Assembly (NCBI GenBank): GCA_947625765.1
Contig: CANQPP010000006.1
Span: forward strand, 8,810 to 72,809
DNA from: an uncultured Clostridia bacterium
GTDB lineage: Bacteria > Bacillota > Clostridia > Christensenellales > UBA1750
DNA length: 64,000 nucleotides
Reading direction: 5' to 3'
Positions within the stretch are counted from its first letter, which is position 1. Every line of letters begins with the position of its first letter. Positions 1 to 64,000 of this stretch are shown here, one piece after another. The notes under the pieces were generated by a model. The model ran no database searches and was not told the origin of the DNA. It saw nothing but the letters and a program-made list of their open reading frames with translations. Both the position numbers and the translations under genes were made by a program.

Positions 1-394
1 ATGATGCAATCCGGCCCATGGTTTCATCCGAAATCATTTCTGAAATATCTCCAAATGCAAATTATACGGTTCAGCAATCACTGCTATTCCTTGCAACGAG
101 GCTATGCTTGAAACCACTAATCGGAGTACTTCCAATTCTAGTTATGACCGTGATCGGTTAATGCGCACCCAAACACCTCAATCCTTCCGACTTGGAAAAT
201 TGCTATGGGCGCATGAAACGGCTCATCAAAAAGGAATCGTCAATTCAGTTGCTTCGTGCACGCTGATGATTGAGTTGGGGGAAACTGTTTTCTTTGCTGC
301 TGGATCTGAAAAGAACGTTAAAATAACAACAGTTGACGATATCGAGATATTTAAAGCCCTTCTAAGTGGGGGAAATACCAACTGGTTTAAGTAA
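1..394 (+). pseudogene. IspD/TarI-family cytidylyltransferase. The 5' end lies outside the window, and there is an apparent frameshift near positions 63-68.
   Basis: Frame 3 from position 3 reads DAIRPMVSSEIISEISPNANY, matching the (H)DAARP motif. Homology then continues in frame 2 as GSAITAIPCNEAMLETTN...RTQTPQSFRL...KITTVDDIEIFKALL, matching the AxPVxDT and TPQxF motifs. Stops at 41-43 (frame 2) and further downstream (frame 3) prevent a single reading frame. Confidence 0.6.
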
Positions 395-409
395 GGGTGG
401 AGGGATTCT

Positions 410-1474
410 ATGCGGTTTTCGAGCGCAGCTTATCAAGACGATATCAATAATATCTGCTTGTTTGATTTGCCTTGGGATCAATTGAAAGGGAAGCGTATAT
501 TGTTTTCAGGAGCCACTGGGCTAATCGGGACCTGTTTTGTCGATGTGATTATGTGTCGAAACCTCCAATACAACAGTGAGACTGAAATATATGCATTTGG
601 GCGAAATGAAGCAACTGCACAAAAGCGCTTTGCAGACTATTGGAATGACCCTAATTTTCATTTCATTTGCCATGATATAAACCTACCGCTGCCTTTAGAC
701 ACTTCGTTTGACTATATAATTCACGGTGCCAGCAACGCTTCCCCACGCGCGTATACTGAAGATCCAGTTGGCACTATCACATCGAATGTGTTTGGGACAT
801 ATCATCTGTTGGAATATATGGTAAATCACTGTCCTGACGCACGCTTTGAACTGCTTTCTTCTGTGGAAATATATGGCGAAAACCGTGGAGATACCGAAGC
901 TTTTTCAGAGAACTACTCCGGCTATCTTGACTGTAACACTTTGCGCGCAGGTTACTGCGAAGCAAAACGTGTATCAGAATCTCTCTGCCAAGCTTATATC
1001 GAAAAATATCATTTGTCCGCTGTTATCTCGCGTCTTTGTCGTTGCTATGGTCCTACGATGCAGAATTCTGACAATAAAGCCTTGGCACAATTTATACAAA
1101 GTGCGGTCAAACATAAAGATATTGTTTTAAAGAGTAATGGTACACAAGTCTTCTCATATTGCTATATGGCAGATGCTGTATCGGGAATCCTCTCCGTTCT
1201 CCTAAAAGGTGAATGCGGTCAGGCATATAATATTTCCGGCGCTGCCCCCTATCTGCCTTTGAAAGAACTGGCAGTAACTGTTGCGGAATGTGCTGGAACA
1301 AATATTCTTTTTGGACTGCCAGAAAAAAACGAGGCAAAAGGATATTCCAAAGCAACAAAAGCAATTCTAGATATTTCTAAAATCAAGCGATTGGGCTGGC
1401 ATCCACAGACCGAATTGCGAGATGGAATTAAAAAAACGATTGCTATATTGACAAACGAATCAGATAAAGGATGA
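410..1474 (+). CDS. NAD-dependent epimerase/dehydratase (extended SDR) family protein
   Basis: 354 aa. Rossmann motif GATGLIGTCF near the N-terminus and a YCEAKR (YxxxK) catalytic motif. It follows the cytidylyltransferase gene within 16 bp. Confidence 0.85.
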   Translation: MRFSSAAYQDDINNICLFDLPWDQLKGKRILFSGATGLIGTCFVDVIMCRNLQYNSETEIYAFGRNEATAQKRFADYWNDPNFHFICHDINLPLPLDTSFDYIIHGASNASPRAYTEDPVGTITSNVFGTYHLLEYMVNHCPDARFELLSSVEIYGENRGDTEAFSENYSGYLDCNTLRAGYCEAKRVSESLCQAYIEKYHLSAVISRLCRCYGPTMQNSDNKALAQFIQSAVKHKDIVLKSNGTQVFSYCYMADAVSGILSVLLKGECGQAYNISGAAPYLPLKELAVTVAECAGTNILFGLPEKNEAKGYSKATKAILDISKIKRLGWHPQTELRDGIKKTIAILTNESDKG

Positions 1475-2529
1475 TTTTTATGCCAAAGGTGAGCCTGATC
1501 GTGCCGATTTATAAAGTGGAAGCTTACCTTGCCAAATGCCTTGACAGTATTGTAAACCAAACATTAAAGGATCTTCAGATCATTTTGGTGGATGATGGTT
1601 CCCCCGATAATTGCGGTGTGATCTGCGATGAGTACGCCATTCGCGACAACCGCATCACCGTAGTCCATAAGCAGAACCAAGGACTTTCCGCTGCCCGTAA
1701 CGATGGGATTTCCCTTGTGAACAGCGAATATTTTGCCTTTGTGGATTCCGACGACTGGTGCGAGCCAGATATGTGCGAAAAGATGTACGCATGTGCCAAA
1801 GAAAACGACTTGGACATTCTGATGGTCGATCATTTTTGTGAACTTGGTAACAGGACGGTCGTGCAGAAATTTTTACCTGAGAGTTTTGTTACCGAAGACA
1901 AAAAGCGCCTTGATCGAATGACGGAGGTCGTCATCTGCAATCATTTTCCCGACGAGAATTATCCCTGCTCTACAAGTTTTCCGTGGGCTCGCCTATATCA
2001 TTCTCGCCTTCTAGCATACGATGACGTGAGATTCATTCCCACGCTCCGTGCACACGAAGACTCACTATTCAATCTATATGCCTATGCCCACGCAAAAAAA
2101 GTAGGATATATGCCCATCCCGTTTTATCATTACCGCTACGTTGCCTCCTCTATCGTTCATAAGTACAATCCTGATCGTGTGGCTATCGACACAGATATTG
2201 CAAACCAACTTTATACGTTTCAGCAAAAGTACCGTCCAGACCCATCATTTAATCAATCACGCATGTCCAATATCATTTGGCTTTTCTTCCGTTGCAACGA
2301 TCGGTACTTTTTCAACAAAAACAATCCGCAGACCTTTCAGCAAAAGCTAGGTACGGTCAAGCAGGTTCTGAACGATGAACCCTACCATTCAGCGTTTCAG
2401 CACATCAACCCGGTCTATCTAACAACAAAACTGCGGTGTGTTCTGCCCTTCGCCAGGAAAAATCATCCGCTGATCCTCTGGATGTTTTATCTGGTCAATC
2501 GATGGATAACAAGACACAAAAGGGGGTAA
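1471..2529 (+). CDS. Family 2 glycosyltransferase
   Basis: N-terminus VSLIVPIYKVEAYLAKCLDSIVNQT...ILVDDGSPD, plus a DSDD (DxD) motif. The start is either 1471 (ATGA overlap with the upstream stop) or the ATG at 1480 behind AAAGGA. Confidence 0.9.
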   Translation: MIFMPKVSLIVPIYKVEAYLAKCLDSIVNQTLKDLQIILVDDGSPDNCGVICDEYAIRDNRITVVHKQNQGLSAARNDGISLVNSEYFAFVDSDDWCEPDMCEKMYACAKENDLDILMVDHFCELGNRTVVQKFLPESFVTEDKKRLDRMTEVVICNHFPDENYPCSTSFPWARLYHSRLLAYDDVRFIPTLRAHEDSLFNLYAYAHAKKVGYMPIPFYHYRYVASSIVHKYNPDRVAIDTDIANQLYTFQQKYRPDPSFNQSRMSNIIWLFFRCNDRYFFNKNNPQTFQQKLGTVKQVLNDEPYHSAFQHINPVYLTTKLRCVLPFARKNHPLILWMFYLVNRWITRHKRG

Positions 2530-2535
2530 ACACCC

Positions 2536-3822
2536 ATGAAACGCGGAAATGTTTATAAACTTCTAGACCGACCAGCCTTTGATATGCTGTTGCTTTTCCC
2601 CCTTCTACAGCCCCAGTGCTTTGATTACTTTGCAGTGACTGACCGTCTTTTTCTGGTATTTAAGATGCTGGCCGCACTGATAATTGGCTTTCTCTACCTT
2701 TACCATGTAATATGTAATCGAAAAATCTCTCCCATAATGCTGCTGATCATCTTCTTTGTCGGATGGCAGATGATGTCTACGCTGATCATGGCTGGTTCCC
2801 TAATCGAATGGATCAAGAAAAGCGGGCCGCTCGTCGCGTTGTGCATGCTCAGCGATCTTCTGGTCCAACGCGACTGGCGGATACTGGTCAAAAGCCTGTT
2901 TGTTTTGCTCGGGCTTGAGACCGTGATCAATTTCATAACGTATCTCCTATTCCCACAAGGTCTGTATACACAGGCCCCGTACACCATTCCCGGCTGGTTT
3001 ATCTCTCCTGACAACTGGTTCCCGGTAATACTACTCCCGGCGGCATTTTTCGGATTTTTGCTCTATTTGGAAAAACGTACCAAAAAAAGCCGATTCCTTG
3101 CCTTGGCGATGTACGTACTGGTAACCGTGCAATTTGCTTTGACGCGATCTGCGACCTCGCTTCTTGGCTGGGCATTCTTTACACTTTTCACTGCATTGAT
3201 GTTTTTTATCCGTCCAGCGAGATTGGGGCGGCTTGTCAACGGTGCCTCGTTGTCGATTTCCTACATCGTTATTTATGTGGGCATTGTCTTGCTGCGGATG
3301 CAGACCCTTTTGGAGCCCATCATCACAGGCGTTTTCCATAAAAGTGTCAGTTTAACAAATCGTACCTTCATTTGGGATGCTGAAATGGCGTACATTCGGC
3401 AATCCCTTTTCATCGGTCATGGTACGAATTACCACGAAAACGGGTTCTGGTTTAAGCCCGAGCTGTCACGATATTACTGGGGATCACACAACTACATATT
3501 AAATATCGCAAGTATTGGCGGGTTGGTTGCTGTGGCGATATTTATCTGGATCGTAGCCCTTTGCATGTACAAACTATACCGTTGTCGTCGGCATCCCTAT
3601 GCAATTTTAATCTCATCTATGCTGTGGGTCTTTCTTATCATGATGATCATGGAAAACTACCGGACTGATGGCGTCTTCTATATTCTGCTGGTGTTAGGGT
3701 ACTATATTTCCATGATCACCACAACACCGAAGAAGGCTAGCGATTGCTGTTCGTTCGTCCAGTGGAAACATACAATAAAAATTCCATATAATACGCCGAA
3801 TTATGAAGCCGATAAAATCTAA
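2536..3822 (+). CDS. O-antigen polymerase/ligase-like (Wzy-type) polytopic membrane protein
   Basis: 428 aa dominated by hydrophobic segments. It sits between a glycosyltransferase and a flippase in a glycan locus. No sharp catalytic motif was recognised. Confidence 0.6.
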   Translation: MKRGNVYKLLDRPAFDMLLLFPLLQPQCFDYFAVTDRLFLVFKMLAALIIGFLYLYHVICNRKISPIMLLIIFFVGWQMMSTLIMAGSLIEWIKKSGPLVALCMLSDLLVQRDWRILVKSLFVLLGLETVINFITYLLFPQGLYTQAPYTIPGWFISPDNWFPVILLPAAFFGFLLYLEKRTKKSRFLALAMYVLVTVQFALTRSATSLLGWAFFTLFTALMFFIRPARLGRLVNGASLSISYIVIYVGIVLLRMQTLLEPIITGVFHKSVSLTNRTFIWDAEMAYIRQSLFIGHGTNYHENGFWFKPELSRYYWGSHNYILNIASIGGLVAVAIFIWIVALCMYKLYRCRRHPYAILISSMLWVFLIMMIMENYRTDGVFYILLVLGYYISMITTTPKKASDCCSFVQWKHTIKIPYNTPNYEADKI

Positions 3823-3896
3823 ATGTCCTGGAATACATTATTCCCACCGACATTCTGAATGTTGCCCTTCGTAAAGGGGAAGGATCAATATCATTC

Positions 3897-5354
3897 ATGC
3901 CGAAAACGACTTCGCTCTTTTACAATTTCATATTCAATCTTATCAAGACCATCAACAGCATTCTTTTCCCGATCATCAGTTTCACCTATGCTGCCCGCGT
4001 TTTAGGCGTCGATGGGGTGGGACAGGTCAGCTTTTCAAAGTCTTTTGTTTCCTATTTTGTTATGATCGCCATGCTGGGCATGAACTATTACGGGACCAGA
4101 GAAGCGGCAAAGCGCAGGGACAACAATGAGGAACTGAGTCGTTTTTGCATAGAAATGCTGATCATAAACAGTTTCTCGACTGTATTTGCCTATTTGCTGT
4201 TGGCGGTTGGAATGCTGTGTATTCCCACTCTGCAAAGATATGAAACACTTCTCCTGATCTGTAGTATTGGCATCGTACTGCAGGGTATAGGTATGGAGTG
4301 GCTGTACCAGGCGATGGAAGACTACCGGTATATCGCTGTCCGGTCAGCTCTATTCCAGATTGTTGCGCTCATCGCTATGTTCCTTTTTGTGCGAGACGAA
4401 GAGGATGTCATCCCTTATGCGGTGATCACGCTCTTAGCTTCTTCTGGCTCATACATTCTAAACTTCTTTAATGCCCGAAAGTATGTCCATTGGCGCCAAC
4501 AAGCTCAGTACAACATTAAGAAGCACCTAAAGCCGCTACTTTGGCTATTTGCGATGACGGTATCGATCGAACTCTATACTGTATTGGATAGCACGATGCT
4601 GGGTTTCCTAAAAGGAGATACCGCGGTCGGTCTATACACAGCAGCGATCAAGGTGGAACGGCTGATAAACACACTGATCATCTCTGTAGGCGTAGTTCTG
4701 ATTCCGCGCCTTTCTTACTATGCCTCCCACCAGGAGATTGAAAAAATAATGGCGCTCAGCACGAAGGCATATAATTTTGTGTTTCTGCTTTCCGTTCCTG
4801 CGGCCGTTGGCCTTTTTCTCCTTAGTGATGAGATCATTTTACTATTCAGCGGCAGTGCGTTTTTAGCAGCTGGTTTTACCATGCGGCTTCTCACGCCGAT
4901 CGTTCTTTTGATTCCTTTCAGCGTTTTGACAAACCAACAAATCTTTATCCCTATGGGATTTGAAAAATTGATCCTAATTTCTACAGGAGTCGGAGCTATC
5001 ACCAATTTCATCAGCAACTGCGTCCTAATTCCCCTATATGCTGAAAACGGCGCAGCTATCGCAACCGTTTTTGCGGAGACGATCGTGGCGATCGTCTGTT
5101 TTCTAAATGCAAACCATTATTTCCGAATGCGGGACATTTTTAAGACATATGCTCAATACTGGATTGCTGCGCTGCCTATCGTCCCGATCGTCTTGCTCCT
5201 TAAAGCTTCTCATCTGAACTATATTCTGTATCTTGCTCTTGCTGTAGCCTTATCTGCTGTCTGCTATGTTGTTCTTCTGATCCTCATGAAAAACCCTTAT
5301 ATCCGAGAAGCACTCGGTATCGCTAAATCTCAGTTCCTAAGAAAAAGAAATTAG
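3897..5354 (+). CDS. Polysaccharide/oligosaccharide flippase (Wzx, MOP superfamily)
   Basis: 485 aa with about 12-14 hydrophobic helices. The N-terminal pattern LFPIISFTYAARVLGVDGVGQVSF is typical of polysaccharide biosynthesis (Wzx) proteins. Confidence 0.8.
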   Translation: MPKTTSLFYNFIFNLIKTINSILFPIISFTYAARVLGVDGVGQVSFSKSFVSYFVMIAMLGMNYYGTREAAKRRDNNEELSRFCIEMLIINSFSTVFAYLLLAVGMLCIPTLQRYETLLLICSIGIVLQGIGMEWLYQAMEDYRYIAVRSALFQIVALIAMFLFVRDEEDVIPYAVITLLASSGSYILNFFNARKYVHWRQQAQYNIKKHLKPLLWLFAMTVSIELYTVLDSTMLGFLKGDTAVGLYTAAIKVERLINTLIISVGVVLIPRLSYYASHQEIEKIMALSTKAYNFVFLLSVPAAVGLFLLSDEIILLFSGSAFLAAGFTMRLLTPIVLLIPFSVLTNQQIFIPMGFEKLILISTGVGAITNFISNCVLIPLYAENGAAIATVFAETIVAIVCFLNANHYFRMRDIFKTYAQYWIAALPIVPIVLLLKASHLNYILYLALAVALSAVCYVVLLILMKNPYIREALGIAKSQFLRKRN

Positions 5355-5546
5355 TCTGCCCTTTCAAAACAAGTTGGCCTGAATTAATGTTTCTTCTCTC
5401 CACAGTGGTAGATAGAATGCTATATTTAATGATTCGGTGTATCAATACATCATCAGATACCCTTTGAATCACGATCATTTAATCGGTTATTTCGCTACGC
5501 ACCCTAACACGAAATTGGACGTGTCTACAAGAAACGAGGTGCTACT

Positions 5547-6709
5547 TTGGACCTGATAAAAAACATTATTCGTCAACAAGCAGAAAAAATTCTGTCGAAT
5601 CAAAAAGCTGAAAGAAATGCAGAATTTTCATTTTTGCAAGCGGTAGCAATTTTGATGGTGGTACTTAGCCATAACAAAAGTGCCATCGGTCTGTTTGATG
5701 ATTGGTTTTGGTATTCCTCTTTTTACATGCAGCTATTTGTATTTATTTCTGGATATTTCTTTAATTTTGCGGGGGGGGGTATAGAAATTTCATTCTCTAC
5801 AAAGCAAAAAGATTGCTAGTTCCATACTATGGATGGAATCTTATATATGGTTTGGTTATAACCGTTTTGAGGCATTTCCAGATTGTGAAATATGGTGAAT
5901 CGCTGACGCTTTACAACTATCTAATTAAACCGTGGACCTTGGGAGATCAATTTGCATTCAATCGCGCTGCCTGGTTTGTTTTATCACTTTTTCTTGTTCA
6001 AGCAGTTTATGCTGGTCTATTCCTGAGTTTAAGGAAAATTCCAGTTTTTCGAGATCGACTTCTTCTGATTTTACTGATCAGCTTGAATTTCGCAACGGTA
6101 TTTTACTGCGACAATCATTCTGAGACACTTAGCGGTTTTCAATATACTTTCGGAAAACTGTTCTTTCTTTTGCCCTTTTATCATTTTGGTGTGCTGTTTA
6201 AAAAGCACGAAAGAAAGATAAAGTTTCGCCCTATCATTTTCCTTTCTGTGATTTTCACGGCACAGTTCTTCCTTTGGTGTACATACAAAGGCCAAGGTAT
6301 GGGCGTTTGGGAATGCGCTTTTCGACTCGGGAACCCATTTGCCCCATTGTTGATATCGCTTCCGGGGATCTGCTTTTGGTTATGTATTGCAAAACTGCTT
6401 CGCCCCGCATATGAAAACAGTAAGATAGTATGCTATATTGGTAAAAACACTTCAACGATCATGACACATCACCCAATAGCGTTCTTTGCCTGCAATTGTA
6501 TCATTTTGTGCTGTTCTAAGCTCTTCTCTTTGGGAAGCTTCGATACAGAAGCATTTAAAACAAATATATGGTATACCTATCTTCCAGATGGCAATTTTCG
6601 ATTTGCACTCATTTATGTTGTAATAGCGATTGCTGTACCACTGTTAATAAAATACTCAGTTGAGCAAACGACTATATGGATTTCCAGACATATAAAACAA
6701 AGCAGTTGA
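5547..6709 (+). pseudogene. Acyltransferase-3 family O-acyltransferase, split into two ORFs (5547-5819 and 5780/5813-6709) at a G9 tract
   Basis: The upstream ORF has AVAILMVVLSHN and FVFISGYFF (acyltransferase-3 N-terminal motifs). After the G run the homologous reading continues in the other frame as YRNFILYKAKRLLVPYYGWNLIYG, followed by about 10 further hydrophobic segments. Confidence 0.75.
5771..5779. repeat. G9 homopolymer inside the acyltransferase coding sequence
   Basis: Direct read: ttaattttgc-ggggggggg-tatagaa. It is the only G run of this length seen in the window and lies in AT-rich DNA. Confidence 0.95.
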
Positions 6710-6872
6710 GAAGTATATCTTGCTTTGAGGTAGGATGTGGTTTCTCAATGACAGACTCGCGGATTTATATACTCAAACAAAACCCACGATTATCTTTTAT
6801 AAGGATAAGGATTATATAGCGATACATAAACATTGAAATGCTCAAAAATTGGGGGAGCAAATAGCATAAGTT

Positions 6873-6908
6873 TGGCCACCGGTTCTGAATAAAACAGGGC
6901 CGGTGGCC
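6873..6908 (+). terminator. Hairpin at the right edge of the low-GC island
   Basis: ggccaccggttctg-aataaaa-cagggccggtggcc, an imperfect 14-bp stem. It lies 160 bp after the acyltransferase stop, where base composition changes. Confidence 0.5.
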
Positions 6909-7162
6909 TATCTTTACTCTGGCAGATTTTATGGGCGCAGTGAAAACAGTGAATATGTTTGGCTTCGTGCAAACCGTCCCTTCCCCCACAAGGTCTCTAT
7001 CTCCTCTGCCCCTCACATCGATCCTTTTTCTATCTTTTTATACAGAGCGTTTCCCTTGCCCCGCCCCCTCTTTTCTGGTATGATGTGGGAAAAGAAGCCG
7101 TTTTTCTCCTTTTTTCCCTTTCCCTCTTTTCCCCCTTCTCCCCAATAAGGAGCGTGGCAGAA

Positions 7163-8422
7163 ATGCGTCTGAACCTCAAGCGCACGGTCTTGGTCGGCCT
7201 GGCCTTCCTCTCCATCTCGGCCTTCTGGCAGCTGTACGACTACACCATCCCGCTGATCCTCAAGGAGCGCTTCCAGATGAACGACGCGCTGGCGGGCGGC
7301 GTGATGGCGCTGGACAACATTCTGGCGCTGTTCCTTTTGCCGCTGTTCGGCGTCTGGTCGGATCGCACCCACACGCGCATCGGCCGGCGCATGCCCTTCA
7401 TACTCGTGGGCACCGGCGGCGCGCTGGCCTCCCTGGTGCTGCTGCCGCTGACGGCCTCCCTGGGCAGCCTTCCCCTGTTCTTCTGCGCCTTAGGCCTGGT
7501 GCTGCTCTCCATGGGCAGCTACCGCTCCCCCGCCGTGGCCCTGATGCCGGACGTGACGGAAAAGCCGCTCCGCTCCAAGGCCAACGCCATCATCAACCTG
7601 ATGGGCTCCGTGGGCGGCATTCTGGTGCTGGGCCTTATCTCTCTGTTGGCACCCTCGAACGGGCAGAGCTACCTGCCCCTGTTCCTGACCACGGCGGCGC
7701 TGATGGCCGTCTCCATCCTGACCCTGTTCCTAACGACGCCGGAAAACAAGCTGCGCCTGCCCGAAGAACCCATATCTGCCGAGCCCGCCGCCCAAAAGAC
7801 GCCCGCGGGCAAGCTGTCCCGCGGCCAGTTCATCTCCCTCTGCCTGATCCTCTCCTCCGTGTTTCTCTGGTTCATGGGCTACAACGCCGCCACCACCGCC
7901 TTCTCCAAATACGCCAAGTTCTATTGGGGCATGGAAGGCGGCGCCCCCGCGAACACGCTGATGGTGGCCCAGGCCGCGGCCATCGTCGCCTATTACCCCG
8001 TGGCCATGGTCTCCTCCAAGCTGGGCCGCAGGCGCACCATCCTGATCGGCGTGGGTCTGCTGTTCGCCGCCTTCGCCGCGGCGGCCTGCTTTAAGTCCTT
8101 CACCCCGCTCATGTTCCTGTTCTTCGCCCTGGCCGGTATCGCCTGGGCGGCCATCAACGTCAACTCCTACCCCATGGTGGTGGAGCTGTCCAAGAACGCG
8201 GACATCGGCAAATACACCGGCTACTACTACACATTCTCCATGGCGGCCCAGGTGGTCACCCCCGTGCTCTCCGGCGCGTTTCTGGAGTACGTGGGCTACT
8301 GGACGCTCTTCCCCTACGCCGCGCTGTTCGTGGCCCTGTCCTTCGTGACCATGCTCTTCGTGCGCCACGGCGACGCCCGCCCGGACACGGCTACCATCAT
8401 CGAGCAGGACAACGAGGCTTAA
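7163..8422 (+). CDS. MFS/GPH-type sugar-cation symporter-like transporter
   Basis: 12-TM pattern and a DRTHTRIGRRMPFILVG loop motif typical of GPH/MFS symporters. The chosen start is the ATG at 7163, 10 nt after AAGGAG. The longer ORF from 6959 has no support. Confidence 0.85.
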   Translation: MRLNLKRTVLVGLAFLSISAFWQLYDYTIPLILKERFQMNDALAGGVMALDNILALFLLPLFGVWSDRTHTRIGRRMPFILVGTGGALASLVLLPLTASLGSLPLFFCALGLVLLSMGSYRSPAVALMPDVTEKPLRSKANAIINLMGSVGGILVLGLISLLAPSNGQSYLPLFLTTAALMAVSILTLFLTTPENKLRLPEEPISAEPAAQKTPAGKLSRGQFISLCLILSSVFLWFMGYNAATTAFSKYAKFYWGMEGGAPANTLMVAQAAAIVAYYPVAMVSSKLGRRRTILIGVGLLFAAFAAAACFKSFTPLMFLFFALAGIAWAAINVNSYPMVVELSKNADIGKYTGYYYTFSMAAQVVTPVLSGAFLEYVGYWTLFPYAALFVALSFVTMLFVRHGDARPDTATIIEQDNEA

Positions 8423-8565
8423 AAACGTCCCCGCAGCGCGATTTTTTACGCAAATTCCGTCTTGTGTTTTGGCCGAAAGGATGCTATACTATAATTCGCT
8501 TTAAGCGAGAAGTATGGAGGGGGATCGCCGCCTCGCCGTACAGTTCATTTGGGAGGTAAACCGAT

Positions 8566-8814
8566 ATGCAAGTCGTTATGATCATTCTTGGCGTGATCCT
8601 CGCCATCGACTCCTTCGCCCTGATCGCCCTGGTCCTCATGCAGCAGAGCCGTTCCGCGGGCCTCTCCGGCGCCATCGCCGGCGGCGCGGAGACCTTCTTC
8701 GGCAAGAAGAAGGCCCAAAGCTTCGAGGGCAAGCTGGTCCTGTTCACCAAGATCACCGGCGGCATCTTTATCGGGCTGGCCCTGGTGATGCTGGTGCTGC
8801 AGAAGTACCTCTAA
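8566..8814 (+). CDS. secG: Preprotein translocase subunit SecG
   Basis: 82 aa with two TM segments and LMQQSRSAGLSGAIAGGAETFFG, the SecG signature region. GGGAGG RBS. It sits directly upstream of rnr, as in many Firmicutes. Confidence 0.9.
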   Translation: MQVVMIILGVILAIDSFALIALVLMQQSRSAGLSGAIAGGAETFFGKKKAQSFEGKLVLFTKITGGIFIGLALVMLVLQKYL

Positions 8815-8837
8815 GAAGGGGAGAGAAAAAGACGCAG

Positions 8838-8875
8838 GGACCCGGATGGAGCCGAATCATCCGGGTCCTTTTTTA
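8838..8875 (+). terminator. Rho-independent terminator after secG
   Basis: ggacccggatg-gagccgaat-catccgggtcc followed by tttttt. Confidence 0.7.
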
Positions 8876-8962
8876 CGCATAAGCCCTTCCCCTTTCCACC
8901 ATGCTGACCAAAGGGCCGACCTTGATCGGGCCTAAACACACAAATAGTAAGGGGGTTTTCCC

Positions 8963-11047
8963 ATGACACAGGAACAAACGGGCATAAAGGCCGCCCTGTT
9001 CCAGCTGATCTCCGAGCGCGGCGCGGCGGACATCCGCCTGCTCAGCTCCGCGCTTCATATTGAAGAGCCCGCCCTCCGTCCCCTGCTGGACGACCTCTGC
9101 CGCGAGGGGCAGCTGGTGCTGACCCGCAAGGGCCGCTACGCCTATCCATCCCTGCTGGGTTTAAAGCACGGCAAGGTGCAGGGCAACCGCCGGGGCTTCG
9201 GCTTCCTGATCCCCAGCGACGGCGGGCCTGACCTGTTCATCGCGCCGGGCAACCTGAACGGCGCGCTCCACGGCGACACGGTGCTGGCCCGGCCGCTGCC
9301 CGGCTCCCGGGGCGAGTGCGAGGTGCAGACGGTGCTCGTCCGCGCCAACGACTTTCTCTGCGGCCGCTTCGAGCTGGACGGCCCGGACGCCTACGTGACA
9401 CCCGACGACAGCCGCATCCACATGGACGTGCGCATCCCCGAAAGGGACCGTGGCGGCGCCAGGGACGGCCAGAAGGTGGCGGTGCGCATCGTCCGCTACG
9501 GCGGGCCCAACCGCAGCCCCACGGGCCGCGTGGTGGAGGTGCTGGGCATGGCCGGCGAGCCGCTGGCCGAGCGCCGCTCCATACTGCGCACCCACGGACT
9601 GGGCGAGGACTTTCCCGCCAACGTGCTGGACGAGGCCGCCCGCGTCCCGGAGCGCGTGACGGAGGCGGAGATAGCGGGCCGTCTGGACCTGCGAGAGAAG
9701 ACCTGCTTTACCATCGACGGGCCGGACGCCCGCGACTTCGACGACGCCGTCTCCATCGAGCGGCTGGATGAGGGCTGGCGGCTGGGCGTGCACATCGCGG
9801 ACGTGAGCCACTACGTGCGACCCGGCTCCCTTCTGGACCAGGAAGCCCTGCGCCGCGGGACCTCCACCTACTTCCCCGGCCTGGTGCTGCCGATGCTCCC
9901 GGAGAGGCTCTCCAACGGCATCTGCTCGCTGAACCCGAACGAGGACCGCCTCGCCTTCTCCTGCATCATGGACGTGAATACCCGCGGCGAGGTCGCCGCC
10001 TACACGATCACGCCCTCCGTTATCCGCTCGAAGGCCCGGCTCGTCTACGGGGACGTGACGCGCGCGCTGGAAACGGGCGAGGCGGGAGCGCTCAGCCCGT
10101 TGATGCCGGACCTTCGGGAGATGCGCGCCCTGCACGACGTCCTCTCCGCGCGCAGGCGGGAGCGCGGCTCCCTGGACCTGGACGTGGCCGAATCCGAGAT
10201 CGTCTTAAACGAGCAGGGCGAACCTGCGGACATCCGCCGCGCCGAACAGGGCCTTGCCAACCACATGATCGAGGAGTTCATGCTGCTGGCCAACGAGACC
10301 GTGGCCGCCCACGCCCGCGCGCTGGAGCTGCCCTTTCTCTACCGCGTGCACGAGCAGCCAGACCCGGACAAGCTCCGTGACCTGGCAGCCTTCCTGCAGT
10401 TTTTGGGGTACAGCCTCAAGGGCCGCAGGGGCGAGGGCATCCACCCCAAGGCCCTGCAGGCGATCCTCTTGCAGAGCCAGGGCAGGCCCGAGGCGGGCGT
10501 CATAGCCTCGGTGATGCTGCGCGCCCTGCAAAAGGCCCGCTACTGCCCCGAGGACCTGGGCCATTTCGGCCTGGCCGCCCGGGATTACTGCCACTTCACC
10601 TCTCCCATCCGGCGCTACCCGGACCTGTTCATCCACCGGGTGCTCAAGGCCGCCTGCGCGGGCCGCGACGCCGCCCCTTACGCCCGGAACCTGGACGAGC
10701 GGGCGCGGCAGTGCTCGGAGAACGAGCGCCGCTCCCTGGAGGCCGAGCGCGACATGGACGCCATGCTCAAGTGCCGCTACATGCTCTCCCGCGTGGGCGA
10801 GGAGGCGGACGGCCTGGTCACCGGCGTGACCTCCTTCGGCCTGTTCGTGACGCTGGAAAACACCGTGGAGGGGCTCATCCACGTCTCCGCCCTGGACGAC
10901 GACTACTACCTCTTCGACGAGAAGCGCTACCTGCTGGTGGGCGAGCGGACCGGCAGGCGCTACCGCCTGGGCCAGAAGGTCCGCGTGCGCGTGGACGGCG
11001 CGGACATGGCCGCCCGCCGCGTGGAATTCTCCCCGGTCCGGGAATAA
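8963..11047 (+). CDS. rnr: Ribonuclease R
   Basis: 694 aa. The RNB catalytic region contains DFDDAVS and HIADVSHYV, and there is a C-terminal S1-like domain (GLVTGVTSFGLFVTLE). Confidence 0.95.
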   Translation: MTQEQTGIKAALFQLISERGAADIRLLSSALHIEEPALRPLLDDLCREGQLVLTRKGRYAYPSLLGLKHGKVQGNRRGFGFLIPSDGGPDLFIAPGNLNGALHGDTVLARPLPGSRGECEVQTVLVRANDFLCGRFELDGPDAYVTPDDSRIHMDVRIPERDRGGARDGQKVAVRIVRYGGPNRSPTGRVVEVLGMAGEPLAERRSILRTHGLGEDFPANVLDEAARVPERVTEAEIAGRLDLREKTCFTIDGPDARDFDDAVSIERLDEGWRLGVHIADVSHYVRPGSLLDQEALRRGTSTYFPGLVLPMLPERLSNGICSLNPNEDRLAFSCIMDVNTRGEVAAYTITPSVIRSKARLVYGDVTRALETGEAGALSPLMPDLREMRALHDVLSARRRERGSLDLDVAESEIVLNEQGEPADIRRAEQGLANHMIEEFMLLANETVAAHARALELPFLYRVHEQPDPDKLRDLAAFLQFLGYSLKGRRGEGIHPKALQAILLQSQGRPEAGVIASVMLRALQKARYCPEDLGHFGLAARDYCHFTSPIRRYPDLFIHRVLKAACAGRDAAPYARNLDERARQCSENERRSLEAERDMDAMLKCRYMLSRVGEEADGLVTGVTSFGLFVTLENTVEGLIHVSALDDDYYLFDEKRYLLVGERTGRRYRLGQKVRVRVDGADMAARRVEFSPVRE

Positions 11048-11079
11048 AACACAAATAGTAAAAGAGAAAGGAAACCTCA

Positions 11080-11667
11080 ATGGAACATCCTGCATATAAA
11101 ATAGAGCCGCTGCCCAAGGAGAAATGGAAGGGCGCGCCCATCCCGTTGGTCACGAGGAGCGACGGCTGGTACGACCTGGAAATGACCCCGCTTAACGAAA
11201 GCGGCTGTACGATCACCCTCAAGCGAAAGCGGACGGAAGAAGAGATCGTCCATACGCCGGAGGAATACGACTTCCCCGACACGCTCTACCAGGACTACTG
11301 GGAGAACGCGGAGGCCTACGGCGTCCTGGGGCCGGGCGGCGAGCTGCTGGCCTGCGTCGAAACCTGCCCGGAGGAATGGTCGAACCGCCTCCGCGTCACG
11401 GAGCTGTGGGTCTCGGAGAAAATGCGCCGCCGGGGCGTCGGCGGCAGGCTGATGGACAAGGCCAAGGAGCTCGCCCGGCAGCAGGGCCGCCGCGCCCTGA
11501 TCCTGGAGACCCAGACCTGCAACACGGACGCGATCGTCTTCTACCTGCACGAGGGCTTCGAGCTGATCGGCTTCGACACCTGCTCCTACACCAACGACGA
11601 CATCGGCAGGCGCGAGGTACGTTTGGAGTTGGGCTATTTCTTCCACCGGGAACCCCGCAGGTTCTGA
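11080..11667 (+). CDS. GNAT family N-acetyltransferase
   Basis: Acetyl-CoA binding motif RRRGVGGRLMDKAKELARQQG, followed by FYLHEGFELIG. Confidence 0.85.
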   Translation: MEHPAYKIEPLPKEKWKGAPIPLVTRSDGWYDLEMTPLNESGCTITLKRKRTEEEIVHTPEEYDFPDTLYQDYWENAEAYGVLGPGGELLACVETCPEEWSNRLRVTELWVSEKMRRRGVGGRLMDKAKELARQQGRRALILETQTCNTDAIVFYLHEGFELIGFDTCSYTNDDIGRREVRLELGYFFHREPRRF

Positions 11668-11806
11668 CCCGCCGCATTCGATTTGGAAATCGAAACAGCG
11701 CCGCGCATAAAAACTGCACAAAATAAGGCCGTTGACTACCGGGAAGCCGGTGTGTCAGCGGCCTTTTTCCGTATTCGCTTTTCATGGGAAGGCGACAAAC
11801 GGAAAC

Positions 11807-12202
11807 TTAACTTCTCATCGACTGAAATTCATCCTGGAGCAGCCCATACAAACACAGGTCCGCCCAATTCCCCTCGTTGTTTTTACCTGACTTCTCTGTA
11901 TCCCCCTCGCGCTTCATGCCCAGCTTTTCCATCCATCCGACCGACTTCACGCCGTCGACGGCTTCCGTGGCCACCTTATGCAGCTTCAAGTCGCAAAAGC
12001 AGTATTCCATGACCGCGGCGCAGGCCTCATGCGCAAGACCCTTGCGCCAATAGTTTCGATCAAAGGACTAGCCGATCTCATACACACCCTCGTCCAGCGG
12101 CTTAAACAGGATGTAGCCAATGACTTTGCCCGTATGTTTCAGGGCCGCCGCGAGCGCGCCTTTCTGTTCCCAAGGGGCATGCAGCGTCTCGACAAACGGG
12201 AA
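11807..12202 (-). pseudogene. RimJ/RimL-type GNAT acetyltransferase remnant, 5'-truncated and with an in-frame TAG
   Basis: The minus-strand frame reads FPFVETLHAPWEQKGALAAALKHTGKVIGYILFKPLDEGVYEIG-TAG(12070..12068)-SFDRNYWRKGLAHEACAAVMEYCFCDLKLHKVATEAVDGVKSVGWMEKLGMKREG. There is no start codon, and a TAA lies at 12205..12203. Confidence 0.7.
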
Positions 12203-12222
12203 TTATCGCTCTTTATATGCGT

Positions 12223-12759
12223 TTATCCTAAAGACTGAAGCGATGGATTATACATCCCAAATCCCAATTCCTCGATCAATCGCATATATTCCTTCTCGTC
12301 AAAAGCCGACCCTGTCGAGATGATATCGTAACATCCGCTGTCATCGATCAATCTGAACGGCACCTTATGAAACCCGTTCCGTTCATAAAATGCAAATCGG
12401 CGGATGCGCTGGCCTTCATTTTCAGCATTAAAACCTATCGGTTCAATATTTCCAACTATCGACTTATCGGAATACATCTTCATCAGCCATTGGATCAGCT
12501 CTGCCCCATACCCTTTAGAACGCACTTCCGCGGGTACGGCAAGATAAAACAAATAAAGCATCGTTTCGCCGACATTGTAAAAAAGGATCCCGCAAAGCTG
12601 TTCTCCTTTCCAAAAAGACTTATATTCTATATGATCTGATCCCGATAATCTCAGGAGCTCCTCCATTGAAAAACTTTCCTCTGGAGGAAATGCCGTCATC
12701 TGCAACTCTCTAACAGCGTCATAGTGTGGCATTTCCTTTTTTACATCTTCACACTTCAT
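12223..12759 (-). CDS. GNAT family N-acetyltransferase, sitting in a low-GC patch
   Basis: AVPAEVRSKGYGAELIQWLMKMY (acetyl-CoA motif) and FYERNGF. The surrounding roughly 12203-12850 is visibly AT-rich. Confidence 0.8.
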   Translation of the reverse strand: MKCEDVKKEMPHYDAVRELQMTAFPPEESFSMEELLRLSGSDHIEYKSFWKGEQLCGILFYNVGETMLYLFYLAVPAEVRSKGYGAELIQWLMKMYSDKSIVGNIEPIGFNAENEGQRIRRFAFYERNGFHKVPFRLIDDSGCYDIISTGSAFDEKEYMRLIEELGFGMYNPSLQSLG

Positions 12760-12957
12760 AGCTTCCTCCGAAAACTTCGATTTGTCGAACAGCCGCCCGC
12801 TCGGCGCCTAACACTCATTATACCGCCCCAATACAAAGAAATCCACTGCTCCTTATGACGGCCGGAATTTCCTTTCCGTTCCCATCCATATCGAGTAAAA
12901 AAACGAGCGCAAGCGGCATGCTGTTTTTTTGCCCCGCCCGCGTCCCGCCTTTTTCCC

Positions 12958-13812
12958 TCACCGGCTCTCCTTGGCGTAGCCCTCCTCCACCCAGTCCAGC
13001 ACCTCCTCAGTCGTTAAGCTCCCCGCGCGGTTCAGGCGGCCCAGCTGGTACAGGCTCTCCGGGTCCCGCTCAAGCAGGTTCACATAGGGCTCGCTGTTCA
13101 TGGTCGCGCGGAAGCCGTTCTCCTTGAGGATCGCCTCCGCGCCCGGCTCCACCTGCCCATAGGGGTAGGCAAAGCCCGGCAGGAGGCGCAGCCCCTCCCG
13201 CTTGGCCCAGACCTCCATCGCCCAGATGTCCCTCTCCAGCAGGGCACGGTAGTCCGCCTCGCTCTCCCCTTCCAGCCTGCGCGCGCCGTGCCTCTGCCCG
13301 TAGAGGTGCAGGGAAAAGCTGTGGCTCTGCAGCTCGATCCCCTCGTAAAGACAGAGCTCCCGCAGCGTCTGCGCGTCCATGGCCTCCGTTTCCGTCATCT
13401 CTCCCGAGGAAAAGCCGCCCACCACCGACAGCACCGCCTTCATCCCATATTTCTGCAAAACGGGCAAAGCGTTCTGTGCAAAGCCCGGCGCGCCGTCGTC
13501 GAATGTGAGCAGGATCGGCTTTTCCGGCAGGCTCCCCTTGCCGTCCACGAAGTCCATGAGCTGTGCGAGCGACACCGTCTCATAACCCCTCTCCGCAAGG
13601 GCCTTGAGGTCGTCCTCCAGCGTCTCCGCGGTCACCGCGTACTCCCCCGTTTCCGCCTCCGTCACGCTGTGGTACAGCAGCACGGGCAGGCGCAGCTCCT
13701 CCTTCCTTGCCCCAGCCTTCAAGAGCGCGGGCAGCAGCAGCGCCGTCATCGCGGCCAGCACGAACAGGTAGAACGCCATGCCCGCGTAACCCTTCTTTTC
13801 TCCAAGCAGCAT
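12958..13812 (-). CDS. Polysaccharide deacetylase (NodB/CE4 family) with an N-terminal membrane anchor
   Basis: LLTFDDG motif and histidine motifs (LQSHSFSLH). A hydrophobic N-terminal segment FYLFVLAAMTALLLPALL is present. It lies immediately downstream of the GT2 synthase. Confidence 0.85.
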   Translation of the reverse strand: MLLGEKKGYAGMAFYLFVLAAMTALLLPALLKAGARKEELRLPVLLYHSVTEAETGEYAVTAETLEDDLKALAERGYETVSLAQLMDFVDGKGSLPEKPILLTFDDGAPGFAQNALPVLQKYGMKAVLSVVGGFSSGEMTETEAMDAQTLRELCLYEGIELQSHSFSLHLYGQRHGARRLEGESEADYRALLERDIWAMEVWAKREGLRLLPGFAYPYGQVEPGAEAILKENGFRATMNSEPYVNLLERDPESLYQLGRLNRAGSLTTEEVLDWVEEGYAKESR

Positions 13813-13842
13813 AAAGCACCTTTCCCTTTTCTTTGACCTTGT

Positions 13843-15132
13843 CTATTTCCAGACCGTGCGCCTTCCCGCCAGCGCCTGCCAGTAGCCTTTCAGCGAACAG
13901 ATAGACTGGATGGCCTGAAAGACGGTGAGAAAGCAGAGGAAGCCCAAAGGCGAGTGCTTCTCCTGAACGGCGCCCACCCGTTTTTGGTAGAGGTACGTGC
14001 TCCAGGCGCTCACCACGATGGGGGGAAAAGTGAGCAGCGTCATCCGCCCCACCAGATACTCATACCCAAACAGGCAAAGCAGCACACCAGCCAAAAAGCC
14101 GAACACATACGCCAGGTCCACGTACACGATGGACTCGTTCAGCGTCTCGAAGTACCCGCCATAGAAGCTGTTCTGCCGCCAGGGCGCCACGGCGCGCAGT
14201 CCGTCGAACATGCCCCGCGCCCAGCGGGTCCTCTGCCTGCACAGTCCCACAAGCGTCTCCGGGGCCAGCGTGTAGCCCACGGCCCTGGGCTCGTACAGGG
14301 AGCGGCAGCCCCGCTCCAGCAGCCGGTAGGTCAGCACGATGTCCTCGCCCATCTCCTGCCGCCAGCCGCCCACGGCGCGCACCGCCTCCGTGTCGTAGGC
14401 GCTGAAGGCCCCCTGCGCCACAAGCGCCGAGCCGTAGCTGCCCTGGAAGCGCTTGACCGCCGCGATGCTGAGCAGGTAGTCATAGATCTGCATCTTCTGC
14501 ACCAGCGTCCGCGCCCTGCCCACCAGCAGGTTCCCCGCCACGCAGCCCGCGCCGCTTGTAACGATGCGCGACAGGATCAGCCGCACCGCGTCCTCCTTTA
14601 GGAAGGTGTCCGCGTCCACGGTGATGAAATACCGCGTGTTCACCAGCCGCAGTCCCTGGTTCAGGGCGTTGGCCTTGCCGGGCCTCTCGCAGATGGTGAT
14701 AAAAACCGACCTTTGGTCTGTTTTTAGTTCTTCTCTTGCCCTGCGCAGCTCGGCGCGGGTGCCGTCCGTGGAGCCGTTGTCCACGCAGAGTATGCGGATG
14801 GGCCCCGCGTAGTCCTGCCGGACCACCCGCTTAACGGTCTCGTAGACGCTCTTCTGTTCGTTGCGGGCGCAGATGAGCACGGTCACGGGCCCGTCGTAGT
14901 CCGGCAGGGGCCAAAGCCCCGCGCAGGCGTCCAGCCAGTTGGAGACGAACATCACGCCCGTCAGATACCCCGGCAGCAGGGCGATCCCGGCCACGGCGAA
15001 CAGTATATACATCTCCGGCAGCCTGCCCACCAAACCGCTCACCCAGGGCCGCGCGACCGCCGCGGAGACAAGCAGCCAGATGAGCCCCGCCCCCGCGCTC
15101 ACGATGAAGCGCCGGGCTTCCTGTTTCCTCAT
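13843..15132 (-). CDS. Processive family-2 glycosyltransferase (PgaC/IcaA-like poly-N-acetylglucosamine synthase type)
   Basis: VLICARNEQ...LCVDNGSTDGT, TVDADT, and QRTRWARG (the Q-x-x-R-W motif). TM segments flank the catalytic domain. Confidence 0.85.
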   Translation of the reverse strand: MRKQEARRFIVSAGAGLIWLLVSAAVARPWVSGLVGRLPEMYILFAVAGIALLPGYLTGVMFVSNWLDACAGLWPLPDYDGPVTVLICARNEQKSVYETVKRVVRQDYAGPIRILCVDNGSTDGTRAELRRAREELKTDQRSVFITICERPGKANALNQGLRLVNTRYFITVDADTFLKEDAVRLILSRIVTSGAGCVAGNLLVGRARTLVQKMQIYDYLLSIAAVKRFQGSYGSALVAQGAFSAYDTEAVRAVGGWRQEMGEDIVLTYRLLERGCRSLYEPRAVGYTLAPETLVGLCRQRTRWARGMFDGLRAVAPWRQNSFYGGYFETLNESIVYVDLAYVFGFLAGVLLCLFGYEYLVGRMTLLTFPPIVVSAWSTYLYQKRVGAVQEKHSPLGFLCFLTVFQAIQSICSLKGYWQALAGRRTVWK

Positions 15133-15267
15133 TTCACACCCTCCCGTCCTATCCTATGCCTTTACTAGCCATTCTGTCCCTGCTTGGCAGGGGCGGGTGA
15201 AAGGGTGTATAATAGCAAAGAACAGGGGCCTTCCCCCTGTCCCTTCCCGAAAGGAGCCGCTTCATAT

Positions 15268-15945
15268 ATGCGTTTTTCTCCCCTTTGCTCCGCGAGCGAC
15301 CTGGCCGCCCTGGTGCGCCGGATCGGCTTTCTCCCCTTCTTCCGCAACTGCGCGCCCGGCTTCTCCGTGGAGGAGCTGACGCCCCGCTCCCTGTGGTTCT
15401 CCGACACCCAGGACGGCCCCTGGGACTGGAAGGACGCTGCCATCCGGGAGAGCGGCGGCCTGTACGGCAAGCTGTTCCGGGGCAAGGCGGGCTATGTGAG
15501 CGCCGAATGGTTCCCGGACCTTGCCAATTACCGCCGGGACGGCTACGACTTCGAGGGCTACTACGAGGACGGCCACGCCCGGCACGAGGACAAGCGCGTG
15601 ATGGATGCCATCGACAAGACCGGCCCCATCCTGACCAAAGCCCTGCGCCGGGAGGCGGGTTTCCTGGGCAAGGACGGCTCCCGCGCCTTCGAGGCCGCCC
15701 TGCACAGGCTGCAGATGCAGTGCTTCCTCTCCGTGGTGGGCTTTGAGTACGCCCGCGACGCCAGCGGAAAGGAATACGGCTGGGGCATCGCCCGCTGCGC
15801 CACGCCGGAGCAGCGCTTCGGCCCGCACTTTCTGGATGAGGCCTACAAGCGCGACCCACGGGAGTCCTTCGAGCGCATCATCAATCACCTGCGCTCCGTC
15901 CTGCCGGACGCCCCCGAGGAAGCCATCCGTAAACTACTGAAATAA
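15268..15945 (+). CDS. Conserved hypothetical protein, possibly related to winged-helix AlkZ/YcaQ proteins
   Basis: Clean 225-aa ORF behind AAAGGAG. Its composition is unlike the shadow ORFs. The family assignment is from memory only and weak. Confidence 0.5.
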   Translation: MRFSPLCSASDLAALVRRIGFLPFFRNCAPGFSVEELTPRSLWFSDTQDGPWDWKDAAIRESGGLYGKLFRGKAGYVSAEWFPDLANYRRDGYDFEGYYEDGHARHEDKRVMDAIDKTGPILTKALRREAGFLGKDGSRAFEAALHRLQMQCFLSVVGFEYARDASGKEYGWGIARCATPEQRFGPHFLDEAYKRDPRESFERIINHLRSVLPDAPEEAIRKLLK

Positions 15946-15976
15946 CATAGTGCTTTAAGAAAGGAGTCTGTGCGGT

Positions 15977-16582
15977 GTGATGAAAAGAATACTTACTGTT
16001 CTGATTTCAGCTTTTCTGCTTCTGTGCGGTCTTTCCGGGTGCGGAGCCGCGAATGTTTCTGGTCCATCCAGCGAGAACACACCTCAAGCTGCGCCTTCCG
16101 TAGCGGAGCTCAGCATGGAAACGCTCGTCGACCATGCCGATCTCATCGTGGCGGGGAAGGTTTCAGGATCAAGCGAAACCGTTACGTCCGCGGATCCGGC
16201 CTATAAGACCTCGATCGTTTCCATCGATGTCAGCGATGTATACAAGGGCGGTGTGCTGACCGGGGAAACTGTCGCCGTTGAAATAAACACCTCTCCAGGC
16301 GCAAACGGCGCCGTTGCGGAAAACGAGCCCCTGCCGCCGACCTTTTCAGCGAACGATCAGGTCCTTTTGTTCCTGGTCGTCAACGATCACGGCTCCTACT
16401 ACATCGCCGGCATCGACCAGGGCGCGTATTTTAAGAGCGCAGCGGAGCCTGCCGACGAAATACAATACGAGCGTCAAACGCGGCTAGGCTTTGGCCCCGA
16501 CACTTTTATGCTTGCCGATCTGCTTGAATGTATCGAAGATTCTGCCGCGGCAGGCACAACGACGGGTACAAAAACACAATAA
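15977..16582 (+). CDS. Putative secreted lipoprotein
   Basis: Signal peptide MMKRILTVLISAFLLLCGLSGC with a lipobox (L-S-G-C). AAGGAG RBS. Confidence 0.7.
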   Translation: MMKRILTVLISAFLLLCGLSGCGAANVSGPSSENTPQAAPSVAELSMETLVDHADLIVAGKVSGSSETVTSADPAYKTSIVSIDVSDVYKGGVLTGETVAVEINTSPGANGAVAENEPLPPTFSANDQVLLFLVVNDHGSYYIAGIDQGAYFKSAAEPADEIQYERQTRLGFGPDTFMLADLLECIEDSAAAGTTTGTKTQ

Positions 16583-16610
16583 ATGTGTGGTTTTGGAAGA
16601 ACAGAAAAGC

Positions 16611-16639
16611 AAGGCCGGGACTTAAAAGGTCCCGGCCTT
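16611..16639. terminator. Bidirectional terminator hairpin between convergent genes
   Basis: aaggccgggac-ttaaaa-ggtcccggcctt, flanked by A-rich sequence on one side and T-rich on the other. Confidence 0.7.
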
Positions 16640-16668
16640 GTTTCTCTCTTTGCCTAGCTTGTATATCT

Positions 16669-18039
16669 TTACGCCATTTCCTCCGGGCGGAACACCTCGT
16701 CGAAGCGTTCCGGCGTCAGGTATCCCAGCGCCACGCAGGCCTCCTTCAGGGAGATGTTCTCCTTGTAGGCCTTCTTGGCGGTGCGGGCGGCGTTGTCGTA
16801 GCCGATGTAGGGATTGAGCGCGGTGACCAGCATCAGCGAGTTGTAGAGGTTGTGCCGCATCTTCTCCCTGTCTGCACGGATGCCGCGCACGCACTTCTCC
16901 TCGAAGGAGAGCATCGCGTCCCGCAGCAGGCGGGCGGACTGCAGGAAGTTGTAGATGAGCACCGGCATGAACACGTTCAGCTCGAAGTTGCCCTGGGATG
17001 CGGCGATGCCCACGGCCGCGTCGTTGCCCATCACCTGCACGGCCACCATGGTCACGGCCTCGCACTGCGTGGGGTTCACCTTGCCGGGCATGATGGAGGA
17101 GCCCGGCTCGTTCTCCGGGATGAAGATCTCCCCCAGGCCGTCCCTGGGCCCGCTGGCCAGCCAGCGTACGTCGTTGGCGATCTTCATCAGGTCCGCGGCC
17201 AGCGCCTTCAGGGCCCCGTGGGCAAAGACCAGCTCGTCCTTGGAGGTGAGGGCGTGGAACTTATTGGGCGCTGTGCGGAAGGGCTTGCCCGTGATCCTCG
17301 CCACCTCCTCCGCCACGCGCTCGGCAAAGCCCGCGGGGCAGTTGAGGCCCGTGCCCACCGCGGTGCCGCCCAGGGCCAGCTCGTGCAGCCCGTCTAAAGA
17401 GCGCTCGATCTGCCCCCTTGCGCTTTCCAGCATCCCCCGCCAGCCGCTGATCTCCTGGGAGAAGCGGATGGGCGTTGCGTCCTGCAAATGGGTGCGGCCG
17501 GTCTTGACCACACCCTCGTTGGCCTTCTCCAGGGCGAGGAAGCTCTCCCGCAGCCTGTCCAGCGCGGGCAGCAGGCCGTCCTCCAGCGACAGCACGGCGG
17601 CGATGTGCATGGCCGTGGGGAAAGTGTCGTTGGAGCTCTGGGACATGTTCACGTGGTCGTTGGGGTGCAGCAGCTTCTCCCCCAGCAGCTCGTTTCCCCG
17701 GGCCGCGATGACCTCGTTGACGTTCATGTTGGACTGCGTGCCGCTGCCCGTCTGCCAGACCACCAGCGGGAAATGGTCGCGCAGCTGGCCGCCGATCACC
17801 TCGTCCGCCGCCGCGCAGATGGCCCGCAGCCGCTTTTCGTCCATGCGATCCGGCAAAAAGGCGTGGTTGGCCAGCGCCGCGGCCTTCTTTAAAATGCCGA
17901 AGGCGTGCACGATCTCCTCGGGCATCCTCTCCCCGCCGATGCGGAAATTCTCAAAGCTGCGCTGCGTCTGCGCGCCCCAGTATTTGTCCGCGGGCACCTT
18001 CATCTCGCCCATGGAATCCCTCTCGATCCTGTATTCCAT
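16669..18039 (-). CDS. fumC: Class II fumarate hydratase
   Basis: [16 protein letters not shown] signature. The start is set at [12 protein letters not shown] behind GAGGAG; the ORF extends to 18066. Confidence 0.95.
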
Positions 18040-18075
18040 CCTGCTCCTCTTATCCTCCTTACGCATTTCTTTCTG

Positions 18076-18720
18076 TCAAAGCTCCGGCAGGCGCAGGTCC
18101 TGCCAGCCGTCCATCCACTCGTCGCAGAGCTCCTTCAGCGCCTGCACGTTCTTCTCCTGCTTGTCGTAGATGCCCACCAGGTAGAAGCCCGCCGCCTTGG
18201 CCGTGCGGGCCGCGTGCAGCGCGTCCTCGAACACGGCGACCTCGTAAGGTTCCGCGCCCAGGCGGGCGGCGGCCTGCAGGTAGATGTCCGGCGATGCCTT
18301 GCTGGTGCCGGTGTCCTCGCAACTGATCACAAAGTCGAACAGATCCAGCAGCCCCAGACGCGCAAAGCAGCTCTCCGCCAGGCGGCGGTTCGTGGCCGTG
18401 GCCACGCAGAGCCGCGCGCCCCGCCCGCGCAGGGCTTTCAGCGCCTCCGCCGCGCCGGGCTTGGGGTTTACGTCCACCAGATAGTGCCGCTCCATCACGG
18501 CGTTCATCTCGTCCGCGAGCTTCTGCGCGGGCCCTTCCAGGCCGTAGATCTCGATGAAGTATTGCGCCCCCTGCAGGAGCGTCATCCACTTGAGCTTCCC
18601 CAGCCGCTCGTCCGGCTGCACGCCCTTGCTCCGCAGGTAATCCCCCGCCAGCGTGCGCCAATAGCCCATGGTGTCCAGAATCGTGCCGTCCATATCCAGA
18701 ATGCAGTACCGCTTGTCCAT
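18076..18720 (-). CDS. HAD-superfamily hydrolase (beta-phosphoglucomutase-like subfamily)
   Basis: DMDGTILDT motif I at the N-terminus. The start is set at MDKRYCILDMDGT; the ORF extends to 18756. Confidence 0.85.
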   Translation of the reverse strand: MDKRYCILDMDGTILDTMGYWRTLAGDYLRSKGVQPDERLGKLKWMTLLQGAQYFIEIYGLEGPAQKLADEMNAVMERHYLVDVNPKPGAAEALKALRGRGARLCVATATNRRLAESCFARLGLLDLFDFVISCEDTGTSKASPDIYLQAAARLGAEPYEVAVFEDALHAARTAKAAGFYLVGIYDKQEKNVQALKELCDEWMDGWQDLRLPEL

Positions 18721-18880
18721 CTCTCTCCCCCAAAACGCGCTTATGTCTTTGTGCATTGTAGCCGTGCGGGCCGCCCTCTGTCAAGATGCGTAAACGCCCG
18801 CCCTCCTTTAAATTTATCCACAGCCAAACGCCCGCCGATGTTCGGCGGGCGTTTGGACGGCGTTCTGTGCAGCGGCGCCA

Positions 18881-19060
18881 CTACTTCCTCCGCAGGTTCA
18901 GCAGCGCCAGCGCGGCGTTGGCAAAGCACGCGGCGGCAAACAAAAGCTGGAACGCCCTCGGAGCGGCAACGTCCTCGACAAAAGCGATGACAATCTGGGC
19001 GACGCCCGCCAGCACCCCGCAGAGGCCCGCGACCAGCGCGGCGATCTTCCTCCCGCTCAT
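18881..19060 (-). CDS. Small (59 aa) two-helix membrane protein, below the ORF-track cutoff
   Basis: Hand translation gives MSGRKIAALVAGLCGVLAGVAQIVIAFVEDVAAPRAFQLLFAAACFANAALALLNLRRK. GGAGGAG lies 7 nt upstream of the ATG. A hairpin at 18824-18856 follows the stop. Confidence 0.5.
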   Translation of the reverse strand: MSGRKIAALVAGLCGVLAGVAQIVIAFVEDVAAPRAFQLLFAAACFANAALALLNLRRK

Positions 19061-19147
19061 CTTTTATTCTCCTCCATTTGTTGAAAAGCAGTGCCTTTTT
19101 TAAGAAGCGCCCGCCGTTCGGCGGGCGCTTTATCGGTCTTTTGCGGG

Positions 19148-19792
19148 TCATTCGGGCCTTTTCAGCCGAATGCGGGCGTGCACCCGCCTGTCGTTGGGCC
19201 GCTCGACCACGGCGGAAACGCCTCCCACGCAGCCCTCCGCGGCGGTGAAGCGGTTGCTTCCCTCGTCGCACTCCAGCACCACGCCCATGTGGCCCGGCGG
19301 GTCGGAGAGGATCACCAGGTCGCCGGGGCAGAGCTCCATCTCCCCCTGCCCGCGCAGGAGGCACAGATCCCGCTCCAGGCCCCAGGTCTCCCAGGCCTCC
19401 GCGTCGCTCAGCTCCTCGCCCTCGTCGGTCTGGCGGGCGGGGTATCCGGCCAGGCGCGCGCAGTGGCAGACGAAGGCGGCGCTCCAGTCCGCCTCCGGGT
19501 CCAGGTCCTTTTCAAAGCGGCTCAGGACGGGGGACAGGTTGCTCTCCAGCCCGCAGAGCGCGCCGTGGAAGCCGCGCAGGGCCTCCCTGCGGGCGATGGT
19601 CACGATGTCGCGGGCGTTCTTCTCCGCAGTCTGCTCCTTCTGGCGGCCGATCTCCTTGGCTAGCGTGCTGCGTGCCTCGTCCCGGGCGATGCGCCGCCGG
19701 AGCAGCAGGATGGCCGCAACGCCGCCCAGCACCACCAGCAGGGACGCCAGCGCCAGCAGCTTTGCCACCAGCATCAACGTATCCTCGTTCAT
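19148..19792 (-). CDS. Membrane-anchored CHAP/NlpC-P60-like domain protein
   Basis: N-terminal TM segment LVAKLLALASLLVVLGGVAAILLL. The Cys motif WSAAFVCHCARLAGYP and the His motif GDLVILSDPPGHMGVV match the CHAP pattern. The start is likely the ATG at 19792 after GGAAGGGAG; the ORF extends to 19810. Confidence 0.6.
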   Translation of the reverse strand: MNEDTLMLVAKLLALASLLVVLGGVAAILLLRRRIARDEARSTLAKEIGRQKEQTAEKNARDIVTIARREALRGFHGALCGLESNLSPVLSRFEKDLDPEADWSAAFVCHCARLAGYPARQTDEGEELSDAEAWETWGLERDLCLLRGQGEMELCPGDLVILSDPPGHMGVVLECDEGSNRFTAAEGCVGGVSAVVERPNDRRVHARIRLKRPE

Positions 19793-19811
19793 GAAGCTCC
19801 CTTCCAACATG

Positions 19812-20822
19812 TCAGTGCACCTTGCCCGCGCGGAACAGGTCGTAATCCTTGAGGGCGGCCTCCAGCAGGGCGGGCGTGTTCAGCTGGTAGGGGCAGCGCT
19901 TCATGCAGGCGCCGCAGTGCAGGCAGTTCTCGATCTTGTGCATTTCCTTGGCGAACTCGTCGCTGACGTAGTGGGCGATGGGCGCGCGGCGCAAAAGCTG
20001 CGGCATGCGGGCGCACAGGTCGATCTGGATGCCCGCCGGGCAGGGCTTGCAGTAGCCGCAGCCGCGGCAGAAGTCGCCCGCCAGGTCCTTGCGGTCCTTC
20101 TCGATCCTCTCCATCATGGCCGCATCCAGCACGGGCGGCTCCTTTTCCAGCGCCAGCACTTCCTCCAATTCGGAAACGCGCTGCATGCCCCAGATGGGCA
20201 CCAGGTTGTCGAAGGGGCGCAGGTACGCCATCGACGGCGCGGCGGATGTCAGCAGCCCGCCTGCCAAGGCCTTCATGGCGATGACGCCTATGTCCATCTC
20301 CCTGCACATGCGCACAAAGTCCAGCTCCTTCTCGGTGGAAAGGGCGGACAGGGGGAACTGGATCGTCTCGTACAGCCCGGTCCTGGCCTCGGCGATGGCT
20401 ACGTCCAGCCTATGGGCGGTGACGCCGATGTGCCGGATCATGCCCTGCTCCTTGGCCCGGAGCATGCAGTTTGCCATCTCGTCGGAGGGCACCTGCGCGG
20501 GGTTGTGGAACTGGTAGATGTCCACGTGGTCGGTCTTCATGCGGGTGAGCGAGAGCTCCAGGTGCTTCCAGAACAGGTCCGGCGTGCTGGAGCCGGTCTT
20601 GGTGGCGATGTAGACCTTGTCGCGCACACCGCTTAAGGCCATGCCGATCTTCTCCTCGGAGTCGGTGTAGGCGTTGGCCGTGTCGAAGAAATTGATGCCG
20701 TTTTCGTAGGCCTTGTAGAGAAGGGCGGCCGCCTCCTCCTTGGGCAGGCGCTGGATGGGCAGCGCGCCAAAGCCCGAGCGGGTGACCATGAGGTTCGTCT
20801 TGCCCAGCCGGATCTTGTCCAT
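19812..20822 (-). CDS. Aldo/keto reductase with a C-terminal 4Fe-4S cluster-binding domain
   Basis: AKR N-terminus GKTNLMVTRSGFGALPIQR...FFDTANAY. Two Cys clusters, CRGCGYCKPCP and CLHCGACMKRCP. The start at 20822 sits behind GGAGGT. Confidence 0.85.
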   Translation of the reverse strand: MDKIRLGKTNLMVTRSGFGALPIQRLPKEEAAALLYKAYENGINFFDTANAYTDSEEKIGMALSGVRDKVYIATKTGSSTPDLFWKHLELSLTRMKTDHVDIYQFHNPAQVPSDEMANCMLRAKEQGMIRHIGVTAHRLDVAIAEARTGLYETIQFPLSALSTEKELDFVRMCREMDIGVIAMKALAGGLLTSAAPSMAYLRPFDNLVPIWGMQRVSELEEVLALEKEPPVLDAAMMERIEKDRKDLAGDFCRGCGYCKPCPAGIQIDLCARMPQLLRRAPIAHYVSDEFAKEMHKIENCLHCGACMKRCPYQLNTPALLEAALKDYDLFRAGKVH

Positions 20823-21016
20823 ATCGTGTTTACCTCCCTGCGTGTTTTGTCCCTGTATGTGTTTTTCTTGAGAGTCCATTTGTTAGATTATACCACGTCG
20901 CTTTACCCCTCCGCCACATATTTTTGCAGCGGCCTTTAACCGGGTCCCGACAGGGTCTTTTAAATAGGAAATCCGTCTTTTGCCCCGAAGAAGTTTCACA
21001 ACATGCCTTTCCTTCA

Positions 21017-21045
21017 TTGACAAGGCTTTGTCCATGTGCTATCAT
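21017..21045 (+). promoter_or_regulatory. Candidate sigma-A promoter of the glg operon
   Basis: TTGACA (21017-21022), 17 nt, then TATCAT (21040-21045) preceded by TGC (extended -10). It lies about 70 nt upstream of the glgB start. Confidence 0.5.
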
Positions 21046-21113
21046 GATATTAACATACTATTTACATGTATGCAAGCGCAACTGCCGCGCGCCGGAAAGG
21101 AGGTCCCAGTTCC

Positions 21114-23027
21114 ATGCAGAAAGCCCGTATGGCAGAGTTTTTCTCCGGCAACTGCATCGACGCCTACAAGGAGCTGGGCAGCCACCCCTACGGCGACGGC
21201 TACCGCTTTTCCGTCTACGCCCCGAACGCTTCCTCCGTGAGCCTGGTGGGCGATTTCAACGGCTGGCAGGAGGGCGCGACCCCCATGAAGCGCCGGGACG
21301 GCGGCTTCTTCGACGTGGTCGTCCCCGGTCTGCCGCAGTTTTCCTCCTACAAGTACGCCGTGCGCAGCGCGGAGGGTCTGCACCTAAAGGCCGACCCCTA
21401 CGCCTTCCACGCCGAGACACGCCCCGCCACCGCCTCCAAAACCTTCGACCCCCGCTCCTACGCCTGGAAGGACCGCGCCTGGATGAAGAAGCGCGCCTCC
21501 ACCGACCTGTACAAGAGCCCGGTCAGCATCTACGAGGTGCACTTGGGTTCCTGGCGGCTGGACGAGCAGGGTCGTCTGTACACCTACGAGCGCATGGCCG
21601 ACGAGCTGGTGCCCTACGTTAAGGAGATGGGCTTCACCCACGTGGAGCTGCTTCCCGTGATGGAGCACCCCTTCGACCTCTCCTGGGGCTACCAGGTCAC
21701 CGGCTTCTTCGCGGCCAACTCCCGCTTCGGCGACCCCAACGGCCTGAAGGCCCTGATCGACCGCTTCCACCAGGCGGGGATCGGCGTCATACTGGACTGG
21801 GTGCCCGCCCACTTCCCCAAGGACGAGCACGGCCTGTACCGCTTCGACGGCACGCCACTCTACGAGGGCGGCGACCCCACCAGGGCGGAGAACCCCTCCT
21901 GGGGCACCTGCATGTTCGACGTGGGCCGGCCGGAGGTCTCCTCCTTCCTGCTCTCCAGCGCCCTGTACTGGCTCAAGGAGTTCCACGCCGACGGCCTGCG
22001 GGTGGACGCGGTCTCCTACATGCTCTATCTCGATTACGGCCGCGAGCCCGGCGCCTGGCACCCCAACACCTACGGCGACAACCGGAACCTGGAATCCATC
22101 GCCTTCTTCCAGAAGCTCAACACGCTGGCCTACCGCGAGGCCCCCGGCGTGCTCATGGCCGCGGAGGAGGCCACCGCCTACGACGGCGTGACCCGCCCCG
22201 TGCATTTAGGCGGCCTGGGCTTCGGCTTTAAGTGGGACATGGGCTGGATGCACGACACGCTGGACTACATGGCCCTGGACCCCATCTACCGCAAGTACCA
22301 CCACGACAAGATCACGTTCTCGATGATGTACGCCTTCAACGAGAGCTTCATCCTTCCCTTCTCCCACGACGAGGTCGTGCACGGCAAGCATTCCATGCTG
22401 GACAAGATGCCCGGCGACCGCTGGCAGAAGTTCGCCTCCCTGCGGGCGCTGTACGGCTACATGTACGCCCATCCCGGCAAGAAGCTGCTGTTCATGGGCG
22501 GCGAGTTCGGCCAGTTCATCGAGTGGAAGGAGCTGGAGCAGCTGGACTGGTTCCTGCTGTTGTATGAGATGCACCCGGACATGCAGCGCTACACAGCCGC
22601 GCTCAACCGCTTCTATACTGAGAACCCGCCCATGTTTGAGGTGGATACCTCCTGGGACGGCTTCACCTGGTGCAACGCCGACGACCGGGACCACTCCGTC
22701 TTCTCCTTCCTGCGAAAGGATCTATCCGGCGGACAGATCCTCTGCGTCATCAACTTTACCCCCGCCACCTACGACGGCTTCCGCATCGGCATGCCCAGGG
22801 CTGGCGTGGTGGAGCAGCTTCTCTGCTCGGACGAGACCCGCTTCGGCGGCTCCGGCAAGCAGGGGCTGGCCTACCCGGCGCGCACCCAGGACGTCCCCTT
22901 CGACGGCCACAGGTACAGCGTCCAGCTGGGCATCCCTCCCCTTTCCTGCGTCTATTACCGCTTCACCCCGTACCGGGGCTTCCATCCCAGGCGCCGCCAC
23001 GGGCAAAAAGCGGTGAAGGAACCATAG
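21114..23027 (+). CDS. glgB: 1,4-alpha-glucan branching enzyme
   Basis: GH13 branching-enzyme pattern (YEVHLGSW, GFTHVELLPV, DWVPAHF, GLRVDAV, EESTA-like AEEATA). The ATG at 21114 sits behind AAGGAGG. Confidence 0.95.
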   Translation: MQKARMAEFFSGNCIDAYKELGSHPYGDGYRFSVYAPNASSVSLVGDFNGWQEGATPMKRRDGGFFDVVVPGLPQFSSYKYAVRSAEGLHLKADPYAFHAETRPATASKTFDPRSYAWKDRAWMKKRASTDLYKSPVSIYEVHLGSWRLDEQGRLYTYERMADELVPYVKEMGFTHVELLPVMEHPFDLSWGYQVTGFFAANSRFGDPNGLKALIDRFHQAGIGVILDWVPAHFPKDEHGLYRFDGTPLYEGGDPTRAENPSWGTCMFDVGRPEVSSFLLSSALYWLKEFHADGLRVDAVSYMLYLDYGREPGAWHPNTYGDNRNLESIAFFQKLNTLAYREAPGVLMAAEEATAYDGVTRPVHLGGLGFGFKWDMGWMHDTLDYMALDPIYRKYHHDKITFSMMYAFNESFILPFSHDEVVHGKHSMLDKMPGDRWQKFASLRALYGYMYAHPGKKLLFMGGEFGQFIEWKELEQLDWFLLLYEMHPDMQRYTAALNRFYTENPPMFEVDTSWDGFTWCNADDRDHSVFSFLRKDLSGGQILCVINFTPATYDGFRIGMPRAGVVEQLLCSDETRFGGSGKQGLAYPARTQDVPFDGHRYSVQLGIPPLSCVYYRFTPYRGFHPRRRHGQKAVKEP

Positions 23028-23086
23028 ATCAAACTTCAACGCTTAAGCCGCATTGAAGAAGCCATTAGAAAAGAGGGTGTATCTTC

Positions 23087-24280
<1,194 letters not shown>

Positions 24281-24294
24281 AGGGGGAAGATACA

Positions 24295-25416
24295 ATGAAG
24301 GATACCTTCGGTCTCATCTATACCTCCCACAGCGACATGTACCTGCGGGAGTTGACCCGTTCCCGTTCCATCGCGGCCATGCCCTTTGGCGGCCGCTACC
24401 GCGTGATCGACGTTCTGCTTTCCAACATGGTCCATTCGGGCATCCACAACGTGGGTCTGGTCACCCAGCGCAACTACCACGCGCTGATGGACCACCTGGG
24501 CTCCGGCAAGGAGTGGGATCTGGACAGGAAGCGCGACGGCCTGTTCATACTGCCGCCCTACGTCACCAAGGAGAACACCGGCTCCTACACCGGCCTGCTG
24601 GACGCCCTGCGCTCCAACATCGGCTACATCCGCCGCTCCGCCCAGAGGTACGTGGTCGTCTGCGGCTCGGATATCCTGTTCAACACCACCTTCGACGGCT
24701 TCCTCGAGCAGCACATCCGCACCAAGGCGGACATCACCGTGATGTACAACGTGCCCGACGAGGAGGAGCTGCGCGAGCAGGCCGAGCGCACCCATCTCAA
24801 GATGGACGAGGACGGCCGCATCGTGGACGTGGAGTTCTCCCCCATCCTGCACACCTACCCGGCGGTCTCCACCAACGTCTACATCATGGACAAGTCCTTC
24901 CTCATGTACCTCCTGGAGGTCTCCGCCGCCCACGGCCGCACCGACTTCGTGCGCGACGTGCTGATGACCCAGGTCAACAACTTAAAGATCTACGGCTACA
25001 AGCTGGAAGGGTACGTAAAGCGCATCGAGTCCATCGTCTCCTACTACCAGCTGAACATGGACCTTCTGGACGAGGGCATCCGCACCCAGCTGCTCTCCAA
25101 GCCCAACCCCGTCTACACCAAGGTCAAGGACGAGGTGCCCGCCCGCTACGAGACCGGCGCCCGCGTGTCCAACTCCCTGGTGGCCGACGGCTGCATCGTC
25201 GAGGGCGAGGTGGAAAACTCCGTCCTGTTCCGCGGCGTGCGCGTGGGCCGGGGCTGCAAGGTGCAGAACTGCATCCTCATGCAGGGCGTGGAGGTGCAGG
25301 ACGGCGCGCAGCTGTCCCACGTGGTGGCGGATAAGGACGCCTTCATCAAGCGGGACCGCCGCCTGATGGGCCAGCCCTCCTTCCCCATCGTGATCGAAAA
25401 GAACGCCATCATCTGA
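24295..25416 (+). CDS. glgD: Glucose-1-phosphate adenylyltransferase regulatory subunit GlgD
   Basis: A GlgC paralogue with a degenerate nucleotide-binding loop (RSIAAMPFGGRYRVIDVLLSN). It is positioned between glgC and glgA, as in Firmicutes. Confidence 0.9.
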   Translation: MKDTFGLIYTSHSDMYLRELTRSRSIAAMPFGGRYRVIDVLLSNMVHSGIHNVGLVTQRNYHALMDHLGSGKEWDLDRKRDGLFILPPYVTKENTGSYTGLLDALRSNIGYIRRSAQRYVVVCGSDILFNTTFDGFLEQHIRTKADITVMYNVPDEEELREQAERTHLKMDEDGRIVDVEFSPILHTYPAVSTNVYIMDKSFLMYLLEVSAAHGRTDFVRDVLMTQVNNLKIYGYKLEGYVKRIESIVSYYQLNMDLLDEGIRTQLLSKPNPVYTKVKDEVPARYETGARVSNSLVADGCIVEGEVENSVLFRGVRVGRGCKVQNCILMQGVEVQDGAQLSHVVADKDAFIKRDRRLMGQPSFPIVIEKNAII

Positions 25417-25468
25417 CCCCGTTCCCGTCCTAGCAAGCGACAAACGGAAAAGGGAGGAATGAAGCCTT

Positions 25469-26914
25469 ATGAAAGTTCTGTTTGCAGCGTCGGAATGCGT
25501 CCCCTTCGTCAAGACCGGCGGCCTGGCGGATGTGGTGGGTGCGCTGCCCAAGGTCCTTGCCCGCGAGGGCGCGCAGGTCCGCGTGATCCTGCCCCTGTAC
25601 AGGGACGTGGGCCCCGAATGGCGCGAGAAGATGACCCACGTGCTCTATACCTACATCAACCTAGGCTGGCGCAGGCAGTACTGCGGCGTGGAGAGCCTGG
25701 AGCTGGACGGCATCACCTACTACTTCATCGACAACGAGTATTACTTTAACCGGCCCTCCGTCTACGGCTGGGGCGGCGACGAGGGCGAGCGATTCGCCTT
25801 CTTCGACCGCGCCGTTCTGGAGGTCCTGCCCATGCTGGACTTCCAGCCGGACGTGCTCCACTGCCACGACTGGCAGACCGGCATGATCCCGGTGCTGCTC
25901 AAGCGGCAGTATTCCGCCCTGCCCTTCTACGCGGGCACCCGCACCATGTTCACCATCCACAACCTGCAGTACCAGGGCGTGTTCGGCATCGACTACATGG
26001 AAGACCTGCTGAACCTGGGCTGGGACGCCTACACGGACGATAAGCTGGAGTTCTTCGGCGCCTGCTCCTTCATGAAGGGCGGCCTGGTCTACTCCGACGA
26101 GATCACCACCGTCTCCCCCACCTACGCCCGCGAGATCCAGACCGCCTACTACGGCGAGCGCCTGGACGGCCTGCTCTCCGCCCGCCAGAACTCCCTGAGC
26201 GGCGTGCTCAATGGCATCGACGTGGATGACTACAACCCCTCCAAGGACCCGCTGATCGCCAAGACCTACAACGTGGTCTCCCACCGCAAGGGCAAGGCCG
26301 AGAACAAGGCCGCCCTGCAGAGAGAGCTGGGCCTGGAGGAGCGGCCGGACGTGCCCCTGATCGGCATTATCTCCCGCCTGGCCTCCCAGAAGGGCTTCGA
26401 CCTGATCGAGTACGTGCTCTCCGAGATCATGGACCTGGACGTGCAGCTGGTGGTCCTGGGCAAGGGCGAGGAAAAGTACGTGAACCTCTTCGGCTGGGCC
26501 GCCTATCGCTACGGCGGAAAGCTGGCCGCCCGCATCGAGATGAACAACGCGCTGGCCCACAAGATCTACGCGGGCTGCGACCTGTTCCTCATGCCCTCGG
26601 CCTTTGAGCCCTGCGGCCTGTCCCAGATGATCTCCATGCGCTACGGCACGCTGCCCATCGTCCGCGAGACCGGCGGCCTCAAGGACACCGTGGAGCCCAT
26701 CAACCCCACCACCGGCGAGGGCACGGGCTTTACCTTCTACAGCTACAACGCCCACGACATGCTCGACGCCATCCGCCGCGCCGTGGACCTGTACCGCAAC
26801 GACGACAAGACCTTCCACAAGGCCATCCGCAGCGCCATGAAGCAGGACTTCACCTGGACCGCCTCGGCCAGGGAATACTTAAAGCTCTACGACCGACTCT
26901 GCGCGGACCGCTGA
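25469..26914 (+). CDS. glgA: Glycogen synthase (ADP-glucose type)
   Basis: MKVLFAASECVPFVKTGGLADVVGALP N-terminal signature. GT5 family C-terminal motifs are present. Confidence 0.95.
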   Translation: MKVLFAASECVPFVKTGGLADVVGALPKVLAREGAQVRVILPLYRDVGPEWREKMTHVLYTYINLGWRRQYCGVESLELDGITYYFIDNEYYFNRPSVYGWGGDEGERFAFFDRAVLEVLPMLDFQPDVLHCHDWQTGMIPVLLKRQYSALPFYAGTRTMFTIHNLQYQGVFGIDYMEDLLNLGWDAYTDDKLEFFGACSFMKGGLVYSDEITTVSPTYAREIQTAYYGERLDGLLSARQNSLSGVLNGIDVDDYNPSKDPLIAKTYNVVSHRKGKAENKAALQRELGLEERPDVPLIGIISRLASQKGFDLIEYVLSEIMDLDVQLVVLGKGEEKYVNLFGWAAYRYGGKLAARIEMNNALAHKIYAGCDLFLMPSAFEPCGLSQMISMRYGTLPIVRETGGLKDTVEPINPTTGEGTGFTFYSYNAHDMLDAIRRAVDLYRNDDKTFHKAIRSAMKQDFTWTASAREYLKLYDRLCADR

Positions 26915-26946
26915 CCGATCGGCCAAAACAGCGCTTAAACCCACAA

Positions 26947-26984
26947 AAGGATGGTGTGCCTCCACGGCATACCATCCTTTTTCT
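26947..26984 (+). terminator. Rho-independent terminator after glgA
   Basis: aaggatggtgtgcc-tcca-cggcataccatcctt (one mismatch) followed by tttc. Confidence 0.65.
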
Positions 26985-27011
26985 TTGCCTTCTCCGCTTC
27001 CCGCATCCCCG

Positions 27012-27400
27012 TTTCCCATCGGAAAAAAAAGACCCGCCCCGCCACGGAAATCCTGTGCAGGACCGCAAGCGCAGCGCCTTTTCCCATTGGAAAGCAGAAA
27101 CCAACTGCCCACGAAACGACGGTCGAGCAAGCGTGTGCAAACGCAAAGCCTTTTTCATCGGAAAACGGGACCCGGCCGTCCATGGAACGACGGCCGAACG
27201 AGTGCGCACAAGCATGGAGCCTTTAACATGAAAAGGAAACGGCCACCCGGGGGAACGGTCATTCACGAGAACGACTCTCGAACGCTGTTTTTTCATTAGG
27301 TAATGGAGATTGCCCCCACAGAGCGACGGTTGCGCAAACGGCCTGCAAGCGCAGCTTCTTTTTCCGTTGGAAACCACGCAAGCGGCGGTCCGGCCCTTTC
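27012..27400. repeat. Array of about six degenerate tandem repeats with a 66-72 bp period
   Basis: Units start at 27012, 27079, 27151, 27222, 27288 and 27359, with a partial unit at 27397. Each starts with a small T/A hairpin (TTTCC-N3-4-GGAAA or TTTTC-N4-GAAAA). Each unit also contains a GAAACGACGG-like core and ends in GCAAGCGCAGC-like sequence. Confidence 0.7.
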
Positions 27401-27403
27401 CCA

Positions 27404-27625
27404 TTATTCCTCCGGCTTCTCCGCCCTCTGGAACTCCAGAATGTCCCCCGGCTGGCAGTCCAGCACGTCGCAGATCGCCTCCAGCGTGGAAAAGCGTATG
27501 GCGCTGATGTGCCCGTTCTTGAGCCGCGACAGGTTCACGTTCGCCACGCCCACCCTCTCGGACAGCTCGTTCAGGGACATCTTCCGCGCCGCCATCACGC
27601 GGTCCAATCGCAGCACGATCGGCAT
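27404..27625 (-). CDS. XRE-family helix-turn-helix transcriptional regulator (YozG-like short form)
   Basis: 73 aa. RLDRVMAARKMSLNELSERVGVANVNLSRLKNG is a classic HTH_XRE sequence. It lies 12 bp downstream of a DUF2975-type membrane protein gene, a recurrent pair. Confidence 0.9.
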   Translation of the reverse strand: MPIVLRLDRVMAARKMSLNELSERVGVANVNLSRLKNGHISAIRFSTLEAICDVLDCQPGDILEFQRAEKPEE

Positions 27626-27637
27626 GTCTCTCCCCCC

Positions 27638-28252
27638 TTACAGCGTCTCGTCGGACAGCCTCTGCAGCTCCTCCCCGTAGCGGAAGACGCAGGAGAGCAG
27701 GAGCAGCACCAGGAACACCACCACGAAATCCGCCTGGAACGTGTAGTTGACGGTCACCGAGCGGAAGGCGCTGTTTTCCAGCAGGCGCTCGATGTCAAAG
27801 ACCCGCGGAAGGCTCCAGTCCTCGATCAGCCCGATCCCGTTCTGCACCGCCCCAAGGCCCAGGCTCAAGAACGCCAGCCTGCGGATCTCCCCGCTCACGC
27901 CGGAGGCAAAGGGCGTCCCCGCCGCCATCGTGCGCAGTATCTTCCGCAAGATGGCCAGCGCCCACCAGAGCAGCGCCGCAAACAGCGCCGCGGCGGCCAG
28001 CACGCTCCAGGCGTAGAGCAGCAGCGCGCCGCCGTCCGCGGCCACCTCCCCCGCAAATTCAAAGCTGAGCGAGCCTATCCGCAGCGCGTTGGAGTCCGTC
28101 CGCAGCAGCTCCGGCCGCCCAAAAGCGTTCAGCACGGTCAATACGGTCAGCAGCGCCGCCGCGAGGGCGACTACCCCCGCCGCGAGGCACTGCAGGATCT
28201 TCAGCAGCCTCTCCAGCAAACCTGCCGTCCGGGCCATCTTTTGCAGTTCCAT
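27638..28252 (-). CDS. DUF2975-like polytopic membrane protein
   Basis: Four to five hydrophobic helices. It is paired with the YozG-like regulator. The start is set at the ATG at 28252, 8 nt after AGGAGGG; the ORF extends to 28270. Confidence 0.7.
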   Translation of the reverse strand: MELQKMARTAGLLERLLKILQCLAAGVVALAAALLTVLTVLNAFGRPELLRTDSNALRIGSLSFEFAGEVAADGGALLLYAWSVLAAAALFAALLWWALAILRKILRTMAAGTPFASGVSGEIRRLAFLSLGLGAVQNGIGLIEDWSLPRVFDIERLLENSAFRSVTVNYTFQADFVVVFLVLLLLSCVFRYGEELQRLSDETL

Positions 28253-28272
28253 TCCACATACCCTCCTCATAA

Positions 28273-28349
28273 TTAACGTTTATCGTTAAATACAAGGATA
28301 GCAGAAGCCCCGCCCGCTGTCAAGACATTTTTTAACGATTATCGTAAAA
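28273..28349 (-). promoter_or_regulatory. Promoter flanked by two copies of an 18-bp palindrome-containing motif (candidate operators)
   Basis: Minus strand: TTGACA (28323..28318), 17 nt, TATCCT (28300..28295). The sites are TTAACGTTTATCGTTAAA (28273-28290) and TTAACGATTATCGTAAAA (28332-28349), 16/18 identical, and each contains an inverted repeat. Confidence 0.45.
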
Positions 28350-28441
28350 AATACATGTGCTCCCTTCCCCGTGACCGCAGCGCAGGCCCCACGAAAAAGC
28401 AGGCCCCCGCGCTTGCAGGGGCCTGCTTTTCGTTCAAGATG

Positions 28442-28852
28442 TTACTCTTCCTCGGGGAACAGTTCCTTCCCGCAGGCGGGGCAGGGGTGCTCGCCCTCCA
28501 TGTCGAAGTCCTTGGGATCGTAGTAGACGACCTCGCCGCAGTGGGGGCAGGCGTACTCGATGTAGTCGTCGTCCTCCATCTGCTCGGCGTCCTCGTCGTC
28601 GTCCTCCTCGTCTTCCTCGTCCTCTTCGTCCTCGTAGACGATGTCCTCCACGTCCGCCAGGTCGTCGCTCACCTGGTCGATGGCCTCCTCGGCGTCCTGC
28701 AGGCGGGTCTCCAGCGCCTGCACGGCCTCGGCGGTCTCGGTGAGGGCGTCCAGAAGGGCCAGGATCAGCTTATGGTCCGGTGTGTCGGGATGGATGTCCA
28801 TCCCCTCGGCGATCCCTTTTAGGTAGGCCGCCTTTTCCGTCAGCTTGCTCAT
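28442..28852 (-). CDS. Acidic protein with a C-terminal zinc ribbon
   Basis: 136 aa. It has a D/E run (YEDEEDEEDEEDDDEDAEQMEDDDY) followed by CPHCGEVVYYD...CPACGKELF. Confidence 0.7.
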   Translation of the reverse strand: MSKLTEKAAYLKGIAEGMDIHPDTPDHKLILALLDALTETAEAVQALETRLQDAEEAIDQVSDDLADVEDIVYEDEEDEEDEEDDDEDAEQMEDDDYIEYACPHCGEVVYYDPKDFDMEGEHPCPACGKELFPEEE

Positions 28853-28881
28853 CGGCGTTTTCTCCTTTAATTCGGGCCCGA

Positions 28882-29439
28882 TCAGGCGCGCTCCATGTAC
28901 TCGCCGGTGCGGGTGTCGATGCGGATCTTCTCGCCCTGGTTGATGAAGATGGGCACGTTGACCACGTAGCCGGTCTCCAGCGTGGCGGGCTTGGTGACGT
29001 TGGTGGCGGTGTCGCCGCGGACGCCGGGCTCGGTGTCGGTGACCTCAAGCTCCACGAAGTTGGGGGCCTCCACGGAGAAGGCGGTGCCCTTGAAGAAGCG
29101 CACGGTCACGTTGGTGTTCTCCTTGACGAAGGGGATGGCGTCCTCCACGGTGTCGTGGTTCAGGGGCAGCTGGTCGAAGGTGTCCACGTCCATGAAGTAG
29201 TACAGCTCGCCGTCGCTGTACAGGTAGGTCATTTCCTTGGTCTCGATGTTGGCGCGGGGCACCTTATCCGTGGGGTTGAAGGTGCGCTCCAAAACGGCGC
29301 CGGTCATGACGTTCTTGATGCGGGTGCGCACGAAGGCCGCGCCCTTGCCGGGCTTTACGTGCTGGAAGTCCACGATATTGAAGACGCTGCCGTCCAGTTC
29401 AATGGTTACGCCCTTGCGAAATTCTCCTGCGGTGATCAT
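28882..29439 (-). CDS. efp: Elongation factor P
   Basis: [17 protein letters not shown]...[16 protein letters not shown] (conserved KPGKG loop). 185 aa. GAGGAGG RBS. It forms the C-terminal part of the artefactual 562-aa track ORF. Confidence 0.97.
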
Positions 29440-29504
29440 GGGTCTAATTCCTCCTCGTATCTTTTGAAAGTCGAACAAATGAAACGTTGTATCGTGTCCC
29501 TGCC

Positions 29505-30563
29505 TTACAGGGTGATCAGCTTCTTCTCGCTGTGGCTGAGCGTCTTCTGACCGTTCTCGGTCACGATGCAAAGGTCCTCGATGCGCACGCCGCCGATGCC
29601 GGGCAGGTAGATGCCGGGCTCGATGGTCACGGCCATGCCGGGCTCCAGCACCGTCTCGCAGCTCTGGGAGAGGCGCGGCGCCTCGTGGATGAGCCTGCCC
29701 ACGCCGTGGCCCAGGCCGTGGCCGAAGCAGTCGCCGTAGCCGGCCTTGGCGATGAGGTCCCTGGCCACGGAGTCCATCTCCCTGCCGGTCCTGCCGGGGC
29801 GCAGGGCGTCCAGGGCGGTGAGGTTTGCCTCCAGCACGATGTCGTAGATCTCGTGGAGCTTCTCGCTGATGGGGCCCATGGCAACGGTGCGGGTAAAGTC
29901 GGCGCAGTAATCGTCCACCTTGCAGCCGAAGTCGAAGGTGACCACGTCGCCGGTGCGGATCACGCGGTCCGAGGGGATGGCGTGCGGCAGGGAGGCGTTC
30001 TCGCCGGAGGCGGCGATGGTGGAGAAGGACAGGCCCTCCGCGCCGTGGCTGAGCATGTAGTTGTACAGCTCCAGCGCGGCCTGCTTTTCCGTCATGCCGG
30101 TCTTTAAGACCGTCAGCAGGTAGGAGAAGGCGTCGTCGGTGATGCTCTCGGCCTTCTGCATGGCGGCGATCTCGTCCTCGTCCTTGATGATGCGCAGCTT
30201 CTCGGGCAGGCCGTTCATGGGCAGCAGCTCCGCTTTTGGCATGAGCTTCTTTAGGTCGCGGCCCTCCTGGATGGTGAGCATATCCTCCTCCCAGAGGGCG
30301 GGCGCGGCGGCCTCCACAACGCTGTCGGCGATGATCTTGTTCTGGGTGAGCCCGCCGCCGGTGGACAGGATCTCCCAGCCGGGGCTCTGGCGCTGGGCCG
30401 CCTCCACATAGCGGAAGTCGGTCACGATGATGTTTCTCTTTTCCGTGACGACCACGGCGCCCTCGCCCAGGAAACCGCTCAGATAGCGCATGTTCTCGGG
30501 CTTGTGCACGATGGCCGTTCTTCCGCCCAGCTCGGCGCGGAAGCGCTGGATCCTTGTGGACAT
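29505..30563 (-). CDS. Xaa-Pro aminopeptidase (M24B family)
   Basis: Creatinase-like N-domain plus M24 metal ligands (DFGC...[15 protein letters not shown]). It sits directly upstream of efp, as with yqhT-efp in Bacillus. Confidence 0.9.
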
Positions 30564-30662
30564 AAGTCAAAACCTCCTAAGGCGGGGCGTAAATGACCCT
30601 ATAACCCTTTGTATTTTACCACAGGGGAAGCAGAAAGTAAACGCACAAAGCCGTCCTTTCGG

Positions 30663-31136
30663 CTTTTCTTATGAAAAGTCTTTGGGAAAATCCGCCTCGT
30701 TCGGGCCGAAGCGCCCCTTGGGCGGCGGTCCCGGCGCGTCTTTTCCCGCGGCCGCTTTCGTCATTTGAGGAAAGGGAAGCGCGGCGGCGGGCTTTTCTTC
30801 CGAAAATGCCATAGGAAAAACCGCCTCGTTCTGGCCAAAGAGCCCGTTTTCACCTCTCGGTGCCGCTGGAACACCTTGGCCGTTTCCAAAAAGACCGCCC
30901 TGCTGCTGGTCTTTCTTTTGAACTTCTTTGATAAAAACCGTCTCATTCGGGCCGGAGCGCCCCTTGGACGGCGGTCCCGGCGCGTCTTTCCCCACGGCCG
31001 CTTCCGTCATTTGAGGAAAGGGGAGCGCGGCGCGGGCGTTTCTTCTAAGAATGTCTTAAGGAAAACCGCCTCGTTTGGGCTAAAGCGCCCGCTTTCACCG
31101 CTCTCAACGTCTTGCGCGGCGGCTCCGGGCGGCTCT
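30663..31136. repeat. Tandem duplication of about 247 bp containing four related sub-repeats
   Basis: Sub-repeat heads lie at 30663, 30792, 30911 and 31038 (CTTTTCTT-N-GAAAA...GGAAAA-CCGCCTCGTT-GGGCC-AAGCGCC). The roughly 95-nt stretches 30696-30790 and 30943-31037 are nearly identical. Confidence 0.7.
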
Positions 31137-31838
31137 TTACTTGCCTTCCCTCTTGATGGCCTCCGTCATCTGCGCCAGGAACGCGCGGTTGCCGGGCTTG
31201 CCCTTTTCCGGCGGCACCGTGTAGCCGAAGAACAGGTGCAGGGCGGAGAGCTTTCCGTAGCGCCAGGCATGCTCGATTGCGTAGCGGATGTCCCGCTCCA
31301 CGCTTTCCGGGCGCACGCCCTTCTCTCGGGCGATGGGCCCATACACCCGAGCGCGCAGGTCCCGCAGGCGCTCCCCGTCCTGCAAACAGAGGCACAGCGC
31401 CCGCTCGATGTACTCCCTTCCCCGCAGGTGCGTAGAAAAGCCCATCTCCTGCAGGCGCTCGGCCATGCGCCGGGCGGTGGGGCCGTCGATCTGTCTTCTT
31501 CCCACAAGGTCCAAACAGGCGAAGGCCTCCTCCCAGCCTTCGCCCACCAGCGCCCCCGCAAGGGGCAGAGAGCCCCTGTCCATGCCCCTGGGCGCGCACA
31601 GCACCAGAGCGGGCGCGCCGGGCAGGGCCAGCTCGCCCAAGCGGGACAGGACCGCCGCGCCGTCTAAGAGGGGCAGCACCAGCTCACACAGGAGCGCGTC
31701 GGGCCGCTCCCGCCGGGCCTGTTCCAGCAGCTGCCTGCCGTCCAGGCAGCCGCCCAGCACGAAGCAGCCCCGCTCCCGGGCCAGCGCCTCCGCCCTTTGC
31801 AGGCTCTCCTTCCGCGCGCAGCCGATCAGCAGATCCAT
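31137..31838 (-). CDS. spo0A: Spo0A-family transcription factor with a degenerate (pseudo-)receiver domain
   Basis: The C-terminal half matches the Spo0A DNA-binding domain (HLRGREYIERAL...ESVERDIRYAIEHAWRYG...LFFGYTVPPEKGKPGNRAFLAQMTEAI). The N-terminal half aligns to a receiver, but LLCELVLPLLDG replaces L(L/V)LDIIMPxLDG. The acidic pair, the Thr and the Lys are also absent. Confidence 0.85.
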   Translation of the reverse strand: MDLLIGCARKESLQRAEALARERGCFVLGGCLDGRQLLEQARRERPDALLCELVLPLLDGAAVLSRLGELALPGAPALVLCAPRGMDRGSLPLAGALVGEGWEEAFACLDLVGRRQIDGPTARRMAERLQEMGFSTHLRGREYIERALCLCLQDGERLRDLRARVYGPIAREKGVRPESVERDIRYAIEHAWRYGKLSALHLFFGYTVPPEKGKPGNRAFLAQMTEAIKREGK

Positions 31839-31917
31839 CCCTTTTCCCCCTTCCGGCTATCATTCCAAAAGGGTTTTCTGCGCCCATCCCCCGTTTTCCT
31901 GCCGCGAAAAAGGGCGT

Positions 31918-32046
31918 TTATTGCGCCTCCAGCATCCAGTCGATGAACACGCCGTAGCCGCGCAGCGGGTCGTTGACGAACACGTGCGTCACCGCACCCA
32001 CCAAATACCCGTCCTGTATAATGGGGCTGCCGGACACGGCTGTGTC
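31918..32046 (-). pseudogene. spoIVB: 3'-terminal remnant of the spoIVB (S55 peptidase) gene
   Basis: Hand translation of the minus strand gives [42 protein letters not shown]-stop. This matches the SpoIVB C-terminus around the catalytic serine (GMSGSPII...[14 protein letters not shown]). There is no upstream coding continuation, and it lies 80 bp upstream of spo0A as in canonical synteny. Confidence 0.75.
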
Positions 32047-33604
32047 AATATAGGGACAACAACTTTCCCATCTCGTCCCGGAAGTTCCACTCGATGCGCA
32101 ACTCCCCTTCCTCCCCGATCACGATCCTGCGGATCATCTCGTGGGTCAGCGCCGGCGTCAGCGTTTGGACGGGTCGGCAGCGCGTGTCCGTTTCCGGGGC
32201 GGCCTGTTCCCCTCGCGCCCCCTTTTCCAGCTCCTTTTCCAGCAGTTCCAGTTTGAGCTTCATCGGCTCCGCATCCTTAGTCAGCGCCGCCTTGGCAGCG
32301 GAAAATTCCTCCCGGCTCAACTGCCCGCCCGCGTACTGTTCGTACAGGCGCAGCTTTTCTTCCTCTTTCCGTTCGATCCGCCGCCGGAGGGAGATACATT
32401 CCGCCCGCAGCTTGCCAAGCTCTCCCTTCCCCCGCCCCGCCCGCGGCAGCTCCGCTTCCAACAGCTGCATCTGCGCGTTCAGCGCCCGCAGCACCACCTT
32501 TTTGAGCTTTTCCTCGTCGGCCCGCACGCGGGCGCAGCCGCTGTCCGGGGCGTAGCGGCGGGTGCCGCACAGCCAGTACCGGCTCTGCGGCCTGCCCTTG
32601 GTCAGCCGCTTGCCGCAGCAGCCGCAGACGAGCAGGGAGGTAAACGGTCCCGCCTGCGCCGTCGGTGGAGACTTGCGCTTAGAGCGCACCGCCGCGCGGG
32701 CCCTTGCGAACGTCTCCCGGCTCACGATACCCTCGTGGGTGTTCGGGATGAGCTGCCTCTCCGCCTCCGGGACGGGCCGCAGCCTGCCGCTGCCCACCTT
32801 GCACACGTGCGAGCGGAAGGGCACCGTGTCGCCCGTGTAGGTCCTGTTTTCCAGTATGTTGCGGACGGACTCGTAGTTCCACACCGGCTGCACCCTGTAC
32901 CGACCCCGCACGGCGGCAAGGTACGCGGACGGCGTGGCCGTGCCGCTCTCGTTGAGCCGCCGGGCGATCTGCGTGATCGGCACGCCCTGTTCGGCCCAGG
33001 CGAAAATCTTCCGCACCACGGCGGCCGCGGGCCTGTCCACGACGATGCTGTTCTTCTTTTCCCCCTTCTTGTAGCCGTAGGGCACGGCCCCGAAGGCGTA
33101 TTCCCCGCCCAGCTTCTTTAAGTCCACCGCGCTGCGGATCTTTCTCGAGAGGTCGCGGCTGTACATCTGGTTGAGCAGGTTGCGCACGGCCAGCTCCAGC
33201 CCGCCCGTGCCGCCGTCCAGTGCCCTGGTGTCGAAGCGGTCGTTGACGGAGATGAAGCGCACATTATAAAGGGGAAACACGAGCTCCAGATACCGCCCCG
33301 CCTCTATATAATTGCGGGCAAAGCGCGAAAGGTCGCGCACCACGACCGTCCCCACCTTCCCCGCCTCGACCAGCTGCAGGAGGGACCGCATGCCGGGCCT
33401 GTCCATGCTGGTGCCGGAGGCCCCGTCGTCCACGATCTCCCGGAAGGAGCAGACGTCCAGCCCTTCCTCCTCCAGAAAGCGGCGGATGCAGGCCCGCTGG
33501 GAGGCGATGCTGCAGCTCTCGCCCGCATCGCCGTCCTCTTTTGATAGGCGCAGGTACACGATCCCCATCCGTTCAGTCGGCATGGCTCTCCTCTTCTCCC
33601 GCAT
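32045..33604 (-). CDS. Large serine recombinase (third of three)
   Basis: Resolvase domain ([11 protein letters not shown]...[30 protein letters not shown]). It also has a recombinase domain, a zinc ribbon (CGCCGKRLT...WLCGTRRY) and a coiled coil. The start is uncertain: 33604, 33583 or 33568. Confidence 0.9.
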
Positions 33605-35279
33605 TCAGCGCTTCCAGCTCCCGGAAGGGGTCGCGGCCGCGCAGCACGATGCGGATCGAGCGGTCTTTCCTTACCTCGATCCGCTCCACCAACAGGTCGA
33701 GCAAGCCGCGGTCGAGCCGGGGCAGAAGCCTGTATTCCCGCAGCCGCGCCGCCCATTCCCGCGCTTTTTTGAGCGTCACCTTTTCCGCCTTCATTTTTTC
33801 CTCCGCTTCCCTTTCTTCCCGCTGGGCTTCCGTCAGCTGCGCCTTATATCTTCCCTTCATGTAGATGTACTCGTCCCGGTCGATCACGCCCCGGGCCGCG
33901 TCCGCAAGCAGCCCCTCGAGCCTCGCCTCTATGCGCTCTTTCTTGGCCGCAAGGCCCGCCCGCGCCGTCTCGCCCGCGCGTCTGCGGGCAACCTGTCCGC
34001 GCTCGATCTCCTCAAGCAGGCGGTCAACATCCGCAAACAGGCGCAGCTGCACGTCCAGCTGGCCCTTCACCCGCTCGTGTAGCCTGTCCTGCCGCAGGTA
34101 GTGGCAGGCGCAGGCCGCCCCCTGGCTGCGGCGGTAGGCCGCGCACTCGAAGAAGATGTGGCTCTGCCCTTTGGAGCCCGCCCGCGCGCAGCCCTTGGCC
34201 GCGAGCATCGGCGCGCCGCAGTCCGCGCAGAACACCTTGCCGCGGAACAGTTCGCGGTCCTCCTGCCCGCAGCCGGGCCTCGCCCGGAAGTTTTCCCGTT
34301 TCGCCCGCCGTTCGGCGGCCACGCTCTGCGCCTTCTCGAACAGCTCCTCCGGCACGATGGCCGGGTGCGCCGCCTCGATCACCCGCCATTCGGCTTTTTC
34401 CCTTTGCCTCTTGGGCAGGCCGACACGCTCCCGGCCAAATTTGCCGTGGATGCGCTTTCCCGTGTACACCGGGTCGGAGAGCAGCTTCTGCACGGTCTCC
34501 CGCCGCCACAGCGCCGCCTCGTATTTAGGCGCCTTCGTCAGGCCCCGCAGGAAGCGCAGTCGCCCCGGGCAGGGAACGCCTTCCCCGTTGAGCACGCGCG
34601 AGATCTGGCCATAGCTTGCCCCCTCTGCCCGCATGGCGAACATCCGCAGGACCACCGGCGCGGCCTCCCCGTCCACGCGGTAGCTCGCCTTCTCCGGGTC
34701 GCGCAGGTAGCCGTAGGGCACGCTGCCGGAGGCGGGCAGGAACTCCCCCTTCTCCATCCTCGCCGAGATGCTGGAGCGCACCTTGCGGGAGATGTCCTTC
34801 ACGTAGTGGTCGTTCATCACCATCCTGAGCGGCAGCGTGAGAGCCTGGGCATCCGCGCCCTTTGCGGCGCTGTCGTAGCCGTCGTTGATGCTTATAAAGC
34901 GCACGTTCAGGGCGGGAAAGACCCGCTCCACGAGCCGCGCCGTCCGCGAAAAGTGGCGGCCCAGGCGGGAGACGTCCTTGACCAGCACGCAGCGGATTTG
35001 CCCCGCCCGTATGTCCTCCATCAGCCGCAAAAGATCCGGCCGGTCGTACCGCAGGCCGCTCCAGCCGCTGTCCGTATAGAAGTCATGCAGCTGAAGCTCC
35101 GGGTGCTCCATGAGGTAGGCGCGGGCGATCTTCTTCTGGCTGCCGATGGAGTTCTGTTCCTCATCGTCCCCGTCCTCCACCGAAAGGCGGGCGTACACTG
35201 CCGTCGGGACGGCTTTTTCGGGAAACTCTTTCCAAAACTCCGGCCTTTCCGGCCCCGTTCTCCTGCTCTTTCTCGCCAT
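33573..35279 (-). CDS. Large serine recombinase (second of three)
   Basis: VYARLSVEDGDD...SIGSQ, DSGWSGLRYDRPD, VLVKDVSRLGRH. Zinc ribbon CADCGAPMLAA...FFECAAY and a coiled-coil tail. Its ATG directly abuts the stop of the upstream recombinase. Confidence 0.9.
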   Translation of the reverse strand: MARKSRRTGPERPEFWKEFPEKAVPTAVYARLSVEDGDDEEQNSIGSQKKIARAYLMEHPELQLHDFYTDSGWSGLRYDRPDLLRLMEDIRAGQIRCVLVKDVSRLGRHFSRTARLVERVFPALNVRFISINDGYDSAAKGADAQALTLPLRMVMNDHYVKDISRKVRSSISARMEKGEFLPASGSVPYGYLRDPEKASYRVDGEAAPVVLRMFAMRAEGASYGQISRVLNGEGVPCPGRLRFLRGLTKAPKYEAALWRRETVQKLLSDPVYTGKRIHGKFGRERVGLPKRQREKAEWRVIEAAHPAIVPEELFEKAQSVAAERRAKRENFRARPGCGQEDRELFRGKVFCADCGAPMLAAKGCARAGSKGQSHIFFECAAYRRSQGAACACHYLRQDRLHERVKGQLDVQLRLFADVDRLLEEIERGQVARRRAGETARAGLAAKKERIEARLEGLLADAARGVIDRDEYIYMKGRYKAQLTEAQREEREAEEKMKAEKVTLKKAREWAARLREYRLLPRLDRGLLDLLVERIEVRKDRSIRIVLRGRDPFRELEALNAGEEESHAD

Positions 35280-36914
35280 CTAACCCGCCTCCCCGGCCCG
35301 GATCGTCCGCCTAAGCAGCTCCAGCTCGTCCCTGTAATTGAACTCCACCCGTACGCGCTTGCCCTCATACACATACACCTTGTTGATGAGCGTGGCCACC
35401 GCCTCGCGGCTCAGCTCCCGCAGTCCGCGGAACTTTAGGTACTGTTCCAGAAAGCCGCCCGCGCTGCTTGCGGACAAAAGCGCCTGCCTTTCCTCCTGCA
35501 GTCTGCGCTTTTCCGCCTCCGCCCGCTCGATGCGCGCGCCGTACTTTTGCCGCATCGCCGCGTATTCCTCCCGGTCGATGAGGGCATCTTGCAGGGCCTC
35601 GTACAGCCCCATGCGGAACTCCCTGTCCTTCTCGATCTCCCTTTCCTTTTGTTCCAGCTGCCTGTCCATCCACAGCGCGCGCATCTCATTGAAGTCCTGC
35701 ACGCCCAGCTTTTCGGCCAGCATTTCCGTTTCCGAAACCAGGTCCAGCTGCCCCTGCACAGCATGCAGCACCACCGCCTCCAGCCTGTCCTGGGCAAAGC
35801 TGTGGCTGCTGCAGCCCCTGCCCGCCTTGTGGCCGGAGCAGACGTAATAGTGGAACGTCTTGCCGCCGCGCTTAACGCTCCGCCTGAGCATGGAGCTGCC
35901 GCAGTCCGCGCAGAACAGCACCCCCGCCAGCGGCAGCACCCGCTTTTCCTCCGGCGGCCTGCGCGTATCGCGGGCAAGCAGCTCCTGCACCACGGCAAAC
36001 AGTAGCGGATCGACGATGGCCGGGTGGTTGTTGGGCACGCTGACCCACTGTGCCGGGTCGCGCTCCACCACCGTCTTGATCTTGTAGTTGGGCGTCCCGC
36101 GCCTGCCCTGCACCAAAGTGCCTATGTAGACGGGGTCCTTCAGGATGCGCTCGACCGTCACCGCCGACCAGAGGGGCGTCTCCCGCCTCTGGAAGCCGCT
36201 CTGGTAGCGGAGGGCGTTTGATTTTTTGTACGCAGCGGGCGAGGGGATCCCCCTCTCGTTCAGCCACGCCGCGATGGCGCTCTGGCTGTACCCTTCCAGC
36301 TTCATGGAAAACACGGCCCGCACCACGCCCGCGGCGCCCTCGTCGATCTCCAGCCTGTGCTTGTCCTCCTTGGACTTTTTGTAGCCGTAGCGGGCGAAGG
36401 CGCCTAAGAACTCGCCATTTGCGCGCTGCACGCGGAACTGGCTGCGCAGCTTCTTGGACAGCTCGCGGCAGTAGGATTCGTTCATGATGTTCTTGATGGG
36501 GATGAGCAGCTCGTCCCCGGCGGAACCGCGCTCGCTGTCCACGTCGTCGTTGATGGCGATAAAGCGCACGCCCAGGGACGGGAAGATCATCTCCAGATAC
36601 TTGCCCGTCTCGATGTACTCCCTGCCCAGGCGGGAGAGGTCCTTGACGATCACGCAGTCGATCCGCTTCTCTCTCGCCGCCTCCAGCACAGAACAAAAGC
36701 CGGGACGATCGTAGTTCGTTCCGGTGTAGCCGTCGTCGCAGGCCTCCCCTTCCAGCTCGATCTCCGGGTGCCTTTTGACGTACTCTAAGATCAGCTTGCG
36801 CTGATTTGCGATACTGTCGCTCTCATGCCCCGCGCCCGTCTCCCGGGACAGGCGGTAATACGCCATGGCGCGGTAGGTCTTTTTCCCCTGTTCTCCTGCT
36901 TTGCTCTCTGCCAT
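35280..36914 (-). CDS. Large serine recombinase (first of three)
   Basis: AYYRLSRETG...SIANQ, DDGYTGTNYDRPG, VIVKDLSRLGRE. Zinc ribbon CADCGSSMLRR...YYVCSGH. The start is the ATG at 36914 behind AAGGAGG; the ORF extends to 36971. Confidence 0.9.
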   Translation of the reverse strand: MAESKAGEQGKKTYRAMAYYRLSRETGAGHESDSIANQRKLILEYVKRHPEIELEGEACDDGYTGTNYDRPGFCSVLEAAREKRIDCVIVKDLSRLGREYIETGKYLEMIFPSLGVRFIAINDDVDSERGSAGDELLIPIKNIMNESYCRELSKKLRSQFRVQRANGEFLGAFARYGYKKSKEDKHRLEIDEGAAGVVRAVFSMKLEGYSQSAIAAWLNERGIPSPAAYKKSNALRYQSGFQRRETPLWSAVTVERILKDPVYIGTLVQGRRGTPNYKIKTVVERDPAQWVSVPNNHPAIVDPLLFAVVQELLARDTRRPPEEKRVLPLAGVLFCADCGSSMLRRSVKRGGKTFHYYVCSGHKAGRGCSSHSFAQDRLEAVVLHAVQGQLDLVSETEMLAEKLGVQDFNEMRALWMDRQLEQKEREIEKDREFRMGLYEALQDALIDREEYAAMRQKYGARIERAEAEKRRLQEERQALLSASSAGGFLEQYLKFRGLRELSREAVATLINKVYVYEGKRVRVEFNYRDELELLRRTIRAGEAG

Positions 36915-37044
36915 AAAAGCCAAACCTCCTTGAAATCCAGTTCTATTCTCAAGGGGCTCTGCCTCCGGCATCCGTCCTCATCGACCACATACAAAAAAGT
37001 ATGCCTCCCTGCGGCCTTCCCTGTCAATAACGCAAGACGAATTG

Positions 37045-37290
37045 TCACAAATTCCCAGCGGGCCCGGACAGGCTGCGGGCGTAGGAGAGGAGCCTGTCCT
37101 GCAGCGTGACGGAGGTGTCCGCATAGCCGATCTCCACCACCACGCCGTCGTCCAGGTAGCGGTAGGGGTCGCCGATCTGCCTTATGTAATCCCGCAGCCG
37201 CTCCTCCCGCGGGCGGCTTACATCGATCGAAACGTCCCGTATGTCGCGGAGTTCTGCCCTGTCAAGCGCCCGCGTTCCATCCTTCTCCAT
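37045..37290 (-). CDS. Small hypothetical protein leading the recombinase gene string
   Basis: 81 aa. A strong RBS (GGAAGGAGG) lies 8 nt upstream of the ATG. It has the same orientation as the recombinases and sits 130 bp upstream of the first one. Confidence 0.6.
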   Translation of the reverse strand: MEKDGTRALDRAELRDIRDVSIDVSRPREERLRDYIRQIGDPYRYLDDGVVVEIGYADTSVTLQDRLLSYARSLSGPAGNL

Positions 37291-37366
37291 GTCCCTTTCC
37301 TCCTTCCATTCTCTGGATAGGATGGACGCCTTTCCCTCCGCCTATGCGGGGTACAGGCATGCGAAA

Positions 37367-37402
37367 AGCCGCCGGACCCGTTTTTTTAGGTCCGGCGGCT
37401 TC
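37367..37402 (-). terminator. Rho-independent terminator after the PHP-domain gene
   Basis: aagccgccggacc-loop-ggtccggcggctt, a 13-bp perfect stem with a T-run on the minus strand. Confidence 0.7.
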
Positions 37403-37430
37403 GTGCCGTTTGTGTTTTAGAGAGTTTGTC

Positions 37431-38360
37431 TTAGTCCTTCAGGAAGATGGGGTTGCTCCAGGCGCGGCGGCCCTGCTCGTCCACGATGGTCACGCGGATG
37501 TAGTCGAACTCCACGGGCATCTTGAACTCGTGGTGGGTCACCGGCTCGCCCTCGGTGCGCAGTATGCGGCAGGGCCAGCGGCCGTAGCGGAAGGCGATCT
37601 CCTTGATGGGGGAGCACTCCACGTGCGCCACGCCATCCTCCACGTAGAAGTCGTAGATCTCCGGCCCGCAGCTGGAATAGAACGCGCCGCTCTCCAGCGC
37701 CGCCAAAACGGCGTCCACGTTCTTTTCGGCGTTCACCCGCACCCAGCCGTTGCAGTGGTGCGGCCTGTCGTGCCCGTCGTCCACGGCCACGCCCCACCAG
37801 CGCTTGCCCTGCATGAGGATCTCGTCCCAGTAGGCGGCGTTCATGTCCAGGCCGTCCTCCAGCGCGCAGCCGCTGTTCCAGATCTCCATGCCGAAATAGC
37901 CCTCGATGTTCTCAAAGTCGCGGGCGGGGGTCGCGCTCCACTCGGGATGGCAGTAGAAGGTGAGGTTGTTCTTCCGCTTGATCTCGTCGATCAGGGGCTG
38001 GAAGCTCTTCCAGCCTTCGGTCAGCTTCACGGACTCGGGCCGCTCGTCCTGCTCAAAGCCGTTGCCCTTGTCCTTCTCGGGGCCGATGCACACGCTGTGC
38101 AGGCAGTGGATGCCCACGTCCGGGAAGCCGCCGTCCACCTCCATGCCGGGGATGAGCAGCACGCCGGTCTCGGGGGCGTAGTTGACGTAGTTGTAGTTGC
38201 GGTGGTCGGTCAGGGCCAGAAAATCATACCCGTTTTCCGCGTGGTAGCGGATGGTGTCCTCCGGGGACATGCGGCCGTCGGAGCGGGTGGTGTGGCAGTG
38301 CAGGCCGCCCTTGAGCAGCTTGCGGCCCGGTTGCTGGAAGGCCTGTTGGCGGATCAGCAT
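37431..38360 (-). CDS. PHP-domain metal-dependent phosphoesterase family protein
   Basis: GGLHCHTTRSDG (HxH motif), ALTDHRNY, and later His/Asp ligands (CHPEW, DDGHD). Confidence 0.8.
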   Translation of the reverse strand: MLIRQQAFQQPGRKLLKGGLHCHTTRSDGRMSPEDTIRYHAENGYDFLALTDHRNYNYVNYAPETGVLLIPGMEVDGGFPDVGIHCLHSVCIGPEKDKGNGFEQDERPESVKLTEGWKSFQPLIDEIKRKNNLTFYCHPEWSATPARDFENIEGYFGMEIWNSGCALEDGLDMNAAYWDEILMQGKRWWGVAVDDGHDRPHHCNGWVRVNAEKNVDAVLAALESGAFYSSCGPEIYDFYVEDGVAHVECSPIKEIAFRYGRWPCRILRTEGEPVTHHEFKMPVEFDYIRVTIVDEQGRRAWSNPIFLKD

Positions 38361-38423
38361 ACGTCTTCTTCCTCCTTAAAAGTCGTTGGGTCTTTATCCT
38401 TGAAAAGGGGGCTTTTCTCCCCT

Positions 38424-38762
38424 TTAGGACATGCGCTCGCTCAGCTTCTTTCCGCCCAGCACGTGCAGGTGCAGGTGCAGAACGGACTGGCAGCCGTTCT
38501 CCCCCACGTTGGTGACCACGCGGTATCCGTCGGCCAGGCCTAAGCTCTCCGCGACTAGGGCGCAGGTGCGCATCAGCTTGCCCAGCAGCTTTTCGTCGTC
38601 TGCGGCCTTGGCCAGGGACTGCACGTGCTTCTTGGGCACCACCAGCACGTGCACGGGCGCCTGCGGGTTCACGTCGCAGAAGGCCTTGCAGTCCTCGTCC
38701 TCGTAGACGGTCTTGGAAGGGATCTCGCCCTTGATGATCTTGCAGAAGATGCAGTCTTCCAT
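38424..38762 (-). CDS. HIT-family (histidine triad) nucleotide-binding protein
   Basis: MEDCIFCKIIKGEIPS N-terminus and the HLHLHVLGG histidine triad. Confidence 0.92.
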   Translation of the reverse strand: MEDCIFCKIIKGEIPSKTVYEDEDCKAFCDVNPQAPVHVLVVPKKHVQSLAKAADDEKLLGKLMRTCALVAESLGLADGYRVVTNVGENGCQSVLHLHLHVLGGKKLSERMS

Positions 38763-38810
38763 GGAAAAAACGCCTCCTTGTCGTATTTATCGGGAACATA
38801 TTGCTTGAGA

Positions 38811-40070
38811 TCAGGCGCGCAGCAGGGGGCCCGTCGCGGAGGCGACCCTCGCGCGGACGATCTGCCCCGGCTCTCCGCTGCCCAACTCCATGCGCAGGTA
38901 CTCGCGGGTGTAGCCGCAGCCGTCCTCCTCCACTAGCACCTCCACTTCGCGGCCGACGAAGCGCTGGGCAAAGGCGGCCTCCATCTCCTTCCCCTCGGCG
39001 ATCAGGCGGCGGGCGCGGGCCTCCCGCTCGGCGATCTCCACCCTTCCGGGGAAGGTCGCGGCGGGCGTGCCCTCCCGCTCGGAGTAGGGGAATACGTGCA
39101 TGCGCGCAAAGCCGATCCTGCGGCAGAAGTCCATCGTCTCCTGAAATTCCGCCTCCGTTTCCCCGGGGAAGCCGCAGATCACGTCCGTGGTGATGGCGCA
39201 GCTGGGGAAGTACGAGCGCAGGAGCTCCACCGCGCGGCTGAAGCGGGCGGTGTCGTACTGCCTGCGCATAAGGCGCAGTATGCGGTCGCTGCCGGACTGC
39301 AGGGACAAATGGAACTGCGGGCACAGGCTGCCGATCTTGGACAGCCGCTCCGCAACGCGCTCGCTTATATATTTTGGCTCCAAAGAGCCGATGCGCAGCC
39401 TCTTGACCCCCGGCGCGCCTCCGATGGCCTCCAGCGCGTCGATGAGCTCCACGTTTTCGTCCAGGTCGCGGCCGTAGGAGGCGATGTGGATGCCCGTGAC
39501 CACGATCTCGTGAAAGTCCCGGCCCAGCAGCTCCGCCTGGGCGCGGACCTGTTGCAGAGGGCTTGAACGCACCGGCCCGCGGGCGTCGGGGATGATGCAG
39601 TAGCTGCACCTATTCTCGCAGCCCTCCTGAATTTTCAGCACCGCGCGGGAGCGGCCCTCCATGGCGCGCACGTCCAGCGGCTCAAAGGCCGCTTTCTTCA
39701 GGCTCCCCGCGGCGCAGAGGGCCTTGCCCTCCCGCTCCGCCTGCTCGAACAGCTCCACCACGTTTGCCCTGTTCTGGTTGCCCAGCACCAGCCGCACGCC
39801 CGGCAGGAACAGGGCCTCCCCCTTCATCTGGGCCAGGCAGCCGGCCACGATCAGCTGGGCGTCCGGGTTCCGGCGCAGGGCCTGCCGCACGAACTTCATG
39901 CTCTTGCGTTCCCCCGTGCCGGTGACCAGGCAGGTGTTGATGAGGTAGATATCGCAGATCTCGTCGAAGGGGCGCAGGGCGTAGCCCGCCCGCTGGAACG
40001 CCTGGGCCATGGCCTGGCTGTCGTACTGGTTGGTCTTGCACCCCAGCGTCATGATGCCGATGGTCCGCAC
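38811..40070 (-). CDS. mtaB: Radical-SAM methylthiotransferase, MtaB-type
   Basis: TLGCKTNQYDS (UPF0004 domain), CENRCSYCIIP (CxxxCxxC) and a TRAM-like C-terminus. It lies downstream of rsmE, as with yqeU-yqeV in Bacillus. Confidence 0.8.
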   Translation of the reverse strand: MRTIGIMTLGCKTNQYDSQAMAQAFQRAGYALRPFDEICDIYLINTCLVTGTGERKSMKFVRQALRRNPDAQLIVAGCLAQMKGEALFLPGVRLVLGNQNRANVVELFEQAEREGKALCAAGSLKKAAFEPLDVRAMEGRSRAVLKIQEGCENRCSYCIIPDARGPVRSSPLQQVRAQAELLGRDFHEIVVTGIHIASYGRDLDENVELIDALEAIGGAPGVKRLRIGSLEPKYISERVAERLSKIGSLCPQFHLSLQSGSDRILRLMRRQYDTARFSRAVELLRSYFPSCAITTDVICGFPGETEAEFQETMDFCRRIGFARMHVFPYSEREGTPAATFPGRVEIAEREARARRLIAEGKEMEAAFAQRFVGREVEVLVEEDGCGYTREYLRMELGSGEPGQIVRARVASATGPLLRA

Positions 40071-40771
40071 GTCTCCCCGCCTCCTTCCATCTCTCCGCCC
40101 AAATACATGAGCAGCGTGAGCGCCGCAGGTCCCGCCGTCTCCGTGCGCAGGATGCGGCTTCCTAGCGTCAACGCCCGGCCGCCGAACTCCAGCACCGCCT
40201 GCGCTTCCTTTTCCGTGATGCCGCCCTCCGGGCCGATGAGCAGCCCAGCGCTGTGCACGTTCAAGGGCCCGCGCAGCGTCTCGCCCCCGCGCTCGTAGGG
40301 CATGAACAGGGCCTCGTGCTTCTTCATCAGGGGCAGCGCTTCCTTAAAGGAAAGGGGCTGCAGGATGCGCGGCACGCAGCTGCGGCCGCACTGCTTGACC
40401 GCTTCCCGCGCGATGCGGGACAGCCGCTCCACGAACTGCGCGCCGCCGCCCCTGGCCACGGAGCGCTCCATCACCACGGGCACCACCGTATCCACGCCCA
40501 GCTCCGTGCACTTCTGCACGGCGTACTCCATCCGCTCGCCCTTGGCCAGCCCCTGGTAGAGCGTCACGCGCAGCCGGGCCTCGCCGTCCGGCAAGGGGGA
40601 AAGCGGCTCGTACCGCGCCTCGGACTTGTCCACGCTGGAAAGACGGGCCAGACAGCGGCGGCCGTCCTCGATGGCCACGATCTCCTCGCCCGCCCGCAGG
40701 CGCAGGACTCTGAAAAGGTGGGCCGCCTCCTCGCCCCGGATGACGCCCTTTTCGCCGAAGAAGCTGTGCAT
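40049..40771 (-). CDS. rsmE: 16S rRNA (uracil1498-N3)-methyltransferase
   Basis: MHSFFGEK...HLFRVLRLRAGEEI N-terminus and a LIGPEGGITEKE motif. The start is set at 40771; the ORF extends to 40846. Confidence 0.85.
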   Translation of the reverse strand: MHSFFGEKGVIRGEEAAHLFRVLRLRAGEEIVAIEDGRRCLARLSSVDKSEARYEPLSPLPDGEARLRVTLYQGLAKGERMEYAVQKCTELGVDTVVPVVMERSVARGGGAQFVERLSRIAREAVKQCGRSCVPRILQPLSFKEALPLMKKHEALFMPYERGGETLRGPLNVHSAGLLIGPEGGITEKEAQAVLEFGGRALTLGSRILRTETAGPAALTLLMYLGGEMEGGGETCGPSAS

Positions 40772-41006
40772 GCCGGCCGCGGCCCCCTTTCCCATCCGTT
40801 TCCTGTTTCCCTGCCTATGATACCGAAAAGGCGTCCGCTTTGTCAACGAAAAAGGCTTCTCTCTTTGCGATTTGGTAAAATCTTTGGGCCCTATGGACTT
40901 TGCCCGGCAACTGTGCTATTTTTGTGATTGGCGCTTTTAAGATGAAGGGCCGAAACTATCCGGCCGAAAACCAACACAAGGACGATTTGATTTAGAGAAA
41001 TAAGCC

Positions 41007-42404
41007 ATGCAGAAGATCAGACGCAAACCAAAACTGAACGACTCGCTCAACAACATCACCGAGGGCGTGCTCTGGAAGCAGATGCTGCTCTACTTCTTCC
41101 CCATCCTGCTGGGCACCTTCTTCCAGCAGCTGTACAACACGGTGGACGCCGTGATCGTGGGCAACTTCGTGGGCACGCAGGCGCTGGCCGCCGTGGGCGG
41201 CGGCACCGGCACGGTGATCAACCTGCTCGTGGGCTTCTTCGTGGGCCTGTCCTCGGGCGCCACGGTCATCATCGCCCAGTTCTACGGGGCCGGCAAGCAG
41301 AAGGAGACCAGCGACGCGGTGCACACCTCCATCGCCCTGGCCATCTACGGCGGCCTGCTGTTGACGGTGGTGGGCCTGGCCATCTCCCGTTTCAGCCTGC
41401 GCCTGCTGGGCACGCCGCAGGAGATCGTGAACGACTCCCTCACCTATATGCGCATCTACTTCGCAGGCACGGTGTTCTCCCTCATCTACAACATCGGCTC
41501 CGGCGTGCTGCGCGCCGTGGGCGACTCCAAGCGCCCCTTGTATTTCCTCATCGTCTGCTCCCTGACGAACCTCGTGCTGGACCTGGTGTTCGTGCTCTTC
41601 TTTCGCTTAGGCGTGATGGGCGTGGCCCTTGCCACCATACTCTCCCAGGCCGTGAGCGCAGTTTTGGTGCTGGTCACCCTCATGCGCAGCGAGGCCAGCT
41701 TCAAGCTCTACTGGCGGCGCATCCGCCTGCACTTTCACCTCCTTAACCGCATCGTGACCATCGGCCTGCCCGCGGGCCTGCAGTCGGTGATGTACTCCGT
41801 CTCCAACCTCATCATCCAGGCCTCGGTCAACTCCTTCGGCACCAACACCATGGCCGCCTGGACCGCCTACAGCAAGCTGGACGGCCTGTTCTGGATGATC
41901 ATGGGCGCCTTCGGCGTCACGGTCACCACCTTCGTGGGCCAGAACTTCGGCGCCCGCAAGTACGACCGCATGAAGCAGAGCGTGAGGACCGGCCTGTGGA
42001 TGGCCTTCGGCTCCTCCATCGCCGCCAGCGCGCTGGTGCTGCTGCTGGGCCGCTACGCCCTGAGCCTGTTCACCCACGACGCGGACGTCATCCCCATCGG
42101 GATGCAGATCGTGCGCACGATCATCCCCTTCTACTTCACCTACGTGTGCATCGAGCTGCTCTCCGGCGCCATGCGCGGCACCGGCGAATCCTTCATCCCC
42201 ATGCTCATGACCTGCTTCGGCATCTGCGTGATGCGCGTTGTGTGGATCTTCGTGGTGGTGCCCCGCTTCAACACCATCTCCGTGGTGGCCGCCAGCTACC
42301 CCATCACCTGGGCCGTCACGTCGGTCATGTTCATCATCTACTACCTCTCCGGCCGCTGGCTCAAGAAGCACGTGCCGAAGGAGGACTTGGAGCTCATCAA
42401 GTAA
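41007..42404 (+). CDS. MATE-family efflux transporter
   Basis: 465 aa, 12 TM. N-terminal LWKQMLLYFFPILLGTFFQQLYNTVDAVIVGNFVG is typical of MATE/NorM proteins. Confidence 0.9.
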   Translation: MQKIRRKPKLNDSLNNITEGVLWKQMLLYFFPILLGTFFQQLYNTVDAVIVGNFVGTQALAAVGGGTGTVINLLVGFFVGLSSGATVIIAQFYGAGKQKETSDAVHTSIALAIYGGLLLTVVGLAISRFSLRLLGTPQEIVNDSLTYMRIYFAGTVFSLIYNIGSGVLRAVGDSKRPLYFLIVCSLTNLVLDLVFVLFFRLGVMGVALATILSQAVSAVLVLVTLMRSEASFKLYWRRIRLHFHLLNRIVTIGLPAGLQSVMYSVSNLIIQASVNSFGTNTMAAWTAYSKLDGLFWMIMGAFGVTVTTFVGQNFGARKYDRMKQSVRTGLWMAFGSSIAASALVLLLGRYALSLFTHDADVIPIGMQIVRTIIPFYFTYVCIELLSGAMRGTGESFIPMLMTCFGICVMRVVWIFVVVPRFNTISVVAASYPITWAVTSVMFIIYYLSGRWLKKHVPKEDLELIK

Positions 42405-42420
42405 GTTCCTTAAAACGCAA

Positions 42421-42460
42421 AAGCCCTGACCGCTGTTTTTCCAGCGTCGGGGCTTTTTTC
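42421..42460 (+). terminator. Terminator after the MATE gene
   Basis: aagccctgaccgctg-tttttcc-cagcgtcggggctt (one mismatch, one bulge) followed by tttttt. Confidence 0.55.
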
Positions 42461-42574
42461 TGTCCCGCCGGACAAAAAGGGGGCGCAAAAAACGCTTCCC
42501 TTGGGGGATTGCATCCGCTGCCGCGCAGGATGTATAATATTATCTGCAAATATATACAAAGGGGTGATTCCTTT

Positions 42575-43795
42575 ATGGATCCCAAGTTCCAGCGGCTCTA
42601 CGACATGGCCGTCAAAGACCTCACAGAAAACCTGCTCCCCTGGTGGATGGAGCACACCGTGGACGAAGAATGCGGCGGCTTCTACGGCCAGGTGGATTCC
42701 AACGACCGTCCCCTGCCCGAGGGCACCAAGTTCATCACCTTGAACGCCCGCCTGGTCTGGACCTTCGCCTCCGCCTACCGGGTTTTAGGCGATGAGAAGT
42801 ACAAGGTCATGGCCGACCGCGCCTACCATTACCTCATCGACCACTTCCGTGACAAGGAGTACGGCGGCTACTACACCCGCCTGGACCGCAAGGGCAACGT
42901 GATCGACGACCACAAGTTCATCTACGGCAATGCCTTCGCCCTGTACGGCCTCTCCGAGTACGCCCGCGCCACCGGCAGCCAGGAAGCGCTGGCCTACGCC
43001 AAGGAGCAGATGGAGAACCTCGAAAAGCACGTCTACGACCCCCAGTACAAGGGCTATTACGAGGCCACCACCCGCAACTGGACCTATTCTCCCTGGCTGC
43101 ACGGCGTCAACCGCCTGCCCACGGACATCAAGACCATGAACAACCACCTGCACCTGATCGAGGCCTACACCTGCCACCTGCGGGTGAACCAGTCCAAGTT
43201 CATGCAGAACAAGGTGCGCGAGCATCTGTACCTGATGCTCAACAAGATCGTCAACCACGACATCCACCACTTCCACTACTTCCAGGACCGCCAGTGGAAC
43301 CCCACCTCCTGGGAGATCTCCTACGGTCACGACATCGAGGGCTCCTGGCTGATGATGGAGACCGCCGAGGTGCTGGGCGAGCCCGAGGCCCTGCGCAAGA
43401 CACGCGACGTGTGCGTGAACATGGCCCGCGCCGCCTACGAGGAGGGCTTCACCGACGAGGGCGCGATGCTCACCGACTACGACCCCGTCTCCGGCCACAG
43501 GTCCCAGAGGCTCAGCTGGTGGGAGCAGAACGAGGCCGTTGTGGGCTTCTTGAACGCCTGGGAGATGACCGGCGAGGAGAAGTTCCTGGACGCCTCCCTC
43601 AAGTGCTTCGACTACATCAACGACCACTTTGTGGATAAGAAGAACGGCGGCTGGTTCCCCATCCTCACGCTGGAAGGCGAACCCGTGCTTGCCGCCAACA
43701 AGGTGGACGGCCCCACCTGCCCCTACCACAACGCCCGCATGAGCCTGGAGATCATCGAGCGCTACCGCAGGCATTTGGCTGAGGAGCAGAAGTGA
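42575..43795 (+). CDS. N-acylglucosamine 2-epimerase (AGE) superfamily isomerase/epimerase
   Basis: LLPWWMEHTVDEECGGFYGQVD, NARLVWTFASAY, and repeated alpha/alpha-barrel motifs (GNAFALYGLSEY, WWEQNEAVVGF). The ATG is at 42575. The track ORF start at 41996 overlaps the MATE gene. Confidence 0.85.
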   Translation: MDPKFQRLYDMAVKDLTENLLPWWMEHTVDEECGGFYGQVDSNDRPLPEGTKFITLNARLVWTFASAYRVLGDEKYKVMADRAYHYLIDHFRDKEYGGYYTRLDRKGNVIDDHKFIYGNAFALYGLSEYARATGSQEALAYAKEQMENLEKHVYDPQYKGYYEATTRNWTYSPWLHGVNRLPTDIKTMNNHLHLIEAYTCHLRVNQSKFMQNKVREHLYLMLNKIVNHDIHHFHYFQDRQWNPTSWEISYGHDIEGSWLMMETAEVLGEPEALRKTRDVCVNMARAAYEEGFTDEGAMLTDYDPVSGHRSQRLSWWEQNEAVVGFLNAWEMTGEEKFLDASLKCFDYINDHFVDKKNGGWFPILTLEGEPVLAANKVDGPTCPYHNARMSLEIIERYRRHLAEEQK

Positions 43796-43879
43796 TCATC
43801 GGCTTTAGCCTTACAAAACGCTTCGGTGCGGCCGCGCCGAAGCGTTTTACCTGTCCTTTTTGAAGAAAGGGTTACCTCC

Positions 43880-44551
43880 ATGCACATCGAGAACAACATA
43901 CTGCGCCACTATCTGCGCGACGTTTACTTCATCACCGGCACCGCCTACGCGGGCAAGTCCACCACCGCGCGACTGCTTGCCGAGCGCTACCACATGGCGC
44001 TCTGCGGGGAGAACTACTTCATGCGCGTCTCCGACGTCGTCGCCGACCCAGCCGTGCAGCCGGACCTTTGCTACTTTCGGCAGATGAAGAGCTGGGAGGA
44101 CTTCGTCCGCCGCAGCCCGGAGGAATACGAGCGCTGGATGTACAGCTGCAGCCGGGAGGCGGCGGGCTTCGAGATCGCCGAGCTGCTTTCCCTGTCCGGC
44201 CGGGGGAAGATCGTCGTGGACACCAACCTGCCCCTGTCCGCCCTGCACGAGCTCTCCGACTGGGAGCACGTCGCGGTGATGCTGAGCCCGCAGAGTTTAA
44301 GCGTCGACCGCTTCTTCGACCGCGCCGACCCGGAGAAGCGCATGATCCTTCAGGTGATCGAGAGCTGCCCGGACGCCGAGGCCGTGATGGAGAACTACAA
44401 AGAAGGCTTAAAACGCATCAACGGCCGGGCGCACTACGAGGAATACCTGCACAGCGGCTTTTTCACGCTCGTGCGTGAGGACGACGGCCGCGACACCCGC
44501 GAGGAGGTCCTGGAGAAGGTCGCCAAACACTTCGGGTTGATAGAGACATAA
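43880..44551 (+). CDS. P-loop NTPase/kinase-like protein
   Basis: Walker A GTAYAGKST close to the N-terminus. About 223 aa. No further family motif was recognised. Confidence 0.6.
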   Translation: MHIENNILRHYLRDVYFITGTAYAGKSTTARLLAERYHMALCGENYFMRVSDVVADPAVQPDLCYFRQMKSWEDFVRRSPEEYERWMYSCSREAAGFEIAELLSLSGRGKIVVDTNLPLSALHELSDWEHVAVMLSPQSLSVDRFFDRADPEKRMILQVIESCPDAEAVMENYKEGLKRINGRAHYEEYLHSGFFTLVREDDGRDTREEVLEKVAKHFGLIET

Positions 44552-44609
44552 AAGCGCAGCAAACCGGGCCGCCTGATGAAGACGCAGGCGGCCCGTTTTT
44601 TGTGCCTCT

Positions 44610-45083
44610 CTACTTGTGATAGGGTTCCCCGGCGTTGATGCGGCAGCAGCGGTATAGCTGCTCCAAAAACAGCACCCGCATCAGCTGGTGGGGAAAGGTG
44701 AGCGGCGAGAAGGAGAGCCGCTCGTCCGCGCGGGCGTACACCTCGTCCGACAGCCCCAAAGAGCCGCCGATCACGAACACGAGCCGCCCCTTCTGCTCCA
44801 GCGCCCGCAGACGCGCGGCCAGCTCCGGGGAGGTGTAGCTCCTTCCCTCCACGGCCAGCGCCACCACGTAGTCCTCCGGCCGTATCCTCTGCAGTATGCG
44901 CGCGCCTTCCGTCCTTAAGACCTGCTTTTTAAGCGCCTCGCCGCTCCCCGCAGGCTCCGGCTCGTCCTTGAGCTCTGCGACCTCCAGGGAGACGTAGCGG
45001 CCCAGGCGCTTCACGTACTCCGCGCAGGCCTTTTGCAGGTAGTCCTCCTTTAGGCGCCCCACGCACAGAAGCAGCGCCCTCAT
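44610..45083 (-). CDS. rlmH: 23S rRNA (pseudouridine1915-N3)-methyltransferase
   Basis: SPOUT RlmH pattern (VGRLKEDY, FVIGGSLGLSDEV, LSFSPLTFPHQL). The ATG at 45083 overlaps the upstream stop (ATGA). Confidence 0.9.
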   Translation of the reverse strand: MRALLLCVGRLKEDYLQKACAEYVKRLGRYVSLEVAELKDEPEPAGSGEALKKQVLRTEGARILQRIRPEDYVVALAVEGRSYTSPELAARLRALEQKGRLVFVIGGSLGLSDEVYARADERLSFSPLTFPHQLMRVLFLEQLYRCCRINAGEPYHK

Positions 45084-46078
45084 GACAGCCACCCGTAGAA
45101 GATCACGAGGGAGTTTATGTACAGAAACGCGCTGACCGCAAGGCCCGGCAGCAGGGGCAGCAGGTTGAGCTTCGAGGGCCGCTCCTCCTGAATGGGGGAG
45201 ACAGGCCTGCGCCCCCGCTCGAGATAGCCGTAGAGGATGAGCAGGCCGATCAGGGGCACGGCGAAGGTGAGGGCCGTGACCGCGCCGCTCAGGATCTGGG
45301 GCAGGCCGCCGGAGAGCAGCGCCTGCTGCTCGGCCTCGACCGTCTCCATGAGGCCCATCCGGTCGTAGAACTGCAGGATGTACTTAGATGCCCAGCCCAT
45401 GAACAGCGCCAGGCCGTTCTGCATCAGGTGCAGAAGGATCGCCGGGTACAGGCTGTTCGACCAGGCCACGACGGCGCAGAGCAGGATGCCCAGCAGCACG
45501 TGGGCGGGCAGGGCGGCGATCTGGCCGTGGAGCAGGCCGAAGAGCGTGCCCGTCAGCAGCACCGCCTGCCAGGGCTTCAACCCCTCGTAGCCGCCCAGCA
45601 GCGCGCCCCGAAAGAGGCCCTCCTCCGCCAGCGCGGGGCAGAGGCCCACCACAAGCAGCGAGGGCAGCAGCTCCGCCGCGGTGCCGGGCGCGGGCGCGCC
45701 CTGTATGGTGTCGATGGGCGCGAACAGGCCAAGGAAGCCGATCCAGGCCAGCGTGATCCCCTCCACCACGAAGTAGATGCACACCGCCATGGGGATGGTC
45801 AGCAAAAAGGCGGCGCGGGGCCTGCCAAACAGCGCCTTCCAGCGGGGCTTCTGTTCCCGCATGCAGGAAAAGCAGAGGCAGAAGCCCAGGGGCACGCCCA
45901 TCACCAGCAGCTCCACCGCCGTGTTCAGCAGGCAGTAGGACAGGGAGTAGGGCTCCCCCATGGGCAGGAGGGAAGCGAGCAGGCTCAGGGCGAGCAGCAG
46001 GATGGCGCTCAAGGAGTAGGCCATGCTGCTCACCCACATGCGGCGCTCCCTTGCGCGAAGTTCGGTCAAGATCGGCAC
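45080..46078 (-). CDS. CPBP-family intramembrane glutamic endopeptidase (CAAX protease-like)
   Basis: EEGLFRG and FGLLHG motifs in a polytopic membrane protein. Confidence 0.85.
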   Translation of the reverse strand: MPILTELRARERRMWVSSMAYSLSAILLLALSLLASLLPMGEPYSLSYCLLNTAVELLVMGVPLGFCLCFSCMREQKPRWKALFGRPRAAFLLTIPMAVCIYFVVEGITLAWIGFLGLFAPIDTIQGAPAPGTAAELLPSLLVVGLCPALAEEGLFRGALLGGYEGLKPWQAVLLTGTLFGLLHGQIAALPAHVLLGILLCAVVAWSNSLYPAILLHLMQNGLALFMGWASKYILQFYDRMGLMETVEAEQQALLSGGLPQILSGAVTALTFAVPLIGLLILYGYLERGRRPVSPIQEERPSKLNLLPLLPGLAVSAFLYINSLVIFYGWLS

Positions 46079-46111
46079 CCCCTTTAGGTTGGTTTCATTG
46101 ATTTTATGTGT

Positions 46112-49100
46112 TTACGCCTCCACGCGGATGCGGCTGCGGCCGCTCTCGCTTTCCACCAAAACGCGGGAGGTAAGCGTTTCGCGCAGGGCCTGCACGTGGG
46201 AGATGATGCCCACGCACTGGCTGCCCGCGCCGGAGAGCAGGAGCAGCTGCAGGGCGTCCTGCACGCTCTGGGCGTCCAGGGAGCCGAAGCCCTCGTCGAT
46301 GAACATGGACTCCACCTGCACGCCCCCGCGCAGGCCCTGCACCACCGCCTTGAGCGCCACGGACAGCGCCAGGGAGGCCAGGAACTTCTCGCCCCCGGAG
46401 AGGCTCTCCACGCTGCGGGGCTTGCCGGAAAAGGCGTCCAATACGTTCAGCTCCAGCCCGGACTTGCTGCGGCCGTCCCCTTCCAAAGAGGGTGCGAGCG
46501 CGTAGCGGCCGCCGTGCACCAGCGCCAGCAGCTCGTTGGCCCGGGCACAGACCGCGCCCAGCATCACGTGCAAGGCGTAGCGGGGCAGGCCGATGCCCTT
46601 CTCGCCCCGCAGCAGGCGGGCGAAGCGGTCCATCTTGCGGAAGACGCGCTCCGCTTCCCCCGCCTCCTTTTCCAGCCTCTCGGCCTTCTCCGCGTCCGCA
46701 GACAGGGAACGCAGGTCGGCGCGGGCCTCGGCGGCGCGGCTGAGCGCCTCCTCGTAGGCCGCGGAGGCGCTTGTCTCCCTTTCCGTCAGGGCCTCCATGT
46801 CCGGCGGCTGCGCCTCCCCCAGGGCCTCGTCCAGGCGGCGCAGCTGGGACTTAGCCAGCTCCAAGTCCATCGCGTAGCGGCCCACGGCCGCCTGCAGCGC
46901 CTGTATCTCCGTATCGGCCAGCACCGATGAGCGCAGGGCGTTTTCATCCCCAAAGCCGCTGTTCTTGGCCGCCTGTGCCGCGGCGCTCTCCGCAAGGAGA
47001 TACGCCTCCCGCGCGGCGTCCCGCTCCTGGACGCTTAAATTTGCCTCGGTCCGGGCCGCGCCCACGGCCAGGGAGGCGGCGTTCCGCGCGCTTTTTAAGA
47101 AGCGGTCCCGCTCGTCGCAGTCCTCGATCGCCTTCTTCTCTTTTTCGGCCGCCTTCTCCAGCGCGGCCAGGTCGGGGAGAGCCGGATCCAGCCGCCCCCG
47201 CAGCCCCTCCAGCGCCTCCCGCGCCAGGGCGCGCTCCTGCGCCGTTTGTGCCGCCGCTGACTGGGCGGCGGACAGGGCCGACAATGCGGCCTGCTGCCTT
47301 TTCTCCGCCTGGGGCAGCTTCCCCAAAAGCGCCTCGTGGGCCTGCCGGGCCTCCTCCGCCCGCGCAAAGGCGGCGCGCGCCTGCTCGCCCTCCTCCAGTG
47401 TGAAGGCGGGCAGGGCGGAGAGGCGGCCCCGTGCCTCCGTCTCCGCCGCGCGGGTCTTCTCCAGCTCGAGCTCCGCCCGGGCGAGCTGGCCCTCCCGCTC
47501 GGTGTATCCGGCCTGCGCGGCCTTTAGGGCCGCCTGGGCCGCGCGCAGGGCGGCCTGATTCCCGGCCCCTGCCGCCCCGTGGACGTGCGGATGCTCCCTG
47601 CTGCCGCAGACCGGGCAGGGCTCACCGGGCTTGAGGGTCGCGGCCAGCGCTCCGGCCGCGTTGGAGAGGTAGCGGTCCAGCTGCGCCTGCTGCTCCGCCT
47701 GCGCTTTTTTCAGCGTCTGTTCCGCGTCCCGCGCCGCCCGCTGCGCTTCCCTTTGCGTTCTTTCTGCCTCTGTCAGCTGCTCCGCCGCTTCCCGGCTTCC
47801 CTGCAGCGCGGCCCGGAAGGCGTCTGCCTGGTCCCGCCGCAGGCGCAGGGACTCGTAGGGCTTCAGGTATTCCTCCCGCAGCCGGTCCCGCTCCGCGCGC
47901 AGGGCGTCCAGCGCCTTGCCCGCCTGGGCCGCCTCCGCCTGCGCAGCCTTTAGGCTCCGCTCGGCCTCCGTCTCGGCCCTGCCCGCCCGCTCCAGGCGCG
48001 CGCGGGCGTCCCGCAGGGCTGCGTAGTCGCCCCGCAATGACAGGAGGCGGGCCAGCCGCGCCCGCCGCTCGGGCTGGGCCTCCCGTTCGGGCGCAAAGGC
48101 CTCGTCCGCCTGCGCTGCTTCCGTTTCGCGCCGCAGCGCTTCCGTAAGGGCGCTCTCCGCCCTTTGGCAGGCCTGCTCCCGCTCCGCCTGCGCCTTTGCC
48201 GCGTCGTCCCGCTTGAGGAGTGCGGGCAGTGCCTCCCGGGCGGCCAGCGCGCGGCGCAGGCGTTCCTTTTGGGCCTCGTTCTCCCCGGCTTTTGCCTGCA
48301 GAGCCTCCAAATGCGCACGGGCCTGCCGCCGGGCCTCCAGGCTTTCCTGCAGGGCGCGGCCGGTATTCAAGTCCTCGCGGGCGGCCTGCGCAGCCTCGCG
48401 CAGGGCGCTCACGGCCCGCTCGCCCTCGCGCAGCGCCTTTTCCATCTCGTCCCGGCCCGCCCGCAGCGCCGCAGCGCTCTGTGCCTTGTGCGTATCCAGA
48501 CAGGCGGACAGCTCCGCGTGCAGCGCCCGCTGCTTCTCGCCCTGCTCCTTGGCCACCGCAAGCAGCTTCTCGCAGATGCGCAGATAGTCGCTCACGTCGA
48601 ACAGCGTCCGCAGGATCTCTTCCTTCTCGCCGGACTTGGCCACCAGAAAGCGCTCGAACTTGCCCTGGGGCAGCAGCGCCACCCGGCAGAACTGCTCGGC
48701 GGTCAGGCCCAGTATCTGTTCGGCCAGCTCCCGCACGCGGGCGGCCGTGGGGTTGGCGAGCAGGGGCAGGAAGCCGTCCTCCTCCAGGCGCAGGGCGTTC
48801 TGGCGGATGCGGTACTCCACGTCCCCGCTGCGCTTGCGGTGCACGCTCAAATCGCGGGTAAAGAGGTATTCCCGCCCCTTATGGGCGAAGCGCAGGGAGA
48901 TGTGGGTGGGCGTCTCGTCCCCAGCGCTCTGGCAGCGCAGCAGCTCCAACCGATCCCGCCCGCCGCCGGTGCTCTGGCCGTAGAGGGCAAAGCACAGGGC
49001 ATCCAGCAGCATCGTCTTGCCGGAGCCCGTCTCCCCGCAGATGAGGAACAGCCCGTTTAATGGGCGAAAGTCCAGCGTCTGCCGGGTCAGGTAGGGACCG

Positions 49101-49132
49101 AAGCCCTCCACGCACAGCTCAAGCGGGCGCAT
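46112..49132 (-). CDS. sbcC: SbcC/Rad50-family ATPase (exonuclease SbcCD subunit C)
   Basis: Walker A GETGSGKT, a long Ala/Glu/Arg coiled coil with a CPVCGS zinc hook, an LSGGE signature, and Walker B MFIDEGFGSLD. Confidence 0.88.
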   Translation of the reverse strand: MRPLELCVEGFGPYLTRQTLDFRPLNGLFLICGETGSGKTMLLDALCFALYGQSTGGGRDRLELLRCQSAGDETPTHISLRFAHKGREYLFTRDLSVHRKRSGDVEYRIRQNALRLEEDGFLPLLANPTAARVRELAEQILGLTAEQFCRVALLPQGKFERFLVAKSGEKEEILRTLFDVSDYLRICEKLLAVAKEQGEKQRALHAELSACLDTHKAQSAAALRAGRDEMEKALREGERAVSALREAAQAAREDLNTGRALQESLEARRQARAHLEALQAKAGENEAQKERLRRALAAREALPALLKRDDAAKAQAEREQACQRAESALTEALRRETEAAQADEAFAPEREAQPERRARLARLLSLRGDYAALRDARARLERAGRAETEAERSLKAAQAEAAQAGKALDALRAERDRLREEYLKPYESLRLRRDQADAFRAALQGSREAAEQLTEAERTQREAQRAARDAEQTLKKAQAEQQAQLDRYLSNAAGALAATLKPGEPCPVCGSREHPHVHGAAGAGNQAALRAAQAALKAAQAGYTEREGQLARAELELEKTRAAETEARGRLSALPAFTLEEGEQARAAFARAEEARQAHEALLGKLPQAEKRQQAALSALSAAQSAAAQTAQERALAREALEGLRGRLDPALPDLAALEKAAEKEKKAIEDCDERDRFLKSARNAASLAVGAARTEANLSVQERDAAREAYLLAESAAAQAAKNSGFGDENALRSSVLADTEIQALQAAVGRYAMDLELAKSQLRRLDEALGEAQPPDMEALTERETSASAAYEEALSRAAEARADLRSLSADAEKAERLEKEAGEAERVFRKMDRFARLLRGEKGIGLPRYALHVMLGAVCARANELLALVHGGRYALAPSLEGDGRSKSGLELNVLDAFSGKPRSVESLSGGEKFLASLALSVALKAVVQGLRGGVQVESMFIDEGFGSLDAQSVQDALQLLLLSGAGSQCVGIISHVQALRETLTSRVLVESESGRSRIRVEA

Positions 49133-50240
49133 TTCTCTCCCCTCCTTCCTCCATGGCCTGGCGGAACCAGGCGCTCTCCTCCTCGTCCAGCTCCTCGTCC
49201 TCCACCTCGCGCAGGTACCTCTGCACCAGCGCCAGGGGCGAGAGGGCCGAGAGCGCCTCCGGACCCAGCTCCACGCTGCCCGCGCGCACCGCGCGGCCGC
49301 GCAGCAGGAGCAGGTGGGGCAAACATTCCCGCAGTTCGCGCTCCAAGGCGTGGTCCACGGCGCGGTCGGTGAGCGTTAAGGACCAGAAGGCCTCGCTGCC
49401 CCTTTGTTGCCGGGCAAGCTCCAGCAGCGCCTCCGCGGGGCCGCTCTTTTCGACCAGCTCATAGGGCGCGGGCAGGGGCAGAACGCGCAGGCTCCCATCT
49501 TTCGTATCGTACAGCGTGCAGCTCTTCGCCTGCCCGCTCTCCGCAAAGGAGTAGGGCAGGGGCGAGCCCGCATAGCGCACGAAGCCGCCAAGCGTCTGGG
49601 GCCCGTGCAGATGGCCCAGGGCGACGTAGTCGAAGCCCTCGAAGGCGGAAACGGGCGTCCGGGCGCTGCCGCCGACCAGGGCGCTGCGGTCGGAGCCCGC
49701 CGCCTCCCCGCCCGCGGCGAAGCAGTGGGCCAGCAGCACGCGGCGGCGGTCCCCCACGGGGCTCTGCAAAAAGCCCTGCAAAACCGCCTCCATCGCGGCG
49801 GCCATGCCGGGCAGCTCCCGGCCCGGGAAGTAGTAGCGCGCCTCGTCCGCGCCGAAGTGGGGCAAAAGGAAGAAGGCGCACTCGTCCGTCAGCAGCGGCG
49901 GGGCGAAGGGGTCCAGCCGCCCGGCCACGTGGAAGTGCAGGCGGCGCAGCACGCTGCGCAGGGAGCCCAGCCGCGGGGCGGCGTCGTGGTTGCCCGCGAT
50001 CAGGTAGACGGGCAGGCCCAGGTCGTTGACGAACAGGGCCATGGCCTCGTCGTAGAGGGCGATGGCCTCCGGCGCGGCCTGCACCCGGTCGAACACGTCG
50101 CCGCTCAGGAGCAGCGCGTCCGCCTTCTCCCTTTGGGCCAGCTCCGCGATGGCGCGGACGATCTGTTCCTGATAGTCGAGCAGGTCCACGCCGTGCAGCT
50201 GCAGACCCAAGTGCCAGTCCGCGGTGTGCAAGAGCCGCAT
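49119..50240 (-). CDS. sbcD: Exonuclease SbcCD subunit D (Mre11-like)
   Basis: MRLLHTADWHLG, SGDVFD, IAGNHD and GHLHG phosphoesterase motifs. It overlaps the sbcC start by 14 nt. Confidence 0.9.
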   Translation of the reverse strand: MRLLHTADWHLGLQLHGVDLLDYQEQIVRAIAELAQREKADALLLSGDVFDRVQAAPEAIALYDEAMALFVNDLGLPVYLIAGNHDAAPRLGSLRSVLRRLHFHVAGRLDPFAPPLLTDECAFFLLPHFGADEARYYFPGRELPGMAAAMEAVLQGFLQSPVGDRRRVLLAHCFAAGGEAAGSDRSALVGGSARTPVSAFEGFDYVALGHLHGPQTLGGFVRYAGSPLPYSFAESGQAKSCTLYDTKDGSLRVLPLPAPYELVEKSGPAEALLELARQQRGSEAFWSLTLTDRAVDHALERELRECLPHLLLLRGRAVRAGSVELGPEALSALSPLALVQRYLREVEDEELDEEESAWFRQAMEEGGERNAPA

Positions 50241-50332
50241 CGCAGCCTCTCCCCCTCTCCTTGTCGCTCAAAAGCCGCTGCGTTGAAAGAAGGCGCGCGT
50301 ATGCCCGCGCGCCTTTCCGTTTGTGTTTCCCT

Positions 50333-51367
50333 TTACAGCCCCAGCTGCTTTTCCAGCCAGGGGTAGAACGTGTTGTAGTCCTCGCGGCTGAGGAAGTGCG
50401 TCCCCGTCCGCAGGTGGTAGCCCACGCCGCCCCCGTGCAGCCGGAAGGGCTGCCCGAAGTCCGGCAGGGGAGCGCCTTCGTCGAACGCCAGTCCGCTTGC
50501 AAAGGCGGGGCTGGCCGCGCACATCCCTAAGAACTCGTTCCGGGGCCAGGCCCAAAGGTCGCCTATGGCGCTGCCGCAGTACAGGGGCCGGGGCGCGGTC
50601 AGGGCCAGAAGGAAGTGCTGGTCGAAGGGCATGCCCTCCTCGTTCCCCGCATACTTCTCGTAGGCAGGCACGAACCAGTGGGGGAACACGCGGTAGATGT
50701 CCGCGACGGTCTCCCCTTCCTTCCTGCGGGAAAGGGAAGTCCCCGCGCAGCCGGACTCGTTGGCGTAGCAGACGTCCACGCGGCCGTCGTTGGCCGAGCA
50801 CCACAGGGCCGTCTTGCCTAGGCGGGAGTGGCCGATCAGCACGATGGGCAGCGAGCGGGTGTCCTCGCGGGTCTTCAGGTAGTCGATCGTGCGGCTCACG
50901 GCGTAGGCCCACAGGGAGATCTTGGAGGTGGTCCTGTGGTCAAAGTCCTCGCCGATAAAGCGGGCGGCCAGGCCGTCGCAGCCGTTCGTGTCGTCGGAGC
51001 TCACGTCCAGGTAACAGAGCTGGCAGACGGCGTAGCCGCTGTCCACGATCTCCTCGGTCAAACAATACTCGTTGGGCAGCTCCCGCTTAAAGCTCAGGTG
51101 GAACAGAAGGGCCTTGGGCTGCACGCGGGGCAGCGTCAGAAGGATGGGCATGCAGAAGTCGCCGTCCGCAAAGTGCAGGGAAAGGCGCACGCTCTGCCGC
51201 ACGGCCTTGCCGGCGCAGTCGTCCTCCCGCGTTTCCAGCACCTGGCCGCTCACGGGCACGGGCGCGGGCAGGGGGCCGAACACCTCCTGCTCAAACAAAT
51301 GCAGCATCTCCTCCCTGTCCCGCAGCGGGGGCAGGCGCAGCTCGTCCAGGGCTTGCCGAATGGTCAT
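50333..51367 (-). CDS. Alpha/beta hydrolase, glucuronoyl-esterase (CE15)-like
   Basis: LWAYAVSRTIDYL and GHSRLGKTALW resemble the CE15 G-C/H-S-R-x-G nucleophile region. The assignment is by motif memory only. Confidence 0.5.
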   Translation of the reverse strand: MTIRQALDELRLPPLRDREEMLHLFEQEVFGPLPAPVPVSGQVLETREDDCAGKAVRQSVRLSLHFADGDFCMPILLTLPRVQPKALLFHLSFKRELPNEYCLTEEIVDSGYAVCQLCYLDVSSDDTNGCDGLAARFIGEDFDHRTTSKISLWAYAVSRTIDYLKTREDTRSLPIVLIGHSRLGKTALWCSANDGRVDVCYANESGCAGTSLSRRKEGETVADIYRVFPHWFVPAYEKYAGNEEGMPFDQHFLLALTAPRPLYCGSAIGDLWAWPRNEFLGMCAASPAFASGLAFDEGAPLPDFGQPFRLHGGGVGYHLRTGTHFLSREDYNTFYPWLEKQLGL

Positions 51368-51426
51368 CTTGTCCGCTCTCCTTCACTATTCAAAGGGATG
51401 TCAGGGGCAGTTGAGAAGCGAAACGC

Positions 51427-51861
51427 TCACTTTTCCTCCAGGATCGAGGTGCAGTGGGGGCAGCGGGTGGCGTCCTCGGCGATCTCGCTGCGGCAGTAGG
51501 GGCAAAGGCGCGGGGGCGCGGCGGCCTCGGCGGCCGCTTCGGCCTTGCGGCCGCGCTCCTTGGCGGCGTTGAGCAGCTTGACGAACAGGAACACGCTCAG
51601 GGCGATCAGCAGGAAGTTGATCACGGCGGCGATGAAGTTGCCGTAGGCAAACACGGCGGCGTCCTCGCCGCTGCCAAGAGGGATGGCCAGGGCGCTGAAG
51701 TCCATGCCCCGGGTCAGGAGCGAGAGCACGGGCATGAACAGGTCGCCCACCAGGGAATTGACGATGGCGGTGAACGCGGAGCCGATGATGACGCCGACGG
51801 CCATGTCGATCACGTTGCCGCGCATGGCAAAGGCCTTGAACTCTTGCAGAAACTTACGCAT
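51427..51861 (-). CDS. mscL: Large-conductance mechanosensitive channel with a C-terminal CxxC...CxxC tail
   Basis: FKAFAMRGNVIDMAVGVIIGSAFTAIVNSLVGDLFMP is the MscL signature. The tail reads CPYCRSEIAEDATRCPHCTS. Confidence 0.92.
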   Translation of the reverse strand: MRKFLQEFKAFAMRGNVIDMAVGVIIGSAFTAIVNSLVGDLFMPVLSLLTRGMDFSALAIPLGSGEDAAVFAYGNFIAAVINFLLIALSVFLFVKLLNAAKERGRKAEAAAEAAAPPRLCPYCRSEIAEDATRCPHCTSILEEK

Positions 51862-52127
51862 GGAAAACGCACATCCTCCGTTTTGATTTTCAGGGCCGCG
51901 CGGCCGCTTGTTCTCGCCGCCGCTTCCCCGGTATTGTCACAACAGAAGCATATCCCAAAGCCTCCCCGCTTGTCAAGGCGAAAGCCTTCTCTCCCTTCTT
52001 TTTTTGAGCCCCTTCCCTGTTTTTATAGTAATTTTTTGGAAAAACGCGCCTTTTGCCTTGGCATTTCCCTTATCTTCCTGTATACTGAAAAATTGGCAGA
52101 AAGTATACGAAAGCGAGGTCATTCCTC

Positions 52128-53321
52128 ATGGAAAGATTGGTCGGCACCGTATCCAGGGGCATCCGCGCTCCCATCATCCGCCAGGGCGACGACATCGCGC
52201 AGATCGTGGTCGACAGCGTGCTTGCCGCCGCTGAGAGCGAGGGTTTTGCCCTGCGCGACCGCGACGTGGTGGCCGTGACCGAGGCCGTCGTGGCCAGGGC
52301 CCAGGGCAACTACGCCAGCTGCGATCAGATCGCCAAGGATGTGAAGGCCAAGTTCGGTGAGGACGCCTGTGTGGGCGTCGTGTTCCCGATCCTGAGCCGC
52401 AACCGCTTCGCCATTTGTTTAAAGGGCATCGCTATGGGCGTGCGCAAGGTGGTGCTCATGCTCTCCTTCCCGGCGGACGAGGTGGGCAACCACCTGATCA
52501 GCCTGGACCAGCTGGACGAAAAGGGCGTCGATCCCTGGCGCGACGTGCTCACGGAAGAAAAGTACCGCGAGCTGTTCGGGCGCACCGTCCACCGCTTCAC
52601 CGGCGTGGATTACATCGAGTATTACAAAGAGCTGATCCGCTCCGCCGGCGCGGAGGTGGAGGTGGTGCTGGCCAACGACTGCCGCGCCATCCTGGACTAC
52701 ACCAAGGACGTGCTCCTCTGCGACATCCACACCCGCGCCCGCTCCAAGCGCCTGGTCAAGCAGGCGGGCGGAAATATCGTGTTGGGTTTGGACGACATAC
52801 TGACCGCCCCCGTGGACGGCAGCGGATATAATGAGCAGTACGGGCTTTTGGGCAGCAACAAGGCCACGGAGGACAAGGTCAAGCTCTTCCCCCGCGACTG
52901 CGCGCCCGTGGTGGCCCGCATCCAGGAGGGCCTGCGCGCCCGCAGCGGCAAGCAGGTCGAGGTGATGGTCTACGGCGACGGCGCCTTCAAGGACCCCGTT
53001 GGCAAGATCTGGGAGCTGGCCGACCCGGTCGTCTCCCCCTGCTATACCCCCGGTCTCGACGGCCAGCCCAACGAGGTGAAGCTCAAGTACCTGGCCGACA
53101 ACGAGTTCGGCGACCTGCAGGGCGAGGAACTGCGGGAAGCCATCTCCGATTACATCCGCAAGAAGGACGAGGACCTCGTGGGCAAGATGGTCTCCGAAGG
53201 CACCACGCCCCGCCGCCTGACCGACCTGATCGGCTCCTTGTGCGACTTGACCTCCGGCAGCGGCGACAAGGGCACGCCCATCGTGCTGGTCCAAGGCTAT
53301 TTCGACAACTACACCAAATAA
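52128..53321 (+). CDS. CofE-like (F420-0:gamma-glutamyl ligase family) domain protein
   Basis: N-terminal GDDIAQIVVDSV...LRDRDVVAVTEAVVARAQGN resembles the CofE-family fold motif. At 397 aa it is longer than canonical CofE. Confidence 0.55.
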   Translation: MERLVGTVSRGIRAPIIRQGDDIAQIVVDSVLAAAESEGFALRDRDVVAVTEAVVARAQGNYASCDQIAKDVKAKFGEDACVGVVFPILSRNRFAICLKGIAMGVRKVVLMLSFPADEVGNHLISLDQLDEKGVDPWRDVLTEEKYRELFGRTVHRFTGVDYIEYYKELIRSAGAEVEVVLANDCRAILDYTKDVLLCDIHTRARSKRLVKQAGGNIVLGLDDILTAPVDGSGYNEQYGLLGSNKATEDKVKLFPRDCAPVVARIQEGLRARSGKQVEVMVYGDGAFKDPVGKIWELADPVVSPCYTPGLDGQPNEVKLKYLADNEFGDLQGEELREAISDYIRKKDEDLVGKMVSEGTTPRRLTDLIGSLCDLTSGSGDKGTPIVLVQGYFDNYTK

Positions 53322-53338
53322 GCGCATTCCTTGAAGCG

Positions 53339-53380
53339 GTCCCGGCGGGGCGTTTCTCCCTGCCGGGGACCTTCTTTTTC
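53339..53380 (+). terminator. Terminator after the CofE-like gene
   Basis: ggtcccggcgggg-cgtttct-ccctgccggggacc (one bulge) followed by ttcttttt. Confidence 0.5.
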
Positions 53381-53413
53381 ACGCAGACAGCCCCAAGTTT
53401 CTGCGGGGGGATC

Positions 53414-53660
53414 GCCAAGGGGGGCAAAGCCCCCCTTGGCTTAGCGCCGGGTGTCGGGGAGCGAACGGCCCTTTGGGCCGTCCGTTCCCCGACACCCGGC
53501 AGGCGGGGGAAGGGGATACCCCTTCCCCCGCACCCCTAACCCCATCCACATTCAAGCCCCTGCTCCTATTTTTCGCAGACGCTTCGGCAAGCTCGGGGGG
53601 ATTGCAAAGGGGGAGCGCCCCCTTTGCCTGCGGCCGGGATCCCGCCTTCGGCGGGACCCC
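53414..53660. repeat. Cluster of five GC-rich perfect or near-perfect hairpins (REP-like)
   Basis: gccaaggggggc/gccccccttggc (53414-53440). A 15-bp outer stem gccgggtgtcgggga/tccccgacacccggc (53446-53500). gggggaagggg/ccccttccccc (53505-53529). gcaaaggggg/ccccctttgc (53604-53627). tcccgcc/ggcggga (53635-53660). Confidence 0.65.
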
Positions 53661-53688
53661 GGCCCAACACTTTTTTCATTTATTCAAA

Positions 53689-53728
53689 GGAACGCCGCCC
53701 GGTCAACAAGTTGACCGGGCGGCGTTCC
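53689..53728 (-). terminator. Terminator after dnaJ
   Basis: A 19-bp perfect stem ggaacgccgcccggtcaac-aa-gttgaccgggcggcgttcc, 50 bp after the dnaJ stop. A T-run follows on the minus strand. Confidence 0.7.
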
Positions 53729-53778
53729 ATCCGCAAGATCAATTGCCGGGGCTTGCTTCTTTCGCGGACGTTGGTCCA

Positions 53779-54900
53779 CTACTCGAACCACTTACGCTTC
53801 TTGCCCCCGGCCTTGCCGCCCATCGCCTCGTCGAAGGCGTGCAGCGCCTGGCGCTGCTTCTCGTTGAGCCTCTTGGGCACCTCCACCTTCAGCGTGACCA
53901 GCAGGTCGCCCCTCGCGCCGCCGCGCAGGGCGGGCACGCCCTGGCCCTTGATGCGCAGGACGGTATCCGGCTGTGTGCCCTCGTAGAGCGTCTCCTTCAC
54001 GGGCTCGCCCTGCAACACAGGGATCTCGATCTCGCCGCCCAGCGCTGCCTGGGCGAAGGAGATCACCTTCTCCGTGTACAGCGTCTGCCCGTCGCGCTTG
54101 AAGTCGCGGTTGGGCTTTACGTCGATGCCGATGAACAGGTCGCCCGCGGGGCCGCCCTTGCGGCCGGGCTCGCCCTCGCCGCGGAGCGTGAGCATCTGCC
54201 CCTGGTCGATGCCGGCGGGCACGGTCACGGTGATGTTCCTCTGCCGCCGCTCGGTGCCCCGGCCACCGCACTTTTCGCAGGGCTGTTCGATGATCTTGCC
54301 CTCTCCCTTGCAGGTGGGGCAGGGTCTGGACGTCTGGAAGCGCCCGAAGGCGGTGTTCTGCACCTGGGTCACCTGGCCTGTGCCGTGGCACTGGGGGCAG
54401 GTCTTGGGCTGCGTGCCCGCCTTGGCGCCGGTCCCGTGGCAGCTTTCGCAGTTTTCGTTGCGCAGGATGGAGATCTCGCGCTTGCAGCCGAAGACGGCCT
54501 CCTCAAACTTGAGGCTGATGTTGTAGCGCAGGTCCGCGCCCCTCTCGGGGCCGCTGCGCTGCCTGTTGCCGCCAAAGCCGAAGCCGCCGCCGAAGGCCCC
54601 GCCGAACAAGTCCTGGAATATATCGCCCACGTCGCCCGAAAAGCCGCCGAAGCCCTGGCCGTAGCCGCCGCCCATGCCCGGCTCCTCGTGGCCGAACTGG
54701 TCGTATCTCTGCCGCTTCGCGGGGTCGGACAGCGTCTCGTAGGCCTCGTTGACCTCCTTGAAGTTGGCCTCCGCCACCTTGTCGCCGGGGTTCAGGTCCG
54801 GGTGATACTTCTTCGCCAGCTTGCGATAGGCGCTCTTGATCTCCGCGTCCGACGCGCCCTTGTCCACGCCCAAAACCTCGTAATAATCACGCTTGGCCAT
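53779..54900 (-). CDS. dnaJ: Molecular chaperone DnaJ
   Basis: [12 protein letters not shown]...KKYHPD J-domain, a G/F-rich linker, and four CxxCxGxG zinc-finger repeats. Confidence 0.97.
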
Positions 54901-55033
54901 CCGCCGCTTCTTCCTCTCCGGCCGGGGAGCCGCCTTGCCGATGAAGGCGCCCGGCCCGCTGTTTGCTCATGCGTCCAAAGGGCGCGCGGAGTTTTCCCCC
55001 GCGCGTCCGTTTGGCACTTACTGCTTGTATTTC

Positions 55034-56938
<1,905 letters not shown>

Positions 56939-56984
56939 TTATGCTCGTCGTCCCTTCCTTATGAAAGGAACGGGTCTTTTGTCC

Positions 56985-57578
56985 TTACTTTGCCACCTTC
57001 ACCATGGCGTAGCGGATCACCTTGCCGCGCACGGAGTAGCCGCTCTGGAACACCTCCATCACGGTTCCGGCCTCGTTTTTTTCGTCCGCCTCGCCGGTCA
57101 TGACGGCGTTGTGCATCTCCGGGTCGAAGGGCTTGCCCTTTTCGCAGGGCACCTTCTCCATCCCGAGCTTGGCAAGGGCGTCCATCATGCCCTTTAAGGT
57201 CATCTCAACGCCGGAGCGTAAGGGGCTTTCCTCGTCGGAGGCCGCCAGCGCCCGCTCCAGGTTGTCGAGCGTGGGCAGCAGTGCCAGGACGCTCATGCGC
57301 ACGCCCTCGTCCTCGGCGTCGGTGCGCAGGGTGGCGTTGCGCTTGCGGTAGTTGTCGAACTCGGCCTGCACGCGCTTGGCCATGTTCAGGTACTCGTCCC
57401 GCTGGGCCTTGGTCTCCTCGAACTGGCGCGAGGCCTCCTCCAGCTGTTTGCGGTCCACGGTGATGGTCTCGCTCTGCTGAGTCTCCTTCGGTTCGTTGGG
57501 CTGCTCGGCCGTTTCGGTCGGAGCTTCCTTCTCGGGCTGCTCCTCCGGCTTTACGGCCTTGTCCTTATCCTTCTTCAT
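56985..57578 (-). CDS. grpE: Nucleotide exchange factor GrpE
   Basis: Acidic/Lys-rich N-terminus, RVQAEFDNYRKR, and a C-terminal beta domain (HNAVM...GY...GKVIRYAMV). Confidence 0.95.
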   Translation of the reverse strand: MKKDKDKAVKPEEQPEKEAPTETAEQPNEPKETQQSETITVDRKQLEEASRQFEETKAQRDEYLNMAKRVQAEFDNYRKRNATLRTDAEDEGVRMSVLALLPTLDNLERALAASDEESPLRSGVEMTLKGMMDALAKLGMEKVPCEKGKPFDPEMHNAVMTGEADEKNEAGTVMEVFQSGYSVRGKVIRYAMVKVAK

Positions 57579-58599
57579 GGTGGGGATCCTCCCTCCTGTT
57601 GTTGGTTTCCTGCAGGGCCCTGCGCATGGCGTCCAGAACGGAGAGCACGCGGCCGTACTGCATGCGGGTGGGGCCTATGACGCCCATGGTCCCCACGCCG
57701 CCCCCGTCGCCCAAAGCGTAGGAGACGGTGACCAGGGAGCAGTCCTGCATGCCGGGCAGCTGCAGCTCCGGCCCGATGGTGACGGAGAAGGAGAGCCCCG
57801 CCCGCTGGGCCAGCAGGCTCGCCAGCTTCTCCTTGGTCTCCAGCGTGGAGAGCAGGCTGCGCGCCCGCTCGATGTCGCTGTATTCCGGGTGGAACAGCAG
57901 CTTGGACGTGCCGCCCACCACCACGGAGCTCTTGTCCGGCTCCATCTGGCGGTGGAGCGTATCCATGAGTCGCATGAACAGCGCCCGCTGCCCCTCCGTC
58001 TCGCCTAAGATCTCCGGCAGGGCGGGGAGCATCTGGTCCAGCGTCTTGCCGGAAAGCCGGTCGGTCAGGTAGTTGGAGAGCATGTACAGCTGGTCCGGCC
58101 CCACGTCCGCGGGCACGGGGATCATGGCGTCCTTGTGCACGCCGTTCTCCATCACGGTGACCATCAGGGCCGTATTGTCCGTGATGGGCACCAGCTGCAG
58201 CCTCTTTAAGCGGCCCGCGCTGGGGGCCAGCATCACGCCGGTGTAGTCCGTCAGCTCCGACAGGGCCCGCGTGGCGGCGGTGAGCACGTCCTGCACCGAG
58301 TCCATCGAGCTTTGGAAGATCTCCCGCAGCTTCGCGTTCTCCTCCGCGGGCAGGCTGGCCACGCGCATCAGCTGGTCCACGTACAGCCGGTAGGCCCGCC
58401 AGGAGGGCACGCGGCCCGCGCTGGTGTGGGGCTGGTCCAGGTAGCCCAGCTCCTCCAGGTCGCTCATCTCGTTGCGGATGGTGGCGGAGGAAAGGCCCAT
58501 CCCGTACTTCTTGGATATGGTCCTGGAGCCCACGGGCATGGCCGTCAGTATGTAGTCGTCGATGATGGCCTTGAGTATCTTGTATTTTCGCGCGTCCAT
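57565..58599 (-). CDS. hrcA: Heat-inducible transcription repressor HrcA
   Basis: MDARKYKILKAIIDDYILTAMPVGSRTI winged-helix N-terminus. The start is set at 58599 because the longer ORF would run through the CIRCE operator. Confidence 0.95.
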   Translation of the reverse strand: MDARKYKILKAIIDDYILTAMPVGSRTISKKYGMGLSSATIRNEMSDLEELGYLDQPHTSAGRVPSWRAYRLYVDQLMRVASLPAEENAKLREIFQSSMDSVQDVLTAATRALSELTDYTGVMLAPSAGRLKRLQLVPITDNTALMVTVMENGVHKDAMIPVPADVGPDQLYMLSNYLTDRLSGKTLDQMLPALPEILGETEGQRALFMRLMDTLHRQMEPDKSSVVVGGTSKLLFHPEYSDIERARSLLSTLETKEKLASLLAQRAGLSFSVTIGPELQLPGMQDCSLVTVSYALGDGGGVGTMGVIGPTRMQYGRVLSVLDAMRRALQETNNRREDPHHEEG

Positions 58600-58633
58600 A
58601 TCCACTTGGGCATCCTTCCTTTCCCGCCGTCTT

Positions 58634-58660
58634 GTTAGCACTCATCCCGGTCGAGTGCTA
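58634..58660 (-). promoter_or_regulatory. CIRCE operator (HrcA binding site) upstream of hrcA-grpE-dnaK-dnaJ
   Basis: A perfect TTAGCACTC-N9-GAGTGCTAA read directly at 58634-58660. Confidence 0.92.
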
Positions 58661-58729
58661 ACCACAGTCATAACGATAGCACCCATGAGGTAGAATGTCA
58701 AGGGTGTACATCAAAAATTCACGCTTTCG

Positions 58730-59572
58730 TCACGAACGGCTTTCCTCGCGGGCGAAGCGCTCCGCCAAAAAGCGGGCTACGCCGCCCCGCTCGTTGGAGG
58801 GGATGACGCCGGTGGCGGCGCGTTTCAGCTCCTCCACGGCGTTCTCGACCGCATAAGCCTCATCGCAGACCTTGAATAAGGGCAGGTCGTTGATCGCGTC
58901 CCCGAAGCAGACCATGCGCTCGCAGCCCAGCATCTTCTTTAACCGCAGCGCGGCCTTGGCCTTGGACGCCTCGGCGGGCATGATCTCGCACCAGTAGTCG
59001 TCCTGGTAAAGCTCCCGGTGGAAGATGCAGAAGAAGCGCTCATCGTCCTTCACCGCCTCGTAGAGGGGCTGCAGGCGGCCGCGCTCGCCTATGCAGGAAA
59101 AGTAGAACACATCGCCCTTGTGCAGCTTCTCCCCGTCCTCCGGGCCCAAGGGCCGCAGCCGGGGATCGCCGGGCCGCTTGGCCAGGTAGGCGCGCACGCC
59201 CGTATTTTCCAGGTCCCGCCGCCAGCTCACCGTCTCGCGGCCTTCCTGCAGGGCATAGACCATGGGGGAGAGGGCAAGCCTCTCAAACAGCGCGGCCAGC
59301 TCCCGCTTTTCCTCCAGGGAAAAGCCCACGCTCCAGATGCGCTTTTTCTCCCGTACATCGAACAGGCAGGCCCCGTTGTAGAGGATCAGCGGCGCGCGCA
59401 GGTCCAGCTGCCGGATCACCTTTTCCGCCGAGGTCCAGGAGCGGGCCGTGGCCACGGAGAGCAGCAGTCCCTTCTCCACCAGGGCGTTCAGCGTCCGAAC
59501 GCTTTCCTCGGGGATGCGGGACTGCCGATCCAGCAGCGTGCCGTCCAGGTCGGTCAGGTACAGCGTGCTCAC
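58730..59572 (-). CDS. Cof-type HAD-IIB phosphatase
   Basis: LYLTDLDGTLL motif I, SVATAR, and GDAINDLPLF motif IV. The GTG start at 59572 sits behind GGAGGAG and overlaps the upstream stop (GTGA). Confidence 0.85.
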   Translation of the reverse strand: MSTLYLTDLDGTLLDRQSRIPEESVRTLNALVEKGLLLSVATARSWTSAEKVIRQLDLRAPLILYNGACLFDVREKKRIWSVGFSLEEKRELAALFERLALSPMVYALQEGRETVSWRRDLENTGVRAYLAKRPGDPRLRPLGPEDGEKLHKGDVFYFSCIGERGRLQPLYEAVKDDERFFCIFHRELYQDDYWCEIMPAEASKAKAALRLKKMLGCERMVCFGDAINDLPLFKVCDEAYAVENAVEELKRAATGVIPSNERGGVARFLAERFAREESRS

Positions 59573-60087
59573 TTCGTCTCCTCCAGCGTGAAGGCCCAGC
59601 GGCAGCCGCGCGTTTCCCCCTCGTCCGGGTAGCAGAACAGGCAGCGGCAGGATATCCGCTCGTCGATCGTCTTGGCGAACACCTCGTGCTCCACCTGCCC
59701 CACGGGTTTGCAGGGGTGCAGGGGCAGCCCCTTGCGGGCGCGGGCCTCCTGCACGCGGCAGGTCTCGACCGAATAATAAAGGGTGTCGCCCCGCCTTTCC
59801 AGGCTGCACGTGTTGGCCTGCCAGGCAAAGCGCAAGGGCAGGGCCTTTTCCAGCCCCTCCAGTCCGCAGCGCTCGGGCAGGCGCAAAAAGGCGCGGATGC
59901 GCCGCGCTTCCGTGGCCGAAAAGCGCCGCCAGGCCTCCGCGTCCAGGGCCATGGCGGCGTCCATGCCTTGCCTTCCCTCCGCCGCCTGGAACCAGACGCC
60001 GTCCAGCGCCAGCAGGTTTTTATCCTTGATCTGAATGAGCTCGACCAGCTCCTCCTTCGTAAAGGAGGAGAGCGCGTTTTTGTCCAT
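59569..60087 (-). CDS. Conserved hypothetical protein with a Cys-rich C-terminus
   Basis: 172 aa starting MDKNALSSFTKEELVELI... behind GGGAGGT. C-terminal CRCLFCYPDEGETRGCRW. It begins 2 nt after the recF stop. Confidence 0.6.
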   Translation of the reverse strand: MDKNALSSFTKEELVELIQIKDKNLLALDGVWFQAAEGRQGMDAAMALDAEAWRRFSATEARRIRAFLRLPERCGLEGLEKALPLRFAWQANTCSLERRGDTLYYSVETCRVQEARARKGLPLHPCKPVGQVEHEVFAKTIDERISCRCLFCYPDEGETRGCRWAFTLEETK

Positions 60088-60089
60088 CC

Positions 60090-61169
60090 CTATACCTCCC
60101 GCACCGTGCCGTTTTCCACGAAGAAGGCCTTGCCCGTGGGCCAGCCCTTTTCCGCCTCCGTGGCCGTGACGAACGTCTGGGCGGGCAGGGCGCGCTCCAT
60201 CAGGTACTGCCTGCGGCTCTCGTCCAGCTCGCTCATCACGTCGTCCAGCATCAGCACCGGCCAGCTGCCCGTCTCGTCCCGGAGCAGCTGCAGCTGGCTG
60301 AGCTTTAAGGACAGCGCCGCTGTGCGCTGCTGCCCCTGGGAGCCGAAGGCGCGCAGCTCCTTGCCGCCGATCAGCAGCCCCAGGTCGTCCCTGTGGGGCC
60401 CGGCGGTGGTGGTGCACAGGCGCAGATCCTCGCTGCGCTTCTTTTCCAAAAGGCGCAGGGCGGTCTCGGCGTCGTCCGCCTGCAGGTTGGGCCTGTATTC
60501 CAGCTCCAGCAGCTCTGTGCCGCCGGAGATGTCGCTGTGGTTCTCGTGGGCGTACACCTGCAGCTTCTTCACAAAGCCCGCCCGCTCCCGGCAGATGTAG
60601 GCCGCAAGACGGGCCAGCTGCTCGTCCCAGACGGGTAGCGTATCCAAAAGGGAGGGATCGTCCCGCAGGGCACGGAGCAGGTTGTTGCGCTGGCGCAGCA
60701 CGCGGTTGTACTGCTGCAAAGAGTAAAAGTAGCTGGGGTAGGTCTGGGAAAGCTCCATGTCCAGGAAGCGCCGCCGCTCGGCGGGGCCGTCCTTGACGAT
60801 GGAGAGGTGCTCCGGGGCGAACAGCACGCAGTTGAGCCTGCCCATCAGCTCGCCTAAGCGCTGCACGGGCTCACCGTCCAGCAGGATGCGGTGGCGGCCC
60901 TCGCTCAGGAGGTTATAGCGGATGCGCCGCCTGACGCCCGCCCGCTCGCAGTGCAGCTCCACGGCGGCGTGCTCGCAGCCGTAGCGGATCATCTCCCGCT
61001 CCCGGGGCGTGCGGTGGGAGCGGCCCAGGCAGCAAAGAAAGACCGCCTCCAGCAGATTCGTCTTCCCCTGGGCGTTCTGCCCGAAGATCAGATTGATCCC
61101 CGGGCAGGGTTCGAGGGAAGCCTCTTCATAGTTGCGGAAGCGGCTCAATTCCAATTTTGTGATGTTCAT
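60090..61169 (-). CDS. recF: DNA replication/repair protein RecF
   Basis: LSRFRNYEE, Walker A GQNAQGKTNLLEA, and an SMC-type signature (SQGQQRT) with Walker B LMLDDVMSELD. Confidence 0.95.
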   Translation of the reverse strand: MNITKLELSRFRNYEEASLEPCPGINLIFGQNAQGKTNLLEAVFLCCLGRSHRTPREREMIRYGCEHAAVELHCERAGVRRRIRYNLLSEGRHRILLDGEPVQRLGELMGRLNCVLFAPEHLSIVKDGPAERRRFLDMELSQTYPSYFYSLQQYNRVLRQRNNLLRALRDDPSLLDTLPVWDEQLARLAAYICRERAGFVKKLQVYAHENHSDISGGTELLELEYRPNLQADDAETALRLLEKKRSEDLRLCTTTAGPHRDDLGLLIGGKELRAFGSQGQQRTAALSLKLSQLQLLRDETGSWPVLMLDDVMSELDESRRQYLMERALPAQTFVTATEAEKGWPTGKAFFVENGTVREV

Positions 61170-62278
61170 ACACCCTGGAAGGTGCGCACGGGCAGCACCA
61201 GATAGAGGAAGCTGTCCCCCTCCTCGGGCACGATCACGGCCGGGGAGATGGAGGTGTTGAAGCGGAACAGCACCTTCTCCTCCGCCAGGGAGCGGATGGC
61301 GTCGGTGATGTAGTTGACGTTGAAGGAGATGTCGATGTCCTGCCCCTGGGTCACCGCGTCGATCTGCTCGAACACGTCGCCCATCTCGGAGTTGGAGCTG
61401 ATGGAGAGGCTGTCGCCCTTGATGGAGAACTTGAGCAGGTTGTTGCGGCCCTCCTTGGCCATCAGGGAGGCGCGGTCGATGCTCTCGCTCAAGGCGGCGC
61501 GGTCCAGCAGAACGGAGGTCTGGTACTGGGCGGGCAGCAGCTGGCGGTACTTGATGTATTCCCCGTCCATGCGGGAGACCACGATCTTGCAGCCGTCCTT
61601 CTCCATGGAAACGTGCTTCTCCCCCAAGCGCAGGGCCACCTCGTCGTCGCTGTCGCTCAAAATGCGGCCGATCTCCGCCCAGTAGCGGCCGGAGACCACG
61701 CAGGAGATGCTCCCCTCGCAGGGGGCGGCCAGCTGTCCGCGGCGCAGGGCCAGGCGGAAGCCGTCCAGTGCCACCATGGTCGCCTGCTCGCCGGAGACCT
61801 CGAAGAGGCAGCCGGTGAGGATGGGGCGCGTGGCGTCCTGGGCGATGGCAAAGCCGGTCTGGCGGATCATGTCCTTGAGCAGGTTCTGGGAAATATGCAC
61901 CTCCTCGCCGTCGTCCACGGCGGGCAGGCTGGGATAGAGGGATGCGTCCATGCCCTGCAGGGTCGTCTTGATCTTGGGCATGCGGATGGTGGCGGTAAAG
62001 CGGTCGCTGACCTCCACGGAGACCTCGCCCTCGGGCAGCTTGCGCACGATCTCCGGGAACAGGCGGCCGGGGAGCAGCACGCTGCCCTCCTCCTGCACGG
62101 TGCCGGGGATCAGCGCCTCGATGCCTAGGCTCTGGTCGGTGCCCGCCAGGCGGACCCCGCCGGCCCAGGCTTGCAGGAACACGTTCTCGTACATGGGGTT
62201 GGGGCTGCGCTGGGCGACGGCGCGGCTGACGGTCTGCAGCGCCGTGAACAGGTCCTCTCTTTCACAAAGGAAACGCAT
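61166..62278 (-). CDS. dnaN: DNA polymerase III beta sliding clamp
   Basis: MRFLCEREDLFTALQTVSRAV...NPMYENVFL, the typical DnaN N-terminus; about 370 aa. The ATG at 62278 lies 9 nt after GGAGGA; the ORF extends to 62287. Confidence 0.95.
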   Translation of the reverse strand: MRFLCEREDLFTALQTVSRAVAQRSPNPMYENVFLQAWAGGVRLAGTDQSLGIEALIPGTVQEEGSVLLPGRLFPEIVRKLPEGEVSVEVSDRFTATIRMPKIKTTLQGMDASLYPSLPAVDDGEEVHISQNLLKDMIRQTGFAIAQDATRPILTGCLFEVSGEQATMVALDGFRLALRRGQLAAPCEGSISCVVSGRYWAEIGRILSDSDDEVALRLGEKHVSMEKDGCKIVVSRMDGEYIKYRQLLPAQYQTSVLLDRAALSESIDRASLMAKEGRNNLLKFSIKGDSLSISSNSEMGDVFEQIDAVTQGQDIDISFNVNYITDAIRSLAEEKVLFRFNTSISPAVIVPEEGDSFLYLVLPVRTFQGV

Positions 62279-62350
62279 GGGTGCCATTCCTCCTTATACT
62301 CATAAACTCTCTGTCGTGCGGATGTTTCTATATTATTAAGTGATGGGGCT

Positions 62351-63697
62351 TTAAGCGCCCTCGATGCGGCGGCGGATGTCCTCCACGGCCCTGCGGGTGT
62401 CGGCGTCGTGCTTTAGGTCCCCCTCCACCTTTTCCACCGCGTGCATCACGGTGGTGTGGTCGCGGCCGCCGAACTCCTGGCCGATGCGGGGCAGGGACGC
62501 GCCGTTGAGCTCGCGGCAGAGGTACATGGCCGTCTGCCTGGGCACGGAGACCTCGCGGTTGCGCTTCTTGGACTTGATGTCGTCCACGGACACGCCGTAG
62601 TATTCGGCCACCACGGCGGTGATCATGTCGATGGTGGCGCGGCGGGGATCCTTGACGGAGAACATCTCCGCCAGGGCTTCCTTGGCAAGGTCCAGGCTCA
62701 GGGGCTGGCCGCCTAAGCGGGCCTTGGCCAGGACGCGGTTCAGGGACCCCTCCAGCTCGCGGATGTTGGACTCGATCTTGGAGGCGATGAAGAGGTTGAC
62801 CTCCTCGGGGACCACCACCTGTTCCTGCTCGGCCTTGCGGCGCAGGATGGCGATGCGGGTCTCCAGATCGGGCTTGGTGATGTCCGCGATCAGGCCCCAC
62901 TCGAAGCGGGAGCGCAGCCGCTCCTCCAGCGTGGGGATCTCCTTGGGCTGCTTATCGGAGGAGAGTATGATCTGCCGCCCGGACTCGTAGAGGGCGTTGA
63001 ACGTGTGGAAGAACTCCTCCTGCATGCTCTCCTTGCCGGCGATGAACTGTATGTCGTCCACCATCAGCAGGTCCACCGAGCGGAAGCGGTTGCGGAACTC
63101 GGAGGTGCGGTTGGTCTGTATGGCGGTGATCAGCTCGTTGACGAAGTTCTCGGAGGTGATGTAGAGCACCCGCGCATTGGGGTCGCGCTCTAAGATGGCG
63201 TGGCCCACGGCGTGCATCAAATGGGTCTTGCCAAGGCCCACGCCGCTGTACAGAAACAGCGGGTTGTAGGCCGCCGCGGGGCTCTCCGCCACGGCGATGG
63301 CCGCCGCGTGGGCAAAGCGGTTGGAGGAGCCCACCACGAAGCTGTCGAACGTGTAGCGGGGGTTGAGCTGGCACAAGGGGCTTCTCTCCGCCTCGCGTGT
63401 CTCGGCCGCGCTCTCCTTCGGCTTGCGGTCGATCGCGGCCAGCTCCGCGGGCGTCAGCACGCGCAGGCGCACGTCCTCCCCGGCCGCGCGGCGAAGCGCC
63501 GCCTGGCTAAGGCCTAAGTACCGCTCCTCCAGCATGCGGGCCTGAAAGTCGTCCCGCGTGCTCAGCAGCAGCTCCCCGCCCGCATACTCCACGGGCAGGG
63601 TGCCCTCGAACCAGGCCTCGAAGGCCATGTCCGACACCTGGGCGCGAATGAGCTGCAGCGCATAGGACCACAGCGAGCTGGCGTCCATTTTCTCCAT
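62351..63697 (-). CDS. dnaA: Chromosomal replication initiator protein DnaA
   Basis: AAA+ Walker [13 protein letters not shown], Walker [10 protein letters not shown], and a domain IV signature ([11 protein letters not shown]). Confidence 0.97.
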
Positions 63698-64000
63698 CCC
63701 GGTCTACCGCTCCTCCCATCGGCGCAAAAGGGCGGTCTCCTCCGCGCCGCTTATCTTGTCATACATCTGAAGATCGGAAAGGGCTCTGCGTCCCTTTCTC
63801 TTGATCCGGCGGTTCCCAAACAGCCTGTCGCACATGCCTTTCGTGAAAAGCAAGCGCGCCTATCGGCGCGCTTGCTGAAGGTGGGCCATCCGCCGCTTAT
63901 TATGATACCAAAAAGGGGGCTCCCTTTCAAGGGCGCGAAAAGCGCGTATCGCGGGATTTGGGAGCCGCTTTCCAAAAAATGAAGGCGAAGCAGGGATTTC

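Follow-up and report, generated by a model that had tools for sequence, protein, structure and literature searches.

Endospore formation is regarded as being triggered universally by phosphorylation of Spo0A, and spo0A serves as a marker gene for predicting sporulation among gut Firmicutes. Canonical Spo0A proteins, such as those of B. subtilis, G. stearothermophilus and Clostridioides difficile (TIGR02875, PDB 1QMP, 1FC3, 1LQ1), join a receiver domain to a Spo0A_C effector domain. Also relevant here are the aspartate-less receivers (ALRs), among them ChxR, HP1043, RitR, FrzS and GlnR, in which Asp-to-Glu is the commonest substitution at the acceptor position (26% of ALRs) and residue 1 of the acidic triad and the pocket Lys are usually kept (65% and 70%, respectively, of those surveyed; Maule et al. 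2015, PMC4395418). In the literature we found no described ALR with a Spo0A_C output domain, and nothing relevant on Asp-less or phosphorylation-independent Spo0A. The gene described here lies in a 64-kb stretch of DNA (the window, meaning that whole stretch) and encodes a protein, P0001, with the same receiver plus Spo0A_C architecture as canonical Spo0A. The explanation that we favour, with moderate confidence, is that it is a spo0A orthologue with a pseudo-receiver, carried by a small uncultured lineage related to Christensenellales. The gene and its parts are as follows.

31137..31838, minus strand: spo0A-like gene, 233 aa with an ATG start (P0001), pseudo-receiver plus Spo0A_C effector domain; from ORF, profile, PDB, AF2 and Foldseek evidence
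31494..31838, minus strand: pseudo-receiver domain, residues 1-115, (b/a)5 fold with a helix a4 of ~3 residues; lacks the acidic pair, Thr/Ser and Lys-Pro
31683..31685, minus strand: codon GAG for Glu52 (CTC on the plus strand), the phospho-acceptor position; from sequence and alignments
31155..31460, minus strand: Spo0A_C DNA-binding/transactivation domain, residues 127-228; from Pfam, PDB and Foldseek

The segments MDLLIGCARKE, LLCELVLPLLDG, LVLCAPRG, ESVERDIRYAIEHAW and LFFGYTVPPEKGKPGNRAF are all found in the translation of this reading frame. P0001 scores 96.2 bits against TIGR02875, the NCBIfam Spo0A equivalog, which is below the cut-off of 200, and its match to Response_reg (PF00072) reaches 24.3 bits over residues 16-80 only, under the gathering score of 30.2. 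A receiver fold is present in the AlphaFold2 model (mean pLDDT 89; strands b1 2-6, b3 48-52, b4 77-82 and b5 96-100), which is biased towards a receiver-like outcome by the canonical Spo0A sequences in its input alignment, and Foldseek matches this part to receiver domains at TM 0.7-0.8. Because b3 spans residues 48-52, E52 sits at its C-terminal end, and in ungapped phmmer alignments with solved Spo0A receivers of B. subtilis (9phz_E) and G. stearothermophilus (1dz3) Glu52 is aligned with the acceptor Asp and Ala82 with the conserved Thr. There is no acidic residue at the end of b1 (G6-C7-A8-R9), no Ser or Thr at the end of b4 (C81-A82) and no Lys or Arg after b5 (E100-G101-W102); the receiver signature columns read C-A-E-A-W-E in place of D-D/E-D-S/T-K-P. 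The preliminary description had proposed exactly this combination, a receiver fold that is kept while the residues for phosphotransfer are lost, with Glu for the acceptor Asp, GCAR for the acidic pair, LCAPRG for the segment with the conserved Thr and no Lys in a KP context, and the profile match, the alignments and the model bear it out on every point. It had also raised the possibility that a different alignment register would bring an Asp to the acceptor position; no register does, because D47 and D59 pair with the Asp residues of the canonical 'PD' and 'LDG', and E52 is the last residue of b3. P0001 accordingly has the defining property of an ALR, a receiver fold without a phosphorylatable Asp. 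Its length of 233 aa compares with 255-265 aa for the canonical Spo0A matches, so that the shortening claimed earlier (by about 30 aa relative to the Bacillus protein) is real; it arises because helix a4 is reduced to ~3 residues and the linker is shorter.

The effector domain was assigned without difficulty, as first described. Pfam Spo0A_C (PF08769) matches over 102/104 profile positions (83.8 bits against a GA of 25, E=9.5e-24), PDB 1fc3 matches with E=7.9e-16, and Foldseek aligns the domain with 1lq1/1fc3 at TM 0.87-0.91. The recognition-helix residues are present as well: E181, R182 and R185 align with B. subtilis E213, R214 and R217, which we take to be the 0A-box base-contact residues (structure 1LQ1), and these positions are invariant or nearly so across 40 Spo0A sequences. 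Because the domain keeps both the Spo0A fold and these residues, P0001 has most likely remained a transcriptional regulator that binds 0A-box-like DNA. The 0A-box TGTCGAA occurs 12 times in the window against 5 expected, mostly within genes and not in the promoter of the spo0A-like gene, a count that is uninformative about targets. Two unusual effector replacements, L209P and T216G, fall on the window branch.

The surroundings of the gene bear on its orthology.

28882..29439, minus strand: efp (elongation factor P), conserved downstream neighbour, 98.9% aa identity to L008
29505..30563, minus strand: Xaa-Pro aminopeptidase (M24), conserved downstream neighbour
31875..31900, minus strand: sigma-H-like promoter motif AGGAAAA-N12-GCAGAAA, 37-62 nt upstream of the ATG
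31918..32040, minus strand: 3' remnant of spoIVB, the last 40 codons and stop, starting at the codon before the catalytic Ser (..V-S-G-S-P-I..)

The spoIVB remnant lies 80 bp upstream of the spo0A-like gene, which places the latter at the canonical spoIVB-adjacent position. In all relatives found (8 examined) an intact spoIVB (PDZ + Peptidase_S55) lies directly upstream, and in the closer relatives the gene is followed by pepP(M24)-efp in the order seen in the window. By synteny (spoIVB–spo0A–pepP–efp), the window gene is the Spo0A orthologue and no stray paralogue. A second canonical spo0A, which the preliminary description had envisaged as reducing this gene to a minor paralogue, would have to lie elsewhere in the genome, with the window gene as a diverged duplicate in another role. 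We regard this as improbable, given that the window and the 8 relatives alike have the gene at the canonical position, that the 64-kb window contains no second Spo0A_C gene and, more weakly, that NCBI annotates the relative P0003 as 'hypothetical protein' and no named canonical Spo0A match is attributed to Christensenellaceae. What keeps the idea alive is that uncultured Clostridia often carry paralogues with Spo0A_C as well as proteins in which this domain stands alone or among several others, that P0063 and P0080, two Spo0A-like proteins with an acceptor Glu, are not encoded next to spoIVB, and that the search for a second copy covers the 64-kb window only. Linkage to spoIVB does not hold as a rule for all Glu-acceptor Spo0A-like proteins, since P0063 and P0080 are located elsewhere. 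No other sporulation genes were found within the 64-kb window. A sigma-H-like motif similar to that of the window was seen upstream in 5/8 clade loci, although the motif was defined after inspecting the sequences and is suggestive only.

The gene belongs to a very small uncultured clade related to Christensenellales: only 5 clusters among 5.8e9 proteins score above 286 bits, after which scores drop to 146 bits, the level of canonical Spo0A. All of the clade members compared (P0001-P0005, L011, P0062, P0068 and P0072) lack the acidic pair and K-P, and their acceptor residue is D, E or Q; it is Asp in the sister lineages P0002, P0005 and P0003, Gln in P0004 and, by independent origin, Glu in P0062. 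In the relatives the spo0A-like gene and spoIVB are under purifying selection (ω≈0.08-0.19 and ≈0.08-0.09, respectively). The spo0A-like genes of L002 and L005 differ by 8 synonymous and 0 non-synonymous changes, ω is 0.08 between L002 and L008 and 0.19 between L001 and L011 (0.25 in the N-terminal and 0.13 in the C-terminal domain), and spoIVB gives 0.075-0.09. Because the residues are absent clade-wide while both genes are under purifying selection in the relatives, the pseudo-receiver is an ancestral, maintained state, which points to a Spo0A outside canonical control by Asp phosphorylation. The suggestion that the missing acidic pair, Thr and Lys-Pro reflect private decay of the window gene thus does not stand, since the whole small clade shares all of these losses.

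The Glu at the acceptor position invites the further reading that it mimics aspartyl-phosphate in an otherwise competent receiver and locks Spo0A in its active state. Glu is found at this position in 16/172 of the nearest Spo0A-like representatives, and it activates some regulators, for example NtrC (cited in PMC4395418), but Asp-to-Glu on its own is reported not to activate Spo0A (PMC4395418). The receiver, moreover, lacks the Thr/Ser at b4, the Lys-Pro at b5 and the helix a4 of the a4-b5-a5 face, and sister proteins that do have Asp show the same degenerate pocket. We therefore give a constitutive phosphomimic little credence. D52E is better described as one more tolerated acceptor state, specific to the window lineage, and not as the end of phosphorylation.

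Upstream of the spo0A-like gene, spoIVB is cut by a serine-recombinase element.

32037..32065, minus strand: element/chromosome junction, at which the conserved element terminus TGTTGTCCCTATATTGACACAGCC adjoins GTG-TCC-GGC-AGC of spoIVB
32045..33604, minus strand: large serine recombinase 1, 519 aa (Pfam Resolvase + Recombinase + Zn_ribbon_recom)
33573..35279, minus strand: large serine recombinase 2, 568 aa (Pfam)
35280..36971, minus strand: large serine recombinase 3, 563 aa (Pfam)
37045..37290, minus strand: DUF6870 gene, the last part common to related elements

The junction is identical on an independent assembly (L007). At least 28 related elements in other Clostridia occupy the same spoIVB codon: the window and 28 other loci share the codon, the orientation and the conserved terminus, as a site-specific insertion would, and the element recurs at this codon in many gut and termite-gut Clostridia. 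A widespread family of elements with three serine recombinases may have the catalytic-Ser codon of spoIVB as its attachment site. The preliminary description was right that spoIVB is destroyed. The gene is not eroded; a serine-recombinase element that inserted at a specific site has severed it cleanly and left the last 40 codons. The 5' part of the gene (SpoIVB residues 1-386) was found nowhere in the 64-kb window by tblastn; the element is not flanked there by both gene halves, as restoration of the gene by excision would require, and the missing half may lie elsewhere in the genome. The other element junction was recovered in none of the related loci, and among viral contigs a SpoIVB N-terminal profile gave no confirmed match to it and a GGIVQGM-coding pattern matched intact spoIVB genes only. 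Restored in silico, the spoIVB junction reads ..GGCATCGTGCAGGGC up to the point of insertion and ATGTCCGGC.. after it. DUF6870 is followed by core chromosomal genes (PHP, HIT, mtaB, rsmE), and the region to the right of the recombinases was ruled out as cargo of a large element, with dnaA-dnaN-recF, the hrcA-grpE-dnaK-dnaJ operon, sbcCD, rsmE and mtaB lying there. The MatE gene at 41007-42404 is probably not the orthologue of the MatE gene upstream of spoIVB in relatives (38-39% identity). An Rfam scan of the whole 64-kb window returned no family, and exact-protein look-ups with the ORFs at its two ends, aimed at the DNA beyond, matched no record.

In the window lineage the spo0A-like gene itself has evolved at an altered pace. 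The branch dN of the spo0A-like gene is 0.25-0.26 for the window and 0.12 for its sister, a ratio of 2.2 (95% bootstrap 1.4-3.8), whereas the neighbouring genes are symmetric between the two branches (M24 0.086/0.095, glgA 0.040/0.046, efp ~0). By Nei-Gojobori estimates, made at high divergence and with a strong GC3 bias, ω is ~1.1 for the window and ~0.5 for its sister, and changes private to one branch at clade-invariant sites number 5 and 1, respectively. The acceleration fits relaxed constraint in a strain in which sporulation is probably disabled, although ω≈1 could also reflect positive selection. Taken further, the same data might mean pure decay, in which the destruction of spoIVB ended sporulation and left spo0A without a function and bound to turn into a pseudogene, with D52E as part of the erosion. 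Consistent with such a course are the reduction of spoIVB to 40 codons, the rate and ω of the window branch, the non-conservative changes L209P and T216G at clade-invariant effector sites, and substitutions in the spoIVB remnant (THVY to THVF and NDPT to NDPL) where the sequence does not otherwise vary. We nevertheless think it unlikely. Under neutrality ~6 stop-creating changes would be expected over ~176 substitutions, yet the 233-codon frame has neither a stop nor an indel; the RBS, the promoter-like motif and the recognition-helix residues are all intact, and the AF2 model is confident. Nor does the absence of the receiver residues count as evidence of decay, because they are already missing in relatives whose gene and spoIVB are under purifying selection. 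The two readings offered earlier, a decaying regulator and a phosphorylation-independent Spo0A, are thus each partly right at different time depths, because only D52E and the roughly 2.2-fold acceleration are lineage-specific.

The pseudo-receiver of this orthologue keeps the (b/a)5 scaffold while dispensing with the Mg2+-binding acidic pair, the Thr/Ser switch, the Lys-Pro and most of helix a4. Given the residue content of the clade's receivers, canonical His-to-Asp phosphotransfer is very unlikely in any of them. Unconventional phosphorylation, for example with other metal ligands, may be possible for those members that keep the acceptor Asp, which are the majority, and kinases may be encoded outside the window. 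Because the metal-binding and switch residues are absent and the acceptor varies among D, E and Q under purifying selection, we infer that P0001 acts independently of Asp phosphorylation. Activity would then probably be set by the amount of protein and, more speculatively, by binding of a partner or ligand to the remodelled receiver; the conserved upstream sigma-H-like motif fits control by expression level. Whether the clade's Spo0A goes so far as to govern endospore formation without a phosphorelay or Spo0A kinase, through its sigma-H-driven level or a partner of the receiver, is a tentative proposal that we find somewhat doubtful. If true, nature would here provide an exception to the rule that sporulation is triggered by Spo0A~P. 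Together, the accelerated gene, L209P/T216G and the cut spoIVB indicate that the window strain probably has a disabled sporulation programme, in which case selection on the regulator would be relaxed or altered, with its reading frame still maintained.

In this clade spo0A thus remains at the usual locus, beside a spoIVB that is conserved, and evolves under purifying selection, but its receiver is predicted to be incapable of canonical phosphotransfer. If its regulator is functional, a master regulator can be rewired to phosphorylation-independent control. Marker-based surveys would score such genomes as spo0A-negative because the proteins fall below the curated threshold (96 versus 200 bits here), and the NCBI name of P0003 is an example of the missed annotation. 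The insertion in spoIVB, for its part, provides a concrete mechanism for strain-level loss, and possibly switching, of sporulation.

Compared with canonical Spo0A, P0001 has an effector of the same fold with the recognition-helix E/R/R conserved, and the same place directly downstream of spoIVB with a suggestive sigma-H-like motif upstream. It differs in lacking the acidic pair, Thr/Ser and Lys-Pro, in its acceptor Glu (D/E/Q in the clade), in a helix a4 that is almost deleted, and in a short linker (233 aa versus ~260). The clade also has its own effector signature, with HIKGY replaced by H(L/M)RG, VERAIRHAIEVAW by VERDIRYAIExAWRYG and KPTNSEFIA by KPTNRAFLAQ. Like the ALRs, P0001 has a receiver fold without a phosphorylatable Asp attached to a DNA-binding output and presumably works without phosphorylation; unlike most of them it has lost acidic-triad residue 1 and the pocket Lys, and its output domain is Spo0A_C.

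The element at spoIVB, for which we found no counterpart described in the literature as a serine-recombinase element at that gene, most resembles skin (SpoIVCA, in sigK) and SPbeta (SprA, in spsM). In these, too, one or more large serine recombinases at the element end adjoin a split sporulation gene, and one precise insertion site is conserved in many genomes. Serine-recombinase transposons are also close, among them Tn5397, whose TndX is 31% identical to recombinase 1, and Tn4451 (TnpX). Related elements carry UmuC/YolD-type cargo, which is also found in SPbeta-type phages. The window element differs in its target, spoIVB, a gene expressed in the forespore and not in the mother cell, and in its three tandem recombinases with DUF6870. 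In the window, the other gene half and the rest of the element are missing. The spoIVB element family might act as a reversible or irreversible sporulation switch in gut Clostridia.

The spo0A-like gene of the window encodes a 233-residue protein, P0001, and lies beside a fragment of spoIVB and an array of recombinase genes.

Features at the spo0A-like locus of the window
31137-31838, minus strand: spo0A-like gene, open reading frame with ATG start, 233 aa
31875-31900: sigma-H-like motif AGGAAAA-N12-GCAGAAA, 37-62 nt upstream of the spo0A-like gene
31918-32040: spoIVB remnant, last 40 codons and stop
32045-33604: large serine recombinase 1 (Resolvase, Recombinase, Zn-ribbon)
33573-35279: large serine recombinase 2 (Resolvase, Recombinase, Zn-ribbon)
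35280-36971: large serine recombinase 3 (Resolvase, Recombinase, Zn-ribbon)
37045-37290: DUF6870 gene, next after the three tandem recombinases

All peptide strings quoted in the preliminary description are present in the 31137-31838 frame, and its assignment of a Spo0A effector domain was borne out. Residues 127-228 match Pfam Spo0A_C (83.8 bits, E=9.5e-24), a phmmer search of the PDB returned the Spo0A effector domains 1fc3 and 1lq1 (E about 1e-15), and Foldseek aligned the C-terminal half of an AlphaFold2 model (alignment of 40 sequences, mean pLDDT 89) with 1lq1/1fc3 at TM 0.87-0.91 and rmsd 1.5-2.0 Å. E181, R182 and R185 are conserved and align with B. subtilis E213, R214 and R217 (numbering checked on a B. 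subtilis sequence), which have a role in base contact. The N-terminal half adopts a (b/a)5 receiver-like fold in the model (b1 2-6, b3 48-52, b4 77-82, b5 96-100; helix a4 of only about three residues), with the Spo0A_C helices C-terminal to it, and resembles receiver domains at TM 0.7-0.8. Its Pfam Response_reg match is sub-threshold (24.3 bits against a gathering score of 30.2) and confined to residues 16-80, so that the b1 acidic-pair and b4-b5 switch regions are unaligned to the profile. The Spo0A receivers 9phz and 1dz3 were also matched by phmmer, and the ungapped alignments set RPDALLCELVLPLLDG of P0001 on DPDVLVLDIIMPHLDG, thus placing Glu52 at the acceptor Asp position and Ala82 at that of the conserved Thr. 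No register in the HMM alignment or the predicted structure restores an acidic residue after b1 (G6-C7-A8-R9), a Ser/Thr at the end of b4 (C81-A82-P83) or a Lys/Arg after b5 (E100-G101-W102), which confirms the earlier view of a receiver fold stripped of its phosphotransfer residues.

Only four relatives of P0001 were found among 5.8 billion proteins, a profile search adding one more (P0002-P0005, 36-58% identity); the score then falls from 286 bits to 146, the level of the first canonical Spo0A. HMMER, run exhaustively over 1.8 billion representatives, agreed with this and added the remoter members P0062, P0068 and P0072, which carry the clade's effector signature. Matching genomes are named as uncultured Clostridia and as Christensenellales/Christensenellaceae MAGs; isolate names suggest a termite-gut origin for some. 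High scores against the clade profile were also obtained by P0053, P0054, P0055, P0059, P0060 and P0067, a family of multi-effector Spo0A-like proteins from uncultured bacteria with two to four tandem Spo0A_C domains and no receiver. In every relative an intact spoIVB (PDZ and Peptidase_S55) lies directly 5' of the spo0A-like gene, and in the closer ones an M24 Xaa-Pro peptidase gene and efp follow downstream, as in the window; gene order in the sister locus L008 matches that of the window from the spo0A-like gene, past efp and glgA/D/C/B, as far as about position 20,000. By this placement at the canonical spoIVB-spo0A locus the window gene is spo0A's syntenic orthologue, and the 64-kb window holds no second Spo0A_C domain. 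The spacer between the spo0A-like and M24 peptidase genes measures 570 bp (about 120 bp in relatives) and contains, at 30658-31103, a tandemly duplicated segment of about 245 bp (copies 84-87% identical; sub-repeats of about 129 bp), which has no further copy in the window and no Rfam match.

The preliminary description had raised the possibility of a decaying master regulator. For the receiver residues this does not hold, since the acidic pair and Lys-Pro are missing from all clade members in the alignment.

Receiver signatures (in order: acidic 1, acidic 2, acceptor, Thr, Lys, Pro)
P0001 (window): CAEAWE
P0002: CADAWE
P0003: ARDAWD
P0004: AGQSLE
P0005: CADTQP
P0062: AREGAP
Canonical Spo0A: D[DE]D[ST]KP

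The gene in relatives is under purifying selection: L002 and L005 differ by 8 synonymous and 0 non-synonymous changes, L002 and L008 give ω=0.08, and L001 and L011 give ω=0.19 (N-terminal domain 0.25, C-terminal domain 0.13). Together with the clade-wide loss, this indicates that the receiver lost its phosphotransfer residues in an ancestor and has been kept in that state, and that the loss is not decay private to the window gene. The acceptor itself varies freely within the clade (D, E or Q) under this selection, which argues against dependence on Asp phosphorylation, and we infer that the clade's proteins do without it. The relatives' spoIVB is likewise strongly constrained (ω=0.075-0.09), with GALGH and GMSGSP motifs intact, and an intact copy adjoins the genes for P0062 (acceptor Glu) and P0051 (acceptor Ser). 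Of the full-length Spo0A-like representatives, the 172 nearest, a sample biased towards P0001, have Asp at the acceptor in 145 cases, Glu in 16, another residue (S, Y, N, Q, H) in 8 and a gap in 3; many of the non-Asp forms otherwise keep the pocket (e.g. signature DPESKP), and two Glu forms that do not adjoin spoIVB, P0063 and P0080, may be paralogues.

On the window branch itself there are signs of a change in selection. The sisters P0002, P0005 and P0003 carry Asp at the acceptor, so that D52E is a derived change, and among the positions otherwise invariant in the clade P0001 alone differs at five (A112V, L132M, L209P, T216G, L228I; T216 is nearly invariant across Spo0A) to the sister's one.

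Branch dN from three taxa (window, L008, L009; Nei-Gojobori)
spo0A-like: window 0.25-0.26, L008 0.12
M24 peptidase: window 0.086, L008 0.095
glgA: window 0.040, L008 0.046
efp: window 0.002, L008 0

The window/L008 ratio for the spo0A-like gene is 2.2 (95% bootstrap interval 1.4-3.8), whereas dN in the neighbouring genes is symmetric. In this gene ω comes to about 1.1 for the window and about 0.5 for the sister, on branches with a dS of about 0.22-0.24; such values are rough at this divergence and GC3 bias, and the neighbouring genes serve as the control. Plain decay is opposed by the absence of indels relative to the sister and of nonsense changes: with 3.3% of single-base changes creating stops, about six would be expected under neutrality over roughly 176 substitutions, and 0 are observed. 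The gene also has an RBS, and a sigma-H-like motif, AGGAWHH-N10-14-RNNGAAD by a post hoc definition, lies upstream in five of eight clade loci (window, L001, L006, L011, L022; shuffle mean 0.07, maximum 2). We thus favor reading it as a still-open frame under relaxed or altered selection.

The neighboring spoIVB had been described as destroyed, which stands and can now be made specific: beyond the last 40 codons and stop nothing remains, and the agent is an abutting serine-recombinase element (window 32037-37300). Homology to the relatives' spoIVB ends at about 32036-32040, the codon before the catalytic Ser (G-M/S-G-S-P), and the recombinase array begins directly. L007, a contig from an independent ENA assembly, has the identical recombinase/remnant/spo0A junction, which rules out an artefact of assembly at that point. 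The element looks truncated after DUF6870, beyond which lie core chromosomal genes (PHP, HIT, mtaB, rsmE, sbcCD, mscL, dnaJ-dnaK-grpE-hrcA, recF-dnaN-dnaA). SpoIVB residues 1-386 are absent from the entire window and synteny with L008 is broken at this point. This points to deletion or relocation of the 5' part of spoIVB and the remainder of the element; otherwise the contig may have been joined across a repeated element, at the right-hand junction. Under either reading, spoIVB is interrupted at its active site. A search for other core sporulation genes, covering the 64-kb window, found no further sporulation-specific gene. The gpr-spoIIP-lepA-hemN block that usually precedes hrcA in spore formers is absent there in the window, which fits either rearrangement or sporulation-gene loss. 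In the same stretch, at 53779-63697, the replication-origin region (dnaA 62351-63697, dnaN, recF) is separated from hrcA-grpE-dnaK-dnaJ by a HAD hydrolase gene only. A low-GC island at 1-7000 (42-45% against about 64% elsewhere), probably horizontally acquired, carries polysaccharide-synthesis genes (GT2 glycosyltransferase, Wzy-type O-antigen ligase/polymerase, Wzx/MurJ-type flippase).

Recombinase 1 has homologues (41-59% identity) on contigs from metagenomes and viruses and on a scaffold listed in GenBank as 'Bacteriophage sp.'; at least 27 of them have the fragment for SpoIVB residues 387/388-424 about 20-150 bp downstream, co-oriented with the recombinase gene. Aligning the junctions of the window and 28 loci (of at least 28 such loci, metagenomic, viral or GenBank) revealed a conserved element terminus, ..TGTTGTCCCTAyyTGACAcaCTC, that in all of them directly abuts xTG-(AGC/TCC)-GGN-AGC-CCN. 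A second near-match (two mismatches) at 56977-56995, between dnaK and grpE, is probably due to chance. Canonical spo0A follows the fragment in L028 and L045; some Clostridia have spoIVB paralogues, which might explain the loci without it. Upstream, the related loci carry cargo of the kind found on mobile elements (DUF3854, PIN, ParM-like, HTH, UmuC/YolD, MazF), and similarity to the window ends at DUF6870. In no locus does the spoIVB 5' half lie within 10 kb of the recombinase, so intact elements must be large. The spoIVB codon thus looks like an undescribed, site-specific integration target, and our literature search found no paper with both 'spoIVB' and 'serine recombinase'. Insertions of a similar kind are skin in sigK and SPbeta in spsM; the target here is spoIVB, a gene expressed in the forespore.

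Given the Spo0A_C fold, the conserved E181/R182/R185, the receiver scaffold devoid of catalytic and switch residues, the orthologous position and the purifying selection in relatives, P0001 would bind 0A-box-like DNA outside canonical Asp-phosphorylation control. Its activity may depend on how strongly it is expressed, as the sigma-H-like promoter motif suggests, on contacts made by the remodelled receiver, or on both. In the window there are 12 copies of the 0A-box core TGTCGAA (5.1 expected; 0 of 100 shuffles reach 12), mostly within genes and never in the spo0A-like promoter. Since SpoIVB has nothing left N-terminal to its catalytic Ser, the window strain probably cannot sporulate, and on our reading its regulator is evolving under relaxed or altered constraint. 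Christensenellales include both predicted sporulating and non-sporulating members (PMC11536998, PMC12536801). Relative P0003 is named 'hypothetical protein' at NCBI and P0001 scores 96 bits against the NCBIfam Spo0A equivalog TIGR02875 (cut-off 200), so marker-gene sporulation surveys would score such genomes spo0A-negative. Sporulation specialists should find it surprising that a Spo0A predicted to function without being phosphorylatable has been kept at the canonical locus; our literature search turned up no account of a natural Spo0A whose receiver is Asp-less or a pseudo-receiver. The proposed mechanism is made plausible by work on aspartate-less receivers, in which Glu is the commonest replacement (26%), and in Spo0A a D-to-E change alone is not activating (PMC4395418). 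P0001 would work like such an atypical response regulator fused to a Spo0A effector. It agrees with the Spo0A family in genomic position and effector domain but departs from it in receiver signature and equivalog score, and is thus best regarded as a divergent Spo0A variant rather than a regular member.

Follow-up and report, generated by a model that had tools for sequence, protein, structure and literature searches.

A large serine recombinase (LSR) element has very probably integrated site-specifically into the sporulation gene spoIVB of an uncultured Clostridia bacterium and left the gene split. In the 64,000-nucleotide stretch of its DNA analyzed here (the window), the last 38 codons of spoIVB lie between spo0A and a reduced element, and this boundary reads as an attR junction composed of an element arm, a crossover and the spoIVB 3' half. 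The evidence consists of the junction and its position, the conservation of this arrangement across a family of elements, the intact sites of relatives, the absence of the 5' part, the reproducible boundaries, and intact recombinase genes that are under selection.

The window retains only the 3' end of spoIVB

The features around the junction are:

31137..31838, minus strand: spo0A-like gene, native downstream neighbor of spoIVB (Spo0A_C, E=9.5e-24)
31918..32034, minus strand: spoIVB 3' fragment (B' arm of the split attB), 38 codons plus the stop codon TAA at 31920..31918
32035..32036, minus strand: putative crossover dinucleotide TG, bases 2 and 3 of the Met codon in GM/SGSP
32037..32062, minus strand: element-derived arm (P arm), TTGTTGTCCCTATATTGACACAGCCG, overlapping the last codons and the stop of LSR-C

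Translated from the minus strand, 32046..31918 matches Pfam Peptidase_S55 over positions 175-210 of 210 (E=3.7e-18, 66.8 bits) and the SpoIVB equivalog model of NCBIfam, TIGR02860 (spore_IV_B), over positions 361-397 of 402 (E=5.4e-19). The original prediction had read this 42-aa translation as the C-terminus of SpoIVB starting at the catalytic-serine motif and had named a failed SpoIVB profile search as one possible refutation; both profiles match. The catalytic serine is the first codon of the fragment (TCC at 32034..32032). The fragment is 77.5% identical to the last 40 amino acids of the closest relative's intact SpoIVB, and its 38 codons are free of frameshifts and stops and keep every conserved residue. 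The spo0A-like gene, which is followed downstream by pepP and then efp, anchors the fragment as the chromosomal (B') side of the junction.

After the LSR-C stop codon (TGA, 32047..32045), the minus strand reads CACAGCC GTG TCC GGC AGC CCC ATT ATA CAG and continues to the TAA at 31920..31918. Three relatives (L087, L136 and L091, the last a Christensenellaceae genome) carry an intact spoIVB near spo0A. The order spoIVB-spo0A-pepP is found in L087 and L136, with one gene between spoIVB and spo0A in L136, and the two genes are directly adjacent in L091; L087 shares 58% identity with the window in Spo0A and 77% in PepP. At the site of the break the relatives read GGC ATC GTG CAG GGC ATG TCC GGC AGC CCC, and the window reads ...ACA GCC GTG TCC GGC AGC CCC. 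Set side by side, intact L087 is GGCATCGTGCAGGGC ATG TCCGGCAGCCCCATC and the window is TTGACACAGCC GTG TCCGGCAGCCCCATT, so that the Met-codon position before the catalytic serine is ATG in the intact genes and GTG in the window. The first bases common to the window junction and the intact attB of all three relatives are TG (32036..32035), and across all aligned attR junctions TG is invariant and the base preceding it variable. Because identity between window and attB starts at TG and because TG is invariant in the junctions, we propose it as the crossover, in which case strand exchange would take place within the Met codon. The break falls, as had been noted originally, at the stop of the third LSR gene: the stop codon lies 9 nt from the crossover, homology breaks 9 bases past the TGA, and identity with the intact relatives runs from 32036.

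The rest of the gene, its 5' nine-tenths, had been described as missing from the window. In a tblastn search, five full-length SpoIVB proteins (two from unrelated contigs and three from lineage relatives) produced a single match, at 32040..31921, so that no part of the 64 kb contains the 5' 386 codons.

Three tandem recombinase genes adjoin the fragment

The element in the window is 5.3 kb long and consists of a DUF6870 gene and three tandem, co-oriented LSR genes:

32045..33604, minus strand: LSR-C, 519 aa, nearest the attachment site (Resolvase, Recombinase and Zn_ribbon_recom domains)
33573..35279, minus strand: LSR-B, 568 aa, in the middle (Pfam domains)
35280..36971, minus strand: LSR-A, ORF of 563 aa (Pfam domains)
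36998..37027, minus strand: sigma-70-like promoter match (TTGACA, 18 nt, CATACT) from a consensus scan, between DUF6870 and LSR-A; weak evidence
37045..37290, minus strand: DUF6870 protein, 81 aa, conserved first gene of the module (Pfam PF21757, E=6e-25)

Each of the three recombinases carries PF00239, PF07508 and PF13408 over nearly the full profiles. Their ORFs are contiguous or overlapping (36971..35280, 35279..33573 and 33604..32045), and the likely start of LSR-A is the ATG at 36914, which yields a protein of 544 aa, as called in the related contig L131. The sigma-70-like match is the sole one in 5.8 kb, where 0.7 would be expected by chance. A repeat scan of 31.7-37.5 kb returned only the paralogy among the three recombinase genes. 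The arm plus the crossover (32062..32035) reads TTGTTGTCCCTATATTGACACAGCCGTG, and a motif search found this motif to be unique in the 64 kb.

DUF6870 lies upstream of LSR-A wherever upstream sequence existed, and its position makes it a candidate directionality factor. Its single-sequence AlphaFold2 model had a pLDDT of 48, a profile search of the PDB returned nothing below E=0.7, and the literature searched contained no mention of it.

Comparison of the window with L131 gave a dN/dS of 0.19 for LSR-A (52 synonymous and 35 non-synonymous differences) and of 0.28 for the first 256 codons of LSR-B; the comparison genes mtaB and PHP gave 0.11 and 0.06, respectively. All three recombinase genes are full length, and the strains compared for dN/dS differ by ~4%. 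Because dN/dS is low between strains that share the arrangement, the recombinases are under purifying selection in their present arrangement.

Both boundaries recur in other assembly records

The other end of the module abuts the core chromosome:

37291..37365, no strand: left boundary zone, ~70 bp, from the DUF6870 start to the terminator hairpin of the PHP gene (37366..37402)
37431..38360, minus strand: PHP-domain protein gene, first core gene beside the module (Pfam PHP)

Direct reading and a motif search showed the boundary zone to be free of element cargo, of a second arm motif and of sequence from the 5' part of spoIVB. Beyond 37.4 kb, the rest of the window carries, all on the same strand, PHP, HIT, mtaB, rsmE, rlmH, sbcC/D, mscL, dnaJ, dnaK, grpE, recF, dnaN and dnaA, in keeping with the original description of this region as housekeeping DNA. 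The core chromosome thus extends for at least 26 kb beyond the boundary zone, up to dnaA, which places the attachment junction ~30 kb from the replication-origin region. The window does not hold one contiguous element flanked by the two halves of spoIVB.

A metagenome assembly whose gene halves lie on different contigs might have misjoined the recombinase genes to spoIVB and spo0A, or to the PHP gene, but contigs from other assembly records contain both boundaries. One of them, the short L001 from a separate ENA record, runs across the spoIVB junction from LSR-C through the fragment into spo0A and is 99.8% identical to the window. At the left boundary, four contigs from other samples (L131 and L132, Logan contigs from two DDBJ runs; L133 and L135 from ENA) span PHP, DUF6870 and LSR-A at 94.6-99.9%, and L107 extends as far as the edge of the PHP terminator; identity to the window across these five ranges from 92 to 99.9%. 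The species occurs in runs DRR855143 and DRR855141 and in the ENA assemblies ERZ27249481, ERZ27248994, ERZ27249610, ERZ27249483 and ERZ27249348. L131 (7.4 kb) is colinear with the window from the MATE gene through rsmE, mtaB, HIT, PHP, DUF6870 and LSR-A into LSR-B, at 96.4% nucleotide identity. With the same type of junction present in dozens of unrelated contigs (see below), a chimera is extremely improbable, and the arrangement of module and core is common to strains that differ by up to about 5%.

In the three relatives with an intact gene, the upstream neighbor of spoIVB is a MATE gene, an rluA-like gene or DUF5700, and never PHP. A simple local deletion from such an ancestor therefore does not give the gene order of the window, which implies a larger rearrangement. 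We also considered the MATE gene at 41.0-42.4 kb as a mark of a local inversion and dropped it: it shares 38% identity with the spoIVB-adjacent MATE gene of L087, compared with 77% for PepP, and is probably a paralogue.

A candidate for the missing 5' half

Residues 1-388 of SpoIVB from the closest relative served as the query for a search of the protein database. Outside that relative's own lineage the best match, P0136, is encoded on a 53,873-bp NCBI contig and shows 75% identity. It comprises SpoIVB residues 1-387, ending ...GGIVQGM: the protein follows SpoIVB up to ...LLEKTGGIVQGM, continues with WVSYNRDNKGRPGISGASGVRPFFIGHKMRGTFP and stops. Among the best 120 matches, P0136 is the only one in which SpoIVB homology ends at the break codon and gives way to unrelated sequence.

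The reciprocal junction in P0136 was read at the protein level only. Its tail, WVSYNRDNK..., is encodable by TGG GTG TCA TAC AAC AGG GAC AAC AAA and back-translates to GTGTCA..AGGGACAACAA, the inverse of the window arm, whose reverse complement is GTGTCAATATAGGGACAACAA; the tail is encoded nowhere in the window. Two further loci bear on the geometry of the site. In L063, the arm beside LSR-C runs into a spoIVB 5' half in reverse complement, giving ...IVQG-L-GVSYNKDNQ when read in the direction of spoIVB, and L020 contains a complete palindromic site, TTGTTGTCCCAAATACAACAC ... GTGTGTTATAATTGGGACAACA. The arms of the attachment site thus appear to be imperfect inverted repeats around a central dinucleotide, putatively TG. 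Neither P0136 nor L063 continues into SGSP, and therefore the gene is truly split in the family with three recombinases, its 5' product lacking the catalytic serine.

The missing half is probably P0136, encoded in the same genome as the window. This assignment follows from the identity ranking, from the restriction of both contigs to NCBI, where each is a singleton, and from the unpartnered Spo0A of the window. Among the database matches, P0136 is the SpoIVB closest to L087 and the window's Spo0A is the Spo0A closest to L087; of the four Spo0As of the lineage, only that of the window is without a partner SpoIVB. A Spo0A-based scan of genome contigs matched only actinobacterial and acidobacterial response regulators. 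Of the two fates originally considered for the 5' part, a location far away is now favored, a 5' half being present on another contig that probably belongs to the same genome, and deletion is disfavored. The rejoined protein is predicted to read ...TGGIVQGM followed directly by the fragment, with TGTCCGGCAGCCCCATTATACAGGAC on the 3' DNA side and an attB around GGCATCGTGCAGGGCATGTCCGGCAGCCCCATT.

The module and its breakpoint define an element family

With LSR-C as the query, metagenomic and viral contigs yielded 56 loci. The order DUF6870, LSR-A, LSR-B, LSR-C, arm, spoIVB fragment occurs in more than 30 unrelated metagenomic or viral contigs (loci with module and fragment: L011-L037, L061-L066 and L079-L085), and it is near-universal where LSR-C is 41-59% identical and downstream sequence is present. 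LSR-C relatives in this range of identity are always followed by the spoIVB fragment, and the fragment always begins at SGSP, at residue ~286/300 of the query SpoIVBs. The recurrence of the same trio, arm and breakpoint in these unrelated contigs upholds the original view of a site-specific integration junction. More distant recombinase trios (26-40% identity) are without a spoIVB fragment; the preference for spoIVB as a target therefore belongs to one clade. Gut and other metagenomes commonly contain the trio family.

Directly 5' of the fragment, about 30 loci carry an arm motif of ~25 nt, TGTTGTCCYT..TGACAC.., in flanks that are otherwise unalignable. Aligned, the arm consists of TGTTGTCC(C/T)T, a few bases, TGACAC, a few bases, and (G/A/C)TG. 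The arm is also visible in translation: among the best 120 short ORFs in the protein database that match the fragment, 36 have it directly before SGSP, as CCP(I/L)LT(S/T)xV or CWSYIDTLV.

Upstream of DUF6870, relatives carry cargo that includes a primase-like DUF3854 protein, a ParM-like partition protein, PIN and MazF toxins, regulators, a YobI-type ATPase, a RecD2-like helicase, a YqaJ exonuclease, a methylase and SSB, and in one relative the trio element exceeds 35 kb. No conjugation module is present in the window or in ~25 kb of cargo of the viral contig UViG_2563367179_000007. The 36.9 kb of that contig ended without a spoIVB 5' part, and none of the contigs searched contained a whole trio element with its two ends. 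A DNA pattern for the left junction (the arm plus the reverse of ..QGM) had no match in the loci examined; it matched 23 viral contigs, none encoding SpoIVB, which we attribute to chance. Phage-database records carrying the trio (MT836038.1) or spoIVB fragments contained no circular attP form; they are linear and unannotated, each with one junction or with an uninterrupted spoIVB-spo0A.

A second type of element uses the same site and spares the gene

Splitting of spoIVB is not universal at this site, as a family represented by L002 and L003 preserves the gene. L002 contains a full-length spoIVB, a single recombinase, five cargo genes, a similar arm and a displaced spoIVB fragment. L003 is a remnant, with only a 192-aa ORF between the intact spoIVB and the displaced fragment. 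Like the window, these single-recombinase elements break before SGSP and have a homologous arm motif; they differ in having the recombinase at the other end of the element and in keeping the gene intact. It stays intact because the element brings its own copy of the spoIVB 3' end. The copies within L002 and L003 are 79% and 93% identical at the DNA level, and this surrogate 3' end is absent from the trio family (P0136 and L063). LSR-B is the closest relative of the single recombinase, at 42% identity and 329 bits to that of L002, as against only 26-29% for LSR-A and LSR-C. In L080 a trio element and a single-recombinase element lie in tandem. Judged from these sequences, the spoIVB site is a hotspot that at least two types of element use, with opposite effects on the host.

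The existence of this second family suggests a less consequential reading of the window, in which the element supplied a spoIVB 3' end of its own, the other junction has an intact gene and the fragment is the original tail, displaced. L002 and L003 display precisely such an arrangement, down to the similar arm. We nevertheless consider it very unlikely here, because both left-type junctions of the trio family lack SGSP (...GGIVQGM-WVSYNRDNK... in P0136 and ...IVQGL-GVSYNKDNQ in L063) and because the window contains no second spoIVB segment.

The element is reduced, and its recombinases are maintained

All of the cargo found in relatives is gone from the window. A host that had abandoned sporulation might have lost it in a later deletion that also took the 5' nine-tenths of spoIVB, and P0136 would then come from a related organism with a normal element. 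Such decay would explain why no 5' part is found within 64 kb. It would also fit the Spo0A-like protein of the window, in which Glu replaces the phospho-accepting Asp that relatives keep, and decayed remnants at the spoIVB site are known from three other loci (L003, L031 and L033). Yet the three recombinases are full length and under constraint across strains ~4% apart, the 38-codon fragment is undamaged, and a simple deletion does not produce the position of the PHP gene. P0136, moreover, is an open 5' half of 387 codons that ends at the same break codon and is the best match to the closest relative's SpoIVB. Taken together, we regard an inactive relic as unlikely and favor a split attachment site beside a reduced element.

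On the favored reading, an LSR of the module would bind the palindromic site of the element and the spoIVB sequence around GGIVQGM/SGSPI and exchange strands at TG. The acting enzyme could be LSR-B, judging by its homology with the single-recombinase elements, or LSR-C, judging by its position. Integration would join the 5' 387 codons to one arm, one residue short of the catalytic serine, and the 3' 38 codons to the other arm, beside the recombinase genes, leaving them next to spo0A; the other half of spoIVB, with the reciprocal junction, would be the one on the different contig. Split in this way, SpoIVB would be inactive unless the two junctions recombine. An LSR alone integrates, and the reverse reaction requires a directionality factor (PMC5595907). 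Because of this, rejoining would need such a factor in addition to the recombinase. The two halves may still be rejoinable; the original comparison with skin and SPbeta would imply excision during sporulation.

The cell type in which spoIVB is needed constrains how this could occur. SpoIVB is a forespore-expressed protease, and the skin element is excised from sigK in the mother cell, so that the spores keep the element (10.1101/2022.02.25.481979). The targets sigK, gerE and spsM all act in the mother cell, a property that spoIVB does not share. In the well-studied cases of sigK and gerE the cell that uses the gene dies, and excision there leaves the element in the genome of the spore. Since spoIVB is forespore-expressed, the logic of mother-cell excision would remove the element from the germ line. 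Inversion would solve this problem, because it loses no DNA. It is conceivable, though quite doubtful, that the module now serves, in domesticated form, as a switch in the chromosome that turns a forespore gene on and off reversibly, its junctions lying far apart and flanking the replication-origin region. A recombinase and a directionality factor (perhaps DUF6870) would then rejoin spoIVB in the forespore through a large inversion (or excision), and the recombinase alone would split the gene again after germination. The selected and intact recombinases, the intact halves, the loss of other cargo and the conservation of the arrangement across strains are consistent with such a switch.

Discussion

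SpoIVB is a signalling protease that is nearly universal in spore-formers. A family of elements with three recombinases splits its gene, recurrently and precisely, one codon before the catalytic serine. If this is true, carriers either cannot finish sporulation while they hold the element or use a different, reversible logic of rejoining. Should sporulation be blocked, such elements might be one way, so far unrecognized, in which host-associated Firmicutes lose sporulation. The two families that use the same site with opposite effects on the gene would offer a natural comparison. With their conserved arms and defined target, the three new recombinases and their candidate partner would also be potential tools for genome engineering. 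In the species of the window, a stripped-down module is kept under selection beside the replication-origin region, which makes the question of domestication testable.

Comparison with known systems

Sporulation genes that are split and rebuilt by serine recombinases include sigK (skin), spsM (SPbeta) and gerE (gin), and cotJC and spoIIID are also reported to be split. In the literature searched, mostly without subscription journals, we found no report of spoIVB as an attachment site, an integrase target or the host of an intervening element, in line with the initial impression that it was not a described target. Splitting of genes by serine recombinases was already known; what appears to be new here, against the literature searched, is the forespore gene spoIVB as the target.

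In Bacillus subtilis, skin in sigK (SpoIVCA) and SPbeta in spsM (SprA/SprB) each split a sporulation gene and carry an LSR gene at their edge, as does the element in the window. There, the gene is rebuilt only through recombination between the left and right junctions, and the same would hold for the split spoIVB. Skin and SPbeta use a single recombinase, whereas the window has three.

XisF of the fdxN element in Anabaena heterocysts, a developmentally regulated LSR that rebuilds a split gene, is the top NCBIfam match for LSR-A and LSR-C and the second for LSR-B. It is only a distant relative, because the scores of 73-96 bits are far below the 375-bit equivalog cut-off, and its phylum, its target and the type of cell are all different.

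Integrative conjugative elements of Streptococcus are described as carrying triplets of tandem serine integrases, in one orientation and at one end of the element (Ambroset et al. 2016, PMC4701971). These elements integrate site-specifically into mutT, traG and hsdM and disrupt them, generate direct repeats of 2-8 bp, and have paralogues that cluster by their position in the trio. To this extent they resemble the window, with three tandem, co-oriented LSRs at the end of an element that is integrated within a gene. They differ in their targets and in their conjugation modules, and a DUF6870 partner goes unmentioned in the passages of PMC4701971 consulted.

The nearest analogue is gin, which in Bacillus cereus ATCC 10987 splits gerE and encodes the integrase GirC, the 42-aa directionality factor GirX, and GirA/GirB (Abe et al. 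2017, PMC5595907). In gin, girAB form an operon with girC at a distance, and there is no tandem trio, in contrast to the single DUF6870-headed operon of the window. The whole 28.6-kb gin element lies between the halves of gerE, whereas the window keeps only the module beside the 3' half, and gerE is a mother-cell target, whereas spoIVB belongs to the forespore. Gin pairs an LSR with a small directionality factor, for which DUF6870 is a candidate counterpart by position only. Like the element in the window, gin is not a prophage, interrupts a sporulation gene within its coding region and encodes three serine recombinases.

Additional elements and arm sites at the spoIVB locus

The spoIVB site also hosts other arrangements in the metagenomic and viral contigs that we compared with the window, two of which involve further inserted DNA:

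L080, 6575-7871: trio element in tandem with a single-recombinase element
L003, 9226-10000: mini-insert of ~0.8 kb, flanked by an intact spoIVB on one side and by a displaced, arm-bearing fragment on the other

In L080, a recombinase gene like that of L002, the single-recombinase element at the same site, comes directly after the spoIVB fragment that follows the trio. The L003 mini-insert, which was found in five JGI samples, has a sole ORF of 192 amino acids and of no assigned family.

Extra or aberrant copies of the arm, the conserved element-side motif, occur in three trio loci:

L020 and L022, 11799-11940: complete palindromic attP-like site and an additional half-site, between LSR-C and the spoIVB junction
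L015, 4832-4900: trio-type arm fused to non-spoIVB DNA, TTGACACAACCGTG running directly into CGGGGAACTCC

The sites in L020 and L022 may serve the other recombinases of the trio or may be scars of successive elements, and the L015 fusion could represent a secondary site or a rearrangement.

Genomic surroundings of the junction

Four further features lie in the window:

1-7000: low-GC island of polysaccharide biosynthesis genes
30658-31103: dispersed direct repeats in the spo0A-pepP intergenic region
31137-31838, minus strand: spo0A-like gene with a degenerate receiver domain
60090-63697, minus strand: dnaA, dnaN and recF

Throughout the lineage, the receiver domain of the Spo0A-like protein lacks the acidic DD pocket and ~30 residues. 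Only in the window's protein is the phospho-accepting aspartate also replaced by glutamate (LLCELV, versus LLCDL in L087, L136 and L091, relatives with an intact spoIVB), and in profile searches this protein scores below the cut-offs of Response_reg and TIGR02875. The adjoining intergenic repeats comprise a 117-nt unit in two copies (87% identical, spaced 246 nt) and a 72-nt unit in three copies; a 169-nt stretch related to them forms a second alignment in L001, the near-identical contig from a separate assembly.

The presence of dnaA, dnaN and recF places the replication origin region merely ~30 kb from the attachment junction, and the cumulative GC skew of the window levels off from ~50 kb on. 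At the window's start, the island encodes an epimerase, a family-2 glycosyltransferase, a Wzy-type polymerase, a flippase and an acyltransferase; its GC content is 39-45%, compared with 62-66% in the rest of the window, and it was probably acquired horizontally.

Related modules and possible spread

Among the database matches, P0008, P0023, P0056, P0060, P0068, P0107 and P0110 are short ORFs that start exactly at the methionine preceding SGSP, the catalytic-serine motif. Their contigs range from 16 kb to 181 kb. Some of the ORFs are of Bacillaceae type, for example one that comes from Geobacillus sp. BCO2. These ORFs may mark the same split of spoIVB in Bacilli. Related modules of DUF6870 and a recombinase trio occur in L093-L099, where the spoIVB fragment is absent. 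These sister clades, whose LSR-A is 38-41% identical, presumably target genes other than spoIVB, and their cargo (DUF3854, methylase) resembles that of the spoIVB trio elements.

Follow-up and report, generated by a model that had tools for sequence, protein, structure and literature searches.

The window, the 64-kb stretch of DNA analysed here, carries on its minus strand between positions 32045 and 37290 three intact large serine recombinase (LSR) genes together with an 81-aa DUF6870 gene. With a probability of roughly two in three, this segment is the stranded integrase module of a split integrative element that targets the sporulation gene spoIVB. It would comprise the integration/excision module of the element (the DUF6870 gene and an internal-middle-external LSR triplet) and its right end, attR, whereas the element body would have been parted from the module, with the 5' part of spoIVB and the left arm located elsewhere. 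Members of this element family appear to insert into spoIVB at a TG dinucleotide. A housekeeping PHP-domain gene flanks the module on one side; on the other come the final 38 spoIVB codons and then a homologue of spo0A.

Gene content of the recombinase module

The features of the locus are as follows:

37364..37399, minus strand: intrinsic terminator hairpin of the PHP gene, GCCGCCGGACC-loop-GGGTCCGGCGGC-TTTT, read from the sequence
37045..37290, minus strand: DUF6870 gene, 81 aa (Pfam PF21757, E 6e-25)
36998..37027, minus strand: sigma-70-like promoter, TTGACA-18-CATACT, between the DUF6870 gene and SR-A
35280..36914, minus strand: SR-A, internal LSR, 544 aa, ATG with an AAGGAGG ribosome-binding site
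33573..35279, minus strand: SR-B, middle LSR, 568 aa, with the Pfam triad
32045..33583, minus strand: SR-C, external LSR, 512 aa from the usual start of the family, 519 aa from the ATG at 33604
32035..32062, minus strand: attR, consisting of the P arm at 32037-32062 (TTGTTGTCCCTATATTGACACAGCCG) and the crossover TG at 32035-32036
31918..32034, minus strand: orphan spoIVB 3' end, 38 codons, beginning with TCC for the catalytic serine and closing with the stop codon

All four open reading frames lie where the initial annotation had placed them and, as it had also proposed, no cargo is encoded between the spoIVB junction and the housekeeping genes, with no further coding found between the PHP terminator (37364-37399) and the spoIVB remnant apart from DUF6870 and the trio. 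SR-A has an alternative in-frame ATG at 36971, which would give a protein of 563 aa. The zero spacing reported between SR-A and SR-B stands, the start of SR-B abutting the SR-A stop codon, while the reported 32-nt overlap of SR-B and SR-C is obtained only if SR-C starts at ATG 33604. In all homologues and in the database entry P0001 (512 aa), SR-C starts at the methionine of an MP.EK motif, which corresponds to position 33583 in the window and reduces the overlap to 11 nt, as in all homologues. The site at 36998..37027 is the sole promoter-like site called by a promoter scan of 30900-37600, and equivalent TTGAC(A/T)-17-ATAAT(A/G) boxes occupy the same place in the related loci L001 and L017. 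A consensus scan called no minus-strand terminator between SR-C and spo0A, in agreement with the initial annotation, and the host-like base composition noted there is also evident (GC 0.61-0.70, third-codon-position GC 0.84-0.87). Upstream of the hairpin, the genes rsmE-mtaB-HIT-PHP are followed by the dnaK operon and then dnaN and dnaA, with dnaJ also present; these upstream genes belong to the core chromosome, and the locus lies approximately 25 kb from dnaA. Scanning the window for Rfam families and tRNAs gave no hits. The receiver domain of the adjacent Spo0A homologue is degenerate.

SR-A, SR-B and SR-C are intact paralogous LSRs, as originally described: each contains, in order and above the curated Pfam cut-offs, the Resolvase (PF00239), Recombinase (PF07508) and Zn_ribbon_recom (PF13408) domains, and each keeps the catalytic-serine motif Y.RLS..D...ES.SI..Q. 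PHROG 95 'integrase' matches all three proteins (E 1e-84 to 1e-102), and a coiled coil is plausible by eye. The (V/L)SR(L/F)(G/A)R and Y.RLS motifs are present in SR-A, SR-B, SR-C and every aligned orthologue, and the catalytic Ser and Arg residues, for which the initial annotation had considered inactivating mutations, are retained, as judged by inspection against homologues rather than with a curated active-site model. The recombinases group by position in the trio, with identities of 58-62% between SR-A and the first recombinases of other trios, 47-51% between SR-B and the middle recombinases and 52-59% between SR-C and the third recombinases, against 28-34% across trio positions; SR-A is about 30% identical to its own paralogues. 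Compared with a sister strain, dN/dS is 0.19 for SR-A and 0.28 for SR-B (256 codons available), and the module, at about 94% nucleotide identity between strains, is more diverged than its flanks (96.7-99.9%). By sequence comparison, the recombinases are intact and under purifying selection after the split, unlike what would be expected of a dead fragment. It may be that a function has been kept, or that related elements entering the genome have overwritten the genes by gene conversion.

As the first gene of the module, the DUF6870 gene is conserved, lying immediately upstream of the three recombinase genes in L001, L002-5, L006-10, L017, L019-22 and L267. The protein has no PHROG or NCBIfam match and its AlphaFold prediction without an alignment reached a pLDDT of 48. 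Its position makes it a candidate accessory or directionality factor.

Insertion into spoIVB and the element family

Translation of the minus strand between 32034 and 31921 gives 38 residues that align to the C-terminus of the solved B. subtilis SpoIVB (9lnf_A residues 280-317, E 2e-13). This remnant is 77.5% identical to the SpoIVB of the closest relative, L024, over a 40-residue tblastn alignment (32040-31921) that includes two P-arm codons, and is the sole match of full-length SpoIVB tblastn queries in the 64-kb window. The crossover TG constitutes the last two bases of the Met codon directly before the catalytic-serine codon, and insertion therefore severs the active-site serine and the last 38 residues from SpoIVB. 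The last codons of SR-C extend into the P arm, the gene ending 9 nt before the crossover into spoIVB. L001 has an identical copy of the 20-nt core of the P arm, GTTGTCCCTATATTGACACA, which is found a single time in the window, where chance would give 0. The attR junction recurs in L012, an independent contig. The empty site in L024 lies in the gene order MatE, an intact 426-aa spoIVB, spo0A, pepP and efp, and similarity between the window and this site begins at TG-TCC; EF-P is 99% and PepP 77% identical between the two. A second empty site is found in L028, where a pseudouridine synthase gene rather than MatE precedes spoIVB. The miniature element L225 retains both arms around TG in one contiguous sequence. 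As defined here, the att sites are two 26-nt inverted repeats on either side of TG, and a conserved gene supplies the natural attB. Two further similarities in the window were set aside: the PHP terminator contains a TCCGGCGGC motif similar to the B' arm, which has no P or P' arm beside it and was treated as a chance match, and a MATE gene on the opposite strand (41007-42404), considered as an inverted orthologue of the L024 MatE, is only 38% identical to it and is probably a paralogue, given that true orthologues of the window and L024 share 77-99% identity.

The order of DUF6870 and SR-A/B/C is conserved among the relatives, orthology being assigned by position, and all the related loci that were fetched share the module's end point in spoIVB, the TG preceding the catalytic-serine codon. 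Beyond the trio lies a fragment of the spoIVB 3' end in L001, L002-5, L006-11, L017 and L023. SR-C lies directly beside the target in L001 and L006, as in the window, while L002 and L017 have one extra gene between them. In a metagenome scan, 92 of 118 pattern matches were true left junctions between the spoIVB 5' part and the P' arm, and in nearly all of the 91 junctions examined a stop codon directly follows the Met codon. The idea, suggested by L006, that the elements carry a replacement spoIVB 3' end was dropped since these attL junctions do not support it in general and the SpoIVB fusion protein P0284 (see below) enters an unrelated tail; in L006, two copies of the P-arm/spoIVB-3' junction enclose a 3.7-kb cassette. 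Decay products also occur in the family, including the miniature element L225, an SR-A remnant (L256) and the L006 cassette between two attR sites. Judged from these sequences, an element family that inserts in spoIVB is common in gut Clostridia. Viral contigs scanned with a 14-base P-arm pattern yielded 120 chance matches, none with a recombinase or SpoIVB, and MT836038, the one apparent phage record with the trio, proved to be a scaffold of bacterial origin that has the usual attR. A genome-contig search using the Spo0A homologue as a single-protein query returned three unrelated actinobacterial/acidobacterial loci.

Upstream of DUF6870, L002-5 and L017 carry Tn916-like sigma70_r4_2/HTH_16 genes, a ParM-like gene, a toxin-antitoxin pair and DUF3854, while the left 14 kb of the commonest element encode a two-component system and dockerin/Big_2 surface proteins, with no trio within 10-14 kb of attL. 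Intact family members are much larger than 5 kb. No conjugation genes (relaxase, coupling protein or VirB4) were found in the available stretches of the relatives (6-10 kb), nor is a conjugation module linked to the trio in the window, where housekeeping genes lie instead; an ICE nature may be inferred from the Tn916-like regulatory genes. It is extremely unlikely that the 5.3-kb segment is itself a complete, recombinase-only mobile element, a minimal self-mobilising unit as the initial annotation had put it, even though there are no other genes between its boundaries and gene-free miniature derivatives indicate that att arms alone can persist. A complete insertion needs both halves of its target, whereas the segment has a single att junction, with neither a spoIVB 5' part nor a second (P') arm anywhere in the 64-kb window, and on the left it borders on the terminator of a gene unrelated to the target. 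Moreover, DUF6870 is internal to the elements of the relatives, away from their ends.

Probable separation of the module from the element body

The PHP-gene terminator takes over approximately 70 nt upstream of DUF6870, placing the breakpoint at about 37363 or below, and weak homology to the regions upstream of DUF6870 in other elements starts just 3' of the hairpin T-tract. A chimeric contig in which the element was fused to the PHP locus could produce such a switch; the source is probably a metagenome-assembled genome, the low-coverage contig L013 ends within the terminator hairpin, and the Logan contig L018 of another element switches flank within DUF6870. The misassembly that the initial annotation had named as a possible refutation is, however, contradicted by L267, L268 and L269, which conserve the hairpin and the junction, cross the PHP/DUF6870 boundary colinearly at 94.6-96.4% identity, and derive from diverged sister strains in independent runs (DRR855143, DRR855141 and ERZ27249610). 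With the attR side confirmed by L012, an assembly artefact is very improbable.

The missing half of the gene is probably represented by P0284, a protein in which SpoIVB residues 1-386, with 74% identity to L024 and the terminal sequence ...GGIVQGM, are followed by a tail. The arm match comes from back-translation of the protein: the tail agrees with the in-register inverted repeat of the window P arm at 22 of 30 positions, compared to 9-16 in other shifts. P0284 is encoded on a 53.9-kb contig which is probably another contig of the same assembly and genome, as P0284 is an NCBI-only, single sequence, is absent from the contig index like the window proteins, and shows the expected divergence. 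The presence of a fusion between the SpoIVB 5' part and the left arm on another contig makes the element look split rather than deleted. Among the origins offered by the initial annotation, the stump of a deleted element comes nearest, relatives of the trio being found at the edge of large elements; the segment does appear to be the end of a larger element, but one that was probably split. Loss of the body, attL and the spoIVB 5' part by plain deletion, with P0284 stemming from another strain or organism and the species being spoIVB-negative, is unlikely. It would account for the lack of a spoIVB 5' part in 64 kb, for the decay products common in the family (L225, L256 and L006) and for the degenerate Spo0A receiver, but the divergence of P0284 is as expected for the species, its left arm matches, and the recombinases show purifying selection and no decay. 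Furthermore, the upstream neighbour of spoIVB varies (MatE in L024, pseudouridine synthase in L028), leaving an ancestral PHP-spoIVB adjacency unsupported.

In the preferred reading of a split element, a chromosomal rearrangement would have broken the element just upstream of DUF6870, and this break probably predates the divergence of the sampled strains. With the locus about 25 kb from dnaA, an inversion would be the simplest form of the rearrangement. As far as the position and orientation of attL relative to attR are concerned, a translocation, or a deletion in one strain accompanied by a second, intact strain, would fit as well as an inversion. Being intact and constrained, the recombinases could still act on attR and a partner site; given the distance to attL, they would then generate a large inversion or deletion of the chromosome rather than a small excised circle.

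Such activity might also serve the host, which would retain the trio in order to break spoIVB apart and restore it, with DUF6870 as a possible directionality factor. Recombination between attR and a distant attL, probably causing a large inversion near the replication origin, would turn sporulation competence on or off or reconstitute it during development. The recombinases are intact and under purifying selection in two strains with a common post-split junction, attR is intact, both spoIVB parts are open frames with ordinary divergence (74% and 77.5% vs L024, against 77% for PepP), and the sporulation genes reconstituted by recombinases in skin, SPbeta and gin provide a precedent (PMC4191935, PMC5595907). 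Nevertheless, domestication of this kind is unlikely: attL is absent from the 64-kb window, low dN/dS could stem from gene conversion by related mobile elements, the degenerate Spo0A receiver hints at an altered or lost sporulation pathway, and a rearrangement in the forespore, where B. subtilis expresses spoIVB, would be inherited, while the described cases are all mother-cell events (PMC4191935). The more specific proposal that the host-retained trio inverts an origin-proximal segment and so reversibly breaks and restores spoIVB, as a heritable on/off switch of sporulation, is likewise improbable.

An element family that cuts spoIVB at the catalytic-serine codon would amount to a widespread, reversible loss of sporulation, with a bearing on the transmission and persistence of gut anaerobes. 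In B. subtilis, activation of the late mother-cell sigma factor depends on the signalling protease that this gene encodes. Among the papers searched, none dealt with spoIVB and attB, or with spoIVB, a serine recombinase and the terms intervening or integrated. The defined att sites would make a three-recombinase system open to experiment, to ask why certain elements require a trio, and the window copy suggests that the module can outlive the break-up of its element, under selection beside spo0A, raising the possibility of host capture.

Comparison with known recombination systems

The initial annotation had likened the trio to those of ICEs, and the tandem co-oriented genes and clustering by position agree with this. 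In the streptococcal ICE triplets (Tn1806-type; Ambroset et al. 2016, PMC4701971), serine integrases likewise lie at the element ends, with three co-oriented tandem LSR genes at one extremity beside the target, paralogues that cluster by position (external, middle, internal), site-specific insertion within a protein-coding gene with a very short repeat and, in some elements, extra genes between trio and target (here L002 and L017). This likeness is one of arrangement, and the systems differ in the target (spoIVB here, but mutT, traG or hsdM in the streptococci), in the conserved DUF6870 gene that precedes the trio, in the gut Clostridia hosts and in the detachment of the window module from the element body.

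At the protein level, the N-terminal catalytic domain of SR-A is nearest to TnpX of Tn4451 among solved structures (2mhc_A, E 8e-26), and SR-C is about 31% identical to the annotated TndX of Tn5397 over 97% of its length. Tn5397 has Tn916-like sigma70_r4_2 and HTH_16 genes upstream, as do relatives of the window module, but Tn5397 and Tn4451 use a single recombinase and other target sites. The SCC elements (ccrAB/ccrC) also mobilise a cassette by means of several LSR genes in one operon and show tandem accretion at one att site, as in L006. They have two recombinase genes rather than three and a different target, and the window proteins score 45-90 bits against the NCBIfam CcrA, CcrB and CcrC models, whose cut-offs are 700-900.

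In skin (SpoIVCA), SPbeta (SprA/SprB) and gin (GirA/B/C and GirX, in gerE), an LSR-bearing element also interrupts a sporulation gene, as seen here for spoIVB, which is cut at the att site defined above, the TG preceding the codon of the catalytic serine, and is uninterrupted in L024 and L028. Those elements, however, sit between both halves of their gene and excise in the mother cell, whereas the window holds the 3' remnant only, the halves are non-adjacent, and spoIVB is expressed in the forespore of B. subtilis. The 28.6-kb gin element in gerE lacks phage genes and has three genes for serine recombinases, but girAB and girC do not form a tandem trio and only GirC and GirX act (PMC5595907).

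The recombinase module and its right boundary

The module consists of four ORFs on the minus strand, three tandem large serine recombinases (LSRs; SR-A, SR-B and SR-C) and a preceding DUF6870 gene:

37045-37290, minus strand: 81-aa DUF6870 gene (Pfam DUF6870)
35280-36914, minus strand: SR-A (Resolvase, Recombinase and Zn_ribbon_recom domains; catalytic-serine motif)
33573-35279, minus strand: SR-B (same domains and motif)
32045-33583 (or 33604), minus strand: SR-C (same domains and motif)

The initial annotation described three paralogous LSRs behind an 81-aa ORF, and the positions and the resolvase, recombinase and zinc-ribbon regions were confirmed, while the host-like GC content it reported agrees with the host-like composition measured for all four ORFs (32045-37290, minus strand). 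SR-A and SR-B abut, as it had stated, but its 32-nt overlap between SR-B and SR-C is reduced to 11 nt when SR-C starts at the methionine common to all homologues. A promoter-like TTGACA-18-CATACT is located between the DUF6870 gene and SR-A. The terminator scan calls none between SR-C and the next gene, a Spo0A homologue, where the annotation had likewise seen no obvious terminator.

Directly past the SR-C stop codon, the minus strand reads ...GTTGTCCCTATATTGACACAGCCG-TG-TCCGGCAGCCCC..., and the TG is followed by 38 codons of the SpoIVB C-terminus, from the catalytic-serine motif through the stop. The gene after this remnant codes for the Spo0A homologue, and tblastn with full-length SpoIVB queries found no further spoIVB pieces in the 64-kb window. 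The closest relative found, the empty-site locus L024 (99% identity to the window in EF-P, 77% in PepP and 58% in Spo0A), has the gene order MatE, intact 426-aa spoIVB, spo0A, pepP, efp, and when its site is aligned to the window, the crossover falls on the TG in the Met codon preceding the serine codon. The L024-type attB is GGCATCGTGCAGGGCA-TG-TCCGGCAGCCCC and attP is TTGTTGTCCCTATATTGACACAGCCG-TG-P' arm, the P and P' arms being the element ends flanking the TG. The same junction is found, identical, in an independent metagenome contig (L012). Judged by these sequences, the right boundary of the module is an att junction (attR) within spoIVB.

The Spo0A homologue itself (31137-31838, minus strand) has a good Spo0A_C domain and a degenerate, shortened receiver domain (Pfam 24 bits versus a cut-off of 30), which lacks both the N-terminal acidic pair and the beta4-beta5 region and has Glu in place of the phospho-acceptor Asp (LLCELVLP). 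Scores are likewise weak for the Spo0A receivers of L024 and L028, two relatives with the empty site, but both retain the Asp. The spo0A-pepP gap (30658-31103) contains two to three copies of a 117-246-nt direct repeat (81-87% identity); the L024 spacer is 123 nt only.

The left boundary and the surrounding chromosome

The terminator of a PHP-domain gene begins approximately 70 nt upstream of the DUF6870 gene. Beyond it the main identified genes, in rising coordinates, are HIT, mtaB, rsmE, MATE (opposite strand), sbcCD, dnaJ, dnaK, grpE, hrcA, dnaN and dnaA, and the DNA upstream of the module belongs to the core chromosome close to the replication origin and is not cargo. Misassembly, named in the initial annotation as a ground for rejecting its reading, is contradicted at this junction, since three sister-strain contigs from other sequencing runs (L267, 7.4 kb; L268; L269), of strains 94.6-96.4% identical, are colinear across it.

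The dnaA and dnaN genes (61166-63703, minus strand) are adjoined by a HAD-like gene and then hrcA-grpE-dnaK-dnaJ, not the usual recF-gyrB-gyrA, and GC skew is negative throughout. It follows that only ~25 kb separates the recombinase module, which is on the leading strand, from the origin region. A low-GC island at positions 1-7000 (39-46% versus ~63%), probably horizontally acquired, encodes polysaccharide biosynthesis/export-like functions (epimerase/dehydratase-, O-antigen-polymerase-, flippase- and acyltransferase-like genes and a glycosyltransferase), and a second GC dip (49%) occurs at 12001-13000.

The element family and its left junctions

A threshold of E below 1e-20 yields more than 1,400 relatives of SR-C, the closest of which, self excluded, is 59% identical. 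The order DUF6870, A, B, C, then the spoIVB 3' fragment recurs in every context fetched, and each of A, B and C has its orthologues at the same position in other loci, identity among the three being only ~30%. Upstream of DUF6870, the relatives encode Tn916-like sigma70_r4_2 and HTH_16 genes, a ParM-like gene, a toxin-antitoxin pair and DUF3854. By sequence comparison, the module is a member of a large family, with the spoIVB site targeted in every related locus fetched.

Among the SpoIVB homologues, the database protein P0284, encoded on a 53.9-kb contig, comprises residues 1-386, ending ...GGIVQGM, and an unrelated tail whose back-translation is an in-register inverted repeat of the P arm. 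An attL pattern derived from this tail was used to scan metagenomes, and 92 of its 118 matches are true spoIVB-5'/P' junctions. In 80 of these 92 (L163 and 79 other loci) the inserted element is one and the same, with a near-identical left end; these junctions, the majority found in human gut metagenomes, interrupt two or more distinct host spoIVB alleles. Within the first 14 kb of this left end are genes for a two-component system and for large surface proteins of the dockerin/Big_2 type. In nearly all those loci the 10-14 kb of sequence following attL does not reach the trio, so intact elements are large. A minimal mobile unit, in which the recombinases alone would form the element, is contradicted by the data.

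The 1.2-kb contig L225 carries a miniature derivative with both arms ~190 nt apart, in which the quasi-palindromic arms around TG are visible in one sequence. This gene-free element of ~210 nt within spoIVB (560-960), both arms intact, is presumably mobilisable in trans. When the P arm (window 32037-32062, ..TTGACACAnnnS) is connected via TG with the P' arm (TGAGTGTGTTATAAT..), as taken from L225 (624-650) and the attL loci, TTGACA-17 nt-TATAAT results, and the window's arm gives the same when connected with the tail of P0284 after back-translation. Any family member excised as a circle would therefore have a consensus sigma-70 promoter spanning the joint, predicted to point into the element's left end.

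Several loci show further arrangements. In L006 (11808-15795; also L007-L009), two P arm plus spoIVB 3' fragment copies (~90% identical) flank a 3.7-kb cassette encoding a 337-aa protein, an AAA_15 ATPase, a 175-aa protein and an HD protein, forming an attR-cassette-attR array. The trio of L195 (1335-6144) is inverted, adjoining attL in the orientation opposite to the target, and L256 (5851-6855) holds, inside another family element, what is left of a truncated SR-A with 64% identity to that of the window. The L018 trio is 99.4% identical to that of L017, and the upstream flank differs wholly from 48 nt inside DUF6870 (L018 position 6345); either the rearrangement is real or the Logan contig is chimeric.

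Probable separation from the element body and comparison with known systems

The window segment is probably the integrase-bearing end of an element that targets spoIVB, now parted from the remainder of that element. The missing half in this genome is probably P0284, a lone NCBI-only sequence that is unindexed, as the proteins of the window are, and that shows the expected divergence and a matching arm. The observed picture, with gene orientation preserved, is exactly what an inversion breaking upstream of DUF6870 at one of its ends would produce; a less likely rival to such a parting is a deletion stump, the body having been lost. Relative to L267, dN/dS is 0.19 for SR-A (dS 0.15) and 0.28 for SR-B, compared with 0.06 for PHP and 0.11 for MtaB. 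Constraint has therefore acted on the recombinases from the divergence of the strains onwards, an event later than the break. Divergence is higher in the module than in its flanks, and gene conversion from related elements could thus contribute to this signal. A domesticated switch is a further, likewise less probable, rival reading of the retained module.

No paper found in the literature search combined spoIVB with attB, or spoIVB and 'serine recombinase' with 'intervening' or 'integrated'. Triplet serine integrases are known from streptococcal ICEs, where the paralogues are orthologous by position (PMC4701971), the same pattern as in A, B and C here. There are also known LSR elements that interrupt sporulation genes, among them gin with three recombinase genes (PMC5595907, PMC4191935). 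In contrast to these, the target here is spoIVB, a gene expressed in the forespore in B. subtilis, cut at the catalytic serine. The family also differs from known systems in its conserved DUF6870 partner, and the module in the window in being detached yet still constrained, adjoining spo0A.
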